A DNA stretch of 56,112 nucleotides. Origin: a virus. Lineage: Duplodnaviria; Caudoviricetes. The position numbers and the translations under genes are program-made. Positions 1 to 56,112 of the stretch are shown piece by piece. The stretch lies in the IMG/VR virus record IMGVR_UViG_3300020603_000019, positions 1 to 56,112 of that record. One strand, given 5' to 3'. The first letter of the stretch is position 1, and the number at the start of each line of letters is the position of its first letter. The notes under the pieces were generated by a model. It worked only from the letters and a program-made list of their open reading frames with translations, did no database searches and was not told the DNA's origin.

Positions 1-316
1 TTGTGGCTTCCAAAAACGTAACCTTCATAAAATCTCCGGAAAAGCATTAGTCTTGCTTTTTCTCCTTGATGGTACAGGGATTTTCTTCGTCGAATATTTC
101 CTGTCGATCTATAACGATCGTAGGTTCGGCGACAAAGGCCAGTCGTACATTATACCTATCTACGCGGGATACTTTTACAGTGGCAATGGTTTTGTTGTCG
201 TGATGGATAACGACTGATTGCCCAAGACGTCTTGTTAGAACCAAGCGCGACATTACTTACTGTACTTCCTGTCGTATCCGCCTTCGGCTGCTAGAGGTAA
301 ATCTGGTGCCCAGGGC
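1..316. repeat. Terminal direct repeat, left copy (assembly overlap of a circular/permuted genome)
   Basis: 1-316 matches 55797-56112 except at 7 positions. Both ends cut through genes (primase start, polymerase end), so unit genome is about 55,796 bp. Confidence 0.95.
47..253 (-). CDS. csrA: Carbon storage regulator CsrA/RsmA-like RNA-binding protein
   Basis: LVLTRRLGQSVVI...VKVSRVDRYNVRLAFVAEPTIVIDRQEI matches the CsrA pattern MLiLtRk.gesi.I...Vrlgi.AP..v.i.ReEi. Start overlaps the polymerase stop (TAATG). Confidence 0.85.
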   Translation of the reverse strand: MSRLVLTRRLGQSVVIHHDNKTIATVKVSRVDRYNVRLAFVAEPTIVIDRQEIFDEENPCTIKEKKQD

Positions 317-2082
317 GGAGGTGTGCATAGATCCTTAATGATCAACTTCATTGTAGCATCAGGATCTTTATCCGGTGCTACAATGACGATTTCGTCGTGG
401 ACGGTGAGTGCTATTTGGCCGCCGTCAATGGAGCGGCTTAGCCTAAGTAGGCTGTCGGTAATTACTATTCTGGACAATGCTTGGATAACGTTCTCGGTTA
501 TTCGGCCGCCGTATGTCGCTTCTTGCATCTGATTGCGGGTCTGATAGGTCAGGCCCGTGGGGGACGGTTCGAGGTTGTGGTATTTAAGCGACATCCCATT
601 GGGCAAAACCAACGCCCGGTCTGTAACGGTAAGGATGTCTCTGTATCTAGTTCCATGATTGTCACGATGAAGTGACTGTTTCAGAAGGTTCTCGAGCCGT
701 GCCCAAAGCAGTGTAATCTGGGAGTAAGTAGATCTATAGGTGAACACAATGTTGATTGCGTCTGATTCGGAGATCTGTGTAGTTGGACCTGATGCACCTG
801 ATTCTAATGTCAGCTTAAATTTGTTATGGCCCATGCCATAGCCAAGACCGAGGATTGCGGTCTTGCCTACAAATCGCTCGGTTGGGTTGTCTTTTTTATT
901 AATCGGCTTGTTGTAAATACGACTAGCGAAGTTACTGTATATATCATCACCTATCCTAAACTGCTCAAGCAGCGACGTTTCTCCGGCTAACCAAGCAAGC
1001 ATTCGCGCTTCAATGTTGGACAGGTCAGCAACATAAAGGAAGTGGTCGTCTGGTGCGATTAGGCACTTGCGTAGCTCGCTACCTCGAGGTAGATTCTGCA
1101 GGTTAATCTTTTCGGTACCGCCAAAACGACCGGTATGAGCTGCGTAATAGCGCAGCGGAACACTGATTGTGTTGTCTTCATGGACTGCATCGAGGAACCG
1201 ACGGGACCTCGTTTCGTTGATGCGGGACTTAGCAGCTGCACGGGCGTTCCAAAGGGGCTCGTACTGTGGATACAGCGCTCGTAGTTGTTTCCAGCCCGCG
1301 TCGTTTTTGCCAAATGCTGGGATCTGTTTGCCGGTTGTTGGACTGCGCTTGGTTGGTGGAGTAATGCCAAGCGTAGCCAGATGAGCTACAAACTTATCGT
1401 TGCTGGCAAGAATTTCGCGCGTTGCACCGGAGCTTGTAATCAGATCTTCAGCGCTTTTGGTTTCTTGATCGTAGTACGCGATCAATCGTTCTCGGTCTAT
1501 CTTCAAGACTGGCCGACAGAACATGCGCGTAGTAAGGTCGATGAGATCAAGCTCAGAGTTTGGATAGCCCTCGAGCATCTTGTGATAGATAGCGTGGGTA
1601 AGTTCGACATCCTGTAAACAGTATTTGGCCAGGTCAGATTCAATTTCTGGTGGGAGATCAAACAGGCCTTTGGCTTTGATCAGATCGTCGCCTTTTCGCA
1701 TTGACTCGTCGTTTGGAAAAAGGCGAATGCTGGTGTCTTTCAATGAAGCTTTAAGACCAGGGAAGTAACCGCGTGCCATTGCAGCGGTGTCCAGGTAGTA
1801 CGTCGGTGTAATACCGTAGTGTCTGGCCAAGATATAACCGTCGAAGAGCGTGTTGTGGCACAGCAGCTGAATGTCATTCCAGTCGAATTGCTGCAAGGCG
1901 TCTTCGGCTTCGTCTGCGCTGTACCATTCAGCAGGCTCGTCGTTGACTTTGATGCCAACACCCCAGACTTTAAACATGGGGTGCTTGACATATTCCATTG
2001 TGGTCATTTTAGTAAGGCTGACCTTGGCGTCGTAATAAGTCTCGAAGTCGAGGGTCAGCAGAGTTTTAGCCTTGGTAGTCAT
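253..2082 (-). CDS. polA: DNA polymerase, family A, with 3'-5' exonuclease
   Basis: ExoI DFET, ExoII HNTLFD, ExoIII YCLQD; HTGRFGG; motif A DLSNIEAR; motif B RFVGKTAILGLGYG; motif C TVHDE. Confidence 0.95.
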   Translation of the reverse strand: MTTKAKTLLTLDFETYYDAKVSLTKMTTMEYVKHPMFKVWGVGIKVNDEPAEWYSADEAEDALQQFDWNDIQLLCHNTLFDGYILARHYGITPTYYLDTAAMARGYFPGLKASLKDTSIRLFPNDESMRKGDDLIKAKGLFDLPPEIESDLAKYCLQDVELTHAIYHKMLEGYPNSELDLIDLTTRMFCRPVLKIDRERLIAYYDQETKSAEDLITSSGATREILASNDKFVAHLATLGITPPTKRSPTTGKQIPAFGKNDAGWKQLRALYPQYEPLWNARAAAKSRINETRSRRFLDAVHEDNTISVPLRYYAAHTGRFGGTEKINLQNLPRGSELRKCLIAPDDHFLYVADLSNIEARMLAWLAGETSLLEQFRIGDDIYSNFASRIYNKPINKKDNPTERFVGKTAILGLGYGMGHNKFKLTLESGASGPTTQISESDAINIVFTYRSTYSQITLLWARLENLLKQSLHRDNHGTRYRDILTVTDRALVLPNGMSLKYHNLEPSPTGLTYQTRNQMQEATYGGRITENVIQALSRIVITDSLLRLSRSIDGGQIALTVHDEIVIVAPDKDPDATMKLIIKDLCTPPPWAPDLPLAAEGGYDRKYSK

Positions 2083-2221
2083 GCACCGTGTCTTCTATAA
2101 TGGTTATGATCTGACGTACGTATTCTTCAGAGACTTCGAGCTTTTCGACTATCTCTTGGATTGAATAGCCGGATGAAAGAAGTTCGAGGACTTTGAAATC
2201 GTTGGGCTCAAAAAAGCCCAC
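2066..2221 (-). CDS. Small LuxR/sigma-region-4-like helix-turn-helix protein (51 aa, not in ORF track)
   Basis: Manual translation from GTG: MGFFEPNDFKVLELLSSGYSIQEIVEKLEVSEEYVRQIITIIEDTVHDYQG. Fills the gap between 2221..2439 and polA and overlaps both. Confidence 0.65.
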   Translation of the reverse strand: MGFFEPNDFKVLELLSSGYSIQEIVEKLEVSEEYVRQIITIIEDTVHDYQG

Positions 2222-2439
2222 TATTGATGGGCTCGGAGCACAGCAAGTAGCGCATTGGCGCGACGCATGACTTGCATCTGTGATTTGGTGTAAAGTGAGT
2301 TTACCATTTCGACGCCCATTTTCTGGAGCGTTTTGTCTCTAGAGACTGCGCCCATGGTAATTGTTAAACTGGTTATGTTGATCTTTTCGTTAGTCGTGTG
2401 AGACCTTGGAAAGATATAGGTTTTTTTGATACGTGGCAT
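2221..2439 (-). CDS. Hypothetical protein
   Basis: AAGGAG SD upstream; fits the operon. Confidence 0.65.
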   Translation of the reverse strand: MPRIKKTYIFPRSHTTNEKINITSLTITMGAVSRDKTLQKMGVEMVNSLYTKSQMQVMRRANALLAVLRAHQ

Positions 2440-2490
2440 ATCAAAGACTCCTTCCTGAGTTTTGTAGGTTAATAGTGCTGATGATTAGAT

Positions 2491-3621
2491 TCAAGCAGAC
2501 AAATAAACTGTTTCGCCAAATGGCGCTACAAGGTTTTTGCTGACGGATACCCATAGTGTTGGAGCGCATGCTGCTTCTTCAGCGGACGCAAAGTCTTCTG
2601 CGCCTGTTTCTAAATCAGTAAGATAAACAATAGCTTGTACGTCCGGGTGGTTGTCGCGCAAATATTCAAACGCTGGCGTAAACGCTGTACCGCCACGCCC
2701 TTTGAACGAAGGAAGCTGTGACGCTTTTAAGCGTTCACCCGTATCAAGAACTTTTACGTCTTGGACTTGGGCGTCTGCTTGGATCCAGACAATTGATGAC
2801 GGCTGGACCTGAGCCATGACTGCATCTACTTCAGAGATGAACTGAGCGCCCTGCTCGTCTGTAATGGATCCACTAGAATCGTTGACGACTGCAACTTTGC
2901 CACAGGTCTCTTGGTACATAGACGGAAGATATTCATCTTCTGAAATCCATGCTCGGTGAGGCTTGCGCCACGAATAGTCGTCTCGGTTAAGTTCCGTGAA
3001 AAACGGCCAGAGGACCGTGCGCCAGTCAACCTTGGGTTGGAGTATTTCCGAGATAAAGAGCTCGATGTTACCAGGGAGTTTGCCACGTGCTTTGGCTACA
3101 GCAGCAGCTTCGCCTACGGCGATCTGCCAGTTGGACTCTTGTTCAGCAGCAGAGCCTGCTTCAAGGCTGCCGCTTGTTGCGTCAAGCACGATACCCCAGG
3201 CGCAGGGCTTGGGGCGTTTGCTGGGCTCTTTGTTGATAAGGTTGTAAATTTCTTCCGCGCCCATACCTTTGTAGGCAGGGTCTAAAAGAGCGCCTTTTGG
3301 CAGGATAAATCCTGATTCGATCAGGTGGTCGTTGATTGCGTAATCGCAAGCAATATTCCACAGCTGGTGATCACGTTCTTGTCTACGTGTCTGATGGTTA
3401 AATACACAATGCAGAACCTCGTGAGCCAGGAGCCCACGAAGCTGCATTGGATCTAGCTTAAGAATATAAGCAGGATCGTAGTACAGATGAATACCATCTG
3501 TAGCTGCGGTCTTAATATCTTCACGTTGCACAGGGCGAAGACGAATGGCCAACGTTCCGAAGAACGGCTGGTCCATTAACAGCTGCGAACGCGCTTTGAC
3601 TAGCGCGCCTTCGGCAGACAT
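2491..3621 (-). CDS. DUF2201-type metallopeptidase plus VWA domain protein
   Basis: TAATDG, HEVLH (HExxH), WNIACDYAIN, C-terminal MIDAS DSSGS, GRGGTAF, YLTD. Confidence 0.9.
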   Translation of the reverse strand: MSAEGALVKARSQLLMDQPFFGTLAIRLRPVQREDIKTAATDGIHLYYDPAYILKLDPMQLRGLLAHEVLHCVFNHQTRRQERDHQLWNIACDYAINDHLIESGFILPKGALLDPAYKGMGAEEIYNLINKEPSKRPKPCAWGIVLDATSGSLEAGSAAEQESNWQIAVGEAAAVAKARGKLPGNIELFISEILQPKVDWRTVLWPFFTELNRDDYSWRKPHRAWISEDEYLPSMYQETCGKVAVVNDSSGSITDEQGAQFISEVDAVMAQVQPSSIVWIQADAQVQDVKVLDTGERLKASQLPSFKGRGGTAFTPAFEYLRDNHPDVQAIVYLTDLETGAEDFASAEEAACAPTLWVSVSKNLVAPFGETVYLSA

Positions 3622-3622
3622 A

Positions 3623-4300
3623 TCAACCTCCTACGAGTTTTGCTGTGAGTACTACTTCGTTGACAAATGCGTCGTCGAACTGAACTTCTTCCTTGATTTG
3701 TTGTGCGCGCGCAACACGGGTGATGCGCTCGTACATGCGAGTCTTGGCTTCGTGAGGAACGAAAGACTCACCAGCAGGCCAGGCAAGTAGCAGCTGCTTT
3801 ACTGTCGAACATTGCTTGAGCAAGCTTCGAATCTTGGTGGAGTAGTCTGCTCTTTCGATGCTGTGCTGATGCTTGTCGAGTGCTGCTTGTTTGCAGCCAT
3901 TTAACAGTTGAGACTGAACTTGTGGCCCAAGTTCGTCAAAGTTGAACTCGGGCATGCTCCAGCTGTTTGTCCTATAAATAGGAAAAGCTGGAACAAACTC
4001 GAATACGAGTTGTTCGGTGGTATTTGAGTGGAATCCTGTTTTGCTGCTGAGACACAAACGGGCGCAGTCTTCCCTATTGATTCCTTTTGTTGGTCCGCCA
4101 AACGAATTAAAAGAGTACCTGTGTTGTCGATCAAATTGATCTTTTAACGCTTTGTACGGTTCCGAAGATAATACAGCATCTCTAACAAGATTAGTAAGCT
4201 CTGTAGTTGGCTTAGGTTCGGGCCGCGCCGAATTAAAAGCTTCCATAGCTTTGTTATAAATTGTGTCACGTAAGTCATTGGTCATTCTTACTGAAGCCAT
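3623..4300 (-). CDS. Nmad5-like (nucleotide-modification-associated domain 5) protein
   Basis: N-terminal RMTNDLRDTI and C-terminal LLKQCSTVKQLLLAWP resemble Nmad5-family phage proteins (recalled pattern). Confidence 0.55.
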   Translation of the reverse strand: MASVRMTNDLRDTIYNKAMEAFNSARPEPKPTTELTNLVRDAVLSSEPYKALKDQFDRQHRYSFNSFGGPTKGINREDCARLCLSSKTGFHSNTTEQLVFEFVPAFPIYRTNSWSMPEFNFDELGPQVQSQLLNGCKQAALDKHQHSIERADYSTKIRSLLKQCSTVKQLLLAWPAGESFVPHEAKTRMYERITRVARAQQIKEEVQFDDAFVNEVVLTAKLVGG

Positions 4301-4311
4301 AGGGTTCTCCG

Positions 4312-5310
4312 TTAGATAACAACGTCTACGTTAGCAGACGTCCATGATTTAAACGCCGGGTGATTCAGGAGCTGACGCTCTTTTGCGACGCAGTCGCGAA
4401 TCAATACAACTTGGAACTCACGAGGCATGCGTCGGTTGTAACGCATGATGGCGTCGAAGTTACCTTGATCGACCCTCGATGCCAGTGCGCCAGCAATGGC
4501 GTAAAGCGTCGAAGGATCTCCGGGTACGCGTGTGGTTGATGGGTTCTGCATGAGATCGTCGATGTCCGGCAGATCCTTGCGGATTGCACGATGTGCGAGG
4601 TACTCGCCTGCAGGGCCGTCGCCGATCAAAGACGAAACGCCGTAGAACATGTCTTCCATGAACGGCAGTTTGCGGTTGACCATCTCCCAGGTACGGGGCG
4701 ACGGAAACGCGTAGTCCGCGTTATCCATGCTGTGCAGGAGACCAGGGCGGTAACGCAAGAACGACACGATGCTGTCGTCAATGTTGCGTTGTAAAGCCCA
4801 GGCTACCCAGTCGTCGATGTTCGGCTCGAGAGTGTAGTGCGCAAACCGGTTCTTGACCGGGGTTGGCATTTCGTGGATCGCGGCTCGATCCTGGGCTCGG
4901 TTGCCAGCTGCTACGATGATGGTGTTTTCCGGAAGGACGTACGTGCCAATCTTGCGATCAAGAGTTAATTGCAGCAGTGCGTTCTGTGTGGCTTTTGGAG
5001 CATTGGGCAACTCGTCAATAAGCAGCACTACCGTGCCGGTGTAGTTGGTTTCCGGATAATCCTCGGGCACACCGTATCTTGTGCGGTATGAACCGTCGGC
5101 TTGCTCAACTACCTTGAGGCCGCCGCGAACGTCGACAGGGTCAAACAGGTTGGCACGAAGCTCAAAGACTTTGGCTAAAAGATCTTCAGCAAACTGATAA
5201 ACAATTTGCGATTTACCCAGACCTGGAGGACCCCAGATCATGGTTGGCACGCGAGCAAGCGCGTTGGCACGGAGTTCTGACTTGAGTTGAGAGGGACGAA
5301 TAGTACGCAT
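4312..5310 (-). CDS. MoxR-like AAA+ ATPase
   Basis: Walker A GPPGLGKS, Walker B LLIDE, sensor AAGN, NRF arginine finger, PSPRTWE. Paired with a VWA protein. Confidence 0.92.
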   Translation of the reverse strand: MRTIRPSQLKSELRANALARVPTMIWGPPGLGKSQIVYQFAEDLLAKVFELRANLFDPVDVRGGLKVVEQADGSYRTRYGVPEDYPETNYTGTVVLLIDELPNAPKATQNALLQLTLDRKIGTYVLPENTIIVAAGNRAQDRAAIHEMPTPVKNRFAHYTLEPNIDDWVAWALQRNIDDSIVSFLRYRPGLLHSMDNADYAFPSPRTWEMVNRKLPFMEDMFYGVSSLIGDGPAGEYLAHRAIRKDLPDIDDLMQNPSTTRVPGDPSTLYAIAGALASRVDQGNFDAIMRYNRRMPREFQVVLIRDCVAKERQLLNHPAFKSWTSANVDVVI

Positions 5311-5329
5311 TAGTTGGTCCTTTGTTGTG

Positions 5330-5548
5330 AATTAGGGTGCTTCCCCTGTGCGGCGGTAACTTTGCATCCGCTTCACGGCCACAGGAGACTGTCGTGTTGC
5401 CAACGCCCGGTTGGTTAGCCGGTAAGCATTACTGCCTAGGCATCATTGGCTATCCGTATTGCTACGGGTAAGCTGTTGCCGAACCACCCGCGCCTATCAT
5501 GGCGCTTCTCATCGTCCGGGTCAGACTAGCTGCTGATTAGGCGGCACG
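5330..5548 (-). ncRNA. Putative structured RNA / leader upstream of the AAA ATPase
   Basis: ORF-free, GC-rich gap with nested helices UGCCG/CGGCA, ACCCG/CGGGU, GCGCC/GGCGC, CCGUA-GCAA-UACGG, GCCAAUG/CGUUGGC, GCA-GUAA-UGC, UCUCCUGUG/CACAGGGGA. Confidence 0.6.
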
Positions 5549-5851
5549 TTATTTCTTGATGTCGATTACTTCGACCCAAGCAAATTTGCGGTACGGGAAA
5601 CTGCGTGTGCGAACCCAACGTAGTTCCTCGTGTTTGACGTGTCGTTTTGCAATGAACAGGAATATTGAGATGAAGGCACCGGCCCAAAGGCCTGCCATCA
5701 TGCCAGCGAAAGTGCCGGCGAATATCCAGATGAAAAAGAACGTCAGGCAGATGTCAAGAAAAATGTCGTGTTTAGCGATGCGTTTAAGGTTGAGCTTTAG
5801 TAATAGAAATATTATTGCGATGGCGGCTAGTGCGCCTTCTAATATGCCCAT
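5549..5851 (-). CDS. Hypothetical membrane protein (2-3 TM)
   Basis: Three hydrophobic segments and a basic C-terminus. Confidence 0.75.
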   Translation of the reverse strand: MGILEGALAAIAIIFLLLKLNLKRIAKHDIFLDICLTFFFIWIFAGTFAGMMAGLWAGAFISIFLFIAKRHVKHEELRWVRTRSFPYRKFAWVEVIDIKK

Positions 5852-5876
5852 AGTTAGTTAGATCCTGTAGGGTTCT

Positions 5877-6143
5877 TTAATTGTTAATAGAATTGCTTAT
5901 GAAAGCAAATTCGTTCAAAAGAGCAATCCCAGCTATCTGATAGAGAAGTGAGTTTGAATAGCTTATGTACATGCCGTCACTGTTGTCGACGGTAAGTTCA
6001 TCCTTCTCAAAGTCAATTAGTACGTCATGGTTTTTGTGTTTGTTTTTGCGCCAGAGTATTTTAGATCCGTCGAACTCTGGTTCTACAGATAAAGCACGGG
6101 TAATGTCAATGATTATTTTAGTTTCCTTTTCTGAATATTCCAT
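5877..6143 (-). CDS. Hypothetical protein
   Basis: AGGA SD; AT-rich early region. Confidence 0.6.
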   Translation of the reverse strand: MEYSEKETKIIIDITRALSVEPEFDGSKILWRKNKHKNHDVLIDFEKDELTVDNSDGMYISYSNSLLYQIAGIALLNEFAFISNSINN

Positions 6144-6164
6144 TGATGTGTCCTATATGGATAA

Positions 6165-6359
6165 TTACCAGTAATCTCGGTGGCCTCGACTGGCACGCCA
6201 GTTTGGCGGTGGAACCCAGCGCCAATCGTAAGGTGTGTAAAACATTACGTTTATTAAGCGCCAGTACCAAGATTTATTAAGGTTTTTTGTGATTGATGTC
6301 TGTACCATCAAGCCAGATCTCGCAAGCATTTCCTGTGACGGCGTCGTTCCCACGTTCAT
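6165..6359 (-). CDS. Hypothetical protein
   Basis: ORF in the tightly packed minus-strand run; start uncertain. Confidence 0.45.
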   Translation of the reverse strand: MNVGTTPSQEMLARSGLMVQTSITKNLNKSWYWRLINVMFYTPYDWRWVPPPNWRASRGHRDYW

Positions 6360-6486
6360 AGTTGAAACGCTCCCGTTTTGTATAGATATGCCATTCTTTA
6401 CCTGTCATACGTAGTTGGACGTTTTTGCGGTAGTCCCAGCCGAAGTACTTAGTTTTCGGCTTGAGTGTTGTGGAAGATTTGTTCAT
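6277..6486 (-). CDS. Hypothetical protein
   Basis: ORF in the minus-strand run. Confidence 0.6.
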   Translation of the reverse strand: MNKSSTTLKPKTKYFGWDYRKNVQLRMTGKEWHIYTKRERFNYERGNDAVTGNACEIWLDGTDINHKKP

Positions 6487-6718
6487 CGCCTAAGTCTTCT
6501 CGTTTTGGGAATTCGTTTTCGGTGAGAAACGGTTTTGTGGCAGCAGCACGAACTCGTTCGATGAACATTTCGATTTCGTCAGCTGAGTCAAATACAAGAT
6601 GGGGGCGAGCGTATCCTTCAGGGTTTTCGTTTGAGTCGTAAAAGACTTCACTTAGTTCGATATAACTATCGTTAGTAAACGGGTCTTCGAAATGAATAAA
6701 GCGAAGGTTCCAAACCAT
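6449..6718 (-). CDS. Hypothetical protein
   Basis: GGAG SD; WNLR...EVFYD pattern common in small phage proteins. Confidence 0.7.
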   Translation of the reverse strand: MVWNLRFIHFEDPFTNDSYIELSEVFYDSNENPEGYARPHLVFDSADEIEMFIERVRAAATKPFLTENEFPKREDLGDEQIFHNTQAEN

Positions 6719-6720
6719 AG

Positions 6721-6954
6721 TCAGATCTCCTCTGCTTGTTGTTGGCTGATTAAATACCCAAGAGTGATGTCAAGTTCGCTGTAGCTATCGACACGAAGTA
6801 CGGTAGTTTCCCATTTGGCGGATGGGTAAATTCTTTCGCAGTATCGTTTAGTTCTTTCGGCAGACGTTACGTCTGTGAATCCCCATTCGAATATTTCTGA
6901 GTATTCTCCAGGATCAAACTCTTTAGTTCCTTTAACAAGCCAAATGATGCTCAT
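6721..6954 (-). CDS. Hypothetical protein
   Basis: ATGA overlap with the upstream gene; AGGAGG SD. Confidence 0.7.
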   Translation of the reverse strand: MSIIWLVKGTKEFDPGEYSEIFEWGFTDVTSAERTKRYCERIYPSAKWETTVLRVDSYSELDITLGYLISQQQAEEI

Positions 6955-7157
6955 CGGTGAAAGCCTCCTTTATTATTGAAGCCTTTGATTTCTTCCCGGT
7001 TAGCTGGGACCATGTAGTTGCTTTTATGTAATGGCAGTATGGTGTGTTTGACTCTGCGAGCAGACGCTTCGCCGCACTGTAGACAGAGCTCGTAGCCGAG
7101 CGCTTTTCGTGCGTCGGGCACGCTGCGTTCTTGGCACTCAACGCATAGAGTGCTCAT
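6951..7157 (-). CDS. TraR/DksA-like C4 zinc-finger protein
   Basis: CVEC...VPDARKALGYELCLQC matches CxxC-(I/V)PxxR-CxxC. Confidence 0.6.
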   Translation of the reverse strand: MSTLCVECQERSVPDARKALGYELCLQCGEASARRVKHTILPLHKSNYMVPANREEIKGFNNKGGFHR

Positions 7158-7159
7158 GA

Positions 7160-7417
7160 TTAGTGAACGTTGGACTTAAATTCGTTTTCAATGTCTCGTG
7201 ATGTTCGTTTCATGAAGTCCCCTAGTCCGTCGATTAAATGATCTATTTCTTCTTGGGTGATTTGGTTATTAGTTGATGCTCGCACTGAACCAAGCACGTA
7301 CGCTATTGCTAGCGTAAAGTTCTTGAGAAAATTGTCGAGTTTCTCTGGGTTGAAGCCATCTGAAACTAAGTTTTCAATGGCTGCTTTGACATGTTTTTCA
7401 AGACTCATACGGGCCAC
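7160..7417 (-). CDS. Hypothetical protein
   Basis: Coupled ORF in the operon. Confidence 0.65.
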   Translation of the reverse strand: MARMSLEKHVKAAIENLVSDGFNPEKLDNFLKNFTLAIAYVLGSVRASTNNQITQEEIDHLIDGLGDFMKRTSRDIENEFKSNVH

Positions 7418-7830
7418 ACGTAGGGTAAGTTTGATGGTTCGATCCAGTTGTAGCGAGCGTAATACACAGGGTCTTTGCGCAATAGGTTGCTGCGATGAGA
7501 CGCGTGCAATGCGTCTTCGCCTAGCCAGGCGGGCGGTGCGTCATTGCGTCCATCGGAGCTGTACTGATCTGCTGCGTCTTCGAAAAACAGCAGCAGTGAG
7601 TCGTTATACCCACGAGATATCCATTCACGGCACATGGCAGCTCCATAGCGACATAGCTCTATTTCGTGGTTGCGCCACATGTTGGTAGCTGGGTGATTGC
7701 GCCATCCGCCGGTGGTCTTTGGCATAGCAAGCAGTATTTGTTTGCACTCTACCCGCTGCTTTCCAAGGCGTTGGCGGTCTAGGATTAGTGCTGATTGGGC
7801 GTAGTTGGGATACGGTAAAAAAGTTTGCAT
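7405..7830 (-). CDS. Pyrimidine-dimer DNA glycosylase-like protein (MSMEG_6728/DenV-like)
   Basis: MQTFLPY, LDRQRLGKQRVE, GWRNHPATNMW, EWISRGY, SHRSNLLRKDP, YVWP signature. Confidence 0.85.
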   Translation of the reverse strand: MQTFLPYPNYAQSALILDRQRLGKQRVECKQILLAMPKTTGGWRNHPATNMWRNHEIELCRYGAAMCREWISRGYNDSLLLFFEDAADQYSSDGRNDAPPAWLGEDALHASHRSNLLRKDPVYYARYNWIEPSNLPYVWPV

Positions 7831-7852
7831 AAACTAAAGGACGTTTACATGT

Positions 7853-8026
7853 TTAAGTAGTAATAACGCCTAAGACATAACCGGCCAAAGTGCAGGTTAT
7901 GCATATTAAAATTTCAAAAACCATAAAGTTGGGGTCTGGTGAAAGTTGCTGTTTGAGTTCTTCTTCTAGTTGTTTGATTTGGTATTTAAGTTTTCCTACA
8001 TCGTATTCAGTATAGAAGAAAGACAT
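7853..8026 (-). CDS. Small tail-anchored membrane protein (57 aa, not in ORF track)
   Basis: MSFFYTEYDVGKLKYQIKQLEEELKQQLSPDPNFMVFEILICITCTLAGYVLGVITT. TAATG-coupled to the upstream gene. Confidence 0.6.
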   Translation of the reverse strand: MSFFYTEYDVGKLKYQIKQLEEELKQQLSPDPNFMVFEILICITCTLAGYVLGVITT

Positions 8027-8346
8027 TATTTTGTATCCTGCGGTTTGTATCTTTTTACACCAAGAGTTCTATTGCCTACATTGCCGCCTAATAATTTACG
8101 GCGGCCTGTGTGTGTTAGTGTCAGCGTGCGGATGCGCTCTGTGTCTAGGTCAAGCATATCGCAAATCCAATTAAATGAACGTTCTTTTTCAGAAAAACTG
8201 TGTAAGTAATCTAAGGCTTCGTACCTTTCTTCTTTGTTGTCTACGTCTCGTATAGCTTGTAAAAGAACACTGGCCCATAGGGCACGGTAATTAGTATTAG
8301 CTCTAAGTATTTTATCCTCTTCAAAGTCATATTGGGTCTGGTACAT
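8026..8346 (-). CDS. Conserved phage hypothetical protein
   Basis: LWASVLLQAIRD...SFNWICDMLDLD pattern is common in phage proteins of unknown function. Confidence 0.7.
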   Translation of the reverse strand: MYQTQYDFEEDKILRANTNYRALWASVLLQAIRDVDNKEERYEALDYLHSFSEKERSFNWICDMLDLDTERIRTLTLTHTGRRKLLGGNVGNRTLGVKRYKPQDTK

Positions 8347-8377
8347 AGCAATTGCCTATTTTCTAAACTAGTTACAT

Positions 8378-8419
8378 AAAAAAAGCCCCCTACCCGGTTC
8401 AGGAGTAGGAGGCTTTTTT
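8378..8419. terminator. Bidirectional intrinsic terminator
   Basis: A7-GCCCCCTAC...GTAGGAGGC-T6, downstream of 8479..9123. Confidence 0.75.
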
Positions 8420-8478
8420 GGTTGCTTTTTGTCAAGGCAACAACCGGCCTTTCCTCAACCTCATTGGTTGTTGGTTAA

Positions 8479-9123
8479 TTACGCAGCACGGAGCTGCTTC
8501 ATGAAGTCACTCACTTCGTTTGCTTCCTGTTCCTCTTGGAGACGGGAGACAATCGAGTCCATAACAGGCATGGCTTCGTGGAAGTTTTCACAAGTCTTGT
8601 CCACGTACCAGTTGCCGTGCTCGTCGCGTGTGCGTTGTTCGAACACGTAGAGCGGGCTGATGTCGGTGAGATACGCCATCTTGGCAGCCAGAAGTGACTG
8701 CAGTTTGTTCAGTGCAATGAAGTCACTGTCAACAAGCGACGGAATGTGCTCGTTGCTGGCGTAGACACCTACCCAGTCACCGACGTCTTGCGAGAAGTCG
8801 ATGCCGTTGCCGAGGTCAGGCTTGTCGTTTGCAATGTACAGACGACGCGCTGCCCAACAGACGCCATTCATCACGGACTGAACGAAAGTGAGAAGACGCT
8901 CCGGCTTGAACGGAGGTCCTTCGACCGGAACGCCCTGCTCCAGTTCCGCACGAACTGCGGCCTGGCGCTGACGCTGCAAGCTGAAGAACGCAAGAGCAAT
9001 ACGCTCGAGCGGGTCGTTTGCTTGCTGCGACTCGACGAACTTGGCGATGGTGCCAATGGTTGTGTTTTTCTCGGACATATAGCCGATGACATTGGGGATG
9101 AAGCTTTGGTCTTTAACAGTCAT
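8479..9123 (-). CDS. Hypothetical protein (early)
   Basis: 214-aa ORF with AGGT SD, followed by a terminator. Confidence 0.8.
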   Translation of the reverse strand: MTVKDQSFIPNVIGYMSEKNTTIGTIAKFVESQQANDPLERIALAFFSLQRQRQAAVRAELEQGVPVEGPPFKPERLLTFVQSVMNGVCWAARRLYIANDKPDLGNGIDFSQDVGDWVGVYASNEHIPSLVDSDFIALNKLQSLLAAKMAYLTDISPLYVFEQRTRDEHGNWYVDKTCENFHEAMPVMDSIVSRLQEEQEANEVSDFMKQLRAA

Positions 9124-9142
9124 TTGAGTTACCTGTGGTTGA

Positions 9143-9307
9143 TTAGTAGTACTTAGTTTCGTTAGTCAGATCGTTAGTCCGACTAATATCCTCGAGCGTA
9201 GATTCGAGATCTACGTCCGATGATTCGTGGTCCGTCAGCTGGTGTTCGTAGTCAGTGAACAAGTCCCAGTTGACAGTGTTGAAATTGAGTGGATTGCGCT
9301 CACGCAT
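9143..9307 (-). CDS. Small acidic protein (54 aa, not in ORF track)
   Basis: MRERNPLNFNTVNWDLFTDYEHQLTDHESSDVDLESTLEDISRTNDLTNETKYY; GGAG SD. Confidence 0.5.
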   Translation of the reverse strand: MRERNPLNFNTVNWDLFTDYEHQLTDHESSDVDLESTLEDISRTNDLTNETKYY

Positions 9308-9309
9308 GG

Positions 9310-9477
9310 TTATTCTCCAAGTTCGTCGATGTCGTTTTCTATATCGATTAGTAGGATAAGTGTGATTGCGAGCAATACGTCTGAAGGATGTTGAACACAG
9401 TAGTTAGTAAACTGTTTAGCTTTGTTGAACAGTTGTTCGAAGGTTGATTGTGGGATGGGTAGTGGTAGCTGTTTCAT
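9310..9477 (-). CDS. Hypothetical early protein
   Basis: ATG at 9477 with AAGGA SD; first gene after hairpin element 1. Confidence 0.65.
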   Translation of the reverse strand: MKQLPLPIPQSTFEQLFNKAKQFTNYCVQHPSDVLLAITLILLIDIENDIDELGE

Positions 9478-9511
9478 AGTTAGTAGTCCTTGATTAAAGA
9501 ACAAAAATAAT

Positions 9512-9540
9512 ACTGACCGCGAGACGCGAAGCGTCGAGCG
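9512..9540 (+). promoter_or_regulatory. Hairpin element 1 (putative early promoter, template-strand hairpin)
   Basis: ACTGAC-CGC-GA-GACGC-GAA-GCGTC-GA-GCG; one of three copies. Confidence 0.6.
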
Positions 9541-9744
9541 TTATGTCCAACGGGCTATGTAGAGACCTACAATTATGCCAATAGAAAATACAAGTATTTC
9601 TGCAAGTATTAAAGTGTTTTCTAGTTTGAACTTCTTATCATTCAGATCACTTATGGTTTTGTTGAGGCGGGTTATTTCGGCGTGGTTAGAAGCTACTAAA
9701 GCTTCGTAGTGAGAAATAATCGACTCTTTTTCGTAAGGGTTCAT
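9541..9744 (-). CDS. Small coiled-coil plus C-terminal TM protein
   Basis: ATGA overlap with the upstream gene; hydrophobic C-terminus. Confidence 0.65.
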   Translation of the reverse strand: MNPYEKESIISHYEALVASNHAEITRLNKTISDLNDKKFKLENTLILAEILVFSIGIIVGLYIARWT

Positions 9745-10076
9745 GGGGATTTCTCCACCTTATTGGTAAATGTCCAGCGTGCCCAGGACGCGTGGTCTGC
9801 GGCATCGTCTTCGGTCAAGAAGTAATCCGACGTGCGGTCGTACGGCTCGTACCGCCATTGCCCGCAAGAAGCGTCGTAGTTGTAGCAACAGCGTCCTACG
9901 TACCAACCTACTCCGCTTTTCATGGGCAGTTCTGGGCTAACTGCACAGAAGTTTGGTGCAGGGTCCTTGATGTTATCAAGGACGTACTCGTAGAACTCAG
10001 CGATGGTAGTGGCAGGAACGTCGTCGTAATAGATGATGCTAGAAGCTGTTGGGGCGATTTGTCCTATCGGGAACAT
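9741..10076 (-). CDS. Hypothetical protein
   Basis: GGAG SD; SGVGWYVG...EPYDRTSDYF pattern. Confidence 0.7.
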   Translation of the reverse strand: MFPIGQIAPTASSIIYYDDVPATTIAEFYEYVLDNIKDPAPNFCAVSPELPMKSGVGWYVGRCCYNYDASCGQWRYEPYDRTSDYFLTEDDAADHASWARWTFTNKVEKSP

Positions 10077-10317
10077 TGGTTGGCTCCGTCTTTTTGGTTA
10101 CGTTGATTGGTTCGATGACATCGGATATTCGGATGATGAGCCTGTGCCAACCTCTTTGGTTGTCACAAGCCATCTTGTAGAGAACTTCGTAGGGCTTTCC
10201 AAGGACGGATAGCTCATCGGTTTCTACATTGGCGATCTGGGCAAGCCTTGCGAGTGAGACGCGCAGGTTGACCAGGTCGCGTTGTGCTTGGCTGTCTATA
10301 GTTTGGGTTTTGAACAC
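10039..10317 (-). CDS. Hypothetical protein
   Basis: Likely GTG start at 10317 with GAGG SD; the longer ORF-track start overlaps the upstream gene. Confidence 0.6.
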   Translation of the reverse strand: MFKTQTIDSQAQRDLVNLRVSLARLAQIANVETDELSVLGKPYEVLYKMACDNQRGWHRLIIRISDVIEPINVTKKTEPTNVPDRTNRPNSF

Positions 10318-10327
10318 TGTTGTTACC

Positions 10328-10564
10328 TCAGTCGGTGTACACGGTGACTTCGAGTTCGCCGTTGGCGAACGCGCGGACCTCGCCACCGAAGTGGCCGGGG
10401 TGTTTCTCGCCTTTCTCGATCGATGCCCACTGGTCATCGGTTAGTTCACCGTTGTTATCGACAAGGGTGACAATGCGATAGTCCGAGTACGCCATCTCGT
10501 GTGGCTCGAGGCGCACGCGATGGATGTTTTTGTTATAGGCGGAAGTTCTGGATATGAATTTCAT
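10328..10564 (-). CDS. Hypothetical early protein
   Basis: GAGG SD; first gene after hairpin element 2. Confidence 0.7.
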   Translation of the reverse strand: MKFISRTSAYNKNIHRVRLEPHEMAYSDYRIVTLVDNNGELTDDQWASIEKGEKHPGHFGGEVRAFANGELEVTVYTD

Positions 10565-10610
10565 GGTTAGCTAACCTCGTTGGCTAATTGATTAAAGTGC
10601 ACAAATGGAC

Positions 10611-10639
10611 ACTGATCACGAAGCGCGAAGCGATGAGCG
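10611..10639 (+). promoter_or_regulatory. Hairpin element 2 (degenerate copy)
   Basis: ACTGAT-CAC-GA-AGCGC-GAA-GCGAT-GA-GCG. Confidence 0.55.
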
Positions 10640-11140
10640 TGGTCCGTGGTTAGTGATTAGTGGTTAGTGGCCACTAGTATAAAAATGGTACAACTACTGG
10701 ATATACAACCAGTAGTGTGTGCAGGGAACAGTCAAATGTGTGCAGCAAACAGGGGTATGTGTGCTGCAATAAAGTTGTTGTGTGCAGTAATTTTTCCTTA
10801 TTTATCAGTTGTGTGCAGTGTGTGCAGTCATTTTTATGTACTAAACAAAAAAGAGCATGTCTCTTAAAAAAATGTGTTGGTTTCCCAGAGAAACTGGAAA
10901 CCCCCCCTTTTCAGAGCACACAGTGTTAAGTGCTTGTTTTTACTGGAAAGTTTAGTGCACACATTTCCAGCACACATCGCACACACTGTTGTTTTCATAC
11001 AACAGAGCCACGTCGGGCCTTTTGTGCACGGTCCACGGTGCACGCTTCACTGGCCACGATTCACGATTCACGGTCCACGGGGCACGTGCACGTAGCCGTT
11101 GAACCGAGGTTAAAGAGCCACGGATCGTGGTCCGTGGCTC
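10638..11140. repeat. Repeat-rich non-coding region, candidate replication origin
   Basis: TGTGTGC at 10716, 10737, 10758, 10779, 10810, 10819; inverted GCACACA at 10916, 10957, 10970, 10979; A/T-rich core; flanking 7-bp-period CACG arrays. Confidence 0.7.
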
Positions 11141-11151
11141 TTGGTTAACGG

Positions 11152-11394
11152 CTATTGGTCACGGGCACCGAAGGTTGAACCATACTTCTTGAGCATGCGC
11201 TCACGACGACGACGTGCGAAGAACTTGTAGACGTCCTCAATCGCTAGTTCAAGGGCGACAACTATGCCGCCCAGGATGAGGCCTAGCATGAAGATAGGTA
11301 GGGAGAAGATAAGTCCGACGACAGTCAGGACAATGGCAACACAGACGAGGAAGTTAACGGTAAAGCGAGACAACATGGTAGGTACTCCGTACAT
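11152..11394 (-). CDS. Small membrane protein
   Basis: Long hydrophobic segment followed by an Arg-rich tail. Confidence 0.6.
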   Translation of the reverse strand: MYGVPTMLSRFTVNFLVCVAIVLTVVGLIFSLPIFMLGLILGGIVVALELAIEDVYKFFARRRRERMLKKYGSTFGARDQ

Positions 11395-11429
11395 AGGATG
11401 GGGAGGTTGGAGGTCCCTCCCCGATGGGA

Positions 11430-11702
11430 TTAGGCAATGGCCTGCTCGATGGCTTCAGGCTGCTGGAGCTGATCGAAGTTGAGCTGCTCCTGAACAGGGG
11501 GCTGAAGGGTGAGCCGGTGGCTGAGATATGGTTTGCCTGCTTTGCTGGTGTTGAGCCAGGTAGATACTCTGTAGATACCAGGCTGAGTGACGTGTACGAG
11601 ACCGACGTACTGCGGATCTTGCTTGTCGGGGCGACGAGCGTTGGCGAAGGATGTGCCGGTGTTGGCGGCGGGTATACGAGGAGCGTTGGTTGAAATAGAC
11701 AT
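11430..11702 (-). CDS. DUF736-like putative ssDNA-binding (OB-fold) protein
   Basis: PQYVG...STWLNTSKAGKPYLS resembles the P.Y.G...W...sk.Gk.YLS pattern; strong GGAGG SD. Confidence 0.55.
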   Translation of the reverse strand: MSISTNAPRIPAANTGTSFANARRPDKQDPQYVGLVHVTQPGIYRVSTWLNTSKAGKPYLSHRLTLQPPVQEQLNFDQLQQPEAIEQAIA

Positions 11703-11725
11703 TGATGTGCCCTCCTGGGCTGGTT
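11698..11725 (-). repeat. 28-bp duplicated translation-initiation region, copy 1
   Basis: AACCAGCCCAGGAGGGCACATCAATGTC, identical to 12144-12171. Confidence 0.9.
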
Positions 11726-11729
11726 GAGA

Positions 11730-11906
11730 TTAGTGACCTTTAGTTTCAGCTAGGGTGCCCATAACTGCGCAGAGAGTTGTACAGAGAATCCCTGCAAATA
11801 CTGCTTGACCATAGATCGAGTCGTTAGGGTTAGAAGCGAACAGAATCCAGCCGGTTAGGAACAGATTAAAAACGGTTGAAAGATGCATTGCTGTTGAAAG
11901 TTTCAC
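11730..11906 (-). CDS. Small 2-TM membrane protein (58 aa, not in ORF track)
   Basis: MKLSTAMHLSTVFNLFLTGWILFASNPNDSIYGQAVFAGILCTTLCAVMGTLAETKGH from GTG, AGGGA SD. Confidence 0.5.
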   Translation of the reverse strand: MKLSTAMHLSTVFNLFLTGWILFASNPNDSIYGQAVFAGILCTTLCAVMGTLAETKGH

Positions 11907-11974
11907 GATAGTTCCCTGTGTTTAGTTGAGATTGAAGGAGAGCAGTTTTACGTCATGCTCAGGACAGTGATTGA

Positions 11975-12148
11975 TTAGTCGAGGATTTCTGTAAGAGTGA
12001 GTAAGCCGAGAAGGATGTTGGTCGTGTGCTGCGGATTCTCCTTGGCAGCAGTCACGAGGTTGGATGCTTGAGCTTGCACCTTATCCATTGTGCTGGGCTC
12101 AGTGGCCTGTTGCTCGTTGGTAGTGGTCTGGTTGTTTATGTCTGACAT
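11975..12148 (-). CDS. First early gene, hypothetical (57 aa, not in ORF track)
   Basis: MSDINNQTTTNEQQATEPSTMDKVQAQASNLVTAAKENPQHTTNILLGLLTLTEILD; GGAGG SD. Confidence 0.65.
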   Translation of the reverse strand: MSDINNQTTTNEQQATEPSTMDKVQAQASNLVTAAKENPQHTTNILLGLLTLTEILD

Positions 12149-12171
12149 TGATGTGCCCTCCTGGGCTGGTT
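12144..12171 (-). repeat. 28-bp duplicated translation-initiation region, copy 2
   Basis: Identical to 11698-11725. Confidence 0.9.
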
Positions 12172-12193
12172 ATTGAACATATACACAATAATT

Positions 12194-12222
12194 ACTGACC
12201 GCGAATCGCGAAGCGATGAGCG
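12194..12222 (+). promoter_or_regulatory. Hairpin element 3
   Basis: ACTGAC-CGC-GA-ATCGC-GAA-GCGAT-GA-GCG; compensatory changes relative to copy 1. Confidence 0.6.
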
Positions 12223-12484
12223 TCCGGGGTTACTGGGCGACAAGGTTCCAAGAACACGATGAAAACAAGGTTCCAAGATCTGGATTCCGGGGATCGGGGG
12301 TCCTAGCTCTGGGAGAGGGGAGAGAATGTGTGAGCAGTATAGATAGGGTTTTTGAGTCACCCCCTCCCCACCATCGAAAAGTGAAATCCAAAAATTTTTT
12401 TGCAAAATTTTTTCTGGCATACTCTGGCGACTCTGTTGACGCAGGGGGTCGGCAATCGACTCTTCAACAGACCACGAACCACGA

Positions 12485-12967
12485 ATGGAGAACCCCATAA
12501 CGTGCGTTAGGTGCAAGAAGTCGTTGCCACCGGACCAGTTCAATAGGCACTCGCGCAACAGGGGCGAGATCAAACGCAGCTACTGTCGCGCCTGTGCCAA
12601 GGCCCTCGACCGTAAAACACGGTCCTCTGGCTATGAAACCTATCTCCGGTACTTAATTCGTAAGAACAAGTCCTCGAGCACGGAACGTGGTATCTCTGAT
12701 TACACGATCACGGCGGAGTCCTTGAAGGAACTGTGGGAGAAGCAGGGGGGTAAGTGCGCAATATCCGGCGTCATCCTTACCCATCACCTGGACGGAACGG
12801 GGCGTAAGGAGTTCAACGCCAGCATCGACCGGATAGATAGCCAGCTAGGCTACGTCCCTGGTAACGTTCAGCTCGTTGCCTATCGTGCGAATGTGTTAAA
12901 AAACGACCTTGGGCTCGACATGCTTTATTGGTGGGTTAAGACAATTTACCAATACTCTTGTGATTGA
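12485..12967 (+). CDS. HNH-type endonuclease with N-terminal zinc finger
   Basis: CVRC...CRAC; QGGKCAISG...SIDRIDSQLGYVPGNVQLV...N. Confidence 0.8.
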   Translation: MENPITCVRCKKSLPPDQFNRHSRNRGEIKRSYCRACAKALDRKTRSSGYETYLRYLIRKNKSSSTERGISDYTITAESLKELWEKQGGKCAISGVILTHHLDGTGRKEFNASIDRIDSQLGYVPGNVQLVAYRANVLKNDLGLDMLYWWVKTIYQYSCD

Positions 12968-12986
12968 GCATTAGGGGGGCTAATAT
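12958..12986 (+). promoter_or_regulatory. Sigma70-like promoter overlapped by ATTAG-N5-CTAAT palindrome
   Basis: TTGTGA-17-TAATAT; palindrome at 12970-12984. Confidence 0.5.
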
Positions 12987-12988
12987 AA

Positions 12989-13267
12989 ATGCTGCAAAAA
13001 GTCCAGGTCTTTGCTATAGAGGGCTTTGAAGCGGCCGTTATTGGTACCGCCATTAGGGGCGGGAACGAGGTGCTGGTGTACGACGGTTATCTGGCCGAGG
13101 CCATTGCCCTCGGTCTGGAGCCTAAGGCCGCCAGCCTCAAAGAGTATTTAATGAAGATTGAGCTCGGCAAGCTTGGAGATAAGGCACCAGTTTTCGTGTT
13201 CTTGGATGTAATAAACGTTGGAGACAGTACCGACTCCGTCAGAGAACCAGGAACTCCAGTCCACTGA
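12989..13267 (+). CDS. Hypothetical protein
   Basis: GFEAAVIG...LVYD...GDKAPVF pattern common in aquatic phages. Confidence 0.7.
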   Translation: MLQKVQVFAIEGFEAAVIGTAIRGGNEVLVYDGYLAEAIALGLEPKAASLKEYLMKIELGKLGDKAPVFVFLDVINVGDSTDSVREPGTPVH

Positions 13268-13730
13268 ACAGGTAGAACTCCAGTCATTCATGCCCTACAT
13301 GGGGCTGTCACTGGGGGATCTAACTGCTCAGCAGGAGCGTCTTGTTCTTTATATGTCTCGTGGCATGACGACGGCAGCGGCCGGTCGTGCTGCGGGGTAT
13401 ACGACTCCGCAAGCCGCATACGATGCGGCGAAGCGCCCGGCCGTGGTCAAAGCGTTGAACTACTTTAGGGAGCAGTTCCGTGAAGAGGTGCATTTTACCA
13501 GAGTCCATGCGCACTCGATGTATCTGGATGCGTACAACTCTGCAGCGACGTCTACCGAGATGAAGAACGCGACCGACTCATTAGTCAAGCTCCACGGTTT
13601 GGCGGCTCCGGACCACGCGACGCAGATCAACATCAACGTGACACCGGCCCACATGGAACGGATGTCTGATGAGGATCTGCTGAAGCTGGTCGGTAGAGAC
13701 GAGAAGTATCTGGAGCCTGACTCCACTTGA
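13218..13730 (+). CDS. terS: Terminase small subunit (putative)
   Basis: LTAQQE...TTAAAGRAAGY HTH-like N-terminus, KLHGL C-terminal motif, directly before terL. Confidence 0.7.
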   Translation: METVPTPSENQELQSTEQVELQSFMPYMGLSLGDLTAQQERLVLYMSRGMTTAAAGRAAGYTTPQAAYDAAKRPAVVKALNYFREQFREEVHFTRVHAHSMYLDAYNSAATSTEMKNATDSLVKLHGLAAPDHATQININVTPAHMERMSDEDLLKLVGRDEKYLEPDST

Positions 13731-15388
13731 TAGAAGAGATTCCAACTCGCAAGTGCAGACGGTGCAGGAACCTGCATCCTGTAACCTTGTTTGCGAGCGA
13801 GGTGGAGGGGATATGTGTCTATTGTAAAGCTGATCGTGCAGAAGCATTACCGGACCCCGCCTTGCATAAAGATACGCACAGAAATATGGGGGAGGTGGAG
13901 CTTAGCGTTGAAGAAAGGGCAAAACGGGAACTAGCGTTCCGGTTACTCGCTCGAAAGAGATTACTGCCCTTCGTCGAAAAATACAATACAGACTACGTTG
14001 CAGGGTGGGTGCACAAAGATGTTTGTAAACGACTTGAACAATTTTCTCGGGACGTGGTGGACCAAAAGTCGCCGCGCCTTATGCTCTTTATGCCGCCGCG
14101 TCATGGAAAGTCGACACTTGCGTCAGTGGCATTCCCGGCTTGGCATCTGGGGCGTAATCCTGAACACGAATTTATTAGTTGTTCGTATTCAGGCTCGCTT
14201 GCGATGGGTTTTTCTCGGAAGGTTCGTCAAGTATTACGTGAGCCTACCTATAAAGCGATATTCAAGACGCGTCTGGATCCGGATAGTCAAAGCGCGGAAG
14301 CGTGGCTGACTACTGCTGGCGGCGGTTACGTCGCAGCAGGTGTCGGCGGCGGTATCACGGGTAAAGGCGCGCACGTTCTTGTGGTCGACGACCCCGTCAA
14401 GAACCGCGAGGACGCTGAAAGCCAGAACAATCGCGACGCGAACTGGGATTGGTATACATCAACCGCGTACACACGTCTCGCGCCAGGCGGCGGTGTGCTC
14501 GTCATTCTTACGAGGTGGCACGATGATGACTTGGCTGGAAGACTTCTTAAAGCGGGTATTCAAGGTGGAGACGAGTGGGAAGTCGTTAGATATCCCGCCA
14601 TCGCCGAAGACGACGAAGAGTTCCGAAAAACCGGTGAAGCGCTCCACCCGGAAAGGTACGACGTCGATTCGCTCCGCCGCATCGAAAAAGCGGTAGGTCC
14701 TCGAGACTGGTCTGCGCTCTATCAGCAGAATCCTGTCGCCGACGACGGTCAGTACTTCACCAGAACGATGGTGCAGTACTACGATGCCGACGAGATCGAC
14801 CGCGAAGAGATGCGGTACTACTGTGCCTGGGACCTCGCGATCGGTAAGAACGACCGCAACGATTACAGCGTCGGCCTTGTCGTTGGTATCGACGAAGACG
14901 ATCACATGTATGTAATGGACTGTGTCCGTGGTCGTTGGGATGGCTTCGAGATCGTCGAGCGGATACTCGATCTCTACGAGCAGTGGAAGCCGTCGATCAT
15001 TGGCATTGAAAAAGGTCACATCGAAATGGCCCTCGGTCCGTTCCTCGAGAAGCGTGTGCGTGAGCGCGGGCTCTATGAGGCGTACTTCAAAGATCTGAAG
15101 ACTGGGCGGCGTGACAAGGAGGCTCGAGCCCGAGCCATTCAGGGACGTATGCAGCAGGGCATGGTGTTCTTCCCGAGGGAAGCAGCATTCTCTGGGCCGC
15201 TCATCGCTGAGTTGCTGCGGTTCCCAAATGGTATGCATGATGACCAAGTCGACGCGTTGGCGTGGATTGGTCTCATGATGACAGAGTTTACTACGTATCA
15301 AGCTCCTGTTGTTCGCGAGCCCTCTTGGCGGGATAGGCTCATAGCTATTGCTCGTGGACCGCGCCAAAAGTCCGCGATGAGTGCTTAA
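13727..15388 (+). CDS. terL: Terminase large subunit
   Basis: MPPRHGKS Walker A, VVDDPVK Walker B, TRWHDDD, YQQNP, AWDLA and HDDQVDA nuclease motifs. Confidence 0.96.
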   Translation: MIEEIPTRKCRRCRNLHPVTLFASEVEGICVYCKADRAEALPDPALHKDTHRNMGEVELSVEERAKRELAFRLLARKRLLPFVEKYNTDYVAGWVHKDVCKRLEQFSRDVVDQKSPRLMLFMPPRHGKSTLASVAFPAWHLGRNPEHEFISCSYSGSLAMGFSRKVRQVLREPTYKAIFKTRLDPDSQSAEAWLTTAGGGYVAAGVGGGITGKGAHVLVVDDPVKNREDAESQNNRDANWDWYTSTAYTRLAPGGGVLVILTRWHDDDLAGRLLKAGIQGGDEWEVVRYPAIAEDDEEFRKTGEALHPERYDVDSLRRIEKAVGPRDWSALYQQNPVADDGQYFTRTMVQYYDADEIDREEMRYYCAWDLAIGKNDRNDYSVGLVVGIDEDDHMYVMDCVRGRWDGFEIVERILDLYEQWKPSIIGIEKGHIEMALGPFLEKRVRERGLYEAYFKDLKTGRRDKEARARAIQGRMQQGMVFFPREAAFSGPLIAELLRFPNGMHDDQVDALAWIGLMMTEFTTYQAPVVREPSWRDRLIAIARGPRQKSAMSA

Positions 15389-15390
15389 CC

Positions 15391-15804
15391 GTGGCAACAC
15401 CTAAAGTCACTGTTACTTCCTACGAAGATTGGAAGAGTAAGTACGGGTTTCAGGAGAGCCCGGACTATAACTTGAAGGCTGCGTTTGAAGCCGGACTAGA
15501 TCCGGAGATGAACTCGGGAGATGGCAAGTTCCACTTATCAGATCGGTTCAAGCTGCCGACTCACCCTACTTATTCGACAGACAGTGACTATTCAAGATCA
15601 AAAGGAGCGCCTCCAGCAGGACGTTGGGAAGGTAGCGAAGAAAAGGGATGGACGTTCTACGCCAGCCCTCAAAACATTAAAAATCTCGGCGGCGAGAAAC
15701 AATATCTAGCTTGGTGGGAAAAGAACGAGCCAGGGGTAAAGCTCGTGCTTCCTCAACAACCGTCACTTAGACAGTTGCCTGTTTTACCCCGTCTCACACG
15801 GTAA
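15391..15804 (+). CDS. Hypothetical protein (YNL...H.SD.FKLP.HPT.S motif)
   Basis: ORF fills the terL-portal gap; conserved-looking motif. Confidence 0.7.
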   Translation: MATPKVTVTSYEDWKSKYGFQESPDYNLKAAFEAGLDPEMNSGDGKFHLSDRFKLPTHPTYSTDSDYSRSKGAPPAGRWEGSEEKGWTFYASPQNIKNLGGEKQYLAWWEKNEPGVKLVLPQQPSLRQLPVLPRLTR

Positions 15805-15810
15805 ACCATT

Positions 15811-17955
15811 ATGGCCAAAATCAAACCACAGTCTATTGAAGATCAACAGCTCGCCCACACGCAGTGGCAGCGCTACGTGCGCGCCCGCGATAACGGGCAT
15901 CTGCAGTACGTTGAGATGGCGAAGAAATGTGACGCGTTCTATCGCGGCGACCAGTGGGACAAGTCTGCTCTTGCAGTTCTGGAGGCCGAGGGCCGTCCAG
16001 CACTGACCATCAATACTATTCTTCCGACCGTGAACACGGTCCTCGGAGAACAGTCCACGCGCCGTGCTGATATTCAGTTCAAGCCACGCCGTGGCGGTGA
16101 CCAGGACGTTGCAAGCGTCCTAACCAAGCTGTACATGCAGATTGCCGACAACAACAAGCTCGACTGGGTCGAGCAGCAGGTGTTCAGCGACGGCCTCATC
16201 ATGGACGGCCGTGGTTACTTTGATGTCCGCATGGACTTTAGTGACCACGTAGAAGGTGAGGTACGCATCACGGCCAAGGACCCGATTGATATCCTGGTTG
16301 ACCCGGATGCCAAGGAGTATGATCCGAAGACATGGAACGAGGTCTTTGAAACTAAATGGATGACCCTCGACGAGATCGAGGAACTGTACGGCGAAGACAA
16401 AGCCGAAGCGCTACGGTTCGTCGCCGAGAATGGCAACGGATTCGGACGCGACTCAATCGAATACGAAGAGACTCGCTACGGCAAGACTGACTCGACGCAG
16501 GACTATCTTAGAGCGTCGGTTCCTGGCAGTGAAGAATACCGAAACGTAAAGGCGCTACGTGTCATCGAGCGGCAGTACCGTAAGATGGGGCGTGCAGATT
16601 TCTTTGTTGATCCCAACACGGGGGATCAGCGCGAGGCCCCCGAAGAGTGGGGCGAGCAGAAGACGAAAAAGTTCGCCAAGCAGTACGGCCTTGGGATCAT
16701 CAGTAAGATTAAGCGCAAAGTGCGCTGGACAGTGACGTGCGACAAGGTCGTGCTCCATGACGACTGGTCGCCGTACGAAGACTTCACTCTCGTCCCTTAC
16801 TTCGCGTATTTCCGTCGCGGCCGTCCGTTCGGTATGGTGCGTAATCTGTTGTCTCCGCAGGAGCAGCTGAACAAGATCGCGAGCCAGGAGCTGCACATCG
16901 TCAACACCACCGCCAACAGTGGCTGGATGGTTGAGAGTGGCTCACTCGTCGGCATGACGACGGACGACCTAGAGGAGCACGGCGCAGAGACGGGCCTGAT
17001 ACTCGAGTACAACCGTGGTTCGCAACCGCCGACCAAGATTCAGCCTAATCAGATTCCGACCGGGCTCGATCGCATCAGTCAGAAGGCGGCGCTCAACATC
17101 AAGACTATCAGCGGCGTGAATGACTCGATGCTCGGGTCGGACAGCGCAGAGGTCTCCGGCATCGCCATTCAGGCGAAGCAGAATCGCGGCGTCATCATGA
17201 TTCAGGTGCCGCTCGACAATCTGCGTAAGACTCGACAGTACCTGGCGGAGAAGGTGCTGAATCTCGTGCAGCGGTTCTACACCGAGCAGCGCGTTATTCA
17301 GATCACCAACGAAGATGATCCAATGAAGCCGCGCGAGCCTATGGTCGTCAATGAAATGACGCCGGAAGGTCGCGTGATTAATGATTTGACTTTAGGCGAG
17401 TACGACGTAATCGTCGGCACTGCGCCTGCGCGCGACTCGTTCGATGAGATGCAGTTCGCCGAGGCGATTAATCTTCGTCAGGTTGGCGTAGCCATACCGG
17501 ACGACGCTATTATTGAGTACAGCCACCTCGCCCGTAAGGGAGAACTTGCGAAGCGTATCCGCATGATGACGGGTGTCGAGCAGACTCCGGAGCAGATGGA
17601 AGCCAACGCTATGCAGGCGGAGCTGGCGATGCAGCAGGTTCAGCTCACGCTGGTCAAACTGCAGGCAGAGGTTCAGAAGTTGCAGTCGGAAGCGGCGGTC
17701 AACATTGCCAAGGTACAGGATGTCGCCGACGTTCAGCCCCAGCTCAAGATGCAGGAGCTCCAGGCGCAGATTGCAATCAAGGAGCGCGAGCTCGAGCTGC
17801 GGCGTGAGCTTTCTTCGCTTACTAATGAAACGCGGCGTAATCAGCATCAGACTGCATCAGCGACTCGTATTGCTGCGACAGTCATGCAGACCGCTGCCAA
17901 GACGCAGAATCAGGGCCCGCCGCCCCCTGTTAATATCCCAAACATGCGGCAATAA
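15811..17955 (+). CDS. Portal protein
   Basis: FYRGDQW, GRPALTIN, VRNLLSPQEQLNK, C-terminal coiled coil (P22-like portal); position after terminase. Confidence 0.93.
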   Translation: MAKIKPQSIEDQQLAHTQWQRYVRARDNGHLQYVEMAKKCDAFYRGDQWDKSALAVLEAEGRPALTINTILPTVNTVLGEQSTRRADIQFKPRRGGDQDVASVLTKLYMQIADNNKLDWVEQQVFSDGLIMDGRGYFDVRMDFSDHVEGEVRITAKDPIDILVDPDAKEYDPKTWNEVFETKWMTLDEIEELYGEDKAEALRFVAENGNGFGRDSIEYEETRYGKTDSTQDYLRASVPGSEEYRNVKALRVIERQYRKMGRADFFVDPNTGDQREAPEEWGEQKTKKFAKQYGLGIISKIKRKVRWTVTCDKVVLHDDWSPYEDFTLVPYFAYFRRGRPFGMVRNLLSPQEQLNKIASQELHIVNTTANSGWMVESGSLVGMTTDDLEEHGAETGLILEYNRGSQPPTKIQPNQIPTGLDRISQKAALNIKTISGVNDSMLGSDSAEVSGIAIQAKQNRGVIMIQVPLDNLRKTRQYLAEKVLNLVQRFYTEQRVIQITNEDDPMKPREPMVVNEMTPEGRVINDLTLGEYDVIVGTAPARDSFDEMQFAEAINLRQVGVAIPDDAIIEYSHLARKGELAKRIRMMTGVEQTPEQMEANAMQAELAMQQVQLTLVKLQAEVQKLQSEAAVNIAKVQDVADVQPQLKMQELQAQIAIKERELELRRELSSLTNETRRNQHQTASATRIAATVMQTAAKTQNQGPPPPVNIPNMRQ

Positions 17956-17977
17956 GTATCCAATAGGAGTTTGATAC

Positions 17978-18997
17978 ATGGCTGACGACAAGAAGGACGT
18001 GACGTTTGATGTGATGCCCGGTGCCGATCCCGTTGAGGCGGCCCCGGAGCAGAAGTTCGACTTTAATTTTGGGCTCGGCGAAGAAATTAAAGCCGCAGTT
18101 GCGGAACCGGCCACGGAACCGGCCATCGAGGAGGCAGAAGCGCCAGTAGTTTCGGAGGCAAAGGCGGAAGTTGAACCGGTGATCGAACCGACGCCGCTTG
18201 AAACGCCGGAAGTTGCTCCGGTTGTTCCGGAAGCGGAGGCGAAAAAAGCCCCAGAATCGGAGCCGAAGCAGAAGATGGTGCCGAAATCGCGCCTAGACGA
18301 GGTGTTGGCCAAGCAGAAAGCGCTGCAGAAGCAGCTCGACGACCTCATGGCGGCTAAAACCGCTGCCGAAACGGCTCCTGAGAGCTACGATTTCGCGGTA
18401 AAAGAGGTGGAGTACCAGAATATGGTGCTCGACGGTCAGCATGAGAAGGCTGCGGCCCTTCGTGCCGAGATCCGCAAGGCGGAACGCGCACAGCTCGAGT
18501 TCGAGTTGACGCAGAAAGTGGAGCAGAAGGTCACTCAGAGCCAGCAGATATCTGCTTTGCAGCAGGCCGCAGCTGATCTGGAGGCCAATTTCCCTGTTTT
18601 TGACCGCGCTAGCCCTGATTACAACGAAAAGTACACGCAGGAAGTCATCGATCTGCGCGACGCCTTTATTGTTAAAGGCGAAAACCCGGTCGCGGCCCTG
18701 TCTAAGGCAGCGAAATTTGTCCTGCGGGAGTATGATCTAATCGATATGAGCGGAGACACCACTCCTTCCCTGGCTGTCGCCCCGACTCCGAAGGCACCTA
18801 GCGTCGATGAGGTGGCCAAAAAGCGCGCAGAGGTGGCCCGCAAACTAAAAGCTGCTGAATCTCAACCCCCCGAAATGCCGGGAGAGAGCTCTGCAGCACG
18901 CGGCGAGAAAGCGATCGATCTTTCTACGTTGACAGAAGACGAGTTTAACGCTCTTCCTGCCGCTACCCTTAAGCGTTTGCGCGGAGATATTCTCTAA
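17978..18997 (+). CDS. Capsid scaffolding protein (putative)
   Basis: Acidic Pro/Glu-rich N-terminus, VPKSRLDEV, coiled coils, C-terminal LTEDEFNALP...RLRGD. Confidence 0.75.
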   Translation: MADDKKDVTFDVMPGADPVEAAPEQKFDFNFGLGEEIKAAVAEPATEPAIEEAEAPVVSEAKAEVEPVIEPTPLETPEVAPVVPEAEAKKAPESEPKQKMVPKSRLDEVLAKQKALQKQLDDLMAAKTAAETAPESYDFAVKEVEYQNMVLDGQHEKAAALRAEIRKAERAQLEFELTQKVEQKVTQSQQISALQQAAADLEANFPVFDRASPDYNEKYTQEVIDLRDAFIVKGENPVAALSKAAKFVLREYDLIDMSGDTTPSLAVAPTPKAPSVDEVAKKRAEVARKLKAAESQPPEMPGESSAARGEKAIDLSTLTEDEFNALPAATLKRLRGDIL

Positions 18998-19281
18998 TGG
19001 CCGGTCGCGATTCACGTTTAGCCCGAGCCGGTGTCTCTGGCTACAACAAACCTAAGCGTACACCAAGCCATCCGACCAAAAGCCACGTAGTTGTGGCCAA
19101 GTCGGGGGATCAGGTGAAAACTATCCGGTTTGGCCAACAGGGCGTCAGGGGCTCCCCCCGTAAAAAAGGGGAGTCCGACTCATACCGTAACCGCCGCGAG
19201 TCCTTCAAAGCCCGCCACGCTAATAATATTTCCAAGGGCAAGATGTCTGCGGCGTATTGGGCAAACAAGGTAAAGTGGTAA
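18997..19281 (+). CDS. Small basic protein
   Basis: K/R-rich; KTIRFGQQG...RRESFKARH...SAAYWANKVKW. Confidence 0.8.
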   Translation: MAGRDSRLARAGVSGYNKPKRTPSHPTKSHVVVAKSGDQVKTIRFGQQGVRGSPRKKGESDSYRNRRESFKARHANNISKGKMSAAYWANKVKW

Positions 19282-19460
19282 TGGCTAAAACTAAGTCAAA
19301 GGTCAATGCCGCTGGTAATTACACCAAGCCGACTATGCGTAAACAGATTTTTGAGCGCATTAAAGCTGGTAGTAAAGGTGGTAAACCAGGCCAATGGAGC
19401 GCCCGCAAAGCACAGATGCTAGCGGTCGAGTACAAAAAGTCAGGCGGAGGCTATAGGTAA
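19281..19460 (+). CDS. Small basic protein, DUF5872-like N-terminal half
   Basis: YTKPTMR...KGGKPGQWSARKAQMLAVEYKKSGGGY; TAATG-coupled start at 19281. Confidence 0.8.
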   Translation: MAKTKSKVNAAGNYTKPTMRKQIFERIKAGSKGGKPGQWSARKAQMLAVEYKKSGGGYR

Positions 19461-19711
19461 TGGGGTTAGCCAAGTCACAGAAGTCCCTCAAGAAGTGGAC
19501 TAAAGAGGACTGGGGCACTCGTTCTGGTAAGAACAGCACCCAGGGCTCGAAGGCGACTGGCGAACGGTACCTGCCGAAGAAAGCTCGGCAGGCGCTGTCC
19601 CCTCAGGAGTATGCTGCTACTACCCGTAACAAACGTCGTTCGCTTGCCAAGGGCGAGCAGTTCTCGAAGCAACCCAAGCGTATCGCCAAGAAGACCGCGC
19701 GGTACCGTTAA
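19460..19711 (+). CDS. Small basic protein, DUF5872-like C-terminal half
   Basis: QKSLKKWTKEDW...GERYLPKKA...G.QF; TAATG-coupled. Confidence 0.8.
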   Translation: MGLAKSQKSLKKWTKEDWGTRSGKNSTQGSKATGERYLPKKARQALSPQEYAATTRNKRRSLAKGEQFSKQPKRIAKKTARYR

Positions 19712-19728
19712 CCACAGGAGATAAGCGT

Positions 19729-19857
19729 ATGAAGATGAAGAAGAAAGGCGGAAAGGGCCCTATGCATCGGATGCCGGATGGCACCATGATGCCTGGAAAA
19801 AGCCATAAGGCTAAAAAGTCGGCTAAGAAGCCAACCAAGCCTAGATACCCTTATTGA
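19729..19857 (+). CDS. Very basic 42-aa protein (not in ORF track)
   Basis: MKMKKKGGKGPMHRMPDGTMMPGKSHKAKKSAKKPTKPRYPY; AGGAG SD. Confidence 0.6.
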   Translation: MKMKKKGGKGPMHRMPDGTMMPGKSHKAKKSAKKPTKPRYPY

Positions 19858-19874
19858 TAATATTCGCATTAACT

Positions 19875-19911
19875 AGTTGCAAATTTGTATTAATGTTGCT
19901 ATTTTGCAACT
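19875..19911 (+). promoter_or_regulatory. Putative capsid promoter within an inverted repeat
   Basis: TTGCAA-17-TATTTT with TG extension; AGTTGCAAA/TTTGCAACT arms; variant ATTAA-N5-CTATT in the spacer. Confidence 0.5.
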
Positions 19912-19915
19912 GAAC

Positions 19916-20101
19916 TCGTCTGCTGGAACGATATTCAGCCGTGTCGGACACGTAAAAAACGTCGGACCCGCCTGCGCAGGCGTAAAACCCGCCGAGGTCG
20001 CGCCTCGTTAACCCGCGCTAAGTCGTGACCCCACGATACGGGGTAACGGTTTAGCCGCACCAAAAGTCGGCTGTAGCCTAGTAATGCGTGTGCATTACTA
20101 G
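19916..20101 (+). ncRNA. Structured capsid mRNA leader: tandem pseudoknots plus hairpin
   Basis: Five clear and one degenerate H-type pseudoknot, then a perfect 10-bp hairpin CTAGTAATGC/GCATTACTAG before the SD. Confidence 0.65.
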
Positions 20102-20131
20102 ATTTGAAACGCAATTTAAAGGAGAAGCCAA

Positions 20132-21274
20132 ATGGCTCTTACTAATTTTGCGGCGCTGACTAGTGATCAACTCACGGCATGGAGCCGTGATTTCTGGCGC
20201 GTCGCTCGCAATATGTCGTTTGTGAACCAGTTCGCTGGTTCAGGTTCGAACGCGATGATTACGCGTGTCACTGAGCTGACCAAGTCAGACAAGGGCACGA
20301 AGGCCGTCATCACTCTGCTTGCCGATATGACCGGCGACGGCGTGACTGGCGATAGCACCCTCGAAGGTAATGAAGAGGCGCTCCGCGCTTACGACATCAC
20401 CATCGAGCTCGACCAGCTCCGCTTCGCGAACCGCATTGCCGGTCGCCTCGCGGATCAGAAGAGCGTGGTGAACTTCCGTGAGCAGAGCCGTGACGCCCTC
20501 GCGTATGCGCTGGCTGATCGTTGCGACCAGCTGGCGTTCTTGACGCTATCGGGTGTGGCCTACACGCACAAGACCAACGGCGCTCTGCGCACGGTCTTGG
20601 CGTCTGGTCAGAACCTGTCGAACCTCGAGTTCGCTTCTGACGTGACGGCTCCTACCGCAGCGCGGCATCGCCGTGTTTCCGGTGACACTATCGCTGCTGG
20701 TTCGACTACGTCTGTTACTGCGACGGACAAGTTGAAGTACCGTCATATCGTTGACATCAAGGCCTATGCCAAGGATCAATACATCCGTGGCGTTCGCTCT
20801 GCTGGCAACGATGAGGTCTTCCACATGTTCGTGACCCCGCAGCAGATGGCCTCCCTCAAGCTCGATTCGGACTTCCTCGCCAACGTGCGTAACGCTGGCA
20901 TCCGTGGTCCGAGCAACCAGCTGTTTGCTGGTTCGAGCTCGCTGATGGTCGACGGCGTCATGGTCCACGAGTTCCGCCATGTGTTCAACACATCTGGCGC
21001 GACGACTGGTACCTCGGCGAACGCTGGCGCAGCTGGCTACAAGTGGGGTGCAAACGCAAACGTGACGGGCGCTCGTGCGCTCTTCTGCGGTGCGCAGGCT
21101 CTCGCTATGGCTGACATCGGTCTTCCGGATATCGTTGAAGATAACTTCGACTACCAGAACCAAGCTGGTATCTCGATTGGTAAGATCTTCGGTCTCCGTA
21201 AGCCGAAGTACAACAGCGACGTGACGGCAGACACGCAGGACTTCGGCGTGGTTGCTCTCGACACGGCGCAGTAA
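20132..21274 (+). CDS. Major capsid protein (N4-gp56/DUF4043-like)
   Basis: GDGVTGDSTLEGNEEAL, DQLRFA, QKSVVNFREQSRDAL, RALFCGAQAL, DFGVVALDT; strong codon bias; AAGGAG SD. Confidence 0.92.
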   Translation: MALTNFAALTSDQLTAWSRDFWRVARNMSFVNQFAGSGSNAMITRVTELTKSDKGTKAVITLLADMTGDGVTGDSTLEGNEEALRAYDITIELDQLRFANRIAGRLADQKSVVNFREQSRDALAYALADRCDQLAFLTLSGVAYTHKTNGALRTVLASGQNLSNLEFASDVTAPTAARHRRVSGDTIAAGSTTSVTATDKLKYRHIVDIKAYAKDQYIRGVRSAGNDEVFHMFVTPQQMASLKLDSDFLANVRNAGIRGPSNQLFAGSSSLMVDGVMVHEFRHVFNTSGATTGTSANAGAAGYKWGANANVTGARALFCGAQALAMADIGLPDIVEDNFDYQNQAGISIGKIFGLRKPKYNSDVTADTQDFGVVALDTAQ

Positions 21275-21282
21275 GCCGCTTA

Positions 21283-21310
21283 GGGGGCCCTCTCTTCGGA
21301 GGGGGCCCCC
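21283..21310 (+). terminator. GC-rich C(UUCG)G hairpin after the capsid gene
   Basis: GGGGGCCCTCTC-TTCG-GAGGGGGCCCCC. No U-tract, so may stabilise RNA rather than terminate. Confidence 0.55.
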
Positions 21311-21333
21311 ATCTCTCTACTCCAGGAGCAATC

Positions 21334-21711
21334 GTGAAGGTTGTCTCGGATAAAGAAATTCGCGTTGCCACACTCAGTGGCGCAGTGGTTTTGTTTTTCC
21401 CAGGGGAAGAGTGCGAAGTAGCCGACGAGATCGGCATTCTTGCGCTGCAAATGGGAGCCCGACAGGTAGGGTTTGAAGCGCCGAAAGCGCCTCCTCCTGC
21501 GGTCAAAGATTCCCCCCAGATCGAAGAATTCGAGGACGTAAAGAACCTCGATGACGTAGTCGCTGGTATTGAGAAGCTCTGTGAACAGGGCGACCCAGAA
21601 GACTTCAAAGCGGATGGAACTCCCAAAGCTTCGGCAGTAAACCGCGCTGTCGGGCGCAACGTTAGCATTGAAGATCGGGAAGCAGCTTGGGATATATTCA
21701 TCAAATCGTGA
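21334..21711 (+). CDS. Hypothetical virion-associated protein
   Basis: AGGAG SD; DFKADGTPK...ERE.AW motif. Confidence 0.75.
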   Translation: MKVVSDKEIRVATLSGAVVLFFPGEECEVADEIGILALQMGARQVGFEAPKAPPPAVKDSPQIEEFEDVKNLDDVVAGIEKLCEQGDPEDFKADGTPKASAVNRAVGRNVSIEDREAAWDIFIKS

Positions 21712-21719
21712 GGTAGGTC

Positions 21720-22424
21720 ATGGCCGTTACCGTACAAAGTGTTATCGACAGAATCCAAACAACCCTTCAAGACACAACCGGGGTTCGCTGGCCTGTAGTC
21801 GGAGAGCTTATACTCTGGATCAACGACGCTCAGCGTGAGATCGCGCTGCTCAAGCCTGACGCTTCGGCAAAGAATACGACGGTCACTTTGGTTGTTGGCA
21901 CTAAGCAGGATATCCCTAGCGACGGCAACGGTTTGTTGCGGGTTACCCGTAACATGTCGGCCGCTTCTAGCGGACTCGGCCGTCGCGCAGTGCGCATCGT
22001 GCAACGGGAAATCCTCGACGCGCAAACTCCCGATTGGCATAACCCGTCTGTTACGGGCGACGCCGCTCATGGAACCGTAGTCAAACACTACGTCTACGAC
22101 GAGCAGAACCCGCGCAACTTCTATGTTTATCCTGGGGTCTCGACCGCTGATTCCGCGTTCGTCGAGATTATATATTCGGCGAATCCTACCACCGTAGCGC
22201 AGAACGGCAACCTGGACATCCCAGACATCTATGCAAACGCGGTGATGAATTATGTGCTCTACATGGCATACATGAAGGACGCCGAGTACGCGGGCAACCA
22301 GCAGCGTGCGGCGTCGCACTATCAACTGTTCACGACTTCTATTACTGGTAAAGGTCAGGTGGACGCAATGGTGACCCCTAACTACGACGCTAGACAACGT
22401 CCGGTTGCTGTAGCAGCGGGGTAA
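21720..22424 (+). CDS. Head-to-tail adaptor-like protein
   Basis: RWP..EL..WINDAQREI, NFYVYP, Y.AY.KD.EY pattern; position. Confidence 0.7.
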   Translation: MAVTVQSVIDRIQTTLQDTTGVRWPVVGELILWINDAQREIALLKPDASAKNTTVTLVVGTKQDIPSDGNGLLRVTRNMSAASSGLGRRAVRIVQREILDAQTPDWHNPSVTGDAAHGTVVKHYVYDEQNPRNFYVYPGVSTADSAFVEIIYSANPTTVAQNGNLDIPDIYANAVMNYVLYMAYMKDAEYAGNQQRAASHYQLFTTSITGKGQVDAMVTPNYDARQRPVAVAAG

Positions 22425-22430
22425 CAAGGT

Positions 22431-23117
22431 ATGGCAACTCTGTACGAGTCGTTGCTGCCTGAGATCATCCCGATGGTGCCGGGCTGTCCGGACACGCTCA
22501 TCGAAAACAACATTCGATCAGCGGTCATCGAGTTGTGCGAGAAAGCACCAGTCCTTCAGGCGGAGCTTGATCCAGTTACCACACGCGTCGGGACGTTTGA
22601 GTACGACCTCGAGCCGCCGACCGACACCGTGGCTCACAAGATCATGTGGGCCGTGTACAACGGCAACGATCTCGAGCCGATAAGCACGAACCTTTTGGAA
22701 CAGCGCAAGCCTGGTTGGCGTGATGCCGCAAATCGCGGGAACCCTGAGTACTTCGTGAAGGTCAGTCAGTCATTGTTCTGGCTCGTACCCGTACCGAACG
22801 TTACGAAGGTATCGAGCACGGTTCTGCGAGTTCAGCTGAAGCCAACGCAAACGTCTTTGTCGGCCGACGATGAGCTGATGTCCGATTATCGCGACACTAT
22901 CGTCAATGGAGCATTGTTTCGTTTGTTACGTTTACCGAGTAAAGAATGGACAGACCTGTCCGGTGCTTCGGTGTACGGATCGATCTTTAATGAAGGCATT
23001 GCTGCTGCCGATCGACGCGCGCGTCACGCCGACGTTGGCATCGCCAGGAAGGTAGCGTATGGAGGAGTCTACGCCCCATTTTCAAAGCGGAGAAACAGGT
23101 ACAGCAACGGCTATTGA
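22431..23117 (+). CDS. Adaptor/tail tubular-like protein
   Basis: VPGCPD..IE..IR.A.IELC...GAL.RLL.LP..EW pattern. Confidence 0.65.
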   Translation: MATLYESLLPEIIPMVPGCPDTLIENNIRSAVIELCEKAPVLQAELDPVTTRVGTFEYDLEPPTDTVAHKIMWAVYNGNDLEPISTNLLEQRKPGWRDAANRGNPEYFVKVSQSLFWLVPVPNVTKVSSTVLRVQLKPTQTSLSADDELMSDYRDTIVNGALFRLLRLPSKEWTDLSGASVYGSIFNEGIAAADRRARHADVGIARKVAYGGVYAPFSKRRNRYSNGY

Positions 23118-23514
23118 GCCGGTTGTCTCTGATATTCGCCGGGAGTGGGATTGGGTACGGCACGGGGTTGAGGAGATTATTCGCAACGCGAAAACACTCA
23201 CTTACCGGCCGGAGGATGTCTACGCGGCTTGCGTGAACAAGCAAGCCGTTTTGTGGACGACGAGTGAAGGGTTCGTGATCTCCACTACGGAGATTGACCC
23301 CTTCACGGACCGGAAGACGATGTTTCTTTGGCTCGCGTGGGCTAAGAAACGAGGTGATAGTTTAGTGGCAAAGTACCAGTTGTTTTTTGAGAAGGCTGCC
23401 CGCGAAGCGGGGTATAGTTATTTGGAAACCCGGTCTCCCTTTCTTGGGTTGATGGGGTATCTAGAGAGTCACGGTTGGGCTATAGATACTGTAGTTTATA
23501 CGAGGGAGCTATGA
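23059..23514 (+). CDS. Hypothetical protein (possible GNAT-like fold)
   Basis: Typical slot before podovirus ejection proteins. Confidence 0.55.
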   Translation: MEESTPHFQSGETGTATAIEPVVSDIRREWDWVRHGVEEIIRNAKTLTYRPEDVYAACVNKQAVLWTTSEGFVISTTEIDPFTDRKTMFLWLAWAKKRGDSLVAKYQLFFEKAAREAGYSYLETRSPFLGLMGYLESHGWAIDTVVYTREL

Positions 23515-24272
23515 GTAGTAAGCCTAAGAAACAGGACTACCAAGCAAGCGAGTCTGAAAAGGCGTCGGCAGCCGTTGCTCAGGCGGAGTACGACTATTTT
23601 AAGCAGAAGTACGATCCGCTCCTGCAGGAAATGCGGGACAAGGTGAACAAAGAAGACCTTCGGTCTGGTCTGCGAGGCAGAGCTAACGCGGATGTTATGC
23701 AGTCTTTGTCTACGCCCTCGTATCAAGAAGTTTCTAGAAGTGATGCGTCTGGAGACTTGTCTGGAGCAATTAGTGGGCAGCTTACAAAGGCTGATGAAGC
23801 CGCAAACACAGTTAAGAACACTATGGGTTCCAGCGTGCTCGGCACAGCCCGTGGGCAGGCTGCAGATGCACAGACAGGCATGGCGCAGGCCAGTCGGCTT
23901 GCTACGTCTAACTTGTTGGAGCGAGCAAAAGCGAAACAGCAGGTCGCTGAGGCGAGAGCCGGTGCCGCTATGCAGATCGGATCTGCTGCGGTTTTGTCCG
24001 GACTTAGAAACTTATCGTCCGCCAAACCAGGCGATACGAGAAGCACGCTCAGCAAGATGATGACTCCGACCAATAACGACGGCACGTTAGCGAGCAGTAT
24101 TGGCGATAGGTTTAGATTCTCTATGGGGTTTACGCCTTCTGCGTCTACTAATCAGAACTTCGTGTCAACGCGATATCCAACGCCGATAGAGAGACCCCCC
24201 GGCCCTTCTTATCAACCTTCGTTGGGGCAACAGACCTCTATATATAACCCACGTTTTAGACCTGGACGGTAA
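23511..24272 (+). CDS. Putative internal virion/ejection protein
   Basis: Ala/Gln/Ser-rich helical protein; ATG at 23511 with GGAG SD. Confidence 0.65.
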   Translation: MSSKPKKQDYQASESEKASAAVAQAEYDYFKQKYDPLLQEMRDKVNKEDLRSGLRGRANADVMQSLSTPSYQEVSRSDASGDLSGAISGQLTKADEAANTVKNTMGSSVLGTARGQAADAQTGMAQASRLATSNLLERAKAKQQVAEARAGAAMQIGSAAVLSGLRNLSSAKPGDTRSTLSKMMTPTNNDGTLASSIGDRFRFSMGFTPSASTNQNFVSTRYPTPIERPPGPSYQPSLGQQTSIYNPRFRPGR

Positions 24273-24274
24273 AT

Positions 24275-24967
24275 ATGGCACCTGATATCGGTAGAGCAGC
24301 CGTTATGCCAGAAGACTATCTGGCCAGAAATATGGCCTTCTATGGCAACGGGAGTCCTGTTATGGGGGGCAGTCCTGCTTCTCCTTCCCAGCTCAAGATG
24401 CAGGAGCTCCATGGAGCGACCGCTTATTCTGGGGCGTCTTCTGGCCTATCGACTGTGACTGATCCAGAAAAGGCGTATGCCAATCTGACGAGGCAGGAGT
24501 ATCTTGATTACATAAAGAATTACCGCAGCTTTGAAGAAGGGCTGATAAATAAAGCTCGCACTGATAAGTCTTTGATAGACGAAGCGCGTAAAGATGTAGG
24601 TCTTGCTTCTACTCTCTCAACTGGCGTTGCTGAGCGAAATGCACAACGTTATGGCGTGAATCTAACGCCAGAGATGCGACAGCAGCAGGAGCTTCGGCTT
24701 CAACGCGCGAATACTCTCGGCGGTATCCAAGCAGTTAGCGACGCTAGAATTGCGCAGCGCGAAGCTAATACTCAGCTGATGGCAGACCTAATTAACATCG
24801 GACAGGGTGTAAATCGCTCGTCTCAGCAGCAACTTGGATCCGCAGCGCAAGACGCAAGTGCAAGACAAAACGCGTATAGACAGGCAAAAGCTTCTTCAAA
24901 GGCTCAGACATATCAAGCCGTTGGTAGTTTGGCTTCTACAGCGATATTGGCGTTTGCTCTTTTCTAA
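24275..24967 (+). CDS. Putative internal virion/ejection protein
   Basis: Ala/Gln-rich with hydrophobic C-terminus. Confidence 0.65.
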   Translation: MAPDIGRAAVMPEDYLARNMAFYGNGSPVMGGSPASPSQLKMQELHGATAYSGASSGLSTVTDPEKAYANLTRQEYLDYIKNYRSFEEGLINKARTDKSLIDEARKDVGLASTLSTGVAERNAQRYGVNLTPEMRQQQELRLQRANTLGGIQAVSDARIAQREANTQLMADLINIGQGVNRSSQQQLGSAAQDASARQNAYRQAKASSKAQTYQAVGSLASTAILAFALF

Positions 24968-24979
24968 AGGTGAACTGAA

Positions 24980-27274
24980 ATGGCAACTGGTATTCTTGGC
25001 GGGTTAGACGCCACTCTTCAGGGCTTTATGCAGATGTCTGCGCAAGCAGAGCGTAATCGCTTGGCTAATGCAGAACTTGAGCTCGCGCGTCAACGGGATA
25101 ACCGTGAACAAGAACAACTTAAGTTAAACCAAGAAACACTCAGGCTCAACCAAAATGCAGATGCTCGCGCTCAAGGAGAATCTAATGATCGGCAACGCGC
25201 ACTTGCTAAAAATGAACTTTCCACAGACGCAGACCGTGCATATGGGCGTGCTCAGACGCTTGGTGTTATTAAACAGGACGGCAATATAGACCGTGACACC
25301 TTACGAAGAGGCGTTAAGGCTGGAGACGAACAGTACACTCGTTTTCTTGCTGACATCATGAACGTCAATAAGCGCGAAGAAGCTATCGGCCGTAATAACT
25401 ATGGCCCTACAGATTTTGCTTTCACTGGGGTCGACAAAGAAGCCCTTAAGCTGGGTAAAGTAGTAATAACTGGTTCGTATAGAGATGGTCGCCCTGGCGT
25501 TTTGACAGCGCAGGGCGGGTCTGGTCCGAACGAAAACATTGTTGCTAGCACGATCGACGAAGCCGTTGATCTTGCTATTACTGCTTTGCAGACGCGTGTT
25601 ATTCCCAACTCGAACTTTGGTGCTACTAGCGCCGAAAGTCGATTTCGAACTGCACTGGGAGTAGGCAACACTATAGCCGCCGCTAATAAGAATGCGCCTC
25701 CGTTCTACGCTCAGTCCTATAACGCTGGAGGAGCACGCACTGTTTTAAATGCTATTGATGCTAGCGGTCTTCCTGTAGAAGCTAGTCGTACGTTTATTTC
25801 TCAGCTGTCGGCGATTAAAGATCCGCGTCAGAAGCAAGAATTTATTTGGCAGGTAGCCAAAGATCTTGGCGTCGAAGCCGAAGTAAATATGCGTGGAGGA
25901 GCTTCGTCTACTACCATCGGTGTTGATAAAAGAACTACTGAGTTTGATTTAAAAGGCATAAAGATTGTTTCACAACCTAGCTTAAAGATAAAAGGTTTTG
26001 ATACCGGTATTGCTAGAAAACGTAAGCTAGCCGACAAGCTTCCTATAAACGACCCACGTCGGGAAGCACTTGAAAACGAAATTTCTGATCTTGCTGACCA
26101 GAAGGCAAATTTTATTCGTAGCGAGAACCAGGCTACGTGGGATTCTTACACGGCAGACTCCAAGAAGGCCGAAGAAGCTCTTGCCAAACCCAACGTGACT
26201 GCTGAGTCGCGCTCGTATTGGAACGCTCGTAAGCAGGACGTTGATAAGAAGAAGCAGGCATTTATTAAGGCTGGCGGATATACGCCGATTCAGCGTACAA
26301 CTGATTATCAGGTCCTTGAACAAAATGTTATCTCTCGTATTAGAGAGCTATCACCCTCTGACGTAGCAGGAGCTATACAGAGTGGGGCTTTGAAGTTTTC
26401 TGAGCCGGAAGTCCGTGCTTTGCGAGCCCGTCTCACAGAGGCCGGAGTATCCGGCACAACCGGTAACGCAATCCGTACTGCTTCTAAGGCCCTACCTCGC
26501 GAAGAGATCATTGCAACACTTGCAATAGCCTATGCTCAGTCGAATGACCCTGGGCAACAGCAGCAGCTGATGACGATGATTGCTAACACCGGCGAGACCG
26601 GAAGCCCGTTCTTGAGCGCAGTCAAACGGCGTGATCAGGAGCTTAATGAGTGGGAATTGGCATTACGAGAACGTGAGCTGCAAGCTAGCAGAGAAGCCAC
26701 CGCAGCTAAAAGAGCAGGGGATGTCAATGCAGTTAAGTTGGCTAATATCCAAGCTTTAGACGAAGCTCTTAGCGCTGGGGCCGCCATGCTTAACCCAACT
26801 GTGAAGGGGCGTATTACTAAGGGCAATATAGAAGATGCTTCTAACTGGGCTCGTGTATCACTGCCTAGAAACCAGGCGTTCATCCGTCAGATGGCTCGAC
26901 TTGATCCGGTTGCGGCGAGTGAATACTACGACGTTCACCTCGGTCAATCGTCTCAGGCAGCGGCCATTATATTTGATGAACTACCTAGCGGCTTTATTAA
27001 TGATACGCTCTACAGCTGGTTTGGTAACAAACCGACCGTGGACACTATGGCTAAGAGGCTTCAGAACGTACGCGCCGTAACTGATGCAGATGAAACCGTC
27101 AGGTCGTTTTATCTTGTAAACCGTGGAACTGGTAGGCAACAGGGCAAAGAGATAACTGCTGCCCAGATGCAGAATTTCGATGGGGGCCCTGAGCTGTTTC
27201 AGATTTTTGCGCGCGCAGCCCTCATAAACGAGGAGATAGCCTCTGCTCGAGCAGCTCAAAACGCTAGACAATAA
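24980..27274 (+). CDS. Putative internal virion/ejection protein (764 aa)
   Basis: Size and position in the ejectosome block. Confidence 0.65.
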   Translation: MATGILGGLDATLQGFMQMSAQAERNRLANAELELARQRDNREQEQLKLNQETLRLNQNADARAQGESNDRQRALAKNELSTDADRAYGRAQTLGVIKQDGNIDRDTLRRGVKAGDEQYTRFLADIMNVNKREEAIGRNNYGPTDFAFTGVDKEALKLGKVVITGSYRDGRPGVLTAQGGSGPNENIVASTIDEAVDLAITALQTRVIPNSNFGATSAESRFRTALGVGNTIAAANKNAPPFYAQSYNAGGARTVLNAIDASGLPVEASRTFISQLSAIKDPRQKQEFIWQVAKDLGVEAEVNMRGGASSTTIGVDKRTTEFDLKGIKIVSQPSLKIKGFDTGIARKRKLADKLPINDPRREALENEISDLADQKANFIRSENQATWDSYTADSKKAEEALAKPNVTAESRSYWNARKQDVDKKKQAFIKAGGYTPIQRTTDYQVLEQNVISRIRELSPSDVAGAIQSGALKFSEPEVRALRARLTEAGVSGTTGNAIRTASKALPREEIIATLAIAYAQSNDPGQQQQLMTMIANTGETGSPFLSAVKRRDQELNEWELALRERELQASREATAAKRAGDVNAVKLANIQALDEALSAGAAMLNPTVKGRITKGNIEDASNWARVSLPRNQAFIRQMARLDPVAASEYYDVHLGQSSQAAAIIFDELPSGFINDTLYSWFGNKPTVDTMAKRLQNVRAVTDADETVRSFYLVNRGTGRQQGKEITAAQMQNFDGGPELFQIFARAALINEEIASARAAQNARQ

Positions 27275-27279
27275 CTAGC

Positions 27280-30200
27280 ATGGCTACTGAGCAGTACGAT
27301 CCGTTTGTAGAGTTCCTTCGCGCTGGAAACGAAACTAGCCCTGAAGAGGACTTGCAGTTCCAACAGTTCCTTGGCAACGCCCCTACTCCGCAGTTTAGGG
27401 GCCGAGCGGCGTCTACGCTTGGCGAAGAGTTTAGCGGGGCTGTTGAGTCCGGCATTCAAGGACTAGCAGCTGACCTCGAATACTTTAAAGCGCTAGGTAA
27501 CACCGTAATCGGTGACACTAAAGCGGCCGAAATTAATATTCGAGAAGCCAGGCTTCGCGAGGAGTTTGCTGCTGCTCCGCTCGATGGGCTTGAGACATTT
27601 GAGCAGTTCTTAGATCAGCCTACGTTTAGCGGCTTTATTAGCCAAGCTACACGCGGTTTTGGTCAAATTGTACCGTCCGCTGCTCTGTCTATTGCTAGCG
27701 CTGGTACTGGTGCACTGGCCGCTGTTGTTGGTCGTGGTGTACTGAACCAGGTAAATCGCCAGGTAGCCAAGCGGATCATTAAGGATTCGGTCGAGCGCTC
27801 CGCAAAAGGAGTGGCTGACCCCGTCGAGCAGCAGATTGCCGAAATTGCATATGGATCGCTCCGTCAGGCTGCGAAGCGCGGCGGAGTTGCTGGTGCATTT
27901 GGTGCTGAGTTCGCGCCTATGTCAGGTAGCAACTTGTCTGAGGCGCTAGATTCTGGGCAACCACTAGACGAAGCTAGTGCTCTTCGCGCTGCTGCAGTGG
28001 GTGTGCCGCAGGCTGTTATCGGCGTAGGCAGCGAAGTCGCGCTGTTGAAACTTCTCGGCAGACAGGCCACAAAGCGGACGGCTGTCGAAGGAAGCTTGTT
28101 TGCGAACTTCGCTAAACGCTTTGGTGCTGGCGGGCTGAAAGGCGGCGCTATTGAATCAACGACTGAACTAGCTCAGGAAGGTATCGCGGTTGCTAACCGC
28201 GCTGATCTTGACCCGCTGTTCACAGCTCAAGATGCACAACTCCGTCTTGCTGAAGCAGCATTCGTTGGATTCTTTGGCGGTGCTGCTCCTGGCGCTGGTG
28301 GTGGAGCTATCGGTGGAGCTTTGGACGCTGTTCAGAGTCCACGACTCAAAAACACTGTGTCTAATGTTATCGACCGTGCCAAAGGTTTGGTTGAAGACGC
28401 TAAGTCGCAGTTCATAAACAATAAAATTAACTCCGAACAGTTTGGCGAACCTTCCCCTGGAACTACAGCCGCCGAGTCTCAGCGCGATATCAACGCGCAA
28501 CTTCGCGCGATGTTTGACGACGAGACCGGCAAAAACGCGGTTTGGATTGCGGGCGATAAGCCAGAATATGGCGCGGTACCCGGTCGTATCATGCAGACGA
28601 ACTCGCTCGGAGGTAAAACTGCATACATCGCTTTTGTTCCCGGCCGAGGTACGATCGTTTCTACTTATGCGGACCTTGTTGATGAAGTCGTTAAAGCCGG
28701 AGCGACGGACGAAGCTCTTGCAGTAGCTCTCGGTTACAGCGCTACGAAAGATTATTCTGCGCCAGGTGATCAGGTTGTTCAGGTAATAGATAGCGATGGC
28801 AACGTCGTCTCGGAAGAGGTGACGAATGAGCAGACTCTTGGCGCGGCAACGGCTAAAGCGCAGCAGACGTTTCGGTCAGATAAATACAGAGTCAACGTAA
28901 CCACTGTAGAAAAAGCGCTCGAGGAACGACGGAAGCGGTTCATGGCTGAGCAGAAGCCTGAGATACGGGATATGGAGCTCTTTGATCAGGATGGAACTGA
29001 AGACCAGACTGATATAGATCTTTTTGATCAAAGATCTCAAACGATCGAGGGGCAACGTAACGAGATCGGCGTTTATAACAAAAAAGATCCGGCAGTTACG
29101 TTTGATAATACGGCCGCGGCCAGAGCAAACTATGAGCGCGTGTTTGGCTACACGGACTGGACTTCTCCTAGATTTGCGAGCATGAACGAGCAGTTGTTGA
29201 ATACTGCAGCTAACCGGCAGAGTAATAATCCCAACGTCGCGGTCATGATTGAGGACACACCAGACGGTAGATTTCGTTTGGTTGAGGAAGAATACGGTCA
29301 GGAAGACAAGTTTAAGTTTGAAAAGATAGTTAAGGATAAAAAAACTGGGCGGAAGTCTACTCAGACTTTGCTTCTCAACTTGAGCGATTATCTAGCTGAA
29401 TCTGTTCGAAGGGCCTATCGAGTTGCTGGAGACTTAGTGTTTGGCTCGAAAATTGAAGGCGATAACCGCTTAGCTCGTCTCTCTTCAGAGCTTCCAAAAC
29501 TTCGGCGCGATTCGCAGAGAGTGACCGTAGTATTTCCGAACGGTAAGTCAGTAAACGTAGCCTTGTGGGACCTAGTTAACTCTGGGCGAGGGCTTTTGTT
29601 TGGTCGCGGCCAAAGCATGCTCGGCTTCACAGATGCTAGTGGCAGAACTGTTTCGGACTCTAAAGCAGCGGCTACAGAAGGTTTTTCCACTCTACTTGCT
29701 GACATGCTTATCCAAGGATACGACGTTCAGGTGGATGGTAAATCCATTAGTAACGCTATACCGGATTCAGCTCTGGACGTGACAGCTTGGCTAGACGGAA
29801 AGCGCCTGGTAAGTCTCGGAGAGTTACTCCAGCGAGCTGAGAGACTTTCGTCCGGCAAGCGGTTGCTCTTGTTTAGATCTGAAGAAGAAGCCGGATTGTA
29901 TGCAGGTCGGTTACCTCTCGGCCCCGGTGAAAAGAGACCAACTCCATTTAATGTACTCAGAGAGCTTACACCCTCGCAACTTGCCACGCAGCAACGCAGT
30001 TATGAGGGGCGTGGTTTTGCCACCCTTGTAGAGAACGAAGAGGACTTTGATCCTGACAACGCTGCACCTGCATCTACTAGACAGGATGATGATGTACCCG
30101 ACACTTCTGACGCGCGTACGGCACCATCTACTATTCGACCAGTTGAAGAACCGCCGCTTTCTGCTAGAGAACAGGCGAAAGTCTCTACTGCTGTTACGAA

Positions 30201-32847
30201 CATGGTTCGAGAGATCATAGATGATCTTTTAAAGACGCTGAATCTAAAGGACCCTCCGCGCATATACACGTTTGATCAACTCAGCTCTATGTCTCAAGAA
30301 CAGCTTGAAGCGGAGTTTCCGAAAGGACTAGCGTTAATTCGTCTTAGCCTAAATCAGATGAGAGATAGGCCTTCTAAACTTGGACGGCATATTTCTGGTG
30401 AGCTTGGGAAGGTCATCATTTACCGTGAATCCGGGAACACTCTGCAGGACGCGCTGGTTGTTGCGCACGAAATTGGTCATAGCCTCTACAAAGAGGAGCG
30501 TGACAAAGCGCTAACAAACAAGGCCCTTCGCGATCGTTTGATTAAGGCCTTTAAGAACTCATCCTCGTTCAAGGGACTTAGCGAAAAGTATGGCTTTGAG
30601 AGAGGGTTTGAGGAGTGGTTCTCAGACCAAGTGGCTCTATGGGCAAACAAACGATATCGAAGACAGGTCAAGAGCCAACCTAAGACTCTTGTTGAGAGAT
30701 TCTTTAAGGAGTTCGTCTCTCGTCTTGAACAACTCTGGAGAACGACTAGCGCGAGTCTGCGCCAACGACTCGGCGGTAAGTTAGGCGCGGTTGATCAAAG
30801 CTTTCAGGAGTTTATGGACGCAGTGCTCGAGTCTCGCCGCACTCAGGTGGCAGAGAACGGGTTGAGCTTCCCAGAAAGATTATTCGCTTATCAGCTAGAT
30901 GACATGACGACGAACGCGGGCACCTCGAGCTTTGTTCAACGGTTAGCTAGCGGTGCGCAGCGTGCCGTCCGTAACCCAAAGCTCAGCCCATTACTTAGCA
31001 TTATACGTACTGCAGACGGAATTATCCGAACTTTTGGCAACGATGTTATTGCTGACATGTTCTACGTTCGACCTGGAACGGGATCTAGGTTGGGGTTTGT
31101 CCAGGCCAGGACGATTGCTTGGAATAAACTGGAAACTAAGTTTAAAGAAGATGTTATGTCCGTGCAGGACGCCCGTAGTAATGAAGATGTATGGGCGGAA
31201 GCGGCTAGTGATGCGCCGACGTCTACACTGAGTGGTAGATCCTTAGCCATTCGAAAGTTCCTAGAGGACATGCATCGGGACTACATCACTCCGTCGAAGA
31301 CGAAAATAGGGTTTATAGCAAACTACTACCCTCGCGCACTTAATCTTCAGGAGATTGCTAACCGACCACAGGAATTTATCAACTTGTTGGTTAGTAGCGG
31401 CGTATCTCGTTCCAAAGCAGAACGTTCTGTTAGTAGCCTCACGAATATCCAAACGGCCATTCAAAATGACATAGAGCCGCAGGCAGATATTCTTGAGCCT
31501 TCTAAACGTGCCGTCGAAGCTCTCGAGCTGACAAAGAATCTTACCCGTGATCAGCTAGGAGATTTCCTATCTCCGCCAGAGCAGTCTTTCTGGGAGTACG
31601 TGCGCCACACCGTAAAACGCGTTGAGTTTGATCGGGCAACGCTCGATGACGAAGGCAACAGCAAGCTTGAGGCGCAACTTAACACCTTGAATCCAGAGGA
31701 CAAGGCGCGGGTGACTGAGCTCGTCGAAATGTACCTCGGGTACCGGCCGCCGCTTTCTCCTCATATGAGGACGCTTAACAGCTGGGGGCAACTCATTCAG
31801 ACCGTTCTTATTTTGCCGTTTGCTCTTATTGGTTCTTTGACGGACCTTGCCGGGCCGTTGATTAACTCTCGTGAGTTTGCAGCTTTCGGTATGGCTTTAA
31901 AAGAGCTTGTTTCGACATTTAACAATCGCCAAGAAGCATTAAATTTTGCCAAGGAGCTTGGTGTAATTACATCTGAAAGCGCCGCTAACGCCTATGTGTC
32001 TTCGTCCGAAATGGACTTTATGACTCCGCAGGTGCGTGGGTACATGGATAAGTTCTTTGAAGCCATCGGTCTTACCTGGTTCACGAACTTCACTCGTGCT
32101 TTTGCAGCTAACATGGGTGTTCAATTTCTTATCACGCATGCGCAGAACACGACTAACAACCCTCGGTCAGAGCGGTACCTAGCGGAGTTTGGGGTGACGC
32201 GCGACGAGGTTATGACCTGGGTTAATAGTGGGAGACCACTCACAACACCCGAGGGTATAAAGGTCGCACAGGCCGTCACACGGTTTGTTGAGTCTTCTAC
32301 TCTTCGTCCTAATGCAGCTGAGCGTCCGCCGTGGGGTTCAGACCCTCGATGGGCGCTAGTGTGGCAGTTAAAGGGTTACTTCTACTCAGTCGGCAAGGTA
32401 ATTATTGGCGGTATACGCAGAGAGGCGATTGCTCGTGGGCTTTTAGACCCCGCTAATTCAACGGCGGACAGAAACGCGCAAATGCTATTGATGCTTGCGC
32501 TACCACTTGCTGCCACGTTGCCGCTGGCAATGCTCGGTATGGAACTGCGTGAGTACGCAAAGTACGGCTTGGCCTGGTTGCTACCAGGTGTTGACGCAAA
32601 TCAAAGGTTCTTTAGAACAGACCGCATGGACTGGCCAGAGTATCTTGGTGAAGCGTTTAGTCGCACCGGGTTAACTGGTCCATTGGCTATTGTGTCAAGC
32701 ATGAACCAAAGCGCTGAATGGGGGCGAAACCCCGTCGCCACAGCGCTTGGACCTACAGCTGAAATGGTCGACAAGATGTTTGGGCAAGGGTTCACCGTAG
32801 ATAGGACCATCAAAAACGTCGCGCCGTTGTACAACATTGTTATGTAG
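27280..32847 (+). CDS. Large internal virion/polyvalent protein with zincin HExxH motif (1855 aa)
   Basis: Gly/Ala-rich N-terminal membrane-like region; VAHEIGH...FEEWFSD; hydrophobic C-terminus. Confidence 0.75.
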   Translation: MATEQYDPFVEFLRAGNETSPEEDLQFQQFLGNAPTPQFRGRAASTLGEEFSGAVESGIQGLAADLEYFKALGNTVIGDTKAAEINIREARLREEFAAAPLDGLETFEQFLDQPTFSGFISQATRGFGQIVPSAALSIASAGTGALAAVVGRGVLNQVNRQVAKRIIKDSVERSAKGVADPVEQQIAEIAYGSLRQAAKRGGVAGAFGAEFAPMSGSNLSEALDSGQPLDEASALRAAAVGVPQAVIGVGSEVALLKLLGRQATKRTAVEGSLFANFAKRFGAGGLKGGAIESTTELAQEGIAVANRADLDPLFTAQDAQLRLAEAAFVGFFGGAAPGAGGGAIGGALDAVQSPRLKNTVSNVIDRAKGLVEDAKSQFINNKINSEQFGEPSPGTTAAESQRDINAQLRAMFDDETGKNAVWIAGDKPEYGAVPGRIMQTNSLGGKTAYIAFVPGRGTIVSTYADLVDEVVKAGATDEALAVALGYSATKDYSAPGDQVVQVIDSDGNVVSEEVTNEQTLGAATAKAQQTFRSDKYRVNVTTVEKALEERRKRFMAEQKPEIRDMELFDQDGTEDQTDIDLFDQRSQTIEGQRNEIGVYNKKDPAVTFDNTAAARANYERVFGYTDWTSPRFASMNEQLLNTAANRQSNNPNVAVMIEDTPDGRFRLVEEEYGQEDKFKFEKIVKDKKTGRKSTQTLLLNLSDYLAESVRRAYRVAGDLVFGSKIEGDNRLARLSSELPKLRRDSQRVTVVFPNGKSVNVALWDLVNSGRGLLFGRGQSMLGFTDASGRTVSDSKAAATEGFSTLLADMLIQGYDVQVDGKSISNAIPDSALDVTAWLDGKRLVSLGELLQRAERLSSGKRLLLFRSEEEAGLYAGRLPLGPGEKRPTPFNVLRELTPSQLATQQRSYEGRGFATLVENEEDFDPDNAAPASTRQDDDVPDTSDARTAPSTIRPVEEPPLSAREQAKVSTAVTNMVREIIDDLLKTLNLKDPPRIYTFDQLSSMSQEQLEAEFPKGLALIRLSLNQMRDRPSKLGRHISGELGKVIIYRESGNTLQDALVVAHEIGHSLYKEERDKALTNKALRDRLIKAFKNSSSFKGLSEKYGFERGFEEWFSDQVALWANKRYRRQVKSQPKTLVERFFKEFVSRLEQLWRTTSASLRQRLGGKLGAVDQSFQEFMDAVLESRRTQVAENGLSFPERLFAYQLDDMTTNAGTSSFVQRLASGAQRAVRNPKLSPLLSIIRTADGIIRTFGNDVIADMFYVRPGTGSRLGFVQARTIAWNKLETKFKEDVMSVQDARSNEDVWAEAASDAPTSTLSGRSLAIRKFLEDMHRDYITPSKTKIGFIANYYPRALNLQEIANRPQEFINLLVSSGVSRSKAERSVSSLTNIQTAIQNDIEPQADILEPSKRAVEALELTKNLTRDQLGDFLSPPEQSFWEYVRHTVKRVEFDRATLDDEGNSKLEAQLNTLNPEDKARVTELVEMYLGYRPPLSPHMRTLNSWGQLIQTVLILPFALIGSLTDLAGPLINSREFAAFGMALKELVSTFNNRQEALNFAKELGVITSESAANAYVSSSEMDFMTPQVRGYMDKFFEAIGLTWFTNFTRAFAANMGVQFLITHAQNTTNNPRSERYLAEFGVTRDEVMTWVNSGRPLTTPEGIKVAQAVTRFVESSTLRPNAAERPPWGSDPRWALVWQLKGYFYSVGKVIIGGIRREAIARGLLDPANSTADRNAQMLLMLALPLAATLPLAMLGMELREYAKYGLAWLLPGVDANQRFFRTDRMDWPEYLGEAFSRTGLTGPLAIVSSMNQSAEWGRNPVATALGPTAEMVDKMFGQGFTVDRTIKNVAPLYNIVM

Positions 32848-32860
32848 TGAGGGCCTCAAA

Positions 32861-33346
32861 ATGATGACCATGGTTAGTACATTTCTTTCGTTCTTAGCAG
32901 GGGGACTGCCAAAAATACTGACCCTCTTTCAAGACCGACAAGATAAGAAGCATGAACTCGCGCTAGTCATGGCGCAAAAGGAGCGGGAGCTCGCCCTGGC
33001 TGAGCGCGGTTTCATCGCGCAAGCCAAGGTCGAGGAGATAAAGCTCGAGCAGATCCAGACCGAGACCTCTGCTGAGGAGCGGGTCGCTCTGTATCAGCAC
33101 GACACGGAGATTGGCAAAGGCGCATCCCAATGGATGATTAACCTACGCGCCTCGGTGCGCCCTGTCGTCACCTACATCTTTGTGCTGGAGCTAGTCGCGC
33201 TGAATGTTGCAGGTGTTTGGTATGCGTACACGACTGGAATCCCGTTCGCCACGGCAATGGAGAACGTGTTCTCTGATGATGAGATGTTAATTCTGTCCTC
33301 GATTATCGCTTTCTGGTTCGGGACGCAGGCGTTTAATAAAAAGTGA
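32861..33346 (+). CDS. Holin-like protein (3TM holin family)
   Basis: LRASVRPVVTY...IIAFWFG motif; adjacent to endolysin. Confidence 0.7.
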   Translation: MMTMVSTFLSFLAGGLPKILTLFQDRQDKKHELALVMAQKERELALAERGFIAQAKVEEIKLEQIQTETSAEERVALYQHDTEIGKGASQWMINLRASVRPVVTYIFVLELVALNVAGVWYAYTTGIPFATAMENVFSDDEMLILSSIIAFWFGTQAFNKK

Positions 33347-33831
33347 AAGTTTCCCCCGCTGTTATCAGAACGATCAAGCATCACGAAGGGGTGAGGACTA
33401 AGCCTTACCGCTGTCCGGCGTTGCTTTGGACGGTGGGCGTAGGCCATGTAATTGACCCAACCCATACGAGGATAAAGTATGAGGAACGGCGTAATATACC
33501 GATACCCCCTGGCTGGGATCGCGTCCTTACGATGGGAGAGGTGGACGCTATCCTTGCTCAAGACCTTACGCGGTTTGAGCGAGGCGTGGCCAGACTTTGC
33601 CCTGCTTCTATTGGTCGCCAAGGCATCTTCGACGCTCTGGTTTCCTTCAGTTTCAACGTGGGGCTCGGCAATCTGCAGCGCAGTGGGTTGCGTATGAAGA
33701 CCAACCGGGGCGACTTTGAAGGGGCGGCAGAAGAATTTTTGAAATGGACCAAGGCCGGTGGTCGGGTCCTGCCGGGGTTAGTCAAGCGCCGCCAGGACGA
33801 AAGAGCCCTGTACTTATCGGGGGCGGCATGA
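33343..33831 (+). CDS. Endolysin, GH24 lysozyme
   Basis: HEGVRTKPYRCPALLWTVGVGH, FDALVSFSFNVG, WTKAGGRVLPGLVKRR. Confidence 0.93.
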   Translation: MKVSPAVIRTIKHHEGVRTKPYRCPALLWTVGVGHVIDPTHTRIKYEERRNIPIPPGWDRVLTMGEVDAILAQDLTRFERGVARLCPASIGRQGIFDALVSFSFNVGLGNLQRSGLRMKTNRGDFEGAAEEFLKWTKAGGRVLPGLVKRRQDERALYLSGAA

Positions 33832-33851
33832 GCAATTCCGTGCACCTAGAC

Positions 33852-33868
33852 ATTAGTCCTGCTAATAT
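33852..33868 (+). promoter_or_regulatory. ATTAG-N5-CTAAT palindrome with extended -10 before the tail operon
   Basis: ATTAGTCCTGCTAATAT (TGcTAATAT). Confidence 0.55.
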
Positions 33869-33906
33869 CAAGCGGGGCACCTCAACCTATACAACCAGAG
33901 GTTAGG

Positions 33907-34245
33907 ATGGCTGAGAAGATAAAACTAGTTCAGGGCGATACCCGCCCGCAGGTGAGGGTCACGCTGACCGATGAAAACACAGGTGAGATTATTGACCTCA
34001 CAGGTGCCACGGTCACGCTGCACTTTCGCGCGGTAGGTGGCACAACGCCGTTGTTCTCCAGACAAGGGATTGTGAATCCTGACGAAGCTGCGCTTGGCAA
34101 GGCAGTTATTGTTTGGCAGTCAGGCGACCTGAACGTCGATGCCGGTGACTACGAGGGCGAAGTAGAGGTGTACTGGTCCTCTAGCGGTGCCCGCCAGACT
34201 GTGTACGACCTGCTCAAGTTCCGTGTCCGTGAGGATATTGGGTGA
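33907..34245 (+). CDS. BppU-like tail/baseplate-associated protein
   Basis: QGDTRP...IDLTGATV...GDYEGEVEV pattern. Confidence 0.7.
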   Translation: MAEKIKLVQGDTRPQVRVTLTDENTGEIIDLTGATVTLHFRAVGGTTPLFSRQGIVNPDEAALGKAVIVWQSGDLNVDAGDYEGEVEVYWSSSGARQTVYDLLKFRVREDIG

Positions 34246-35465
34246 AACTGACCGTTGCATGGCAAGCGCTCAAGAGCGCCGTTATAGCCTCCACGATTGC
34301 GGCTAAGTCTTCGGCTGGCGTTCTATCGGCAAATATTCAGGTAGCCGCGCTCAAGCTCGTCTATGAGATCGGTCTATTCCTGATTTTGCTGGAGCGCTCT
34401 GACCAATTCGATGTCAGCGACACGATGCGTCGTGACTTGAGCAAAAAGCTCTCGGATGCGTTTGGCGCAATTGATCGGTACGTATCACACTTTGACAAGA
34501 CAGCTGCGGATGCCGCCGATATCACAGATGATCAGTTCCTAAGCTTTGCCAAGCACCTGCATGACAGCGCGGTCTTGGCAGAAACCCGCGTGTACTTGCT
34601 TGCTAAGGCACTGCAGGACAACCTCGGCGCTGCAGATCACCTGCAACACGCTTTCGCGAAGGCGCTGTTAGACGCTGGAACGGTGGCAGAGAACGCTGCG
34701 TTAGATGTGTACAAGAGCGCATCTGACGCTGCCCAGCTGATCGATGAGGCGCATACACAGTTTGCCAAGACGTTGGCGGATGTTGCTGTCACGGCGGACT
34801 TCGCCCATCGAAACATCAGCAAGCCGCTCCAAGATAGTATTAGCGCGACAGACGACCTCGATGGCGCTGCCACGATTGAAGATGATCAGGAGATGATCTA
34901 CTTCAAGACGAACAGCGAAATGGCTGGCGTCAGTGATGTTTTCTATCGGCAGGTTAACTACGTTCGACACTTTAACGAGGATGGCTCTCTCGCTGATGTT
35001 CAGGTGAGGGCTGTTGAAAAGCCGTTTACCGAGTCGCTGCAGGTTGCAGACAGCGCGACTAAATCGTCTGAGAAAATCTTGTCAGAAGTTTTCTCGGCAA
35101 TTGACCTCGCAGAAAAGTCGTCTACTAAGCCAGTTTCCAATGAAGTTTCGCTGACGGATACGGACAGTATCTCGGTTGGCAAAACTGTATCGGACACGGC
35201 TTCTTTCAGTGATGACTTTAAACGGGTTCTTATATTTTTAAGAAACCCGAGCGATTCGGCATCGGCAGCAGACGCGATAGCGTCAAGTCTCTCTAAACCA
35301 ACGTCTGATGCATTTGCTGCATCAGAATTGATTGTCAAAAGCGCCGGTTTGGTAAAGGCAAATCTTGCGAGCGTAGCGAGTTCGGGAACGCTACGTTCTC
35401 AGGGCTATTGCGAGTTCTCATACTTCGCAGAAGATTATGTTGGCGATTCCCGTTCATTCACTTGA
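34242..35465 (+). CDS. Tail-associated protein with 18-residue periodic repeats
   Basis: Repeated xKxxxD units; C-terminal GYC...YFAEDYVG. Confidence 0.65.
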   Translation: MKLTVAWQALKSAVIASTIAAKSSAGVLSANIQVAALKLVYEIGLFLILLERSDQFDVSDTMRRDLSKKLSDAFGAIDRYVSHFDKTAADAADITDDQFLSFAKHLHDSAVLAETRVYLLAKALQDNLGAADHLQHAFAKALLDAGTVAENAALDVYKSASDAAQLIDEAHTQFAKTLADVAVTADFAHRNISKPLQDSISATDDLDGAATIEDDQEMIYFKTNSEMAGVSDVFYRQVNYVRHFNEDGSLADVQVRAVEKPFTESLQVADSATKSSEKILSEVFSAIDLAEKSSTKPVSNEVSLTDTDSISVGKTVSDTASFSDDFKRVLIFLRNPSDSASAADAIASSLSKPTSDAFAASELIVKSAGLVKANLASVASSGTLRSQGYCEFSYFAEDYVGDSRSFT

Positions 35466-35480
35466 TGTGAGGATCTTAAA

Positions 35481-35942
35481 TTGAAAACTCTCGAAGACTT
35501 GAAGGTAAAGGGTCGCCTGAATATCGTTCTGCGCGACAAGGACGGCAACATCAAAGATCAGCGCGAGGTCGATAACCTTGTCGTTAACGCCGGTCTTGCG
35601 TACATCATCAGCCGCATGGTTGGCACGGCGAAGTCCGTCATGTCGCACATGGCGCTCGGCTCCGGTACGACCGCTGCAGCTGCGGGTCAGACTGACCTCG
35701 TCAGTTTGCTCGGTGATCGCGAAGCCCTTGACTCGACCACGATTGCTGGCGCGAACAACAACCAAGTTGTGTACGTCTCGTCGTTTGAGGCGGGGGATGC
35801 GACCGGAGCTGTAACCGAAGCGGGCATTTTCAACGCCTCGACTGCTGGTGACATGCTCTGCCGTACCGCGTTCTCAGTTGTCAACAAGGCTGCAGACGAT
35901 GCGATGACGGTGACGTGGACAATCACTCTGTCCGCAGTCTAA
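35481..35942 (+). CDS. Tail-associated structural protein
   Basis: NLVVNAG, MALGSGTTAAAAGQT, GAVTEAGIFN, VNKAADD..TVTWTIT. Confidence 0.75.
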   Translation: MKTLEDLKVKGRLNIVLRDKDGNIKDQREVDNLVVNAGLAYIISRMVGTAKSVMSHMALGSGTTAAAAGQTDLVSLLGDREALDSTTIAGANNNQVVYVSSFEAGDATGAVTEAGIFNASTAGDMLCRTAFSVVNKAADDAMTVTWTITLSAV

Positions 35943-35999
35943 TGGCGGGGCGTGGCTCTCACGCCCTTCCTTTCCGTCACTAGTCGCTAGGGAAGCAGC

Positions 36000-38900
36000 A
36001 TGGCAACGATTACTACTCGGGCTGGCAAAGGGTCTCCGCTGACCAACACTGAAGTTGATGCAAACTTTACGAACATCAACTCAGAGCTTGGTCAGAAGCT
36101 CACCGGAAATCAGACAGTCACTCTTAGCGGTGACGCGACTGGCTCCGGTGCGACTGCTATTGCGGTCACGCTTGCGAATTCCGGTGTGACGGCGGGGTCT
36201 TACGGTTCCTCAAGCGCGATCCCTGTCATTACGGTCGATGCGAAGGGCAGGCTGTCGAACGTCTCGACAGCAGCGGTTTCAATTCCGTCTGGCTCGTTGA
36301 CTTTTACCGGTGATGTCACAGGCTCAGGCAATACTGGATCAAGTACCGCTTTGACGCTTGCAAACAGCGGAGCGACCGCTGGCACCTACACGAAGGTGAC
36401 GGTTGACGCGAAGGGTCGCGTCACCACCGGCTCGTCACTTGCTTCGAGCGATGTCACGACCGCGCTCGGGTTCACGCCGTACAACAGCAGCAACCCGAGC
36501 GGCTATATCACAAGCTCGTCGCTGTCGAGCTATCTGCCGTTAACCGGCGGGACGCTGACTGGACAGCTCAATATCGATACGGGCACCAACCTGTCGTTTG
36601 GTAGCCAGACCCGGCAGATGATAAATCTGTGGGGCACCCAATACGGCATTGGCGTTCAAAGCGGCACCACGTATTTTAGGTCTGCCAGTAGATTCTCTTG
36701 GCATCGTGGCGGCTCTCACAATGACAGTGAGAATAACGCAGGTGGTGGCACTGTTGCTATGACACTTGATAGTGGCAATAGTTTGTATGTAACTGGGAAC
36801 GTATTTAACGCTGGCAACCAAGTCCTCCACGCAGGTAACTACACCTCCTACAGCCCCTCGCTCACCGGCTCCGGTGCTTCCGGCACTTGGGGCATCAACA
36901 TCAGCGGAAACGCAAACACCGCGTCTCTGGCGATTTGGTCGAATCAGTACAACTTCACCACCGCAGGGGCGGGATGGTATCGCGTTGCAACTACGGGAAG
37001 CGACGGTCGTGGCACTTATAATGTCGAACTGTTTTGCACAGGCGGCAGTCACAATCCTTCGCTGTTGCAGATTTGCGCGCAGGGAGACTGGGGCAACGAC
37101 AAAATCGTCTATGCAAAATGGGACGGCAACTTCCCGGCAAACGCGGTACGCATCACGCGAGGCGCGAGTAACACGTTCCTTGAGGTGTATTTCACCACAA
37201 CAATACTTGGCGCGACATTTCGCATCAACAGAACCGGGTTTGATACGTCGATTACTCCGTTCACTGGCAGCCTTCCGGCTGGCGGCGATACGGTAAAGGA
37301 CACGCTTGACATAACAGCAAAGATAAATGCATCAACATTGTCGGTGTCTAACAGCACAACGGCGATACGGCTGGCAAGCGGTTATCACATTGGAATGGGC
37401 GATTGGGGGATGCGAAACACCACCCCCTATGGGTGGATTCAGTTCGGTCCAGCAAACAGCAGCTGGGCGCACATCTACGCCGACCGCACGTTCTACTTCA
37501 ACCAAGAGCTATACGTCAACAACCAGCAGGTTCTCCACTCCGGTAACTACAGCAACTACTCTCTCCCGTTAAGCGGCGGGACGCTAACTGGCAGCGCGAC
37601 GATTTCGGGCAACGGCAATGGGCTTTATTTTACTGGCGGGAACAATCGACTCTATTTTAGCGGCTATCGTGCAATGGAGGGCAGCACGAACGGCGCACAA
37701 CTTCAAATAGGTGAGAGCTACAGCGCGACTTATTTGCAAAGTGCAAATAACTACGCGACAACGTCGAACCATGTAATTCTCCACGCCGGTAACTACACCT
37801 CTACACTAGATGGTCGTTATCTTTATGCAACATCTAATCCGAGTGTTGCAGGAAACTTCACTCTTTCCATTGGCAACAATGGCTCATACTCGTATGTCCA
37901 ATCACATGCGGGTCAGCCGCTTGAGTTAAATCCCGTTGGAAACACGGTACGGATCGCCGGAAACATCGCTCTTCACGCTGGCAACTTCGGCAGCTACGCC
38001 CTCCCGTTAAGCGGCGGGACGCTCACCGGCGGATTGAATGGAACCACTGGCGGATTCACGGGATTTTTTGGCATCGGCGGTAGTTTTGGCTCAGACGATG
38101 GTGGCTGGGGTGCGCGTCTAAATGTTGGCGGCGGACCACACGCAAGAATTGATGCGCGATGTGCCAATGATGGAATCGTAACCACCATCTATTCGCACGT
38201 AGGGCAGAATCGCGGTTTTGTTGGAACGTTGAGTAACCATCGTCTTTGTCTTGGTGTGAACGGCTCGGAAATACAATCTGTTCACAGCAGTTATTCAGAG
38301 TCTGTTGGTTCTTATAGGGCGCCAATCTTCTACGACAGTGGAAACACTAGTTACTACGCCGACCCGGCTGGAAATTCAGTCCTATATAAATTTGAAAGCA
38401 TAAATCAACGCACCGCATACGACCGTGGATGGAGTAATTACCCATCTATTACTGTATACAACACAACCGATCAAGGTCCGCAGGGAGAGTTCCGTATTCA
38501 TGGCGCTCCCGGTGCTAACGGCGGCGATTTTTCAGTAGATCTGCGCGTTGACGGATCTATCATCACACACGGCATTTCTTACGGACTTGCCTCTTCCCGC
38601 GCCCCAATTTTTTACGACTACGACGACACTGGTTATTACATCGACCCAAACAGCACCAGTGACGCTGCTCTTCGTATGCGGGGTGGCGCACTGTTTGGAC
38701 CGAATATTACGTGGGGTGCATCCCTCTACGTTGGAGGAAACGGGCGCGTTGGAAGTTCCGCGTCGGTTGCAGTCACGAATGGCAACTTACATCTTGACTG
38801 TCAGAACGGTTACAACACGTACATTAACTGGTACGCCGGTACCAACACTTACACACAGGGCAACTTTGGCGTAGGAAGCGACAGCGCATCGCACAGACTT

Positions 38901-40484
38901 CATGTCCATGGCACTGGTTTTGCTACTTCGGATTTCCGCTCTCCAATCTTCTACGACAGCAACAACACTGCGTATTACGCAGACCCTGACGGCACATCGT
39001 CTTTCAATCAATTAAGATCAAATTACTTAGCGAATCGACACGACGTATCGACTGACCACGGATTCGGGATATATTTTGAACCCGGTCTTAGCACCGCCTA
39101 CGCAATCTTCCGTGAGTCGGGTTCGTGGAGTCATCCTTACCCCGATCTCCGTATTGCCTTCCATACTGGAATCAAACTAGGCGCACACGCCAGTTACCAA
39201 GGAATTCGCTTTTACGATGACTACAACATGGCTGGACAGGTCATGTCGGTAAATAACGGCAGCGACCCACTCGGCGGTGGAAACGTCTATGTAAACAACT
39301 CGCTGCAAGCAGGCAGTTCACTCCGCGCCCCAATCTTCTACGACAGCAACGACACCGGTTTTTACATCGACCAAAACAGCGAATCAAACTGGCAAGGGCT
39401 AACTCTTCGGGGAAAGGCTCAAACAGGTTTGACAGGTAAGTCAAACTGGAAACGCCCAGACATTACAGGCGATAGCAATTATTGGACCGGTATCATGGGT
39501 TGGGGTACTACAGACTTCAACACTGTAATGACATGGGGTTCTGGATTTTTCGATACATGGAGCAGTCCTGCAAATAGCCCCGGAGATACTAGTCACTGGA
39601 CCGGGGTTCAATCCTACCACTATGTCAGTGGTGCCAATAGCGGATACGGCTGGCAATTAGCTGGCGGACCAACCGACAGTTTGTGGTGGAGACATAGTTG
39701 GCCCCACAACAGTAGTTGGTTCAAGGTCGCTATGTACGGAAATAATCATAGCACTGGTTCTTTCTACGCCTCAATCTTCTACGACGCCAACGACACGGCG
39801 TATTACGGAAACTTCGCAGACAGCGGTAACTCAATCGTAATGGCGGGGTCTGTCAACGCGCAGACATACAACAAGCCAGCACTTCGTGTGAATTCAAGCG
39901 GCTCGTCGTCATCTGGCGCAGCGTTTGCGATACAGCAGATTACCGCAGAAGGATGGACAGGCGTATTTGTAGACTACGAGCCATACACGGGCTGGGGTCT
40001 ATATCACGACAACCCAAATAACTATTTCTGTGTAACGTCAGAGGGGGCGACGGGAGGCATTCGCTCATTCACGGTGCCGTCTCGCGAGAGTGGAAACAGA
40101 ACTGCCTACGAAAAGATCCGTTTTGATCAAAACGACGGCAGCATCATAGCCGGTGGAAACGTAACCGCTTACTCAGATATTCGCGTAAAAGAAAATGTTC
40201 AGGTTGTTACCTTGCCAATTCAAAAGGTTATGGCGATGCGCGGCGTGACGTTTACAAGAAACGACGAGCAGTCAGGTCGGAGATACGTAGGTGTGATAGC
40301 GCAGGAAGTTGAGAAGGTACTTCCTGAAGTTGTATTTCTCTCTGACGAATCAGATAAAGACTCATCAAAAACAGTAGCCTACGGAAACATTGTGGGATTG
40401 CTTATCGAGGCAATTAAGGAGCAGCAATTACAAATCGCAGCCGTGTCGGCTGAGATCAATTCTCTGAAGGAGAGACTGCAATGA
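36000..40484 (+). CDS. Long modular tail fibre with C-terminal S74 intramolecular chaperone
   Basis: Gly/Ser/Thr-rich shaft, repeated LHAGNY, LPLSGGTLTG and RAPIFYD units; SDIRVKEN...GVIAQEVEKVLPE...LLIEAIKE. Confidence 0.9.
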   Translation: MATITTRAGKGSPLTNTEVDANFTNINSELGQKLTGNQTVTLSGDATGSGATAIAVTLANSGVTAGSYGSSSAIPVITVDAKGRLSNVSTAAVSIPSGSLTFTGDVTGSGNTGSSTALTLANSGATAGTYTKVTVDAKGRVTTGSSLASSDVTTALGFTPYNSSNPSGYITSSSLSSYLPLTGGTLTGQLNIDTGTNLSFGSQTRQMINLWGTQYGIGVQSGTTYFRSASRFSWHRGGSHNDSENNAGGGTVAMTLDSGNSLYVTGNVFNAGNQVLHAGNYTSYSPSLTGSGASGTWGINISGNANTASLAIWSNQYNFTTAGAGWYRVATTGSDGRGTYNVELFCTGGSHNPSLLQICAQGDWGNDKIVYAKWDGNFPANAVRITRGASNTFLEVYFTTTILGATFRINRTGFDTSITPFTGSLPAGGDTVKDTLDITAKINASTLSVSNSTTAIRLASGYHIGMGDWGMRNTTPYGWIQFGPANSSWAHIYADRTFYFNQELYVNNQQVLHSGNYSNYSLPLSGGTLTGSATISGNGNGLYFTGGNNRLYFSGYRAMEGSTNGAQLQIGESYSATYLQSANNYATTSNHVILHAGNYTSTLDGRYLYATSNPSVAGNFTLSIGNNGSYSYVQSHAGQPLELNPVGNTVRIAGNIALHAGNFGSYALPLSGGTLTGGLNGTTGGFTGFFGIGGSFGSDDGGWGARLNVGGGPHARIDARCANDGIVTTIYSHVGQNRGFVGTLSNHRLCLGVNGSEIQSVHSSYSESVGSYRAPIFYDSGNTSYYADPAGNSVLYKFESINQRTAYDRGWSNYPSITVYNTTDQGPQGEFRIHGAPGANGGDFSVDLRVDGSIITHGISYGLASSRAPIFYDYDDTGYYIDPNSTSDAALRMRGGALFGPNITWGASLYVGGNGRVGSSASVAVTNGNLHLDCQNGYNTYINWYAGTNTYTQGNFGVGSDSASHRLHVHGTGFATSDFRSPIFYDSNNTAYYADPDGTSSFNQLRSNYLANRHDVSTDHGFGIYFEPGLSTAYAIFRESGSWSHPYPDLRIAFHTGIKLGAHASYQGIRFYDDYNMAGQVMSVNNGSDPLGGGNVYVNNSLQAGSSLRAPIFYDSNDTGFYIDQNSESNWQGLTLRGKAQTGLTGKSNWKRPDITGDSNYWTGIMGWGTTDFNTVMTWGSGFFDTWSSPANSPGDTSHWTGVQSYHYVSGANSGYGWQLAGGPTDSLWWRHSWPHNSSWFKVAMYGNNHSTGSFYASIFYDANDTAYYGNFADSGNSIVMAGSVNAQTYNKPALRVNSSGSSSSGAAFAIQQITAEGWTGVFVDYEPYTGWGLYHDNPNNYFCVTSEGATGGIRSFTVPSRESGNRTAYEKIRFDQNDGSIIAGGNVTAYSDIRVKENVQVVTLPIQKVMAMRGVTFTRNDEQSGRRYVGVIAQEVEKVLPEVVFLSDESDKDSSKTVAYGNIVGLLIEAIKEQQLQIAAVSAEINSLKERLQ

Positions 40485-40864
40485 CGATGACTTATACGTG
40501 GAAAGTGACCAGCATGAAGGTGCGGGACGAAGTGAACGCTGACGGCGAAACACTTCCGAAAGCGGTGTGCAATACCTATTGGGAAAAAAAGGGTGTTGAC
40601 GAAAACGGAAACGAAGGATCGTTTGTCGGGGCGACACCATTCACCGCCGCTAAAGTTCCTGCGGGACAGTTTGTTCCGTTTGATCAACTGACTGAAGCGG
40701 TCGTGCTTGGCTGGATTCAATCTGTTGTGGTTGGCGACTACGAAGCCCATGTGAACGGGCGTATCGCAAAGCAGATTGCCGACAAGGCGATCACTGAGCA
40801 GTCGATGCCGTGGATACCGGACACTGCGCCAGTAACCCCTGTTGTGCCAGCCCCTATTACTTGA
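40481..40864 (+). CDS. Tail fibre-associated small protein
   Basis: YTWKV...FVPFDQLTEAVVLGW...MPW. Confidence 0.75.
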   Translation: MTMTYTWKVTSMKVRDEVNADGETLPKAVCNTYWEKKGVDENGNEGSFVGATPFTAAKVPAGQFVPFDQLTEAVVLGWIQSVVVGDYEAHVNGRIAKQIADKAITEQSMPWIPDTAPVTPVVPAPIT

Positions 40865-41260
40865 GTGGAGAATCCAATGACCATTGTTTACTCTTACAAG
40901 GTCAACGCGGCTCGCGTTGGATCACAGGACAGCCTGACCGATGTTATTAAACAAGTGAACTTCACCGTTACCGGCGAAGACGACGGGGCAAAGTTTAGTT
41001 TGCCGACAAGTTGCGAGTTGGCAGATGCTGACCCGAATAACTTCACGGCTTTTGATCAGTTGACTGAAGCGCAGATCATAGGGTGGGTCGAGAACCTCAC
41101 AACTACGAACGCAATAAAAGATCACGTTGCAATGGTCATGGAAAAAGAGAAGTCGAAGCTTGTTTTAGAGAACAAGCGGTTACCGTGGAAACCAGTTGTT
41201 GAAGCCGCTCCGATGCCTCCGACCGATCCGGCTCCTCCGACGCCTCCGACCGGCGGGTAA
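40865..41260 (+). CDS. Tail fibre-associated small protein (paralog of previous)
   Basis: YSYKV...FTAFDQLTEAQIIGW...LPW. Confidence 0.75.
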   Translation: MENPMTIVYSYKVNAARVGSQDSLTDVIKQVNFTVTGEDDGAKFSLPTSCELADADPNNFTAFDQLTEAQIIGWVENLTTTNAIKDHVAMVMEKEKSKLVLENKRLPWKPVVEAAPMPPTDPAPPTPPTGG

Positions 41261-41263
41261 CAA

Positions 41264-41731
41264 ATGCCTCTGCCGCCAAGTGGTCAAATTTCTATGGCTC
41301 AAATCCATTCGGAGTTTGGTCGTGGGCACAACTTGAATGCCTATCGAGGGACGAGCCATTCGACGGGTACGTTTCCAAGCGGACAAATTGCATTTTCAGA
41401 TTTTCATGGGAAATCAAATACTCCAACGCTTGTCGTGACGTATCCGTCACTCGCCTATGGACAGTTTTACGGCTACGATTACTGCGGGGGCACAAACACG
41501 CAAGTTGGACAGCCAACGATAACCGGTGGTACGGGTGTTTACACTTATAGTTGGGCCCGTATAAGTGCATCTTTTGATATGACGATTAGTCAGACCAATG
41601 TCCAACGCCCTATTTTTGCTGCCTATTACTGCAATAATGGATTCGTAGAAACTTGGCGAGTGACAGTAACGTCGGGTAGCCAAAGCGTTTACAATGACAT
41701 TAATATCTCTCTGGAATATTATATGCTTTAG
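41264..41731 (+). CDS. Tail-associated hypothetical protein
   Basis: MPLPPSGQIS...I..EFG...SGQIAFSDFHGKS N-terminal module. Confidence 0.7.
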   Translation: MPLPPSGQISMAQIHSEFGRGHNLNAYRGTSHSTGTFPSGQIAFSDFHGKSNTPTLVVTYPSLAYGQFYGYDYCGGTNTQVGQPTITGGTGVYTYSWARISASFDMTISQTNVQRPIFAAYYCNNGFVETWRVTVTSGSQSVYNDINISLEYYML

Positions 41732-41758
41732 TTTTAGCAACAACGGGAGTTTATTTTG

Positions 41759-41926
41759 ATGAGTACGTTGAAGTTTGAAGTAACGATGGAAGAAGGCAAC
41801 TTGTTAATCGCAGCGCTTGCCAAGCAGCCATTCGAGGCTGTGGCTGGCTTGATCAACAAGCTTCACCAGCAAGCGCAGGGTCAGCTTCCACCGCCGTCGG
41901 TGGAGGGTGATAATAAGGTCAATTAG
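41759..41926 (+). CDS. Small hypothetical protein (55 aa, not in ORF track)
   Basis: MSTLKFEVTMEEGNLLIAALAKQPFEAVAGLINKLHQQAQGQLPPPSVEGDNKVN; GGGAG SD. Confidence 0.7.
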   Translation: MSTLKFEVTMEEGNLLIAALAKQPFEAVAGLINKLHQQAQGQLPPPSVEGDNKVN

Positions 41927-41933
41927 ACCAGGT

Positions 41934-41962
41934 AAGCCCCGTCCCAATGAGGGCGGGGCTTT
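41934..41962 (+). terminator. Intrinsic terminator
   Basis: AAGCCCCGTCC...GGGCGGGGCTTT followed by a T-rich tract. Confidence 0.7.
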
Positions 41963-41989
41963 GTTGCAAATATTAGCTTTGGTAACATA

Positions 41990-42247
41990 ATGGATATCAC
42001 TTCCTCTGCCGGATCAGCTGATCAGCGTTACTTGGAAAGCTCACCCCCTACCGACGAACGGTACTGGGCGGTTGCTTCTAAGCTCGCTGCCCATGAAGCG
42101 ATGTGTGAAGAACGGTCTAAAAACATCGATGGACGGTTAGAGAAGATAGAAGATGGTATCGAGAATATTAACCACTGGGGAATCGTGATTGGGTTCACAC
42201 TGATCTGTAGCATGGCGGGTATCCTTGCTACCTTGCTACTAAAATGA
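41990..42247 (+). CDS. XhlA-like coiled-coil/TM protein
   Basis: HEAMCEER...RLEKIE plus C-terminal TM. Confidence 0.6.
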   Translation: MDITSSAGSADQRYLESSPPTDERYWAVASKLAAHEAMCEERSKNIDGRLEKIEDGIENINHWGIVIGFTLICSMAGILATLLLK

Positions 42248-42254
42248 GGTACGC

Positions 42255-43973
42255 ATGGCTTACTTTAAACGCGACCGGTTTAGCGGAATTGCACCGGGCG
42301 TATCCCCCCGCCTCTTAAATGACCAGTTTGCTCAGACCGCTGAGAATATTGATTTTGAATCCGGGCGACTGACTCCGACTACGAACGACACCGAGGTCTA
42401 CACCCTACAGAGTGGGCTTCGCCGGTCGATCTACTACTATCGAGATATCAACTGGCTTGAGTGGGACGAGGACGGCGTCAAGGCCGTACCTGGTCCCATT
42501 CCAGGGGACACCCTGGCACGCCTGTACTTTACTGGCGACGACTACCCGCGCTACGGCACGGTCAGTACGCTTATATCTGGCAACGCCGGGTACCCGGCCA
42601 ACAGTTATCGCCTGGGAGTTCCGGCCCCTGCCGACGCGCCGACCATAGTTAAAACCGGTACGGCAGACCCGAATCAGACTCCAGACGATGTCTCTTATGT
42701 CTACACCTTCGTAACAGCCTTCGGCGAGGAAGGGCCTCCGAGCCCGGCTACCGCGCCGATTGAGCGCACGGACACCGAAACGGTCACGATTACGATGCCC
42801 GCCAACCAGCTGCCGAGTGGCAACTACAACTTCGGCAACGGTTCGTTAAAGCGTATCTACCGGTCCAATACCGGCTCCACGAATACGGCGTTTCAGTTCC
42901 TGGCCCAAGTGTCTTTGGCTACTACCACCTACGCCGACACGACCCCGTCAGCAGGTCTTGGGGAAGTGCTCCCAAGCGAGACCTGGATTGGCCCCCCGGA
43001 CGACAACGTCTCGCTGTACCCGGACGGCCCGATGAAGGGTCTGATAGCCGTGGCAAACGGCGTGTTTGCCGGGTTCACCGGTAAACGGTTCTGTGTCAGT
43101 GAACCGTTCCTTCCGCATGCCTGGCCGGTGGATTACCGGATCACGGTCGAGGAGGACATCGTGGCCATCGGGGCCGTGGCCAACGGTGTTGTCGCTCTGA
43201 CCAACGGCACCCCCTACTTCATCACGGGAACTGACCCCAGTGCGATGACCGCGATTCGTGTTGACCTGCCACAGGCCTGTATCAACGTGAACAGCGTGGT
43301 CGACATGGGGTCGGTCCTGTTTTACGCAGGACCAGACGGTTTGTGCGCCGTGAGCAGTGGTGATGGGCGCGTGGTCACCGAAGGGTTGATCTCGTCCAGG
43401 CAGTGGTCCGACATCTTCGCTCCGACCTCCTACCGTGCCTTTAGGCACGAGAACACCTACGTGGCGTTCTGGACTGAGGGCGGGGTCAACAAGGGCTTTG
43501 TATACGATCCACGGGCCGAGGAAGCAGCCCTCTCGACACTGACCACGGCTAACGCGGTACGCGGCGGGTACATGAATCCGAAGGACGGTGAGCTTTACCT
43601 AATCGTCAACAACAAAATTGCCAAGTACCGTGGCAGTAGCACAAAACGCACTCTCACCTGGAAGTCTAAGCAGCTCGTTCTGCCGAAGCCAACCAGCATG
43701 AGCTGGGTGTCCGTGCACGCTCAGGCTTACCCGGTTGCAGTGAAGGTCTGGGCGGACGGTACGTTGATTGCCCACTACAGTTTGTCGTTTGCAAACAACA
43801 CTTACACCCAGACCGTTACCGTACCAAACGGCGCTACGACCGGATCATTACGTGAGCCTGTGATGCGTCTTCCTGCAAAGCTAGCTCAGGTGTGGGAGGT
43901 CCAGGTGTCGGGGGCCGTTGAGATCGATGAAGTCTGCCTTGCCCAGAGCATGGATGAGATAGCTGGCTTATGA
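42255..43973 (+). CDS. Tail tubular/nozzle-like protein
   Basis: FSGIAP..SPRLL, SYVYTFVTAFGEEGPPSP, RIYRS, SEPFLPHAWP, TWKSK pattern. Confidence 0.7.
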   Translation: MAYFKRDRFSGIAPGVSPRLLNDQFAQTAENIDFESGRLTPTTNDTEVYTLQSGLRRSIYYYRDINWLEWDEDGVKAVPGPIPGDTLARLYFTGDDYPRYGTVSTLISGNAGYPANSYRLGVPAPADAPTIVKTGTADPNQTPDDVSYVYTFVTAFGEEGPPSPATAPIERTDTETVTITMPANQLPSGNYNFGNGSLKRIYRSNTGSTNTAFQFLAQVSLATTTYADTTPSAGLGEVLPSETWIGPPDDNVSLYPDGPMKGLIAVANGVFAGFTGKRFCVSEPFLPHAWPVDYRITVEEDIVAIGAVANGVVALTNGTPYFITGTDPSAMTAIRVDLPQACINVNSVVDMGSVLFYAGPDGLCAVSSGDGRVVTEGLISSRQWSDIFAPTSYRAFRHENTYVAFWTEGGVNKGFVYDPRAEEAALSTLTTANAVRGGYMNPKDGELYLIVNNKIAKYRGSSTKRTLTWKSKQLVLPKPTSMSWVSVHAQAYPVAVKVWADGTLIAHYSLSFANNTYTQTVTVPNGATTGSLREPVMRLPAKLAQVWEVQVSGAVEIDEVCLAQSMDEIAGL

Positions 43974-46780
43974 CCAAAGCGCGTACAACAAACGCGACCG
44001 AGATACCTGGTTTAGGTAAACCGCCGGGGGATATTTCTCCGGCGCTTCGTAGGTACCTGGAAAGTATCTCTGAGGCTCTGCAGATTCGCCTCGGTCAACG
44101 CGGCGATGCCCGCGATCGAGCGGTCACGTTTCGTGAGTTGCTGGACTCTGGTCTTGCTATAGAGCTCGGCAGCAACCCGTATCAAATTGGTAAACCGCCC
44201 GCTGATCCTGACCCAGATCCTCCCGCGAACGGTACGCCCACTGCGCCGACAAACTTCTCGGCTAATGGCGGGTACTCGATTGTTACCTGCTTCTGGGACT
44301 ACCCGAACTACGGGCCGCACTCTCACACGGAAATCTGGCGACATACATCTAACGTCATTGGTAATGCTCAGCTGGTCGGCATTAGCTCTGGTATTTCTTT
44401 CATTGACCCGGTTGGGCAGAGCAAGACGTACTACTACTGGGCTCGCCACGTATCTACGTACGATATTGCTGGCCCGTTCCACTCGGCCAACGGCGATGAA
44501 GCAGTAACGGCAGCGGATGTCGATGCGCTGCTTACCGTTTTGACCGGGGCTATAACTGAGTCACAGTTGTTTAATACGTTAGGCGAACGGATCAATTTGA
44601 TTGATGCCAGTGCTTTAGTAACAAACTCCGTTGCATGGCGTGTAGCGCAAGAAGCCACTGCTCGTGCAGCTGCAATTGCTTTACTCGATGACGCTATGGA
44701 GTACAACAATGCTACTGCCTACAAGAAAGGCGACATTGTTGTTTACAACGCAAATCTGTATGAAGCTAAAAGCTCGACTACTGGTAACTTGCCAACTAAC
44801 ACTACGTTTTGGACACTTTTAGGTAGCTATACAAGCATAGGCGACATAGTAAAAAACAACGGTTCTAAAATCGTTGAGATTAATACGGTTACATCGGACA
44901 GTACTTCTGCAGCAGCGCAAGCTATTGTGGGGTTAAAAAGTACCGTAGAGAATCCGACGACGGGGGTAGTTGCTACTTCTACTGCGCTTGGGGCATTAAC
45001 TACTAGAGTTTCAACTGCAGAAGGAAACATAGTATCAAATAGTTCATCGATCACTTCGTTGAGCAATGCTGTAAATCACCCCACTACTGGACTTGCTACC
45101 AGAGCTTCGTCAACGGCGTTGAGTGCTTTAGATAGCCGTGTAACAGCAGCAGAAGGAGTAAACACTTCGCAATCGACGTCTATTACGTCATTGCAAAATA
45201 CTATTGATCACCCTACTACTGGACTTGCTACCAGAGCTTCGTCAACGGCGTTAAGTGCTTTGGATAGCCGTGTAACAGCAGCAGAAGGAGTAAACACTTC
45301 GCAATCGACGTCTATTACGTCATTGCAAAATACTATTGATCACCCTGCTACTGGACTTGCTACCAGAGCTTCGTCAACGGCGTTGAGTGCTTTGGACAGC
45401 CGTGTGACTAGTGCTGAAGGTACGATAACAGCCCAAGGTAGCTCAATTACGGCTCTTCAGAGTACCGTAAATAATGCTACAACTGGTGTTGTGGCCACAG
45501 CTAACGCTGTTAGTCTGTTAAACACCGAGATATTTCCTAACGGTACAGCCCAAGCTTCGTACATTGACCAAGTTAACGCTACAGTTGGCGCTAACACAGC
45601 GGCTATCCAGGCTGAAGCTACGACGCGTGCAACTGCTGATGGTACTTTGTTCGGGCAGTTCACCGTAAAGGTTGATCTAAACGGGCATGTATCTGGTTTT
45701 GGGCTTGCTTCGACGCTTAACAACGCAGCGCCGAGTTCTGAGTTTATTGTCCGTGCTGATCGGTTTTCGATTGCGTCGCCCGGTCAGGCGACAATCGTTC
45801 CTTTTATTGTTCAAGCTACTGCTACCACCATCAACGGAGTTGCAGTACCAGCTGGTGTCTACATCAGCGACGCGTTCATTCGCAACGGTACGATCACGAA
45901 AGCCAAAATTGGCATCGGTGAGATCGATAACGCCAACATTGCCAGTCTTAATGCGGACAAGATCACGGCGGGCTCAATTGATACTGCTCGTCTTACGATC
46001 GACAACGTCACGCTCGACTCGGTTTATGATCCAAGCATTGGCCGCAACCGGCTGAAGATCCGCGATCTCGGCGTTGACGCGGCTCAGATCAATACTGCTG
46101 CTATCAAGACAGCAAAGATTGATGATCTCGCTGTCAGCACGATAAAGATTGCTGGCAACGCAATCACGCAGCCCGAGGTGTACACAGCGAATGATGTATA
46201 CATACCGACCGCGTCTGCGATCATGTTGACGAATAGTGGGGTAAATGAAAGCTACAACTTCGTTGGTTCACATAACGGTGATTACGAGTATCAGTTTCTT
46301 TACTTCGACGAGAATGGTATCCCGATATACGACTTCGTCTTTGTAGGGGCAGGGAATGGTGATCACGTTAGGGTTATCACTTATACCGCGCCGACGTTTG
46401 CAAACGCGATCACCGTCATAGAAACCCCAACGGTAACTGTGGGCGTTGACGCTACCGCCGCTGTGCAGATTGTGTACTACGCAACGCACGACGGATCAAT
46501 CTACACGTACAACGATTCCGGTCAGCATATATTCATGCTTCTCGACACCGGCGTTGGGTATCGCCTTGTGGCGCAGCAGCAAGTAGGACTTCGCACTGAC
46601 AGTGGTGCAGACACAATGGCTTCTCTTCCGATTGCTATGACCTTTACGGCAAGAAACATTACGACTGCAAGAATAAAAATTTTGACTGGTAGTCGTCGTG
46701 TAGATTTGTCAATGGGAAACGGAAGCAACCCGTGCTGGCTGCGTAACAGCACTATCTCGCTGCTGGGTGCAAAAAGATGA
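43970..46780 (+). CDS. Tail tip/fibre protein with DUF1983-like domain
   Basis: FN3-like region, coiled-coil repeats, TVKVDLNGHVSGFGL...FIVRADRFSI. Confidence 0.75.
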   Translation: MTKARTTNATEIPGLGKPPGDISPALRRYLESISEALQIRLGQRGDARDRAVTFRELLDSGLAIELGSNPYQIGKPPADPDPDPPANGTPTAPTNFSANGGYSIVTCFWDYPNYGPHSHTEIWRHTSNVIGNAQLVGISSGISFIDPVGQSKTYYYWARHVSTYDIAGPFHSANGDEAVTAADVDALLTVLTGAITESQLFNTLGERINLIDASALVTNSVAWRVAQEATARAAAIALLDDAMEYNNATAYKKGDIVVYNANLYEAKSSTTGNLPTNTTFWTLLGSYTSIGDIVKNNGSKIVEINTVTSDSTSAAAQAIVGLKSTVENPTTGVVATSTALGALTTRVSTAEGNIVSNSSSITSLSNAVNHPTTGLATRASSTALSALDSRVTAAEGVNTSQSTSITSLQNTIDHPTTGLATRASSTALSALDSRVTAAEGVNTSQSTSITSLQNTIDHPATGLATRASSTALSALDSRVTSAEGTITAQGSSITALQSTVNNATTGVVATANAVSLLNTEIFPNGTAQASYIDQVNATVGANTAAIQAEATTRATADGTLFGQFTVKVDLNGHVSGFGLASTLNNAAPSSEFIVRADRFSIASPGQATIVPFIVQATATTINGVAVPAGVYISDAFIRNGTITKAKIGIGEIDNANIASLNADKITAGSIDTARLTIDNVTLDSVYDPSIGRNRLKIRDLGVDAAQINTAAIKTAKIDDLAVSTIKIAGNAITQPEVYTANDVYIPTASAIMLTNSGVNESYNFVGSHNGDYEYQFLYFDENGIPIYDFVFVGAGNGDHVRVITYTAPTFANAITVIETPTVTVGVDATAAVQIVYYATHDGSIYTYNDSGQHIFMLLDTGVGYRLVAQQQVGLRTDSGADTMASLPIAMTFTARNITTARIKILTGSRRVDLSMGNGSNPCWLRNSTISLLGAKR
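45077..45420 (+). repeat. 132-bp (44-aa) in-frame tandem repeat, about 2.6 copies
   Basis: Units start at 45077, 45209 and 45341; near-identical DNA. Confidence 0.9.
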
Positions 46781-47148
46781 GTTTCATGGCTGTGTTTGAT
46801 ACAGACGGTAGATGCAAGTACGTACTCGACGGCAGTCCAGAGTCTATCGATGTCAGCAGTGAAGCGGCTGTTGTCTACACGGACGAAAGGATCAACCCGA
46901 ACGACGTGTGGTATGACCACACCGCTAGCAAGATGCTGCCGCGTACTCCGTTCAGGGTATCCATTGGGCAAAACAAGATTGAAAGGATACCAGCCGGGAC
47001 CGTGATTTATGTCGGCTCGGAGTTAGTAGTAATGAACGAGAACTCGATTGAGTTTGAGGTGGACTACACGCAGACTGTTGTTGCGACGCTGCTGAATGTA
47101 CGTCACCTAGACAGAACCGTGGAGGTGCCGTGTGAAGCTCAGGGTTAA
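46777..47148 (+). CDS. Hypothetical tail-associated protein
   Basis: ATGA overlap with the upstream gene. Confidence 0.7.
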   Translation: MSFMAVFDTDGRCKYVLDGSPESIDVSSEAAVVYTDERINPNDVWYDHTASKMLPRTPFRVSIGQNKIERIPAGTVIYVGSELVVMNENSIEFEVDYTQTVVATLLNVRHLDRTVEVPCEAQG

Positions 47149-47311
47149 GCAGGACTACGCCGAGCTACGGCGGAATGCGTATCCGGACGTCAAGGATCAG
47201 CTTGACGCCTTATGGAAAGGCGGCGCGGCTCTTGAAGAAATGGCTCGCAAGGTTGCCGCCGTTAAAGAAAAGTTCCCTAAACCAGTTGGAGAAGACAATG
47301 CACAAGGGTAA
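47132..47311 (+). CDS. Small tail-associated protein (59 aa, not in ORF track)
   Basis: MKLRVKQDYAELRRNAYPDVKDQLDALWKGG...; Y..lR..aYP...QLDaLW motif; GGAGG SD. Confidence 0.7.
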   Translation: MKLRVKQDYAELRRNAYPDVKDQLDALWKGGAALEEMARKVAAVKEKFPKPVGEDNAQG

Positions 47312-47431
47312 GAAATGCGTGCTTAATGCTCCGGTTAAGCCAATTAAGATGGAAAAAAAGAAGCCGTCTAAAGGCTACTCTGCCCCTAAAAAGAAAGGGT
47401 AAAATTACCGTCTATGAAGTGAGGGGGCGGT

Positions 47432-47743
47432 ATGCCTGGTGTTAAGCGGATTAGTGACGGAATCCCAAAGGCGTTTAGCCTAGCTGGGCATAACATTGAA
47501 ATAGTTAATATCCCCCGCAGGAAATGGAAGCATGGCAAAGATTGCGTAGGAATGTGGCTGCCAGAGCAGTACAGGATTGAGTTACTGGCGTCACTTAAAG
47601 GAACATACAGGCAGCAGGTATTTCTGCACGAGGCGGTCCACGCAATTCTTGACGTGGCCGGTTACTACGAACTTTCAGCAGACGAGCCGCTCGTGGATCG
47701 AGTGTCGCATCTGTTGCATCACATGTTGATATCGATGGAGTGA
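47432..47743 (+). CDS. Small HExxH metallopeptidase-like protein
   Basis: FLHEAVHAIL followed by a downstream E. Confidence 0.7.
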   Translation: MPGVKRISDGIPKAFSLAGHNIEIVNIPRRKWKHGKDCVGMWLPEQYRIELLASLKGTYRQQVFLHEAVHAILDVAGYYELSADEPLVDRVSHLLHHMLISME

Positions 47744-47994
47744 GTTTGCTTATGGAAGATGTGGTCAATAAGCCGAAGCATTACAACACTGGTGAGATCG
47801 AGTGTATCGAAGCTATAAAAGCTAGCATGTCTCCTATTGAGTTCAGGGGTTATCTGAAAGGGAATATCCTGAAGTACTTGTGGCGATACAACTATAAGGG
47901 CAAGCCAGCCGAAGACGTTGATAAGGCAGCGTGGTACCTAGCTAGGTTGCAGGAGGAGTTAAAAAATGGTTATGGCTGGCGCAAATGGCTATGA
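47740..47994 (+). CDS. DUF3310 family protein
   Basis: VNKPKHY...IECIEAI...GNILKYLWR...EDVDKAAWYL. Confidence 0.85.
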   Translation: MSLLMEDVVNKPKHYNTGEIECIEAIKASMSPIEFRGYLKGNILKYLWRYNYKGKPAEDVDKAAWYLARLQEELKNGYGWRKWL

Positions 47995-48176
47995 CGCAGG
48001 TTGTAAAAGCGTAGTCGGCCGTCTCTTGTGCGCTTGCGTATTAGTGCTGGCATGGCACGCTATTCTGATATAAAACAAAATAAGAGTAAGAAGAAGAGCC
48101 GGGTGAGATAGTTGGGTTTGCTCACTCTAGGCATCCGGTGGAGGCCACACATTGCTGCTGGCCACACCCGGCTCCC

Positions 48177-48500
48177 CTAAAACGGACTGGAGTAGTAAGA
48201 GACGACAGTCTGCAGTGCTTTTACGTATTCGTCAATCTTTTGGACGTCGTTGTCTTTGTCGATAAAAAAGACTGGGGTTCCCCGGCCTTTGGCTCGTAGT
48301 TTGCGGTCTTTTTGCAAGGTGGCAATAGCATCTTTCATTCGCTTTACCATCAAGGGTTCGATTAGCTCGTCTATTAACTCAGAAAAACCTTTGTCTAGTT
48401 TTTGCAGCGCTGGTGTGAGCTGGCGCTGTTGTATCTTCATAGCACGGGTTTTTCCCATAACTTTTTCAAGGACGGTTTTTGAGTATTTGATGTGGCTCAT
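48177..48500 (-). CDS. Hypothetical protein
   Basis: AGGAG SD; last gene of the minus-strand unit. Confidence 0.7.
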   Translation of the reverse strand: MSHIKYSKTVLEKVMGKTRAMKIQQRQLTPALQKLDKGFSELIDELIEPLMVKRMKDAIATLQKDRKLRAKGRGTPVFFIDKDNDVQKIDEYVKALQTVVSYYSSPF

Positions 48501-48504
48501 GTTC

Positions 48505-48702
48505 TTAGGGCTCTTTTAGCCAGTGCGAGTTGGACGACTCAAGCTCGTCGATGCGTGTTTTTAGCTGGTCGATCTCGTAAAGGTAAGCACGGATGCGACT
48601 GCGTAGTTCGTAGATCTCAGCCCATAGTTTCTGTGGGGTGTCGAGTTTATAGTCGATTTCTCGTTGCCAGGAGCCTGGCGGGCTTTCTTTATCGTACTGC
48701 AT
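48505..48702 (-). CDS. Hypothetical coiled-coil protein
   Basis: GAGG SD. Confidence 0.65.
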   Translation of the reverse strand: MQYDKESPPGSWQREIDYKLDTPQKLWAEIYELRSRIRAYLYEIDQLKTRIDELESSNSHWLKEP

Positions 48703-48716
48703 GAATCCTCAGTAGA

Positions 48717-49130
48717 TTACCTTGGCTTTTGTTTATCTTTAAACGTGCAAAACTGTACTATCCAAGAAGCTATTTGATTTCGTGGCGCAGCTTCTTGAAG
48801 GAAGTTGGTTTTAGAAATATTAGTATTCCAACGTTTGTCTAATAGTATTAACGCTTGATTGCTAACACCAACCACTAGCGCAACAGGTTGTGACAAGTCG
48901 TACAACGTGTTTAGCCAGTGTTTTTGCTGAGGTGTAAGGCAAGTTTTTATTAGCGTTGATTTGCGTTTAGGTAGGGATTTTATGTATTTGTATTCGACAA
49001 AGAGTGTGCTGGCAGGCCCCGCGTAGAACGCGTCGGGGACACCGCCAGCAAATGTGTCGTGAATCTTCCACCGGAAGATTTCCGGTGGAAGATCCGCGTG
49101 CACGGCTCGAATAAAACCGTGCTCGTTCAT
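48717..49130 (-). CDS. PD-(D/E)XK nuclease, VRR-NUC/Holliday junction resolvase-like
   Basis: MNE..F...GGVPD...FVEYK...LTPQQKHWL. Confidence 0.75.
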   Translation of the reverse strand: MNEHGFIRAVHADLPPEIFRWKIHDTFAGGVPDAFYAGPASTLFVEYKYIKSLPKRKSTLIKTCLTPQQKHWLNTLYDLSQPVALVVGVSNQALILLDKRWNTNISKTNFLQEAAPRNQIASWIVQFCTFKDKQKPR

Positions 49131-49139
49131 TCGCCAATG

Positions 49140-49862
49140 TTAGGCAGCGTTGCGCCCGGCATGTGCGAGGTAAACGCTTTTGGAGTACTCGTAGTCTTCT
49201 TTAGTCGCCCAGCCGACCCACTCTGCCTCGAGGTTCATGAACTGCGCTCCGGCTTTGTTGGTTACGGATACAGACTTTAGCTTCCATAGACCGGCAAAAC
49301 GGTTGCCGCCTTTGAGGCCAATCATCGAGTTCCAATTGCGCGAGATGCGCATTTTTGAGCTTGAGAAGTCCATGATTACAGGCGTACGGTCAAGCTCACC
49401 GGTTTCTGGATTTTTGACCAGTAGGACGTGCGAATGCGTATCCGTGATAGTGTAATCCTGCGGTTTGTCTTGTTTCTTAATGGCTTCTTCCGCAGCGGAC
49501 TGAGAAGTAAACGAACCAAGGATTCCGCCGCCAGCGTCGCGTGTACGCCATACGACGTACTCGTTTTTGAACAACAGACTGACTACGTACAGAGCTTCGC
49601 CGTAGTTGTGTCCGGTCAGCGAGTTGAGGAAATGACCAGGCTCAGCTCCAGGAATGTACTTGGAGTTGTACTTGTCTACTTCGTCCGACATCTTCTGAAG
49701 AAGTTTGACGCGAGGGATGGTAACGTGCTGACCGACGTTTTCGTTGCCAAGGCCAGTGCCACCATCTTCGGCAATGTGGGCGGGTAATGAATCGCTACTG
49801 GAAGCCATTACAATTGAAGTAGATGGTTTTTCCTTGACGACAGCGTTTGATATTTTAGACAT
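49140..49862 (-). CDS. Putative ssDNA-binding/annealing protein
   Basis: G.G.ENV...IPRVKLLQ.MS pattern typical of the SSB-like gene in such replication modules. Confidence 0.55.
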   Translation of the reverse strand: MSKISNAVVKEKPSTSIVMASSSDSLPAHIAEDGGTGLGNENVGQHVTIPRVKLLQKMSDEVDKYNSKYIPGAEPGHFLNSLTGHNYGEALYVVSLLFKNEYVVWRTRDAGGGILGSFTSQSAAEEAIKKQDKPQDYTITDTHSHVLLVKNPETGELDRTPVIMDFSSSKMRISRNWNSMIGLKGGNRFAGLWKLKSVSVTNKAGAQFMNLEAEWVGWATKEDYEYSKSVYLAHAGRNAA

Positions 49863-49876
49863 GTAGTTTCCTTTAG

Positions 49877-50299
49877 TTAAAGTGAACGAAAGTTGATTTT
49901 ACGGATGACCCTGGGCGAAAGACCGGGGACTCCTTCCCCGAGCTTCAGCAGCTCTCGGTAAGCCGTTGAGCTAATCCTCCGTTGAATCAAACTGAAGTCA
50001 CGGGTCTCGACGACGTAGTCATACAGGGCGTCCCAATTGACTACTTCCGGGACCGTGTCTTCATTGATGGATACCGAATAGTCGCCGTTGGCAGTCCGGG
50101 ATAACCCTTCGCTATCCATTTTCTTGAGCAGCGCAAGATCGATTTCGTCTTGTGATGCGTTTAGTTCCTTGAGTTGTTTGTTTAGTTTGTCGATTTGGCG
50201 CTTGAAGTCAGCGCGCTTTTCGATAAGAGCATTGATGCTGAGCGAGAGCAGCAGGTCTTGCTCTACTTCATAAGGGACAAGTACTTCAGCTGTATTCAC
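49877..50299 (-). CDS. Conserved replication-module coiled-coil protein
   Basis: V.NWDALYDYV...LIQRRIS.TAY.E....GVPG. Confidence 0.7.
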   Translation of the reverse strand: MNTAEVLVPYEVEQDLLLSLSINALIEKRADFKRQIDKLNKQLKELNASQDEIDLALLKKMDSEGLSRTANGDYSVSINEDTVPEVVNWDALYDYVVETRDFSLIQRRISSTAYRELLKLGEGVPGLSPRVIRKINFRSL

Positions 50300-51645
50300 G
50301 AAGCTTTCCTCATAGGGGTTAGTTTGTTTAGGATTGAAAGGAGCTCATCCATACGCTCGAGCTTGCCCTCGAGCTTGGTGTAGACGTCTGGTTCCCAGGT
50401 ATCGCTGGCAGCAATATGTATAACCTCGGTCTTTTGGGTCTGACCGGTGCGGTAGATGCGGCGGTTGAACTGTTGGTAGTGTTCTGCGTTGTACGTTGGA
50501 GACGCCCAGATAACGCTGGTAGCAGTGGTCAGGGTTAACCCGTGACCGGCTGACTGAGGATGAGCGAATACAACCTGGAGTTGCCCGGCTTGCATTCGAT
50601 CGACGATGTCTTTGCGCTTATTGGCAGGCGTGTCGCCGTCAATTACGCCGTACTCTATCTTCATCTTGTCAGCTAGCTTAGTGAGATGCTCACGTTCGTG
50701 CCGCCAGTTGAACGCTACGAGTGAGTGTTTGCGCTCACTTACGAGCTGCATCACCAGTTCGTAACGCTCTTCATGGACTCCAGCAACTATTCCGTCTTCT
50801 GTGTAAACGGCACCAGTGCAAAGCTGAAGTAGTTTCTTGACGCGGGCACCGGCGTTGATTGCATTAATTGTTGCTTTGCCGGTGTAAAGAACAGAGTCTT
50901 CGGCTAGAAGCTTATACTGCTCCATGATGGCTGGCGTTAGTTGTACACACATTGTATGTACAGATTGCTCTGGCATGTCGATGCAGTCTTCAAGACGGTA
51001 GCGAATGTTGATGTCTTTGATTGCTGCAGCAACGATCTGTTGGGCATCAGTCTTGTCGACCCATTCGTTGGCAAAGCCATTGAATCGTGAAGTGCAGACC
51101 GCCGATCGGAAACCATAGAAACGTTTTCCGAGCCGTTCTCCGTCGTCCACGATGAATGTCGGATGCCAGATGTCTAGGATGGTGTTGCTGTTTGGCGTAC
51201 CTGACATGGCGATGCGGTACGGAAACTTAGCAACTATTTTGGCAACTGCTTTACTGCGCTGACTGTCTTTGTTCTTGAACGCTGTGAACTCGTCGATGCA
51301 AAGCGTTGAGAATCCTTCCAGGAGTTTTTCGTTTTTTGCGAGCCACTTGGCTGCGTCGTGGTTTGTGATTACAACGTCAGCGTTGCCGAGAAACGCAGCT
51401 TCTCGGTTTTTGGCATACGCAACTACATGCGTAAGACCAGGTTGAAATTTTTTGATGTCGTCTGCCCAGGAGGCAGACAAGATTGATAGCGGCGCAAGAA
51501 CAAGCATGCGCCCTTCTTTACGCTTGACGTAGGCGTCAAGAACGCTGCGAGTTTTACCCGTACCAGGGTCGGACGTGATGAGAGCTCGCGGTGTTTTAAG
51601 TAGGAAATTAGTAGTTTTAACTTGATGATCGAACTGTTTAAGCAT
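50296..51645 (-). CDS. SNF2-like SF2 helicase
   Basis: DPGTGKT, CIDE, MSGTP, SAGHGLTL, QFNRRIYRTGQ. Confidence 0.92.
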   Translation of the reverse strand: MLKQFDHQVKTTNFLLKTPRALITSDPGTGKTRSVLDAYVKRKEGRMLVLAPLSILSASWADDIKKFQPGLTHVVAYAKNREAAFLGNADVVITNHDAAKWLAKNEKLLEGFSTLCIDEFTAFKNKDSQRSKAVAKIVAKFPYRIAMSGTPNSNTILDIWHPTFIVDDGERLGKRFYGFRSAVCTSRFNGFANEWVDKTDAQQIVAAAIKDINIRYRLEDCIDMPEQSVHTMCVQLTPAIMEQYKLLAEDSVLYTGKATINAINAGARVKKLLQLCTGAVYTEDGIVAGVHEERYELVMQLVSERKHSLVAFNWRHEREHLTKLADKMKIEYGVIDGDTPANKRKDIVDRMQAGQLQVVFAHPQSAGHGLTLTTATSVIWASPTYNAEHYQQFNRRIYRTGQTQKTEVIHIAASDTWEPDVYTKLEGKLERMDELLSILNKLTPMRKAS

Positions 51646-51669
51646 TAGGAATATCTCAGTAAGGTTTCG

Positions 51670-51698
51670 ATATTAGCGGAACTAATACTAATGTTCAA
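51670..51698 (-). promoter_or_regulatory. Sigma70-like promoter with TATTAG-N5-CTAATA palindrome
   Basis: TTGAAC-17-TAATAT on the minus strand, upstream of the helicase. Confidence 0.6.
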
Positions 51699-52371
51699 GG
51701 AAATAAACCGGTTTTTCGCTATGCCAGCAGTAGCCGCAGTCGCCACAGGACTCCGTGAGCCCGAGCTGTTCGGGGCAGACGATGCCATTGTTACCGGCGT
51801 GTTGCTCGGACGCAACAACCTGGGAGCGAAACTCCATGTTGGGGTCGTCCGAGAAGCGGACGCGCCAGCGCTGAGGGAACGTGTGATTTAAGTTGCCGAT
51901 CAGTCTGCCGATCGTGCTGTCGTGGCGATGGTGCGTGTAGCCGAATACTTTGATCTGTGGCAGTGAGCACATCATGCCAAGCCAGAAGCGTACGTACTCT
52001 TCGGAGTAGAAGTCGCCGAGTACGTGCAAACGGACCACGAACCCTGGTTTGTGTTTCTCGGACAGTTGAACGAGTTCATTGGCCAGGGAAAGCTCGAACC
52101 ACGGATTGGTGTGGTCAAACCGATGAGCGAATGGCATGTTGTTGCCGTAGCAGTTCATCCACTGTTCGCAGTGCGATGGGCAGGTTTTACGTTCTTCGAG
52201 AGTTAGGGAAAAGATCGGGAGCCCCCGCCACATTCCTTTGCGGACGAGGGCCCCGAGTTTTTTATTACTGCTTCCCGGTTTGAGCATCTTGCCGTTGGGG
52301 GGCTTGATGCTCTTGCGGTATCTTGTTCGATTGGATAGAAGTTGAACGTTGATAATTTGCAGTTGAGTCAT
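51688..52371 (-). CDS. Gp88-like Cys-rich (putative Fe-S) protein
   Basis: NKKLG, TCPSHC...CY, VRLHVLGDF, YTH, CP...CGDCGYCW. Confidence 0.7.
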   Translation of the reverse strand: MTQLQIINVQLLSNRTRYRKSIKPPNGKMLKPGSSNKKLGALVRKGMWRGLPIFSLTLEERKTCPSHCEQWMNCYGNNMPFAHRFDHTNPWFELSLANELVQLSEKHKPGFVVRLHVLGDFYSEEYVRFWLGMMCSLPQIKVFGYTHHRHDSTIGRLIGNLNHTFPQRWRVRFSDDPNMEFRSQVVASEQHAGNNGIVCPEQLGLTESCGDCGYCWHSEKPVYFLEH

Positions 52372-52478
52372 TTTGTTCTCGTAACTTTTTGAGAAATAAA
52401 ACTATTTCTAAGGCTGCAAGCAACCTCATGAAAAGAGCCATAAGTTCTCCTTGGGCTACGTGGGCTATGTATACCCGC

Positions 52479-52505
52479 AAAAAAAGCTCCTCATTTAGAG
52501 GAGCT
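52479..52505 (-). terminator. Intrinsic terminator
   Basis: AGCTCCTC-TAAAT-GAGGAGC followed by a T7 tract on the minus strand, after the nuclease gene. Confidence 0.75.
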
Positions 52506-52516
52506 AAAAGGAGAAC

Positions 52517-53266
52517 TTATTTAATCCCCCAAGTACACTCGGGGTGCTCACCTTTGCTGTACGGACACCATTTGCATGAGTCTTTGCTAGGCGTCGGGGC
52601 AAAGTCTTCGCAGGTTGTCATGATGACGCCCCTGCGATGGAAGCTTGGTGCGAACTGCATAGCTTCTGTTCTAGTAAACGCGCGAATAGTCCGCTCTCTT
52701 TTATCCAGATACCAAAGCTCGGTTTGCACAAGCTCGATAAGCGGAAATCGGAAGAAAGCGGCAATAGCGTACAACAAGCATTGCTGTGAGTGTTGTATTT
52801 CGTTGCCGAACTTTTTGCCTGTCTTAAAGTCGATGACTCGGACGCTGGTCTCGTCCTGATGCACTAATGCGTCAAGTTTGATGCGTGCCCAGGTCTGCGG
52901 CACCATCCAGCCTACAGCTTCCCACTCTATGCTGAACCCCCATTCGCCTTCGACTTCTACTTTGGCTTCGCTAAACAGGTGGCGAAGCTCGTGGAAGTCG
53001 TCTGCGAATTTGGCCAGTTCTGGCGGAAGCTCGCCGATCTCGCCTTTTATGAACTCTTCAGCTAGTTTGTGTATCGCGGTACCGCGATCAGCTGCTGAGC
53101 TTGGGGGCTCAGGGATTTTTTTAACGCGTTGGATGAAGATCCTGTACGGACACTCTTCAAAAGTCTTGAGAGCCGAATAAGACCACGTAGAAACAGGGCC
53201 GAATTTGTCGGGTTTTTGGAAAGCGTCGTCAGAGTCCGGCCTGGAGCTCTGCGTTAAGTTTTTCAA
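52517..53266 (-). CDS. PD-(D/E)XK exonuclease (RecB/Cas4-like)
   Basis: WSYS....F..CP, RGTAIH, KLDAL...IDFKTGK, Q..LYA, CKWCPY. Confidence 0.88.
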   Translation of the reverse strand: MKNLTQSSRPDSDDAFQKPDKFGPVSTWSYSALKTFEECPYRIFIQRVKKIPEPPSSAADRGTAIHKLAEEFIKGEIGELPPELAKFADDFHELRHLFSEAKVEVEGEWGFSIEWEAVGWMVPQTWARIKLDALVHQDETSVRVIDFKTGKKFGNEIQHSQQCLLYAIAAFFRFPLIELVQTELWYLDKRERTIRAFTRTEAMQFAPSFHRRGVIMTTCEDFAPTPSKDSCKWCPYSKGEHPECTWGIK

Positions 53267-53277
53267 AGTGACTATAC

Positions 53278-55824
53278 TCAGTTGTAATTACTGGTATTAG
53301 TATAGCTAATGTCTGGATTTTGCAACAGTTGTCGTTCGTCTGTTGCATCAAAGTAGACCTTGATTAGTCTCTGAATCTCGAGCTCGTCTTGTTGCCAATT
53401 TACAACAACGCCTGTAACAGGATGCGTTTCTCGGCTGGCTCCTGGCATACGCTTACGGCTAGGCACTATCCCAAACTTACTCATTTGCTTGGCGAATTCT
53501 CGCTGTGACAAACGGGGGTTTGCTTCGGTTTGTACGTGAAAAACCGTACGCAAATGCTCCATTGGGATTACCGTATATGTGAACTTGGCTAAGGCAATCC
53601 AGCCTTTGACGATGCGCTGCGCAGTAGATACTTCGTTCATGTTTTGCGCGTTAGAAATGTTAATCTCGAGGATGTCGCTAAAAAACAACAAATCTCCTCG
53701 CTTTAGCGCTTCGGCAAACTCTTCCATGATAGACATCGATACATGCCGCATTTGGTTCTTGGCAGTGTTGTCGATGCAAGTCTGAACCATGCGTTCGTCT
53801 ATCTTGAAGGTCTGCAGATAACCAGCGAATGCGTCAAGCTCTTCAGTCATAAGGTCGAGCTCTTTAAGAAGCTTGGGGTACGCCTCTTCGATCTTGCATT
53901 CCTGGCGGGGCGGGATGTTGTACCGCCGATCGCCGTCCTCGATCTTGATGGCGTCGTTCCTGTTGGTTAGGAAGATGAAATTCGTGTAGTTCGGAATCTC
54001 CACTTGGTTGGTCCGCATTGCGCGGATCGTGATGGTGTCTTCCGTGATCTGGTTCTTGAGCTTGTCGGCGATCTTCATTGTGCCGATTGATGACGACGAC
54101 ATGTGGAACTCGTCGACAACTAGGAACAGCGCGTTGCGCATGTACAGGTTGAAATGCTCTTCGATGTTCTGTAGCGCCTTCATTGGTACGTGCTCGCTGC
54201 CAAACAACGGGCGAAGCACTTTGCTGTAGAACAGACCTTTACCTGTACCGGGTACGCCGCCAAAGACCCAAGCGGTCTTGGCTTTTTGGCGGGTCTGGAA
54301 GATGTACGACAGCCAGTTGATGAAGTGCTCGAACTCGGCGTCGCCGTTGCCTAGTACGTGATGTACCAACGTGTAGATACGTGGGCAGACGTTCGAGATC
54401 AGTTTTGCGTGGCCATATTCCAATGGCTTGTTTGGAATTTTGGGGTCAAGCATGTACTTGGTCTTGCGGTACATGTTGACGAAATACGGTACGTTTTCGA
54501 AGTCGATCGACTCGCTGTTTGATGTTGGATTAAAGACAACACGTGCATCCCGGACAAAGTCGGGTGCTGGCCGTCCATGGCTCAGCATAAAACCTTCGAT
54601 ACTGGTCTTGCTGGTCGGCACGAGCGGAAACTCTTCCGTGAACTGGTTGAGGTTTGGGTCGTACACGCCGTTGTAGTAGATGTCTGTGTAGTAGTCGCGA
54701 AGTACGATTGGGTAGTTGGACTTGCCAGACTTTTCAAGGTGCGTCTTAAAGAGCTCGAATATGCTCTTGTAAAATTCTTTGTCGGCTCTTTCGATTTCGA
54801 ATATCGGCTCGTCCTTGAAATTGAACATGTAGGTTGGACGTTCGATATTGAAGTAATACCCGCCGCTGTCTCCGCCGTTGATATTGCATCGGATCCATGG
54901 CATAGCTGAAGAGTCGGCAATGCTAATAGACATCTTGTCCGGATTAAGCAAGACTTCTTGGGCCTGGTGGTCAATGGTCATTGTCTGCAGCTTTGCTGAT
55001 TTTTTCTTGATACCGCCGGACTGCCGCAACTCATCTTTCAATGCTTGACCAGTTTGAAACGTTGTCTCTGGATTTAGAGACGTCATCAAGGCCGCCAGGT
55101 CGAACGATGCATTCGTTCGATCAACACGAACGATACGGTCTTGATCAGAGACAAACGGGTTCTGTAGCGGGTCTTCGAATGTCGGCGGCGCAATGAAGAT
55201 TAGCTTGCTGTTGTCTGCAACTGATACGTCGAGCGGATACCGCAGCGACTGGCCATTGGCGCTGAGCGTCAGTTGCGTCTTGAAAAGATCAGACGTGTAG
55301 TTGACGTGCTGCAGCCAAAGCTTGATTGACTTAGGCGGCATTGGCACGGTCAGCAACATAAAGATGTGCATCGATATGCGCTCGCCCTTGAGGCCGAGAC
55401 TAGCTGATGCTTGTGCTATGTAGCTTACGTCGTGCAGCTGGGTTGGTAGGTCAGCAATGATCTGCTCAGCAATTAACTGGACGTCGTTTGCTGTGAGCTT
55501 TGCTGATCTGATGATACGACGCGGCAATGTGATTGCGTCGAAATCAAGAACAAGCAACCCGTTCAGGGCAAGCCGGTCGCTTTTTTGTGCGCGGCTTTCA
55601 GAGACAAGCGCGCGTTTAAGCGCGCCTTTGAGCATGCAGTGCCCGGAGTTTGAATGCGTGCGAATAAGGTCTTCCAGCTGGACCAAGCCCGCCTGGGAAA
55701 CCTGTATTGGATGCTCGTGTGAAGTTACGTCTTTGACATAGGGATAAGGTCTTGTGTCACCGTTGGTGAAGTAATGCTTACTCAGCGAGAAGCCGTTCGT
55801 GGCTTCCAAAAACGTAACCTTCAT
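53278..55824 (-). CDS. Primase-helicase (N-terminal primase, C-terminal SF3/DUF5906 NTPase)
   Basis: LVLDFD and HIF primase motifs; GVPGTGKG Walker A, LVVDE Walker B, FLTN, DRRY. Confidence 0.88.
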   Translation of the reverse strand: MKVTFLEATNGFSLSKHYFTNGDTRPYPYVKDVTSHEHPIQVSQAGLVQLEDLIRTHSNSGHCMLKGALKRALVSESRAQKSDRLALNGLLVLDFDAITLPRRIIRSAKLTANDVQLIAEQIIADLPTQLHDVSYIAQASASLGLKGERISMHIFMLLTVPMPPKSIKLWLQHVNYTSDLFKTQLTLSANGQSLRYPLDVSVADNSKLIFIAPPTFEDPLQNPFVSDQDRIVRVDRTNASFDLAALMTSLNPETTFQTGQALKDELRQSGGIKKKSAKLQTMTIDHQAQEVLLNPDKMSISIADSSAMPWIRCNINGGDSGGYYFNIERPTYMFNFKDEPIFEIERADKEFYKSIFELFKTHLEKSGKSNYPIVLRDYYTDIYYNGVYDPNLNQFTEEFPLVPTSKTSIEGFMLSHGRPAPDFVRDARVVFNPTSNSESIDFENVPYFVNMYRKTKYMLDPKIPNKPLEYGHAKLISNVCPRIYTLVHHVLGNGDAEFEHFINWLSYIFQTRQKAKTAWVFGGVPGTGKGLFYSKVLRPLFGSEHVPMKALQNIEEHFNLYMRNALFLVVDEFHMSSSSIGTMKIADKLKNQITEDTITIRAMRTNQVEIPNYTNFIFLTNRNDAIKIEDGDRRYNIPPRQECKIEEAYPKLLKELDLMTEELDAFAGYLQTFKIDERMVQTCIDNTAKNQMRHVSMSIMEEFAEALKRGDLLFFSDILEINISNAQNMNEVSTAQRIVKGWIALAKFTYTVIPMEHLRTVFHVQTEANPRLSQREFAKQMSKFGIVPSRKRMPGASRETHPVTGVVVNWQQDELEIQRLIKVYFDATDERQLLQNPDISYTNTSNYN

Positions 55825-56112
55825 AAAATCTCCGGAAAAGCATTAGTCTTGCTTTTCCTCCTTGGTAGTGCAGGGATTTTCTTCGTCGAATATTTCCTGT
55901 CGATCTATAACGATCGTAGGTTCGGCGACAAAGGCCAGTCGTACATTATACCTATCTACGCGGGATACTTTTACAGTGGCAATGGTTTTGTTGTCGCGAT
56001 GGATAACGACTGATTGCCCAAGACGTCTTGTTAGAACCAAGCGCGACATTACTTACTGTATTTCCTGTCGTATCCGCCTTCGGCTGCTAGAGGTAAATCT
56101 GGTGCCCAGGGC
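55797..56112. repeat. Terminal direct repeat, right copy
   Basis: Matches 1-316 with 7 transitions. Confidence 0.95.
55843..56049 (-). CDS. csrA: CsrA-like protein (second copy, in terminal repeat)
   Basis: Same as 47..253 with H18R, I62T and K65E. Confidence 0.8.
   Translation of the reverse strand: MSRLVLTRRLGQSVVIHRDNKTIATVKVSRVDRYNVRLAFVAEPTIVIDRQEIFDEENPCTTKEEKQD

What the first reader, a model, noticed from the sequence alone, without database searches (positions are those of the whole stretch)
5330..5548. About 220-nt multi-branched RNA with GNRA tetraloops
Seen on the minus strand, four consecutive domains. (1) UGCCG...CGGCA enclosing UCAG/CUGA, ACCCG/CGGGU and GCGCC/GGCGC; loop AGCU can pair with a downstream AGCU. 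(2) CCGUA-GCAA-UACGG. (3) GCCAAUG...CGUUGGC enclosing GCA-GUAA-UGC and CCGG/CCGG. (4) UCUCCUGUG...CACAGGGGA enclosing GCGG/CCGC. GNRA loops and G.U pairs favour this strand. It is the largest gene-free gap in this compact operon. Inference: an unrecognised riboswitch, ribozyme or sRNA; several GGA motifs also allow a CsrA link.
Basis: partly seen in the sequence, partly recalled or inferred. Interest (0 to 1): 0.72.

Follow-up and report, generated by a model that had tools for sequence, protein, structure and literature searches.

The report
Widespread new phage structured RNA
This 215-base stretch is one copy of an intricately folded RNA, absent from the RNA-family catalogue, that many uncultured phages carry, usually wedged between their tRNA genes; its job is still unknown.

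Summary
A single-sequence fold is not above chance (z -1.24). Comparison settles it. A covariance model built from 44 copies in other viral contigs hits the window at 96.4 bits, E 7e-28, full length. It also hits 124 other loci, giving 94 distinct sequences.

On the hand-made seed alignment 98.1% of pair cells are standard pairs, 28 of 53 pairs change on both sides, and 0 of 500 shuffles reach this.

Three are contradicted. One of the seven is really a pseudoknot.

Rfam 15 has no match. Cultured phages gave none by blastn. A motif scan of 185,579 species' genomes found one contig, and it looks like phage.

In 83 of 94 loci the RNA lies among same-strand tRNA genes. In 46 it starts within 2 nt of a tRNA 3' end. 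The window phage has no tRNA; here the RNA sits between two ORFs.

Best reading: a processed, stable, trans-acting RNA. A 5'-cleaving ribozyme is the main rival. Riboswitch and CsrA links are unsupported.

The parts
5337..5551 (-). Whole RNA, 215 nt: one copy of the phage RNA family
   Evidence: cmsearch with model R1: 96.4 bits, E 7.4e-28, model positions 1-200 of 200
5546..5551 (-). Conserved single-stranded 5' segment UAACGU. Its first three bases are the stop codon of the upstream ORF
   Evidence: A, C, G, U at seed columns 3-6 are invariant in the 44-sequence seed. ORF 5549-5851
5529..5545 (-). H1 hairpin GCCGC / GCAGC with loop CUAAUCA. The window copy has one C.A mismatch
   Evidence: 5 of 5 pairs change on both sides in the family. 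Window sequence
5514..5526 (-). H2 hairpin GUCUG / CGGAC with 3-nt loop ACC (5519-5521)
   Evidence: The central pair covaries: GC 55, CG 20, AU 4
5506..5513 (-). Conserved purine-rich joining strand GAUGAGAA
   Evidence: Nearly invariant, but partly fixed by the retrieval patterns
5490..5505 (-). H3 hairpin GCGCC / GGCGC with loop AUGAUA
   Evidence: 5 of 5 pairs change on both sides on A2
5482..5489 (-). Joining strand GGGUGGUU. 5486-5488 pair with the H2 loop 5519-5521 (pseudoknot 1). 5483-5485 pair with ACC 5413-5415 in the H4 loop (pseudoknot 2)
   Evidence: PK1 has two independent double changes: ACG/CGU in L011, L051 and L062, and AUC/GAU in L210 and L211. PK2 has one variant lineage: GUUC with GAAU or GGAC
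5423..5481 (-). Variable insertion with two GNRA-capped hairpins: 5454-5467 (loop GCAA) and 5424-5437 (loop GUAA)
   Evidence: Shared only with L002, L014 and L016. Other members have 0-3 different hairpins at this site
5407..5422 (-). H4 hairpin CCGG / CCGG with loop CUAACCAA
   Evidence: All copies except the L011-type lineage, plus L068 and L043 where the loop could not be read, have ACC in this loop. H4 shows 6 of 6 pairs changed on both sides on A2, although the window's own H4 was placed in an insert by the model
5393..5405 (-). H5 hairpin CGU / ACG with loop UGGCAAC
   Evidence: The closing pair covaries: CG 57, UA 18, AU 2
5342..5388 (-). 3' domain. H6a is 5380-5388 with 5342-5350. H6b is 5366-5371 with 5353-5357. 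The terminal loop 5358-5365 stands where most members carry hairpin H7
   Evidence: H6a shows 6 of 6 pairs changed on both sides. H7 is absent or cut off in 11 of 79 distinct copies, the window among them
5337..5341 (-). 3' tail AGCAC (family consensus RARGCA + N)
5549..5851 (-). Upstream ORF, 100 aa, hydrophobic, no Pfam family. It ends inside the first 3 nt of the RNA
4312..5310 (-). Downstream MoxR-like AAA+ ATPase gene. It starts 26 nt after the RNA

Best explanation
Window 5337-5551 (-) is one copy of a widespread family of phage RNAs, about 200 nt long, that Rfam does not hold.

The fold has six core helices (H1-H5, and a long 3' helix H6a/H6b). It has two pseudoknots, in which one strand, GGGUGGU, pairs with the ACC loops of H2 and H4. 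Optional parts sit at fixed sites: extra GNRA hairpins, a hairpin H7 with a k-turn-like loop, and a 3' extension. This much is shown.

The rest is inferred. The RNA is transcribed as part of a polycistronic phage transcript. In most phages that transcript is a tRNA array; in the window it is the replication-gene operon. The RNA is then cut out as a discrete, stable molecule, by the host's tRNA-processing enzymes where tRNAs flank it. It acts in trans during infection through its compact pseudoknotted core, most plausibly on the host's tRNA or translation machinery or on a host defence aimed at that machinery. It does not regulate the neighbouring gene. Its molecular target is unknown.
For: Family and fold:
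- The model R1 hit on the window is full length, 96.4 bits, E 7e-28.
- 124 further loci match.
- On seed A1, 98.1% of cells are paired, 28 of 53 pairs change on both sides, 0 of 500 shuffles reach this, and slid controls give 0-9 such pairs.
- On A2, 97.2% are paired and 38 of 47 pairs change on both sides.
- Pseudoknot 1 has two independent double changes.

It is RNA on this strand:
- 385 GU+UG cells against 37 AC+CA.
- 83 of 94 loci have same-strand tRNA genes and 0 have opposite-strand ones.

It is not coding:
- Sense frames are open in 0, 0 and 1 of 94 copies, and lengths fall in all three classes mod 3.

It is a discrete unit:
- A tRNA 3' end lies within -1..+2 nt of the RNA start in 46 of 94 copies. 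A tRNA starts <=5 nt after the end in 16 of 94.
- In loci without an abutting upstream tRNA, the RNA starts within 7 nt of the upstream stop codon, or overlaps it, in 8 of 14 loci looked at.

It is independent of its neighbours:
- Among relatives whose ATPase is 86-99% identical, the RNA is upstream of the ATPase (L002, L014, L016), 2.1 kb away (L011-13, L051), or absent (L003, L045 and others).
- No flanking protein family is found in more than 24 of 122 loci.
- Some copies are followed by an intrinsic terminator, read by eye in L062 and L011.

It is phage-specific:
- The motif scan found 1 contig among the genomes of 185,579 species, and that contig has the same tRNA-array context.

There is precedent:
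- GOLLD and ROOL are phage RNAs 'often near tRNA islands' (PMC12286853, passages read).
- T4 rnaC and rnaD are small stable RNAs that abut tRNA-Arg (annotation).
Against: - There are no expression or end-mapping data.
- Processing, stability and trans action are all inferred from gene order.
- Tight spacing may only reflect phage genome compaction.
- The target is unknown.
- The window copy has a C.A mismatch in H1 and lacks H7.
- Pseudoknot 2 rests on one variant lineage. Two scans for further variants returned 21 pattern hits and no family member.
- Most copies were fetched with patterns that fix parts of H2, the following joining strand and GGGUGG. The invariance of those columns is therefore partly ascertainment.
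- A2 and A3 are fitted to the model.
- The sequences are related, so the shuffle controls overstate significance.
Confidence: 0.6

Rival explanations
1. It is a new, large self-cleaving ribozyme that cuts at its own 5' edge. It would free the 3' end of whatever lies upstream, either a tRNA ending in CCA or an mRNA just past its stop codon. HDV-like 'theta' ribozymes next to phage tRNAs are proposed to act this way.
For: - The conserved 5' segment begins within -1..+2 nt of a tRNA 3' end in 46 of 94 copies, exactly abutting in 30.
- It begins 0-7 nt after, or overlapping, a stop codon in 8 of 14 loci looked at.
- The 3' spacing is looser: <=5 nt in 16 of 94 copies and 31-300 nt in 35.
- A double-pseudoknot core with invariant purine-rich joining strands is typical of ribozymes (established knowledge).
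- Theta ribozymes are defined as tRNA-associated when a tRNA 3' end lies within 5 nt of the cleavage site (PMC10879173, passages read).
Against: - No Rfam ribozyme family matches, even at E<=10.
- I found no pairing partner for the first six nucleotides, which an HDV-type P1 helix would need (my reading of the alignment).
- 200 nt is far larger than most self-cleaving classes.
- Tight spacing is also what compact tRNA arrays show between ordinary tRNAs.
Confidence: 0.2
2. It is a cis-acting processing or stability element of the polycistronic transcript. It could be a nuclease entry site, or a block to 3'-5' exonucleases that protects the upstream tRNA or mRNA. It would have no function once released.
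For: - It always lies between units of one transcript, on the same strand.
- Relatives of the window phage carry a different long hairpin, element A, in the same intergenic slot. This suggests the slot hosts processing structures.
- No promoter-like site, and no terminator-like site on the minus strand, flanks the window copy.
Against: - A simple hairpin does this job. Six conserved helices, two pseudoknots and about 60 near-invariant unpaired positions are far more than needed.
- The same fold is kept from 15-56 kb contigs to 524 kb records.
- L014 and L016 carry element A and this RNA in tandem, so the two are not alternatives.
Confidence: 0.1
3. It is a riboswitch or other leader that controls the downstream gene. 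In the window that gene is the MoxR-like ATPase.
For: - In the window, L014, L084 and L151 an ORF starts 19-28 nt after the RNA.
- Size and pseudoknots are compatible with a large aptamer.
Against: - 83 of 94 copies lie in tRNA arrays.
- Downstream genes differ, and no family recurs in more than 24 of 122 loci.
- No terminator or Shine-Dalgarno-sequestering stem is visible. The Shine-Dalgarno site of the ATPase gene (5318-5323) lies outside the fold.
- Close relatives with the same ATPase lack the RNA.
Confidence: 0.05
4. It is not an RNA. It is a small protein-coding gene, a DNA-level signal, or chance complementarity.
For: - The single-sequence fold energy is not significant: z -1.24 and -0.89.
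- A 44-aa ORF lies on the plus strand at 5337-5471.
Against: - No frame is conserved.
- Compensatory changes keep the pairs.
- G.U pairs exceed A.C by 385 to 37, which only makes sense for RNA of this strand.
- Insertions fall in hairpin tips.
Confidence: 0.01

Closest known systems
GOLLD and ROOL RNAs (large 'ornate' phage and prophage RNAs)
   Same: All are encoded by phages, lie often near tRNA islands, have multiple pseudoknots, have no known protein partner and have no known function (PMC12286853, passages read). The family here lies among same-strand tRNAs in 83 of 94 copies.
   Different: No Rfam model matches, GOLLD and ROOL included. This RNA is about 200 nt, against more than 800 nt for many GOLLD members as that paper states. 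Whether it forms homo-oligomers is untested. The window copy is not near any tRNA.
Phage T4 small stable RNAs rnaC and rnaD (species 1 and 2)
   Same: They are stable RNAs of unknown function that directly follow a tRNA gene in a phage tRNA cluster. In T4, rnaD starts 1 nt after tRNA-Arg (annotation). That they are released by tRNA processing is recalled knowledge, not from a call.
   Different: They are 139 and 119 nt long. Model R1 finds nothing there with filters off: best 3.1 bits, E 0.41, a 24-nt fragment.
HDV-like 'theta' ribozymes of gut phages
   Same: Both sit with their 5' edge at the 3' end of phage tRNAs and have a double-pseudoknot topology (PMC10879173, abstract and passages read).
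   Different: Theta ribozymes are minimal HDV-like folds, which I recall as well under 100 nt. Here there is no HDV-type P1 partner for the 5' end and no Rfam HDV-type match. Self-cleavage is untested.
tRNA-binding RNAs (T-box leaders, RNase P RNA)
   Same: The invariant GGGUGGU resembles, from memory, the T-box core that pairs with the tRNA NCCA end, and the GGU of RNase P loop L15. H7 carries a k-turn-like loop, as T-box Stem I does (recalled).
   Different: No Rfam T-box or RNase P match. In this family the GGU triplets pair within the molecule, with compensatory changes. The L011-type copies lack UGGU altogether. CCA binding therefore cannot be a universal feature.

Membership tests
Any Rfam 15 family (4227 models) | Score at or above the family's gathering threshold, or at least E<=10 | tested here: not met
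   Whole window at gathering score: 0 hits. Window 5200-5700 at E<=10: 0 hits. Nine other loci: only tRNA and tmRNA. Typical copies from L107 and L081 at E<=10: 0 hits, plus one spurious snoRNA on the opposite strand.
GOLLD / ROOL | Match to the family covariance model | tested here: not met
   That Rfam holds both models is stated in the methods passage of PMC12286853.
GOLLD / ROOL | Phage-encoded and close to tRNA islands | tested here: met
   80 of 94 distinct copies have a tRNA within 300 nt. The window copy itself does not.
GOLLD / ROOL | Homo-oligomeric nanocage | not testable with these tools
   Needs cryo-EM or native gels.
HDV-like (theta) self-cleaving ribozyme | Cleavage site, at the 5' edge, within 5 nt of a tRNA 3' end | tested here: inconclusive
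   The edge is within -1..+2 nt of a tRNA 3' end in 46 of 94 copies. Whether it is a cleavage site is unknown.
HDV-like (theta) self-cleaving ribozyme | Nested double pseudoknot whose P1 helix is formed by the first nucleotides | tested here: not met
   No complement to the invariant 5' ACGU segment was found in the alignment. No Rfam HDV-type hit.
HDV-like (theta) self-cleaving ribozyme | Self-scission in vitro | not testable with these tools
   A bench assay is needed.
Riboswitch (generic) | Lies in the 5' leader of a regulated gene and has an expression platform | tested here: not met
   83 of 94 copies are in tRNA arrays. No terminator-like site on the minus strand around the window copy. 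The downstream genes are not conserved.
T4 rnaC / rnaD | Sequence and structure homology | tested here: not met
   cmsearch with filters off on the T4 tRNA region: best 3.1 bits.
CsrA-binding RNA | Repeated GGA motifs exposed in hairpin loops | tested here: not met
   The GGA triplets of the window copy lie in H2, V1 and H6b stems (one search read). No GGA loop is conserved in the family alignment.
k-turn (motif within H7) | A 3-nt bulge followed by tandem G.A / A.G pairs between two stems (consensus recalled) | tested here: inconclusive
   The sequence signature NNN-GA / GA is present in 58 of 68 distinct copies that have H7. The window copy has no H7. The geometry is untested.

The most novel reading that the evidence does not exclude
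The family is a new class of catalytic or self-assembling phage RNA. One reading is a large ribozyme that trims the 3' ends of phage tRNAs and mRNAs at its own 5' boundary. The other is an RNA-only particle, like ROOL and GOLLD but built from a 200-nt unit, with the GGU/ACC contacts formed between molecules. In either reading phages would deploy it against host tRNA-directed defences or to reshape translation.
Probability: 0.2. Interest if true: 0.95.

Novelty: categorically new. Interest (0 to 1): 0.8.

Why it matters
Large, highly structured RNA classes without a known job are rare, and they have repeatedly led to new biochemistry: riboswitches, ribozymes and the ROOL/GOLLD nanocages.

This one is compact at about 200 nt. 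It has two pseudoknots and many invariant unpaired bases. It is present in at least 124 other viral contigs, from small podovirus-like genomes to records of 345-524 kb. It is essentially absent from bacterial genomes.

Its usual home inside phage tRNA arrays ties it to an open question: what else, besides codon supply, do phage tRNA islands do? Its size makes it easy to make and probe.

It also gives annotators a model for a recurrent 'empty' gap in phage genomes.

Tried and rejected
Single-sequence folding of both strands gave nothing significant: z -1.24 and -0.89.

Rfam at gathering score and at E<=10 gave nothing on the element. ARAGORN found no tRNA or tmRNA in the window.

blastn against cultured phages (INPHARED) found no match. 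I tried the window region and three family members. A covariance-model search of that collection was not possible.

The genome contigs pattern scan returned one contig only, a MAG contig with a phage-like tRNA array.

Search for a constant protein neighbour: the largest flanking ORF cluster is in 24 of 122 loci.

Conserved small ORF: none.

Homology to T4 rnaC and rnaD: none.

More variants of pseudoknot 1. Two pattern scans gave 41 stretches, 34 of them new loci. Of these 34, only L210 and L211 are members; L185-L187 were read and are chance matches.

More variants of pseudoknot 2. Two scans gave 21 stretches and 0 members.

An HDV-like fold and a T-box or RNase P-like CCA-binding reading were considered by eye. 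I rejected them as universal features; the reasons are under Closest known systems.

Literature. Six searches found nothing describing this RNA:
- phage, tRNA array, structured RNA, noncoding RNA
- tRNA, phage, RNA motif, metagenom, adjacent to tRNA
- bacteriophage, tRNA gene cluster, novel ncRNA, covariation
- jumbo phage, tRNA, ncRNA and related terms
- tRNA islands, phage, ncRNA class, pseudoknot
- four short sequence motifs

I did not use the metagenome-contig scan, read laying, structure prediction or the protein searches.

Full report
WHAT IS AT THE COORDINATES

The window is an IMG/VR virus record of 56,112 bases, estimated 95% complete. It has a podovirus-like gene set: DNA polymerase, primase, helicase, terminase, portal and internal virion proteins. 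It has no tRNA gene.

On the minus strand a 100-aa hydrophobic ORF (5549-5851) is followed by a 238-nt gap. Then comes a MoxR-like AAA+ ATPase (4312-5310), an Nmad5-domain protein and a DUF2201 vWA-like protein. The finding fills that gap.

Folded alone, the stretch is not remarkable. The minimum free energy is -79.7 kcal/mol, z -1.24, and 27 of 200 shuffles fold as well. The plus strand gives z -0.89. Rfam 15 gives nothing at gathering score over the whole window, and nothing at E<=10 on 5200-5700. There is no promoter-like site and no minus-strand terminator-like site around it.

RELATIVES OF THE WINDOW PHAGE

The ATPase retrieved 56 loci from viral contigs. blastn with the element found it:
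- upstream of the ATPase in L002 (99.6% identical), L014 and L016
- in a diverged, shorter form about 2.1 kb further upstream in L011, L012, L013 and L051

The intergenic slot itself varies:
- 28 nt in L045
- 117-145 nt in most relatives, filled by a different long hairpin, 'element A'
- 366-410 nt in L016 and L014, which carry element A and the RNA in tandem

So the RNA is a movable unit, not a fixed leader of the ATPase gene. L014 differs from L016 mainly by an insertion of about 46 nt at the tip of the last hairpin. L016 changes G to A in the 5' hairpin and compensates with C to U.

A LARGE FAMILY

A 24-base pattern from the conserved 5' part hit 29 stretches of viral contigs, and a 3' pattern hit 10.

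I aligned 44 copies of the commonest length, about 200 nt. I drew a structure by hand and built covariance model R1.

R1 matches:
- the window at 5337-5551 (-), 96.4 bits, E 7e-28, full length
- L002, L011-L014, L016 and L051, with a weak 26.7-bit hit in L043
- all 100 sources
- 22 of the 54 sources

That is 124 loci besides the window, giving 94 distinct sequences in the two stored alignments. Six further contigs carry copies identical to these by pattern.

Carrier contigs range from a few kb to 524 kb. Of five records of 197-524 kb, four have one copy and the 524-kb record has two.

SUPPORT FOR THE FOLD

On the seed alignment A1, which was not fitted to any model:
- 98.1% of 2309 cells are standard pairs, against a shuffled mean of 85.5%.
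- 28 of 53 pairs change on both sides, against a shuffled mean of 17.0.
- 0 of 500 shuffles reach any of the five measures.
- Sliding the partner by 1-3 columns leaves 36-48% paired and 0-9 such pairs.

On A2, with 79 distinct rows fitted to the model, 97.2% are paired and 38 of 47 pairs change on both sides.

G.U and U.G cells number 385 against 37 A.C and C.A cells. All tRNA genes in the loci are on the same strand as the RNA: 83 loci with same-strand tRNAs, 0 with opposite-strand ones.

No reading frame is conserved, and lengths run from 101 to 271 nt in all classes mod 3.

Caveats:
- The sequences are related.
- The retrieval patterns fix parts of H2, the next joining strand and GGGUGG.
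- A2 and A3 lean towards the model.

ARCHITECTURE

5' GAACGU; H1 (5-6 bp); UAG; H2 (5 bp, loop ACC); GAUGAGAAG; H3 (5 bp); GGGUGGU(A/U); 0-3 variable hairpins; H4 (loop with ACC); H5 (3 bp, loop UGGCAAU); a long 3' helix H6a/H6b with internal strand GUCGKGAAG; usually a hairpin H7; then RARGCA.

The H2 loop pairs with the first GGU of the joining strand (pseudoknot 1). Two independent lineages change both sides: ACG with CGU in L011, L051 and L062, and AUC with GAU in L210 and L211.

The second GGU can pair with ACC in the H4 loop (pseudoknot 2). Only the L011-type lineage varies here, with GUUC against GAAU or GGAC. Two scans for other variants returned 21 chance matches and no member.

H7 carries a k-turn-like NNN-GA / GA loop in 58 of 68 distinct copies that have it. 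11 of 79 copies, the window included, lack H7 or are cut off before it.

In 21 of 85 loci with enough downstream sequence, a 70-128-nt extra domain follows. It is closed by a stem of at least 14 bp that starts at the RNA's last four bases. Shuffled controls gave this in 16 of 1700 trials.

Kept:
- GCGCC/GGCGC (H3)
- CCGG/CCGG (H4)
- UCUCCUGUG/CACAGGGGA (H6a)
- GCGG/CCGC (H6b)
- ACCCG/CGGGU (as pseudoknot 1)
- the two GNRA hairpins of the window-specific insertion

Contradicted:
- UGCCG/CGGCA
- UCAG/CUGA
- GCCAAUG/CGUUGGC

The strands of the three contradicted pairings belong to H1, H2 and H5, each of which covaries.

CONTEXT

Of 94 distinct copies, 80 have a tRNA within 300 nt. In 16 a tRNA starts <=5 nt after the RNA (examples). 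The flanking tRNA types vary.

I looked at 14 loci where no tRNA abuts the RNA's 5' end. In 8 of them the RNA starts at or within 7 nt after the upstream stop codon; in the window it overlaps that codon. In 4 of them an ORF begins 19-28 nt downstream. In L062, and in L011 and L051, an intrinsic terminator follows, read by eye.

No protein family recurs in the flanks: the largest cluster is in 24 of 122 loci.

IS IT KNOWN?

- Rfam: no match for the window copy or for typical copies.
- Cultured phages: no blastn match with four queries.
- Bacterial and archaeal species genomes: one contig, a MAG contig with the same tRNA-Asp-RNA arrangement and a tmRNA, so probably phage DNA.
- T4's rnaC and rnaD are similar in context but do not match the model.
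- Six literature searches found no description.

From PMC12286853 I read passages only. They say GOLLD and ROOL are phage RNAs often near tRNA islands, of unknown function, that form nanocages. From PMC10879173 I saw the abstract and passages. They describe HDV-like theta ribozymes whose cleavage site lies next to phage tRNA 3' ends.

MECHANISM

Shown: a conserved, strand-specific, non-coding, double-pseudoknotted RNA fold, carried by many unrelated phages as a self-contained unit inside same-strand transcription units.

Inferred: it is released as a stable RNA, with tRNA-processing enzymes defining its ends in arrays, and it acts in trans. I put this at about 0.6.

The main rival, at about 0.2, is a ribozyme that cuts at its own 5' edge. 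The exact abutment to tRNA 3' ends and stop codons favours it. The lack of a partner for the 5' nucleotides, and the fact that tRNA arrays are tightly packed anyway, count against it.

A passive processing or stability element (about 0.1) and a riboswitch (about 0.05) fit the complexity and the contexts poorly.

The resemblance of GGGUGGU to the tRNA-CCA-binding strands of T-box and RNase P RNAs is recalled, not tested. The intramolecular covariation, and the L011-type copies that lack it, argue against CCA binding as a general feature.

VERDICT

The element is a member of a widespread phage RNA class with no counterpart in Rfam. Its function is open.

Noticed in passing
L003:2881-2985, L004:929-1040, L015:2856-2960, L016:2635-2745, L014:2591-2700 (same intergenic slot as window 5311-5548; absent from the window): Most relatives of the window phage carry a different imperfect hairpin of about 100 nt ('element A') between the membrane ORF and the ATPase gene. 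RNAalifold predicts 20 pairs, 4 of them with double changes. It may be a nuclease processing site. L014 and L016 have it in tandem with the RNA studied here.
   Followed up: partly
e.g. L107 just downstream of 13566 (minus strand), L081:14102-14190, L173, L146: In 21 of 85 loci a 70-128-nt extra domain follows the RNA. It is closed by a long AU-rich stem of at least 14 bp that begins at the RNA's last four bases, and it is often followed by a U run. Shuffled controls gave this in 16 of 1700 trials. It could be an optional 3' domain or a separate RNA.
   Followed up: partly
L043:4359-4494: A weak 26.7-bit match to the model. H1 and the GAUGAGAAG strand are recognisable, but the second hairpin is longer and different and the 3' half is reduced. 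It may be a distant sub-type, which would mean the family is wider than the patterns could reach.
   Followed up: no
L076:5093-5467, L081:10053-10437, L184:2244-2649: Phage contigs that carry the RNA also encode permuted (two-piece) tmRNAs, with tags such as ANDDVYAMAA and ANDEQFALAA, near the tRNA arrays. This hints at proteobacterial hosts.
   Followed up: no
window 2491-5310 (-): A MoxR-like AAA+ ATPase, an Nmad5 (nucleotide-modification-associated) protein and a DUF2201 vWA-like putative metallopeptidase form a three-gene module next to the DNA polymerase gene. The ATPase has relatives at about 32-38% identity in many cultured phages.
   Followed up: partly
L017:2616-2894: One relative carries an extra 92-aa ORF in the same intergenic slot, in place of the RNA. 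This again shows that the slot accepts different cassettes.
   Followed up: no
L184 (MAG contig NZ_JBBAKG010000090.1, 23 kb): This was the only hit among the genomes of 185,579 species. The contig is binned to a Haliscomenobacter MAG. It has the typical phage tRNA-array and tmRNA context, so it is probably phage DNA in the bin.
   Followed up: partly
Record behind L113 (524,565 bases): Two copies of the RNA, 201.5 and 238.7 bits, lie about 305 kb apart on opposite strands. The four other large records searched have one copy each.
   Followed up: no

What the first reader, a model, noticed from the sequence alone, without database searches (positions are those of the whole stretch)
9512..12222. 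Three template-strand DNA hairpins (GAA loop, tandem G.A pairs) heading early operons, with no RNA polymerase gene
Seen: ACTGAC-CGC-GA-GACGC-GAA-GCGTC-GA-GCG (9512), ACTGAC-CGC-GA-ATCGC-GAA-GCGAT-GA-GCG (12194) and a degenerate copy (10611). Copies 1 and 3 differ only by two compensatory base pairs. Each lies 35-50 bp upstream of a minus-strand gene, followed by conserved TCAGT and an AT-rich tract. Known: d(GCGAAGC) is an exceptionally stable DNA mini-hairpin; Py-GA-Pu tandem sheared G.A pairs are stable in DNA; N4 virion RNAP promoters are template-strand hairpins with such triloops. The complementary strand would have a TTC loop and TC/TC mismatches, so the fold is strand-specific. Inference: an ssDNA-structure-based early promoter or priming system read by an unrecognised injected enzyme or by host RNAP with an SSB.
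Basis: partly seen in the sequence, partly recalled or inferred. Interest (0 to 1): 0.88.

Follow-up and report, generated by a model that had tools for sequence, protein, structure and literature searches.

The report
N4-style hairpin start signals, no RNAP
Three copies of a small, evolutionarily maintained DNA hairpin sit just upstream of the first early genes of a freshwater podophage and have the same layout as the unusual hairpin promoters of phage N4, yet this phage has no recognisable gene for the special RNA polymerase that reads such promoters.

Summary
The 29-nt element (ACTGAC + CGC-GA-5 bp-GAA-5 bp-GA-GCG) occurs exactly three times, all on the + strand. In related IMG/VR phages the inner stem changes freely but stays Watson-Crick. 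Of 31 distinct copies, 99.2% of cells are paired, with 61 double-sided changes and no one-sided (wobble) change. A flank-only pattern gives complementary stems in 70 of 72 viral matches, against 1 of 80 in bacterial genomes. Of 48 contexts, 46 lie 32-56 nt upstream of a start codon with a ribosome-binding site. The layout equals that of N4 P1/P2 read from the N4 genome: 5-bp stem, non-template TTC loop, 4 nt, then GG.

The genome is closed. No RNA polymerase was detected. The 1855-aa protein is an ejectosome protein. The 764-aa protein matches nothing known, but only its sequence profile was compared, because both fold-prediction jobs went on the 1855-aa protein.

Best reading (0.4): a template-strand hairpin start signal for early transcription, reader unknown. 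Rivals are a priming signal for the phage PrimPol-helicase and a sense-RNA leader hairpin. KPP25 hairpins have opposite loop polarity, which counts against the best reading. No transcript data exist.

The parts
9512..9540 (+). Hairpin element copy 1: flank ACTGAC, outer stem CGC/GCG, tandem GA/GA, inner stem GACGC/GCGTC, GAA loop. It abuts the TAA stop (9541-9543) of the upstream minus-strand ORF.
   Evidence: 56.4 bits
10611..10639 (+). Hairpin element copy 2 (degenerate): flank ACTGAT, outer stem CAC/GCG (A.C on +, G.T on -), inner stem AGCGC/GCGAT with one G.A. It lies at the left edge of the 590-nt iteron-rich non-coding region.
   Evidence: (46.2 bits)
12194..12222 (+). Hairpin element copy 3: inner stem ATCGC/GCGAT. 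It lies in the divergent intergenic region at the head of the leftward (early) gene array.
   Evidence: (55.4 bits)
9479..9511 (-). Conserved region downstream of copy 1 on the sense strand: (G)TCAGT, a T-rich motif and the ribosome-binding site. It is either the leader or the initially copied region.
10565..10610 (-). The same downstream region for copy 2.
12149..12193 (-). The same downstream region for copy 3 (TCAGTAATTATTGTGTAT..., then GGAGG, then ATG).
9310..9478 (-). Small early ORF served by copy 1. The ATG at 9478 is the likely start; the ORF listing gives the longest frame, from a TTG at 9504.
10328..10564 (-). 78-aa early ORF served by copy 2.
11975..12148 (-). 57-aa first ORF of the leftward array, served by copy 3.
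12240..12275 (+). Two direct copies of ACAAGGTTCCA just upstream (in the sense direction) of copy 3. The adjacent block GGGGTTACTGGGNGACAAGGTTCCA is conserved next to copy-3-type elements in relatives. Possibly an operator.

Best explanation
The element is a structure-dependent start signal of the N4 early-promoter type. Under negative supercoiling the 23-nt palindrome extrudes. On the + strand, which is the template for the leftward early genes, it forms a compact hairpin. That hairpin has a 5-bp upper stem capped by a GAA triloop (sheared G:A), a tandem G.A step, and a 3-bp lower stem. RNA synthesis then starts at the G or GG at the foot of the hairpin (sense strand ...GCG|GTCAGT) and runs leftward through a 33-46 nt leader into the next gene.

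Shown: the hairpin is maintained by selection, its strand and position relative to the genes are constant, and its layout equals that of N4 P1/P2.

Inferred: that it folds as DNA on the template strand, that synthesis starts there, and that the product is mRNA. The enzyme that reads it is unknown, because no T7-like, N4-like or two-barrel RNA polymerase is detectable in the closed genome.
For: 1. Pairing is selected. In 18 hand-picked distinct copies, 98.6% of cells pair, 6 of 8 pairs show double-sided changes, and no pair shows a one-sided change. In 84 model matches (31 distinct rows), 99.2% of cells pair, with 61 double-sided cells, 0 of 500 shuffles reaching the observed value, and at most 54% paired when the partner is slid.

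2. A pattern that fixes only the flanks, loop and outer stem (CTGACCGCGA-N5-GAA-N5-GAGCG) gives 72 matches in IMG/VR. Of these, 70 have 5/5 complementary N5 (8 different stems), and the two exceptions lie in unrelated coding-like contexts. The same pattern in 596 Gb of bacterial genomes gave 90 stretches. In the 80 fetched, 1 had 5/5.

3. The same genome uses different stems (copies 1 and 3), so what is recognised is the pairing, not the stem sequence.

4. The tandem GA/GA is replaced by GC/GC, giving a perfect 10-bp stem, in one relative (L103:8061-8101). More distant relatives carry a perfect 10-bp stem with a CCGAC flank (L094:1819, L086:2140). The GA step therefore lies inside the helix, and the total length of 10 positions is conserved.

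5. Position. All 3 window copies are on the + strand, as are 56 of 56 matches in TerL-oriented loci. Of 48 distinct contexts, 46 have a ribosome-binding site and start codon 32-56 nt after GTCAG on the sense strand. Copy 3 heads the leftward array in the divergent region. Genomes carry 1-4 copies, all within about 3.5 kb upstream of TerL in the 5 kb of flank held.

6. Layout equals N4. Read from the N4 genome, the sense strand of P1 is GTTGC TTC GCAAC ttat GG and of P2 is GAAGC TCC GCTTC tttt GG. The window has ATCGC TTC GCGAT tcgc GG and GACGC TTC GCGTC tcgc GG. The N4 review describes three early promoters, a template-strand hairpin, a 5'G..A3' loop with a sheared pair, a C:G closing pair, +1C, and GTP at +1 and +2 (PMC4496689, passages). 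In LUZ7 the start site is a G 13-14 nt from the hairpin centre (PMC9163698, passages).

7. No sigma-70-like promoter is found in 9000-13000: 0 found against 4.1 +/- 1.8 in shuffles. No U-run follows the stem, and there is no Rfam match.

8. No wobble pair occurs in any intact copy, which fits DNA better than RNA. Under RNA parameters the GAA strand is also the more stable one in all three copies: -12.5, -13.9 and -11.3 against -11.0, -9.9 and -6.2 kcal/mol.
Against: 1. No reader enzyme was found. The window's ends overlap by 314 nt at 98% identity, so the genome is closed. PF00940 was absent from 5 related records, although the control genomes did not ring either. The N4 mini-vRNAP found nothing in 4 records of this clade or in KPP25. 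hhalign of the 1855-aa and 764-aa families against it gave 0.1%. Models of the 1855-aa protein gave no polymerase fold, and its C-terminal part matches an ejectosome.

2. The upper-stem bases that N4 vRNAP contacts (-8G, -9C) are not conserved here. The loop-closing pair is C:G in only 23 of 31 distinct copies, although N4 needs it for extrusion.

3. KPP25 has the same genome layout. It carries two 9-bp hairpins 41-42 nt upstream of its first two early genes, but with the GGA loop on the sense strand.

4. In copy 2 and in L067:3503 one position is A.C on the GAA strand and G.T on the sense strand.

5. The more distant TerL relatives (77-82% identity) mostly lack the element: 1 model match in 44 loci, plus 2 found by a looser script. 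It is therefore not essential to this genome type.

6. No start site is mapped. The match to N4's GG depends on the outer-stem sequence, and the distant variant has AG at that position.
Confidence: 0.4

Rival explanations
1. The element is a single-strand initiation (priming) signal. Once the nearby iteron and A+T-rich region is opened, the + strand hairpin with its 6-nt 5' tail is recognised by the phage's own 848-aa primase-helicase. That enzyme starts a primer or a leading strand running leftward, as RepB' does at RSF1010 ssiA, or as the NrS-1 PrimPol does at its recognition sequence.
For: - RSF1010 ssiA is described as a 6-nt 5' tail plus a hairpin tipped by CCGAAGG, that is, a GAA triloop. 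The primase contacts the tail and the base of the stem, not the tip (PMC13037366, section 4.2).
- The conserved parts here are likewise the tail (C[T/C]GAC), the base of the stem and the loop, while the upper stem varies.
- The C-terminal part of the 848-aa protein matches the NrS-1 polymerase C-terminal ring (6k9c, E 6.9e-36).
- NrS-1 PrimPol needs a specific 8-nt template sequence that occurs only twice in its genome (PMC7102993, passages).
- Copy 2 lies about 75 nt from an origin-like region. All 10 copies of TGTGTGC/GCACACA in the window lie in 10716-10985, in two inverted sets around an A+T-rich core.
Against: - All copies are on one strand, whereas RSF1010 and NrS-1 have one site per strand.
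- Copies 1 and 3 lie about 1 kb from the iterons.
- The fixed orientation, the 32-56 nt spacing to start codons in 46 of 48 contexts, and the conserved 20 nt that follow are not needed for a primer site.
- The N-terminal 450 residues of the 848-aa protein match no solved primase by sequence, so a RepB'- or PrimPol-type catalytic domain is not shown.
Confidence: 0.2
2. The element acts as RNA. Host RNA polymerase transcribes the early genes from promoters further upstream, and the sense-strand hairpin (UUC loop, UC/UC internal loop, then GUCAGU) in the leader serves as a 5' stabiliser, a processing site, or the binding site of an anti-termination or translation factor.
For: - No special polymerase is needed, which fits its absence.
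- A clean host-type intrinsic terminator exists on the same strand elsewhere (52505-52485), so host RNA polymerase probably transcribes this strand.
- KPP25 has hairpins at the same distance from the start codon with a different loop on the sense strand, as expected if only an RNA stem matters.
- Two degenerate copies keep G.U on the sense strand.
- Copy 1 directly follows a stop codon, so it would sit inside a polycistronic RNA.
Against: - There are no G.U pairs among 31 distinct intact copies, which carry 61 double-substituted cells.
- The invariant unpaired bases read as pyrimidine mismatches on the RNA. On the opposite strand they form the well-known stable G.A and GNA motifs.
- No promoter-like site is found upstream of copy 3.
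- There is no Rfam family.
- The sense RNA is the weaker fold in all three copies.
Confidence: 0.2
3. The element is a cruciform or hairpin bound or cut by a protein for a purpose other than starting synthesis. Examples are control of early promoters by supercoiling, a pause signal for genome entry, or a site for the endonuclease VII/HNH protein encoded next to the terminase genes.
For: - The first + strand gene (12485-12967) is an endonuclease VII/HNH-type protein.
- Operator-like repeats lie next to copies 2 and 3.
- A TAnnnT hexamer occurs at a fixed offset after the hairpin in 18 of 45 distinct contexts. This would place the hairpin over the -35 region of a weak host-type promoter. [quoted passage not shown]
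Against: - The A of the hexamer is present in only about half of the copies, and no -35 can be fitted.
- Three cutting sites within 2.7 kb would not give defined genome ends.
- Nothing links the endonuclease to the element.
Confidence: 0.1

Closest known systems
Early promoters P1/P2 of coliphage N4 (read by the virion RNA polymerase)
   Same: Both have a small number of copies at the head of the early genes. Both have a hairpin with a 5-bp upper stem and a 3-nt loop that reads G-A/G-A on the template strand (TTC/TCC on the sense strand), closed by C:G, then 4 nt, then GG on the sense strand. In both, the stem sequence is free as long as it pairs.
   Different: Here the stem continues through a tandem G.A step and 3 more pairs, so the putative start site is itself paired. 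The upper-stem bases contacted by N4 vRNAP are not conserved. The closing pair varies in 8 of 31 distinct copies. A conserved GTCAG follows. No vRNAP homologue exists in the genome. The phage is not a schitovirus; its portal is about 41% identical to that of KPP25.
Hairpin promoters of the N4-like Pseudomonas phage LUZ7 (early, and middle read by RNAPII)
   Same: Both are GC-rich hairpins with a 3-4 nt loop. In LUZ7 a G start lies 13-15 nt downstream of the hairpin centre, and tandem copies occur (PMC9163698, passages). The G after the stem here lies 12 nt from the loop centre.
   Different: LUZ7 encodes both vRNAP and RNAPII. Start sites there are mapped, and here they are not. I did not see the LUZ7 motif sequences, because figures and supplements are not held.
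ssiA/ssiB of plasmid RSF1010 (RepB' primase), and the mini-hairpin at the G4 complementary-strand origin
   Same: Both are single-stranded DNA hairpins tipped by a GAA or GNA mini-hairpin, with a short conserved 5' tail, and are recognised as a start site for a primase (PMC13037366).
   Different: Those sites come one per strand inside an origin and are not tied to gene starts. No RepB'-like domain was found here.
Hairpins upstream of the first two early genes of Pseudomonas phage KPP25 (24021-24041 and 24322-24342 of NC_024123.1)
   Same: The genome layout is the same, with divergent structural and early arrays. The position is the same (41-42 nt before the ATG). Both have a triloop, and two copies carry fully different but complementary stems.
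   Different: The KPP25 stems are 9 bp without a G.A step. The loop is GGA on the sense strand, which is the opposite polarity. There is no CTGAC flank, and model R1 does not find them. As far as my searches went, they are not described in print.

Membership tests
N4-type virion-RNAP hairpin promoter | A hairpin of 5-7 bp with a 3-nt loop, maintained by pairing rather than by stem sequence | tested here: met
   70 of 72 matches with a complementary stem; control: 1 of 80
N4-type virion-RNAP hairpin promoter | The loop reads 5'-G(A/G)A-3' on the template strand of the downstream genes, closed by C:G | tested here: met
   The GAA loop is invariant and lies on the template strand in all copies. 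The closing pair is C:G in the 3 window copies and in 23 of 31 distinct copies; 8 differ.
N4-type virion-RNAP hairpin promoter | Fixed spacing from the hairpin to a G start (+1C on the template) | tested here: inconclusive
   The sequence layout is identical to N4 P1/P2: 5 bp, loop, 5 bp, 4 nt, GG. However, no start site is mapped, and a distant variant has AG at that position.
N4-type virion-RNAP hairpin promoter | Conserved upper-stem contact bases (-8G, -9C) | tested here: not met
   Pairs 21-27 and 22-26 vary (GC:14, CG:11, AU:6 and CG:23, GC:6, AU:1, UA:1).
N4-type virion-RNAP hairpin promoter | The phage encodes a virion RNA polymerase with a T7-like domain | tested here: not met
   The genome is closed. 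The 764-aa protein was tested by sequence profile only.
N4-type virion-RNAP hairpin promoter | Extrusion dependent on gyrase and activation dependent on SSB | not testable with these tools
   This needs probing of supercoiled DNA and in vitro transcription.
RSF1010-type single-strand initiation signal | A hairpin with a short conserved 5' tail, recognised by a dedicated primase | tested here: inconclusive
   The architecture is similar. The phage has a primase-helicase with an NrS-1-like C-terminal ring. Its N-terminal domain matches no solved primase.
RSF1010-type single-strand initiation signal | Sites on both strands within the origin | tested here: not met
   All copies are on one strand. 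Only copy 2 adjoins the iterons.
Intrinsic (rho-independent) terminator | A U/T run directly after the stem | tested here: not met
   The scan lists none at the three sites. The stem is followed by GTCAGT on the sense strand and by no T run on the + strand.
Sigma-70 promoter | -35 and -10 hexamers with a 16-18 bp spacing | tested here: not met
   0 sites in 9000-13000. TAnnnT at a fixed offset occurs in only 18 of 45 contexts.
Any curated RNA family (Rfam 15) | A match to a covariance model | tested here: not met
   0 matches at E <= 1 in 9000-13000.

The most novel reading that the evidence does not exclude
N4's odd way of starting early gene expression, reading a supercoil-extruded hairpin on the template strand, also operates in a separate, widespread clade of freshwater podophages that has no T7-like virion polymerase. 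If so, the hairpins are read by something new. Candidates are an injected protein of unrecognised fold (the 764-aa protein is untested by structure), the host RNA polymerase or primase acting with SSB, or the phage PrimPol-helicase acting as a transcriptase or primer-maker.
Probability: 0.25. Interest if true: 0.9.

Novelty: new variant of a known kind. Interest (0 to 1): 0.72.

Why it matters
As far as my searches reached, hairpin promoters are known only from N4-like phages. There they are inseparable from the giant injected RNA polymerase, or from its small relative RNAPII. The element found here has the same layout, is backed by unusually clean covariation, and sits in a different phage lineage with no such enzyme.

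Two outcomes are possible. One is a new enzyme class that starts RNA or DNA synthesis on extruded DNA hairpins. The other is that the stable GNA mini-hairpin has been recruited independently for another start signal, such as priming.

Either way it gives a compact, well-defined ~30-nt substrate, with natural compensatory variants that serve as ready-made controls for biochemical tests. It also flags undescribed hairpins at the same place in the therapeutic-candidate Pseudomonas phages of the KPP25 group.

Tried and rejected
- **Intrinsic terminator:** rejected. No T run follows the stem on either strand, and copy 3 has no upstream gene on its strand.
- **Sigma-70 promoter:** no fit. The whole genome is depleted in such matches: 6 against 16.3 +/- 3.9 in 1-20000, and 6 against 13.1 +/- 3.2 in 40000-56112. 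The region 20001-39999 was not scanned.
- **Site for a dimeric double-stranded-DNA-binding protein:** rejected. The conserved GA..GAA..GA is not symmetric, and stems differ within one genome.
- **Chance or assembly artefact:** rejected.
- **Known RNA family:** none.
- **RNA polymerase hidden in a missing piece of the genome:** rejected. The ends overlap by 314 nt at 98% identity, and both ends map to one overlapping stretch of G002.
- **Two-barrel polymerase motif:** a regular-expression look for D.D.D in 24 large ORFs found only DKDPD (DNA polymerase), DFDPD (1855-aa protein, residue 922) and DPDPD (936-aa tail protein), and no DxDGD. The motif is recalled from memory.
- **ESM Atlas:** it placed the 1855-aa protein next to large polyvalent or internal-core proteins, and gave nothing useful for the 764-aa protein.
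- **Other relatives:** Acidovorax AP1 and the Manatee Spring phage share only the structural module and were not informative. Aeromonas phiA008 has no such hairpin in its divergent region.
- **Relatives without the element:** one (L078) also has no sigma-70-like site on the early strand, so nothing could be learned from the replacement.
- **Sequencing runs:** no RNA holder was listed.
- **Material not seen:** figures and supplements of the N4, LUZ7 and mini-hairpin papers. The N4 promoter sequences were therefore taken from the genome record. The LUZ7 motifs and the identity of the NrS-1 8-nt site were not seen.

Full report
**What is there.** The window is a whole IMG/VR virus record. Its first 316 nt and last 314 nt are 98% identical, and both ends map to one overlapping stretch of a 95-99% identical relative. 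It is therefore a closed genome of about 55.8 kb.

Genes on the minus strand (1-12148 and about 48000-56112) include:
- family A DNA polymerase;
- an 848-aa primase-helicase (DUF5906);
- an SNF2 helicase and an exonuclease;
- a MoxR ATPase, a vWA protein and an Nmad5 protein;
- many small ORFs.

The plus strand (12485-47148) carries:
- an endonuclease VII/HNH gene;
- terminase, portal and capsid genes;
- the 764-aa and 1855-aa proteins;
- tail fibre genes.

The nearest named relatives are distant. The portal is about 41% identical to those of Pseudomonas phages KPP25 and phiR18, Acidovorax AP1 and a Manatee Spring phage.

**The observation.** They are the only three hits of a covariance model in the genome: 56.4, 55.4 and 46.2 bits, with the next hit at 11.4 bits. 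Each lies 33-46 nt upstream of a minus-strand start codon with a ribosome-binding site. Copy 1 abuts the stop codon of the preceding ORF. Copy 2 closes a 590-nt non-coding region. Copy 3 heads the whole leftward array in the divergent intergenic region.

Folding energies alone are unremarkable and are equal for the two DNA strands. The heptamer GCGAAGC alone is barely enriched.

**Evidence from relatives.**
- A scan of IMG/VR for the element found 21 stretches, one of them a chance hit. A TerL search found 246 relatives, of which 80 loci were kept.
- In the loci with at least 83% TerL identity, 1-3 copies occur within about 3.5 kb upstream of TerL, always on the TerL strand (56 of 56 matches in TerL-oriented loci).
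- The inner stem takes at least eight different sequences, all Watson-Crick. The outer stem shows CGC/GCG changing to CGT/ACG.
- On 18 distinct copies, 98.6% of cells pair and 6 of 8 pairs have double-sided changes. On 84 model matches (31 distinct), 99.2% pair, with 61 double-sided and 0 one-sided changes. That alignment is fitted to the model, which favours the structure.
- A cleaner test fixes only flanks, loop and outer stem. In viral contigs, 70 of 72 matches have a 5/5 complementary inner stem. In bacterial genomes, 1 of the 80 fetched stretches does.
- Some variants replace GA/GA by GC/GC, shift the GA step by one pair, or have a perfect 10-bp stem with a CCGAC flank. What is constant is C(T/C)GAC, ten stem positions and GAA.
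- More distant relatives (77-82% TerL identity) mostly lack the element and instead carry TGTGTGCCA repeats in the divergent region.

**Position.** Of 48 distinct contexts, 46 have a ribosome-binding site and start codon 32-56 nt after GTCAG. One has it at 106 nt (a tandem copy), and one has none. The 20 nt after the stem are also conserved, with consensus GTCAGT..cTaTTgTGTaTct.

**Comparison with N4, using N4's own sequence.** In the N4 genome the sense strand reads GTTGC TTC GCAAC ttat GG at P1 and GAAGC TCC GCTTC tttt GG at P2. The window reads ATCGC TTC GCGAT tcgc GG and GACGC TTC GCGTC tcgc GG.

The N4 review (PMC4496689, passages read) states the following:
- there are three early promoters;
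- the hairpin is on the template strand;
- the loop is 5'G..A3' with a sheared pair;
- a C:G closing pair is needed for extrusion;
- the polymerase recognises -11A/G, -10G, -8G and +1C;
- GTP occupies +1 and +2;
- gyrase and SSB are required.

The window's copies fit all the sequence features. In relatives, however, -8, -9 and the closing pair vary, so the mode of recognition cannot be the same in detail. Here the stem continues below the N4-like part through a tandem G.A and three pairs, so the putative start site is paired until it is opened. That tandem G.A in a pyrimidine-GA-purine context is stable in DNA is something I recall, not something I tested. The stability of the GAA-capped mini-hairpin and its sheared pair is stated in PMC13037366 (passages).

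**The missing enzyme.**
- PF00940 is absent from 5 records, but the control rang nowhere.
- The N4 mini-vRNAP finds nothing in four records of the clade or in KPP25.
- hhalign of the 1855-aa and 764-aa families against it gives 0.1%.
- The 1855-aa protein has an HExxH site. Its model for residues 1-1200 (pLDDT 66.7) consists of small domains and has 0 fold matches at E <= 0.001.
- An all-helical model for residues 1150-1855 (pLDDT 76.5) has as its only significant match the PhiM1 ejectosome (8vb2_A, E 2.5e-4).
- Profiles of both families find no polymerase among solved structures.
- The 764-aa protein remains of unknown fold.

**Rivals.** The mini-hairpin review points to a second known use of GAA-tipped DNA hairpins, namely primase start signals at RSF1010 ssiA and the G4 origin. 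The architecture (6-nt tail, hairpin, tip) and the pattern of conservation fit as well as N4 does. The C-terminal ring of the 848-aa protein is that of the NrS-1 PrimPol, an enzyme that needs a specific template sequence. Copy 2 adjoins an origin-like iteron region. Against this reading stand the single-strand bias and the tight link to gene starts.

The sense-RNA reading avoids the enzyme problem. It is favoured by KPP25, whose two 9-bp hairpins sit 41-42 nt before its first two early genes with GGA on the sense strand (only the first 50,000 of 64,113 bases were read). It does not explain the lack of any wobble pair or the purine motifs on the other strand.

**Verdict.** This is a real, conserved, structure-dependent element at the head of the early operons. 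It works most likely like an N4 early promoter (0.4), but it is not a member of that system as defined, because the defining polymerase and contact bases are absent. It is a new variant of a known kind, with a fair chance (about 0.25) of hiding a new kind of reader.

Noticed in passing
window 10565-11151: A 590-nt non-coding region that looks like an origin or control region. It has six TGTGTGC (10716-10825) and four GCACACA (10916-10985), which are all ten copies in the window. They flank an A+T-rich core. CACGGTCCACGG x2 and ACGATTCACG x2 lie at 11027-11080.
   Followed up: partly
window 12390-12413: An A+T palindrome (AAAAATTTTTTTGCAAAATTTTTT) in the divergent region. Similar palindromes recur at the same place in relatives and in Aeromonas phage phiA008.
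   Followed up: no
window 1-316 and 55799-56112: The ends of the record repeat each other (314 nt, 98% identical). The record listed as 'linear' and 95% complete is therefore a closed, circularly permuted assembly.
   Followed up: yes
window 27280-32847: The 1855-aa virion protein has an HExxH metallopeptidase-like site at residues 1063-1067. Its highly conserved all-helical C-terminal 700 residues match the PhiM1 ejectosome protein (8vb2_A).
   Followed up: yes
L102 (KPP25, NC_024123.1) 24021-24041 and 24322-24342; weaker 26845-26857: Two 9-bp GGA-triloop hairpins with unrelated but complementary stems lie 41-42 nt upstream of the first two early genes. A shared TCAT(C/T)CAC motif sits just before the ribosome-binding sites. 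I found no description of them in the papers searched.
   Followed up: partly
L108/L109 (phiA008, OL774570.1), about 1-170: The divergent region holds repeated CGACTGA units and the string ATACGACTGCATAGGGA. As I recall, this resembles the consensus of T7-class promoters. Whether phiA008 encodes such a polymerase was not checked.
   Followed up: no
window 11430-11702 (-): A 90-aa ORF in the first early operon has a weak match to a PHROG annotated as single-strand DNA-binding protein (phrog_18154, E 4.6e-5). N4 and LUZ7 use early ssDNA-binding proteins as transcription activators.
   Followed up: no
window 1-20000 and 40000-56112: Sigma-70-like hexamer pairs are depleted about two- to three-fold against shuffles: 6 against 16.3 +/- 3.9, and 6 against 13.1 +/- 3.2.
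   Followed up: no
window 53278-55824 (-): The C-terminal part of the 848-aa primase-helicase matches the ring domain of the NrS-1 PrimPol (6k9c, E 6.9e-36). Its N-terminal 450 residues match no Pfam family above the cut-off and no solved structure.
   Followed up: partly
window 7405-7830 (-), 3623-4300 (-), 2491-3621 (-), 4312-5310 (-): Auxiliary genes: a pyrimidine-dimer DNA glycosylase, an Nmad5-domain protein, and a DUF2201 metallopeptidase/vWA protein with a MoxR-type ATPase. These may indicate DNA modification or repair functions.
   Followed up: no
L016:3347, and near one end of L028, L031 and L032: Another recurrent GAA-triloop hairpin (CGAAGAG[G/A]TG GAA CA[C/T]CTCGTCG, with one G.A) lies on the strand opposite to TerL in several relatives. 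It is absent from the window.
   Followed up: no

What the first reader, a model, noticed from the sequence alone, without database searches (positions are those of the whole stretch)
19916..20101. Array of tandem H-type pseudoknots in the capsid leader
Seen back to back: PK1 UCGU/ACGA + GCUGGA/UUCAGC (19916-39); PK2 degenerate, CGUG/CACG then UAAAAAAC; PK3 CGCCU/AGGCG + GCG/CGC; PK4 CGAGG/CCUCG + CGCG/CGCG; PK5 UCGU/ACGA + ACCCC/GGGGU; PK6 GGU/ACC + UAGCCG/CGGCUG. Linkers are A-rich, and a perfect 10-bp hairpin precedes the SD. Units share topology but little sequence, and start just after a predicted promoter. Inference: a repeated structural module acting as translational enhancer, mRNA shield, autoregulatory site (cf. 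T4 gene 32 pseudoknot) or assembly RNA.
Basis: partly seen in the sequence, partly recalled or inferred. Interest (0 to 1): 0.8.

Follow-up and report, generated by a model that had tools for sequence, protein, structure and literature searches.

The report
Pseudoknot-array leader of phage capsid mRNA
The untranslated start of this aquatic phage's major capsid messenger RNA is a conserved chain of six small RNA pseudoknots plus a hairpin, an RNA family not in the databases searched that most likely helps the phage make very large amounts of capsid protein.

Summary
Window 19916-20073 holds six back-to-back compact H-type pseudoknots (PK1-PK6). A perfect 10-bp hairpin follows at 20078-20101, then the Shine-Dalgarno site and the capsid start at 20132.

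- **Not chance:** my pseudoknot finder gives 6 non-overlapping candidates here. The most in 300 shuffles was 4, and no other of 1332 window segments reaches 6.
- **Conserved with covariation:** the same leader lies upstream of the capsid gene in all 86 relatives with distinct leaders that were searched. Of 51 proposed pairs, 33 show changes on both sides, against 20.9±1.8 in shuffles. Second stems covary in PK1, PK3, PK5 and more weakly in PK4 and PK6. PK2's 2-bp second stem never varies, so it is untestable.
- **Not a known family:** no Rfam family matches.
- **Context:** a conserved sigma70-like promoter ends 6-13 nt before PK1 in 87 of 87 leaders. A GC hairpin or terminator follows the capsid stop. 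Metatranscriptome contigs join leader to coding sequence.

My best reading, which is inferred, is a cis-acting leader that shields the 5' end and boosts output of a single-gene capsid message. Protein-operator, ribosome-recruiting, antitermination and decoy roles remain open.

The parts
19877..19905 (+). sigma70-like promoter: -35 TTGCAA (19877-82), 17-nt spacer, -10 TATTTT (19900-05)
   Evidence: Read. The same -35/16-18 nt/-10 layout is found in 87 of 87 leaders; the -10 is TAATAT in 52 of 87 and ends 6-13 nt before PK1. The strict scan did not list it (8 of 12 matches, threshold 9). All four metatranscriptome runs show no contig depth over 19836-19902.
19916..19939 (+). PK1: S1 UCGU/ACGA (19916-19/19928-31), S2 GCUGGA/UUCAGC (19922-27/19934-39), third loop UA
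   Evidence: S2 has 6 of 6 pairs changed on both sides. S1 has 2 of 4 pairs compensated in divergent leaders: UA to CG in 7 rows and GC to UA in 3 rows.
19940..19961 (+). PK2: S1 CGUG/CACG (19940-43/19949-52), A-rich third loop UAAAAAA, candidate 2-bp S2 CG/CG (19945-46/19960-61)
   Evidence: S1 has 2 of 4 pairs compensated, e.g. UA 58 / GC 22 / CG 5. S2 never varies (83 of 86 rows the same), so it is untested. In divergent leaders a 3-bp S2 can be drawn by eye.
19969..19992 (+). PK3: S1 CGCCU/AGGCG (19969-73/19978-82), S2 GCG/CGC (19974-76/19990-92), third loop UAAAACC
   Evidence: S1 has 3 of 5 pairs and S2 has 3 of 3 pairs changed on both sides (GC to AU in 16 rows; CG to AU 7; AU to GC 5). 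S2 was not part of the covariance model.
19993..20017 (+). PK4: S1 CGAGG/CCUCG (19993-97/20003-07), S2 CGCG/CGCG (19999-20002/20014-17), third loop UUAACC
   Evidence: S1 has 4 of 5 pairs compensated. S2 has 2 of 4 (CG to UA in 8 rows). The fourth S2 pair is unpaired in 53 of 86 rows, so S2 is 3 bp in most relatives.
20023..20044 (+). PK5: S1 UCGU/ACGA (20023-26/20033-36), S2 ACCCC/GGGGU (20028-32/20040-44), third loop UAC
   Evidence: The four S2 core pairs are all compensated (e.g. CG 38 / UA 29 / UG 8 / AU 6). The outer A-U pair holds in only 25.6% of rows. S1 has 1 of 4 pairs compensated, in one row (L067).
20048..20073 (+). PK6: S1 GGU/ACC (20048-50/20059-61), S2 UAGCCG/CGGCUG (20052-57/20068-73), third loop AAAAGU
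   Evidence: The third S1 pair is AU 46 / GU 14 / UA 8 / GC 2. S2 is mostly invariant in close relatives. In L135 and L155 the pair 20057-20068 changes from G-C to A-U. The unit is replaced by a different pseudoknot in L115/L116/L144 and is absent in L067, L170, L181, L183 and L190.
20078..20101 (+). HP7: perfect 10-bp hairpin with a 4-nt loop
   Evidence: I1. By eye, most relatives keep a hairpin at this place with a different sequence (alignments); this was not counted. A U-run follows it only in part of the clade.
20109..20134 (+). translation start region: semi-conserved ACGCA box (20109-13), Shine-Dalgarno AGGAG (20120-24), ATG (20132-34)
   Evidence: The last ~34 nt are unpaired in the centroid fold.
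20132..21274 (+). major capsid protein gene (380 aa)
   Evidence: Pfam PF13252 Phage_capsid_3, E 1.4e-46. Nearest named phages are 52.8% identical (KPP25, phiR18).
21283..21310 (+). 12-bp G+C-rich hairpin with a UUCG loop, 9 nt after the capsid stop: a 3' stabiliser or terminator
   Evidence: z -4.41 for 21270-21400. Of 72 distinct relatives, 63 fold at -15 kcal/mol or lower in the 70 nt after the stop, and many have a U-run after the hairpin.

Best explanation
**What it is.** This is the 5' untranslated leader of the major capsid mRNA of an uncultured aquatic podophage clade. Host RNA polymerase starts at a sigma70-type promoter at about 19911-19914. Within a few nucleotides the RNA folds into six consecutive compact H-type pseudoknots.
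- PK1 and PK5 have a short first stem, a 5-6-bp second stem and a 2-3-nt third loop.
- PK2, PK3 and PK4 have a 4-5-bp G+C-rich first stem, a 2-4-bp second stem and a 6-8-nt A-rich third loop.
- PK6 is intermediate.
- A hairpin follows, then an open ribosome binding site.

**How it most likely works (inferred, not shown).** The array acts in cis as an expression leader.
- Because it begins almost at the 5' end and is a chain of stable knots, it would deny 5'-end-dependent decay enzymes a single-stranded entry and a free path. These are an RppH/RNase E-type or an RNase J-type system, depending on the unknown host.
- It would leave no unstructured RNA for Rho.
- HP7 would insulate the Shine-Dalgarno site so that it stays open.
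- Together with the hairpin or terminator after the stop codon, this makes a long-lived, heavily translated, largely single-gene capsid message.

**Shown:** the structure, its conservation, its position and co-transcription with the gene. **Inferred:** stabilisation and higher output.
For: **Structure.**
- 93.7% of 4306 cells pair, against 30-43% when the partners are slid by 1-3 columns.
- 33 of 51 pairs change on both sides, against 20.9±1.8 in shuffles (0 of 500 reach it).
- The MAFFT-only alignment of 41 leaders gives 23 of 51 pairs, against 12.5±1.6.
- G·U cells number 144 against 33 A·C cells, which points to an RNA read from the + strand.

**Selection.** Leader identity to relatives is 0.71-0.86. 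Capsid third codon positions are 0.53-0.75, and the 160 nt upstream of the promoter are 0.54-0.63.

**Position.**
- There is exactly one copy per locus, always just upstream of the capsid gene (87 of 87 sources, 457,637 nt searched).
- There is one copy in the whole 56,112-nt virus record.
- A promoter is present in 87 of 87 leaders, and its -10 ends 6-13 nt before PK1.

**Transcription.** In four metatranscriptome runs, contigs of relatives bridge leader and coding sequence, for example 19969-20247 plus a 46-nt 5' overhang. Contig depth is 30-137 over 19970-20570, 0-8 over 19300-19835 and 0 over the promoter.

**3' end.** A hairpin or terminator follows the stop codon in 63 of 72 distinct relatives.

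**Ribosome site.** It is unpaired in the centroid fold.
Against: - No measurement of half-life or translation exists.
- A plain stabiliser would not need such strict conservation of loop and linker letters: 61 invariant columns among 40 leaders. That fits a specific partner at least as well.
- Contig depth is a poor measure of expression, and contigs cannot show RNA ends (tool caveats).
- The host, and so its decay enzymes, is unknown.
- The nearest named phages have no such array: no model match at E up to 1 and pseudoknot counts within shuffles. The array is therefore not a general need of this capsid type.
- Sequences in the alignments are related, so cell counts overstate the number of independent events. 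Alignment A4 was also fitted to six of the twelve helices.
Confidence: 0.45

Rival explanations
1. Protein-binding operator array. The pseudoknots are binding sites for a phage protein, or a host RNA-binding protein, that tunes capsid translation. The phage candidates are the capsid or scaffold protein, or one of the small very basic proteins encoded just upstream. This is the logic of T4 gene 32 or ribosomal-protein leaders.
For: Unpaired letters are strongly conserved: 61 invariant columns in 40 leaders, including ACGAUA twice and GCGCUA. The modules are repeated. Four small basic ORFs lie directly upstream at 18997-19857; three of them belong to phage families of unknown function.
Against: No RNA-binding domain was found in the neighbours. 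The gene just upstream of the promoter differs among relatives while the leader stays the same. A-rich third loops and G+C-rich first stems can be conserved for tertiary structure alone.
Confidence: 0.2
2. Ribosome-recruiting translational enhancer. The array docks the 30S subunit, for example through protein S1, and raises initiation at the nearby start. This would be a prokaryotic counterpart of tandem-pseudoknot elements that bind the translation machinery in RNA viruses.
For: It lies immediately 5' of a strong Shine-Dalgarno site on what must be the most abundantly made protein. The ribosome is a conserved partner, which would explain the sequence conservation. From the search listings: S1 binds and unfolds a pseudoknot (PMC7038950, listing and start of abstract only), and the simplest IRESs are tandem pseudoknots (bioRxiv 10.1101/2024.04.17.590008, listing only).
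Against: A canonical Shine-Dalgarno site with 7-nt spacing is already present. The A-rich stretches are probably engaged within the pseudoknots and so are not free single strands. There is no test.
Confidence: 0.15
3. Processive antitermination RNA, put-like. The nascent leader binds the transcribing polymerase and makes it read through terminators of the late operon.
For: It is a conserved structured RNA placed right after a promoter inside a 35-kb same-strand structural gene block. A terminator-like hairpin lies after the capsid gene.
Against: The terminator directly after the gene makes more sense if it works, giving excess capsid message. Known put RNAs (recalled) are two stem-loops, not pseudoknots. 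There is no test.
Confidence: 0.05
4. Trans-acting RNA. The leader is released and acts as a decoy or sponge, for example against a host RNA-guided or RNA-cleaving defence, as pseudo-ToxI repeats do.
For: It is a tandem array of pseudoknots with A-rich linkers. In the freshwater subclade, HP7 is followed by a short U-run that could end some transcripts.
Against: The units are not sequence repeats. No toxin gene is adjacent. RNA contigs run through into the coding sequence, and contig depth over the leader is not higher than over the gene. The U-run is not conserved across the clade.
Confidence: 0.05
5. Ligand-sensing or conformational switch. Some units (PK2-PK4 resemble small A-rich-tail aptamers) bind a metabolite, or the 3' half toggles between the PK4-PK6 fold and a nested alternative helix.
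For: RNAalifold proposes a mutually exclusive helix, 20015-21 with 20051-58 plus 20024-26 with 20046-48. It can form in about 95% of cells.
Against: That helix is built from invariant letters. Only 3 pairs and 4 cells change on both sides, and 85 of 500 shuffles reach this. It breaks in exactly the rows where PK4 S2 and PK6 S2 are compensated. No riboswitch family of Rfam matches even at E up to 10. The ribosome site is not sequestered in either fold.
Confidence: 0.04

Closest known systems
Tandem pseudoknot domains in untranslated regions of RNA viruses (tobamovirus upstream pseudoknot domain; the 2-4 pseudoknots of the foot-and-mouth disease virus 5' UTR). Recalled; FMDV 'series of pseudoknots' seen only in a listing
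   Same: Several H-type pseudoknots stand head to tail in an untranslated region next to the signals for expression. The number of units varies between relatives.
   Different: Those lie in RNA genomes of eukaryotic viruses. This one is in an mRNA leader of a dsDNA phage, transcribed by host polymerase and followed by a Shine-Dalgarno site. There is no sequence relationship, and Rfam models give no match.
T4 gene 32 mRNA leader pseudoknot (recalled; also described in passages of PMC10690425)
   Same: A pseudoknot at the 5' end of a phage mRNA leader, upstream of the ribosome binding site.
   Different: That case has a single pseudoknot followed by an unstructured region on which the encoded single-strand-binding protein spreads. 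Here there are six knots plus a hairpin, the region is structured, and the product is a capsid protein.
Compact frameshift-type H-type pseudoknots and small A-rich-tail aptamers (luteovirus type, preQ1-I type; recalled)
   Same: PK2-PK4 have a 4-5-bp G+C-rich first stem, a very short first loop, a 2-4-bp second stem and a 6-8-nt A-rich third loop. That geometry allows minor-groove triples.
   Different: They are not within a coding region and not next to a slippery site. No riboswitch model matches. Tertiary contacts are not shown.
tmRNA pseudoknot string
   Same: A chain of pseudoknots in one bacterial-type RNA, with units that can be replaced or lost in evolution.
   Different: ARAGORN finds no tmRNA or tRNA in the window. 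There is no tRNA-like domain and no tag frame.
5' stabiliser stem-loops of bacterial and phage mRNAs (e.g. the ompA leader; recalled)
   Same: Structure within a few nucleotides of the 5' end of a highly expressed message, paired with a 3' hairpin.
   Different: Those are single hairpins with little sequence constraint. This is a 160-nt array conserved as strongly as the coding sequence.
Catalogue of >10,000 candidate structured RNAs in viruses and phages (PMC10690425; passages read)
   Same: A comparative search of viral metagenome contigs that reports candidates upstream of phage genes, five of them upstream of a major capsid protein family.
   Different: The capsid family named there (PHA00201) is a different one.

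Membership tests
H-type (classical) RNA pseudoknot | Loop of a first hairpin pairs with a downstream segment (order S1-5', S2-5', S1-3', S2-3') | tested here: met
   All six units have this order in the window. Both stems are supported by changes on both sides in PK1, PK3, PK4, PK5 and PK6 (PK5 S1 by one row only). PK2's S2 is an invariant 2-bp stem.
H-type (classical) RNA pseudoknot | Pairing acts at the RNA level on the transcribed strand | tested here: met
   G·U 144 cells against A·C 33. RNA contigs cover the leader.
H-type (classical) RNA pseudoknot | Fold actually adopted in solution or in the cell | not testable with these tools
   Needs SHAPE/DMS probing or a solved structure.
Any Rfam 15 family | Score at or above the family's gathering threshold | tested here: not met
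   0 matches at gathering in the whole window. At E up to 10, nothing lies within 19903-20079. The best nearby hit is freshwater-2 at 18.2 bits against a threshold of 49.9, over HP7 and the ribosome site.
T4 gene 32-type autoregulatory leader | Single 5' pseudoknot followed by an unstructured tract reaching the ribosome site; the gene encodes a single-strand-binding protein | tested here: not met
   Six pseudoknots plus a hairpin fill the leader. The gene is a PF13252 capsid protein.
Type III antitoxin RNA (ToxI-like) | Tandem near-identical direct repeats next to an endoribonuclease toxin gene | tested here: not met
   No tandem repeat and only two short direct-repeat families. The flanking genes are small basic ORFs and the capsid gene.
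preQ1-I or other small pseudoknot riboswitches | Match to the aptamer model; the expression platform overlaps the ribosome site or a terminator | tested here: not met
   No such family at E up to 10. The ribosome site lies 47 nt beyond PK6 and is unpaired.
Intrinsic terminator or attenuator (HP7) | G+C-rich hairpin followed by a U-run, conserved | tested here: inconclusive
   Not listed by the terminator scan. A U-run follows HP7 in part of the freshwater subclade only, judged by eye. RNA contigs read through.
put-type antitermination RNA | Nascent RNA binds polymerase and suppresses downstream terminators | not testable with these tools
   Only its position fits: after a promoter, with a terminator-like hairpin downstream.

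The most novel reading that the evidence does not exclude
The array is not mere armour but a modular RNA platform with a specific partner. Each pseudoknot would dock a domain of the translation machinery (such as the multi-domain protein S1) or copies of a phage protein. The leader would then act as a phage counterpart of the tandem-pseudoknot ribosome-recruiting or regulatory elements of eukaryotic RNA viruses. Module number (4-6) would be tuned by lineage, and there may be a conformational switch in the PK4-PK6 half.
Probability: 0.25. Interest if true: 0.85.

Novelty: new variant of a known kind. Interest (0 to 1): 0.7.

Why it matters
- **Architecture.** Structured 5' leaders are common, but I do not recall a chain of six covariation-supported H-type pseudoknots in a bacterial-type mRNA, and four full-text searches did not find one. 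No Rfam family matches either.
- **Abundance.** The element sits on what must be the most heavily expressed gene of a very abundant aquatic phage clade.
- **Uses.**
  - It offers a natural test bed for how pseudoknots affect mRNA decay and ribosome loading in bacteria.
  - It is a compact, modular part for expression engineering.
  - It gives a sequence marker for this phage clade.
- **If it has a partner.** A specific protein or ribosomal partner would extend tandem-pseudoknot regulation from eukaryotic RNA viruses to DNA phages.

Tried and rejected
**Analyses that led nowhere or argued against an idea**
- Nested folding of the leader alone is not informative (z -1.02).
- The strict promoter and terminator scan found no promoter here and no terminator in the leader.
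- Rfam: nothing at gathering in the whole window and only sub-threshold noise at E up to 10.
- ARAGORN: no tRNA or tmRNA.
- Second copies: none in the window and none in 86 relatives' loci.
- Named relatives KPP25, phiA008 and AP1 (capsid 44-53% identical): no match to model R1 at E up to 1, and pseudoknot-candidate counts of 2-3, within shuffles. The array is therefore confined to the uncultured clade.
- Cellular genomes: the pattern scan gave 109 stretches. By my arithmetic about 280 are expected by chance (596 Gb, 2 strands, 4 gap lengths, 17 fixed bases). Model R1 confirmed 3 of the 109, all on MAG records; L257 is a 7.5-kb contig, L273 is on a 16-kb contig, and the contig length of L279 was not seen. 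No host can be named from this.
- Alternative nested helix from RNAalifold: compatible but without covariation, so neither accepted nor excluded.
- Long-range pairing of PK1's UCGU with PK5's ACGA: rejected by eye, because leaders whose PK1 S1 changed (UCGC/GCGA, CUUG/CAAG) keep PK5's arms unchanged.
- A seventh pseudoknot between the HP7 loop and the ACGCA box: possible in the window but not kept in relatives, judged by eye.
- Metatranscriptomes: all runs were Logan contigs, so no RNA ends, strand or levels could be read. The absence of contigs over the promoter and the low depth upstream are weak hints only.

**Literature**
- Four full-text searches listed nothing on a pseudoknot array in a phage capsid leader. 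Only the listed titles and abstract starts were seen (20, 10, 15 and 30 papers).
- PMC10690425 was read as passages only. Its supplementary tables, which may hold this motif, are closed.

- No protein structure or complex job was run, because none bears on an RNA element.
Full report
**Setting.** The window is a whole virus record of 56,112 nt, estimated 95% complete. It carries a P22-like portal (15811-17955), a scaffold-sized ORF, four small basic ORFs, a PF13252 major capsid gene (20132-21274) and an SU10-type adaptor. The nearest named phages have capsids only 44-53% identical: Pseudomonas phages KPP25 and phiR18, Aeromonas phiA008 and Acidovorax AP1. IMG/VR, in contrast, holds a very large uncultured clade at 80-100% identity. 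The finding lies in the 274-nt gap between the last small ORF (ends 19857) and the capsid start.

**The observation.** A simple finder of compact H-type pseudoknots counts 6 non-overlapping candidates in 19910-20078. Its rules were: first stem of at least 3 bp, second stem of at least 3 bp, at least 8 bp in all, and loops of 0-3, 0-2 and 2-9 nt. Three hundred dinucleotide shuffles reach at most 4 (3 of 300; mode 2). Of 1332 overlapping 169-nt segments of the window on both strands, this is the only one with 6. Nested folding does not reveal any of this (z -1.02), as expected for pseudoknots. The units are not sequence repeats. PK1 and PK5 do share the frame UCGU-(1-2 nt)-S2-ACGA-UA(C)-S2', and its pattern occurs only at these two places in the window.

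**Conservation and covariation.**
- *MAFFT-only alignment.* Leaders from 74 loci gave 41 distinct sequences, aligned without reference to any structure (A1). With first stems written as round brackets and second stems as square brackets, 94.3% of 2066 cells form standard pairs, against 30-44% when the 3' partners are slid by 1-3 columns. Twenty-three of 51 pairs show changes on both sides, against 12.5±1.6 in 500 column shuffles (0 reach it).
- *Covariance model.* Model R1 has 162 positions and only six nested helices: S2 of PK1, PK5 and PK6, and S1 of PK2, PK3 and PK4. In the window plus 86 loci with distinct leaders it found exactly one match per source, always on the capsid strand just upstream of the gene (87 of 87; 457,637 nt).
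- *Model-based alignment (86 distinct rows).* 93.7% of 4306 cells pair, and 33 of 51 pairs change on both sides, against 20.9±1.8 in shuffles (0 of 500).

Helices that were not in the model, and so were not favoured by the alignment:

| Helix | Pairs changed on both sides | Detail |
|---|---|---|
| PK1 S1 | 2 of 4 | UA to CG in 7 rows; GC to UA in 3 rows |
| PK2 S2 | 0 of 2 | invariant CG/CG |
| PK3 S2 | 3 of 3 | |
| PK4 S2 | 2 of 4 | fourth pair unpaired in 53 of 86 rows |
| PK5 S1 | 1 of 4 | one row (L067) |
| PK6 S1 | 1 of 3 | AU 46, GU 14, UA 8, GC 2 |

Helices that were in the model:

| Helix | Pairs changed on both sides | Detail |
|---|---|---|
| PK1 S2 | 6 of 6 | |
| PK2 S1 | 2 of 4 | |
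| PK3 S1 | 3 of 5 | |
| PK4 S1 | 4 of 5 | |
| PK5 S2 core | 4 of 4 | |
| PK6 S2 | 4 of 6 | part of this comes from rows where the unit is replaced |

Divergent leaders read by eye show PK1 S1 as UCGC/GCGA, ACGC/GCGA and CUUG/CAAG while PK5 keeps its own arms. The first stems are therefore local, not a PK1-PK5 long-range helix. G·U cells outnumber A·C cells 144 to 33, which fits an RNA read from the + strand and not a DNA element or the other strand.

Caveats: the sequences are related, so cells are not independent events. A4 is fitted to half of the helices. PK2's second stem rests only on the invariance of two CG dinucleotides and on 3-bp versions seen by eye in divergent leaders.

**Modularity.** The array is not fixed. 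In L115, L116 and L144, PK6 is replaced by a different pseudoknot with an A-rich third loop. L067 has another hairpin in its place. L170, L181, L183 and L190 lack PK6 and HP7. HP7 is by eye a hairpin of changing sequence in most relatives.

**Selection.** For 14 relatives, identity of the 158-nt core to the window is 0.71-0.86. That equals the whole capsid coding sequence (0.71-0.87) and is well above third codon positions (0.53-0.75) and the 160 nt upstream of the promoter (0.54-0.63).

**Context.**
- *Promoter.* A sigma70-type promoter precedes the array in 87 of 87 leaders. It has a TTG-type -35, a spacer of 17 nt in 76 of 87, and a -10 that is TAATAT in 52 of 87. The -10 ends 6-13 nt before the first base of PK1. 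With the usual start 6-9 nt after the -10 (established knowledge), the transcript has roughly 0-5 unpaired nucleotides before the first knot. In the window the promoter is TTGCAA (19877-82), 17 nt, TATTTT (19900-05).
- *3' end.* Nine nucleotides after the capsid stop lies a 12-bp G+C-rich hairpin with a UUCG loop (21283-21310). In 63 of 72 distinct relatives the 70 nt after the stop fold at -15 kcal/mol or lower, mostly as the same type of hairpin and often with a U-run, that is, a terminator.
- *Cassette.* The capsid gene therefore looks like a self-contained unit: promoter, pseudoknot leader, gene, hairpin or terminator.
- *RNA contigs.* Four metatranscriptome runs, held as Logan contigs of relatives 85-99% alike, carry contigs that bridge leader and coding sequence. 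Summed contig depth is 30-137 over 19970-20570, 0-8 over the upstream genes and 0 over the promoter. Adding the overhanging letters, the contigs' 5' ends extrapolate to about 19922-19934. Contigs cannot show true ends or levels, so this is only a consistent hint. The leader is not deeper than the gene.

**What it is not.**
- No Rfam family matches. The only nearby sub-threshold hit (freshwater-2, 18.2 bits against 49.9) covers HP7 and the ribosome site, not the array.
- There is no tRNA or tmRNA and no tandem repeat.
- The named relatives lack it.
- Of 109 pattern matches in 185,579 species' genomes, the model confirms 3, all on MAG records. The element belongs to the phage clade, and no host can be read from this.

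**Mechanism.** The shown facts are a conserved, covarying chain of compact pseudoknots that begins almost at the 5' end of the capsid message, leaves the ribosome site open, and is matched by a 3' hairpin. The most economical reading is a cis-acting expression leader. It would shield the message against 5'-end-dependent decay and against Rho, and would insulate the ribosome site. This helps deliver the large excess of capsid protein over the portal and other upstream products that a virion needs. I give this 0.45.

The strict conservation of loop and linker letters (61 invariant columns in 40 leaders) is the main reason to keep specific-partner readings alive:
- a protein operator (0.2);
- a ribosome or S1 docking enhancer (0.15);
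- antitermination (0.05);
- a released decoy RNA (0.05);
- a ligand or conformational switch (0.04).

For the switch, RNAalifold offers an alternative helix between 20015-21 and 20051-58. It is compatible in about 95% of cells but is built from invariant letters. It breaks in the rows where the pseudoknot stems compensate.

**Comparison with what is known.** The topology matches classical H-type pseudoknots, and PK2-PK4 have the proportions of compact A-rich-loop pseudoknots. That resemblance is recalled, and tertiary contacts are not shown. Arrays of pseudoknots are known from untranslated regions of eukaryotic RNA viruses and from tmRNA, and a single pseudoknot from the T4 gene 32 leader. 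None is a relative by any test run here, and the gene 32 layout is not met.

Four full-text searches returned nothing on such an array in a phage capsid leader (listings only). A catalogue of candidate structured RNAs in viral contigs mentions five candidates upstream of a different capsid family (PMC10690425, passages). Its closed supplements might contain this motif.

**Verdict.** It is a new RNA family with an unusual architecture, filed as a new variant of the known kind 'structured cis-acting mRNA leader'. Its function is inferred only. Interest 0.7.

Noticed in passing
window 21283-21310: A 12-bp G+C-rich hairpin with a UUCG tetraloop sits 9 nt after the capsid stop. The same type of hairpin, often with a U-run, follows the gene in most relatives (63 of 72 distinct downstream regions fold at -15 kcal/mol or lower).
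   Followed up: yes
window 19875-19883 and 19903-19911: A perfect 9-nt inverted repeat brackets the capsid promoter, from the -35 to just past the -10. By eye, relatives also carry short inverted repeats around the -35 and spacer, but at other positions. It could be an operator for a regulator.
   Followed up: partly
window 18997-19857: Four small, very basic ORFs (94, 67, 83 and 42 aa) lie between the scaffold-sized gene and the capsid promoter. Three match PHROG families of unknown function, and the 94-aa one weakly matches part of a 'minor head protein and DNA pilot' family. The gene directly upstream of the promoter differs among relatives.
   Followed up: partly
window 20015-20021 with 20051-20058, and 20024-26 with 20046-48: Conserved letters of the PK4-PK6 half can also form a nested helix that excludes PK4 S2, PK5 S1 and PK6. 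It is invariant, so covariation neither supports nor excludes it.
   Followed up: yes
window 20109-20113: An ACGCA box (or AUCGCA) 6-12 nt upstream of the Shine-Dalgarno site is kept in many relatives although the surrounding letters vary.
   Followed up: no
window 20082-20134: A sub-threshold Rfam hit to the freshwater-2 motif (18.2 bits, threshold 49.9) covers HP7, the Shine-Dalgarno site and the start codon. It may only reflect a shared ribosome-site context.
   Followed up: no
window 2491-5310, minus strand: Three adjacent genes form a cluster: a DUF2201 metallopeptidase-like plus VWA-like protein, a protein with an Nmad5 (nucleotide modification associated) domain, and a MoxR-like AAA ATPase.
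   Followed up: no
window 12485-12967: An endonuclease VII/HNH-like gene lies just upstream of the terminase genes. It also gives weak PHROG matches to families annotated as Srd anti-sigma factor and sigma70 decoy.
   Followed up: no
L115, L116, L144 (about 150-200 nt upstream of the capsid start): In these relatives the sixth unit is replaced by an unrelated pseudoknot with a 5-bp first stem, a 3-bp second stem and an A-rich third loop. This suggests that units are exchanged as modules.
   Followed up: partly
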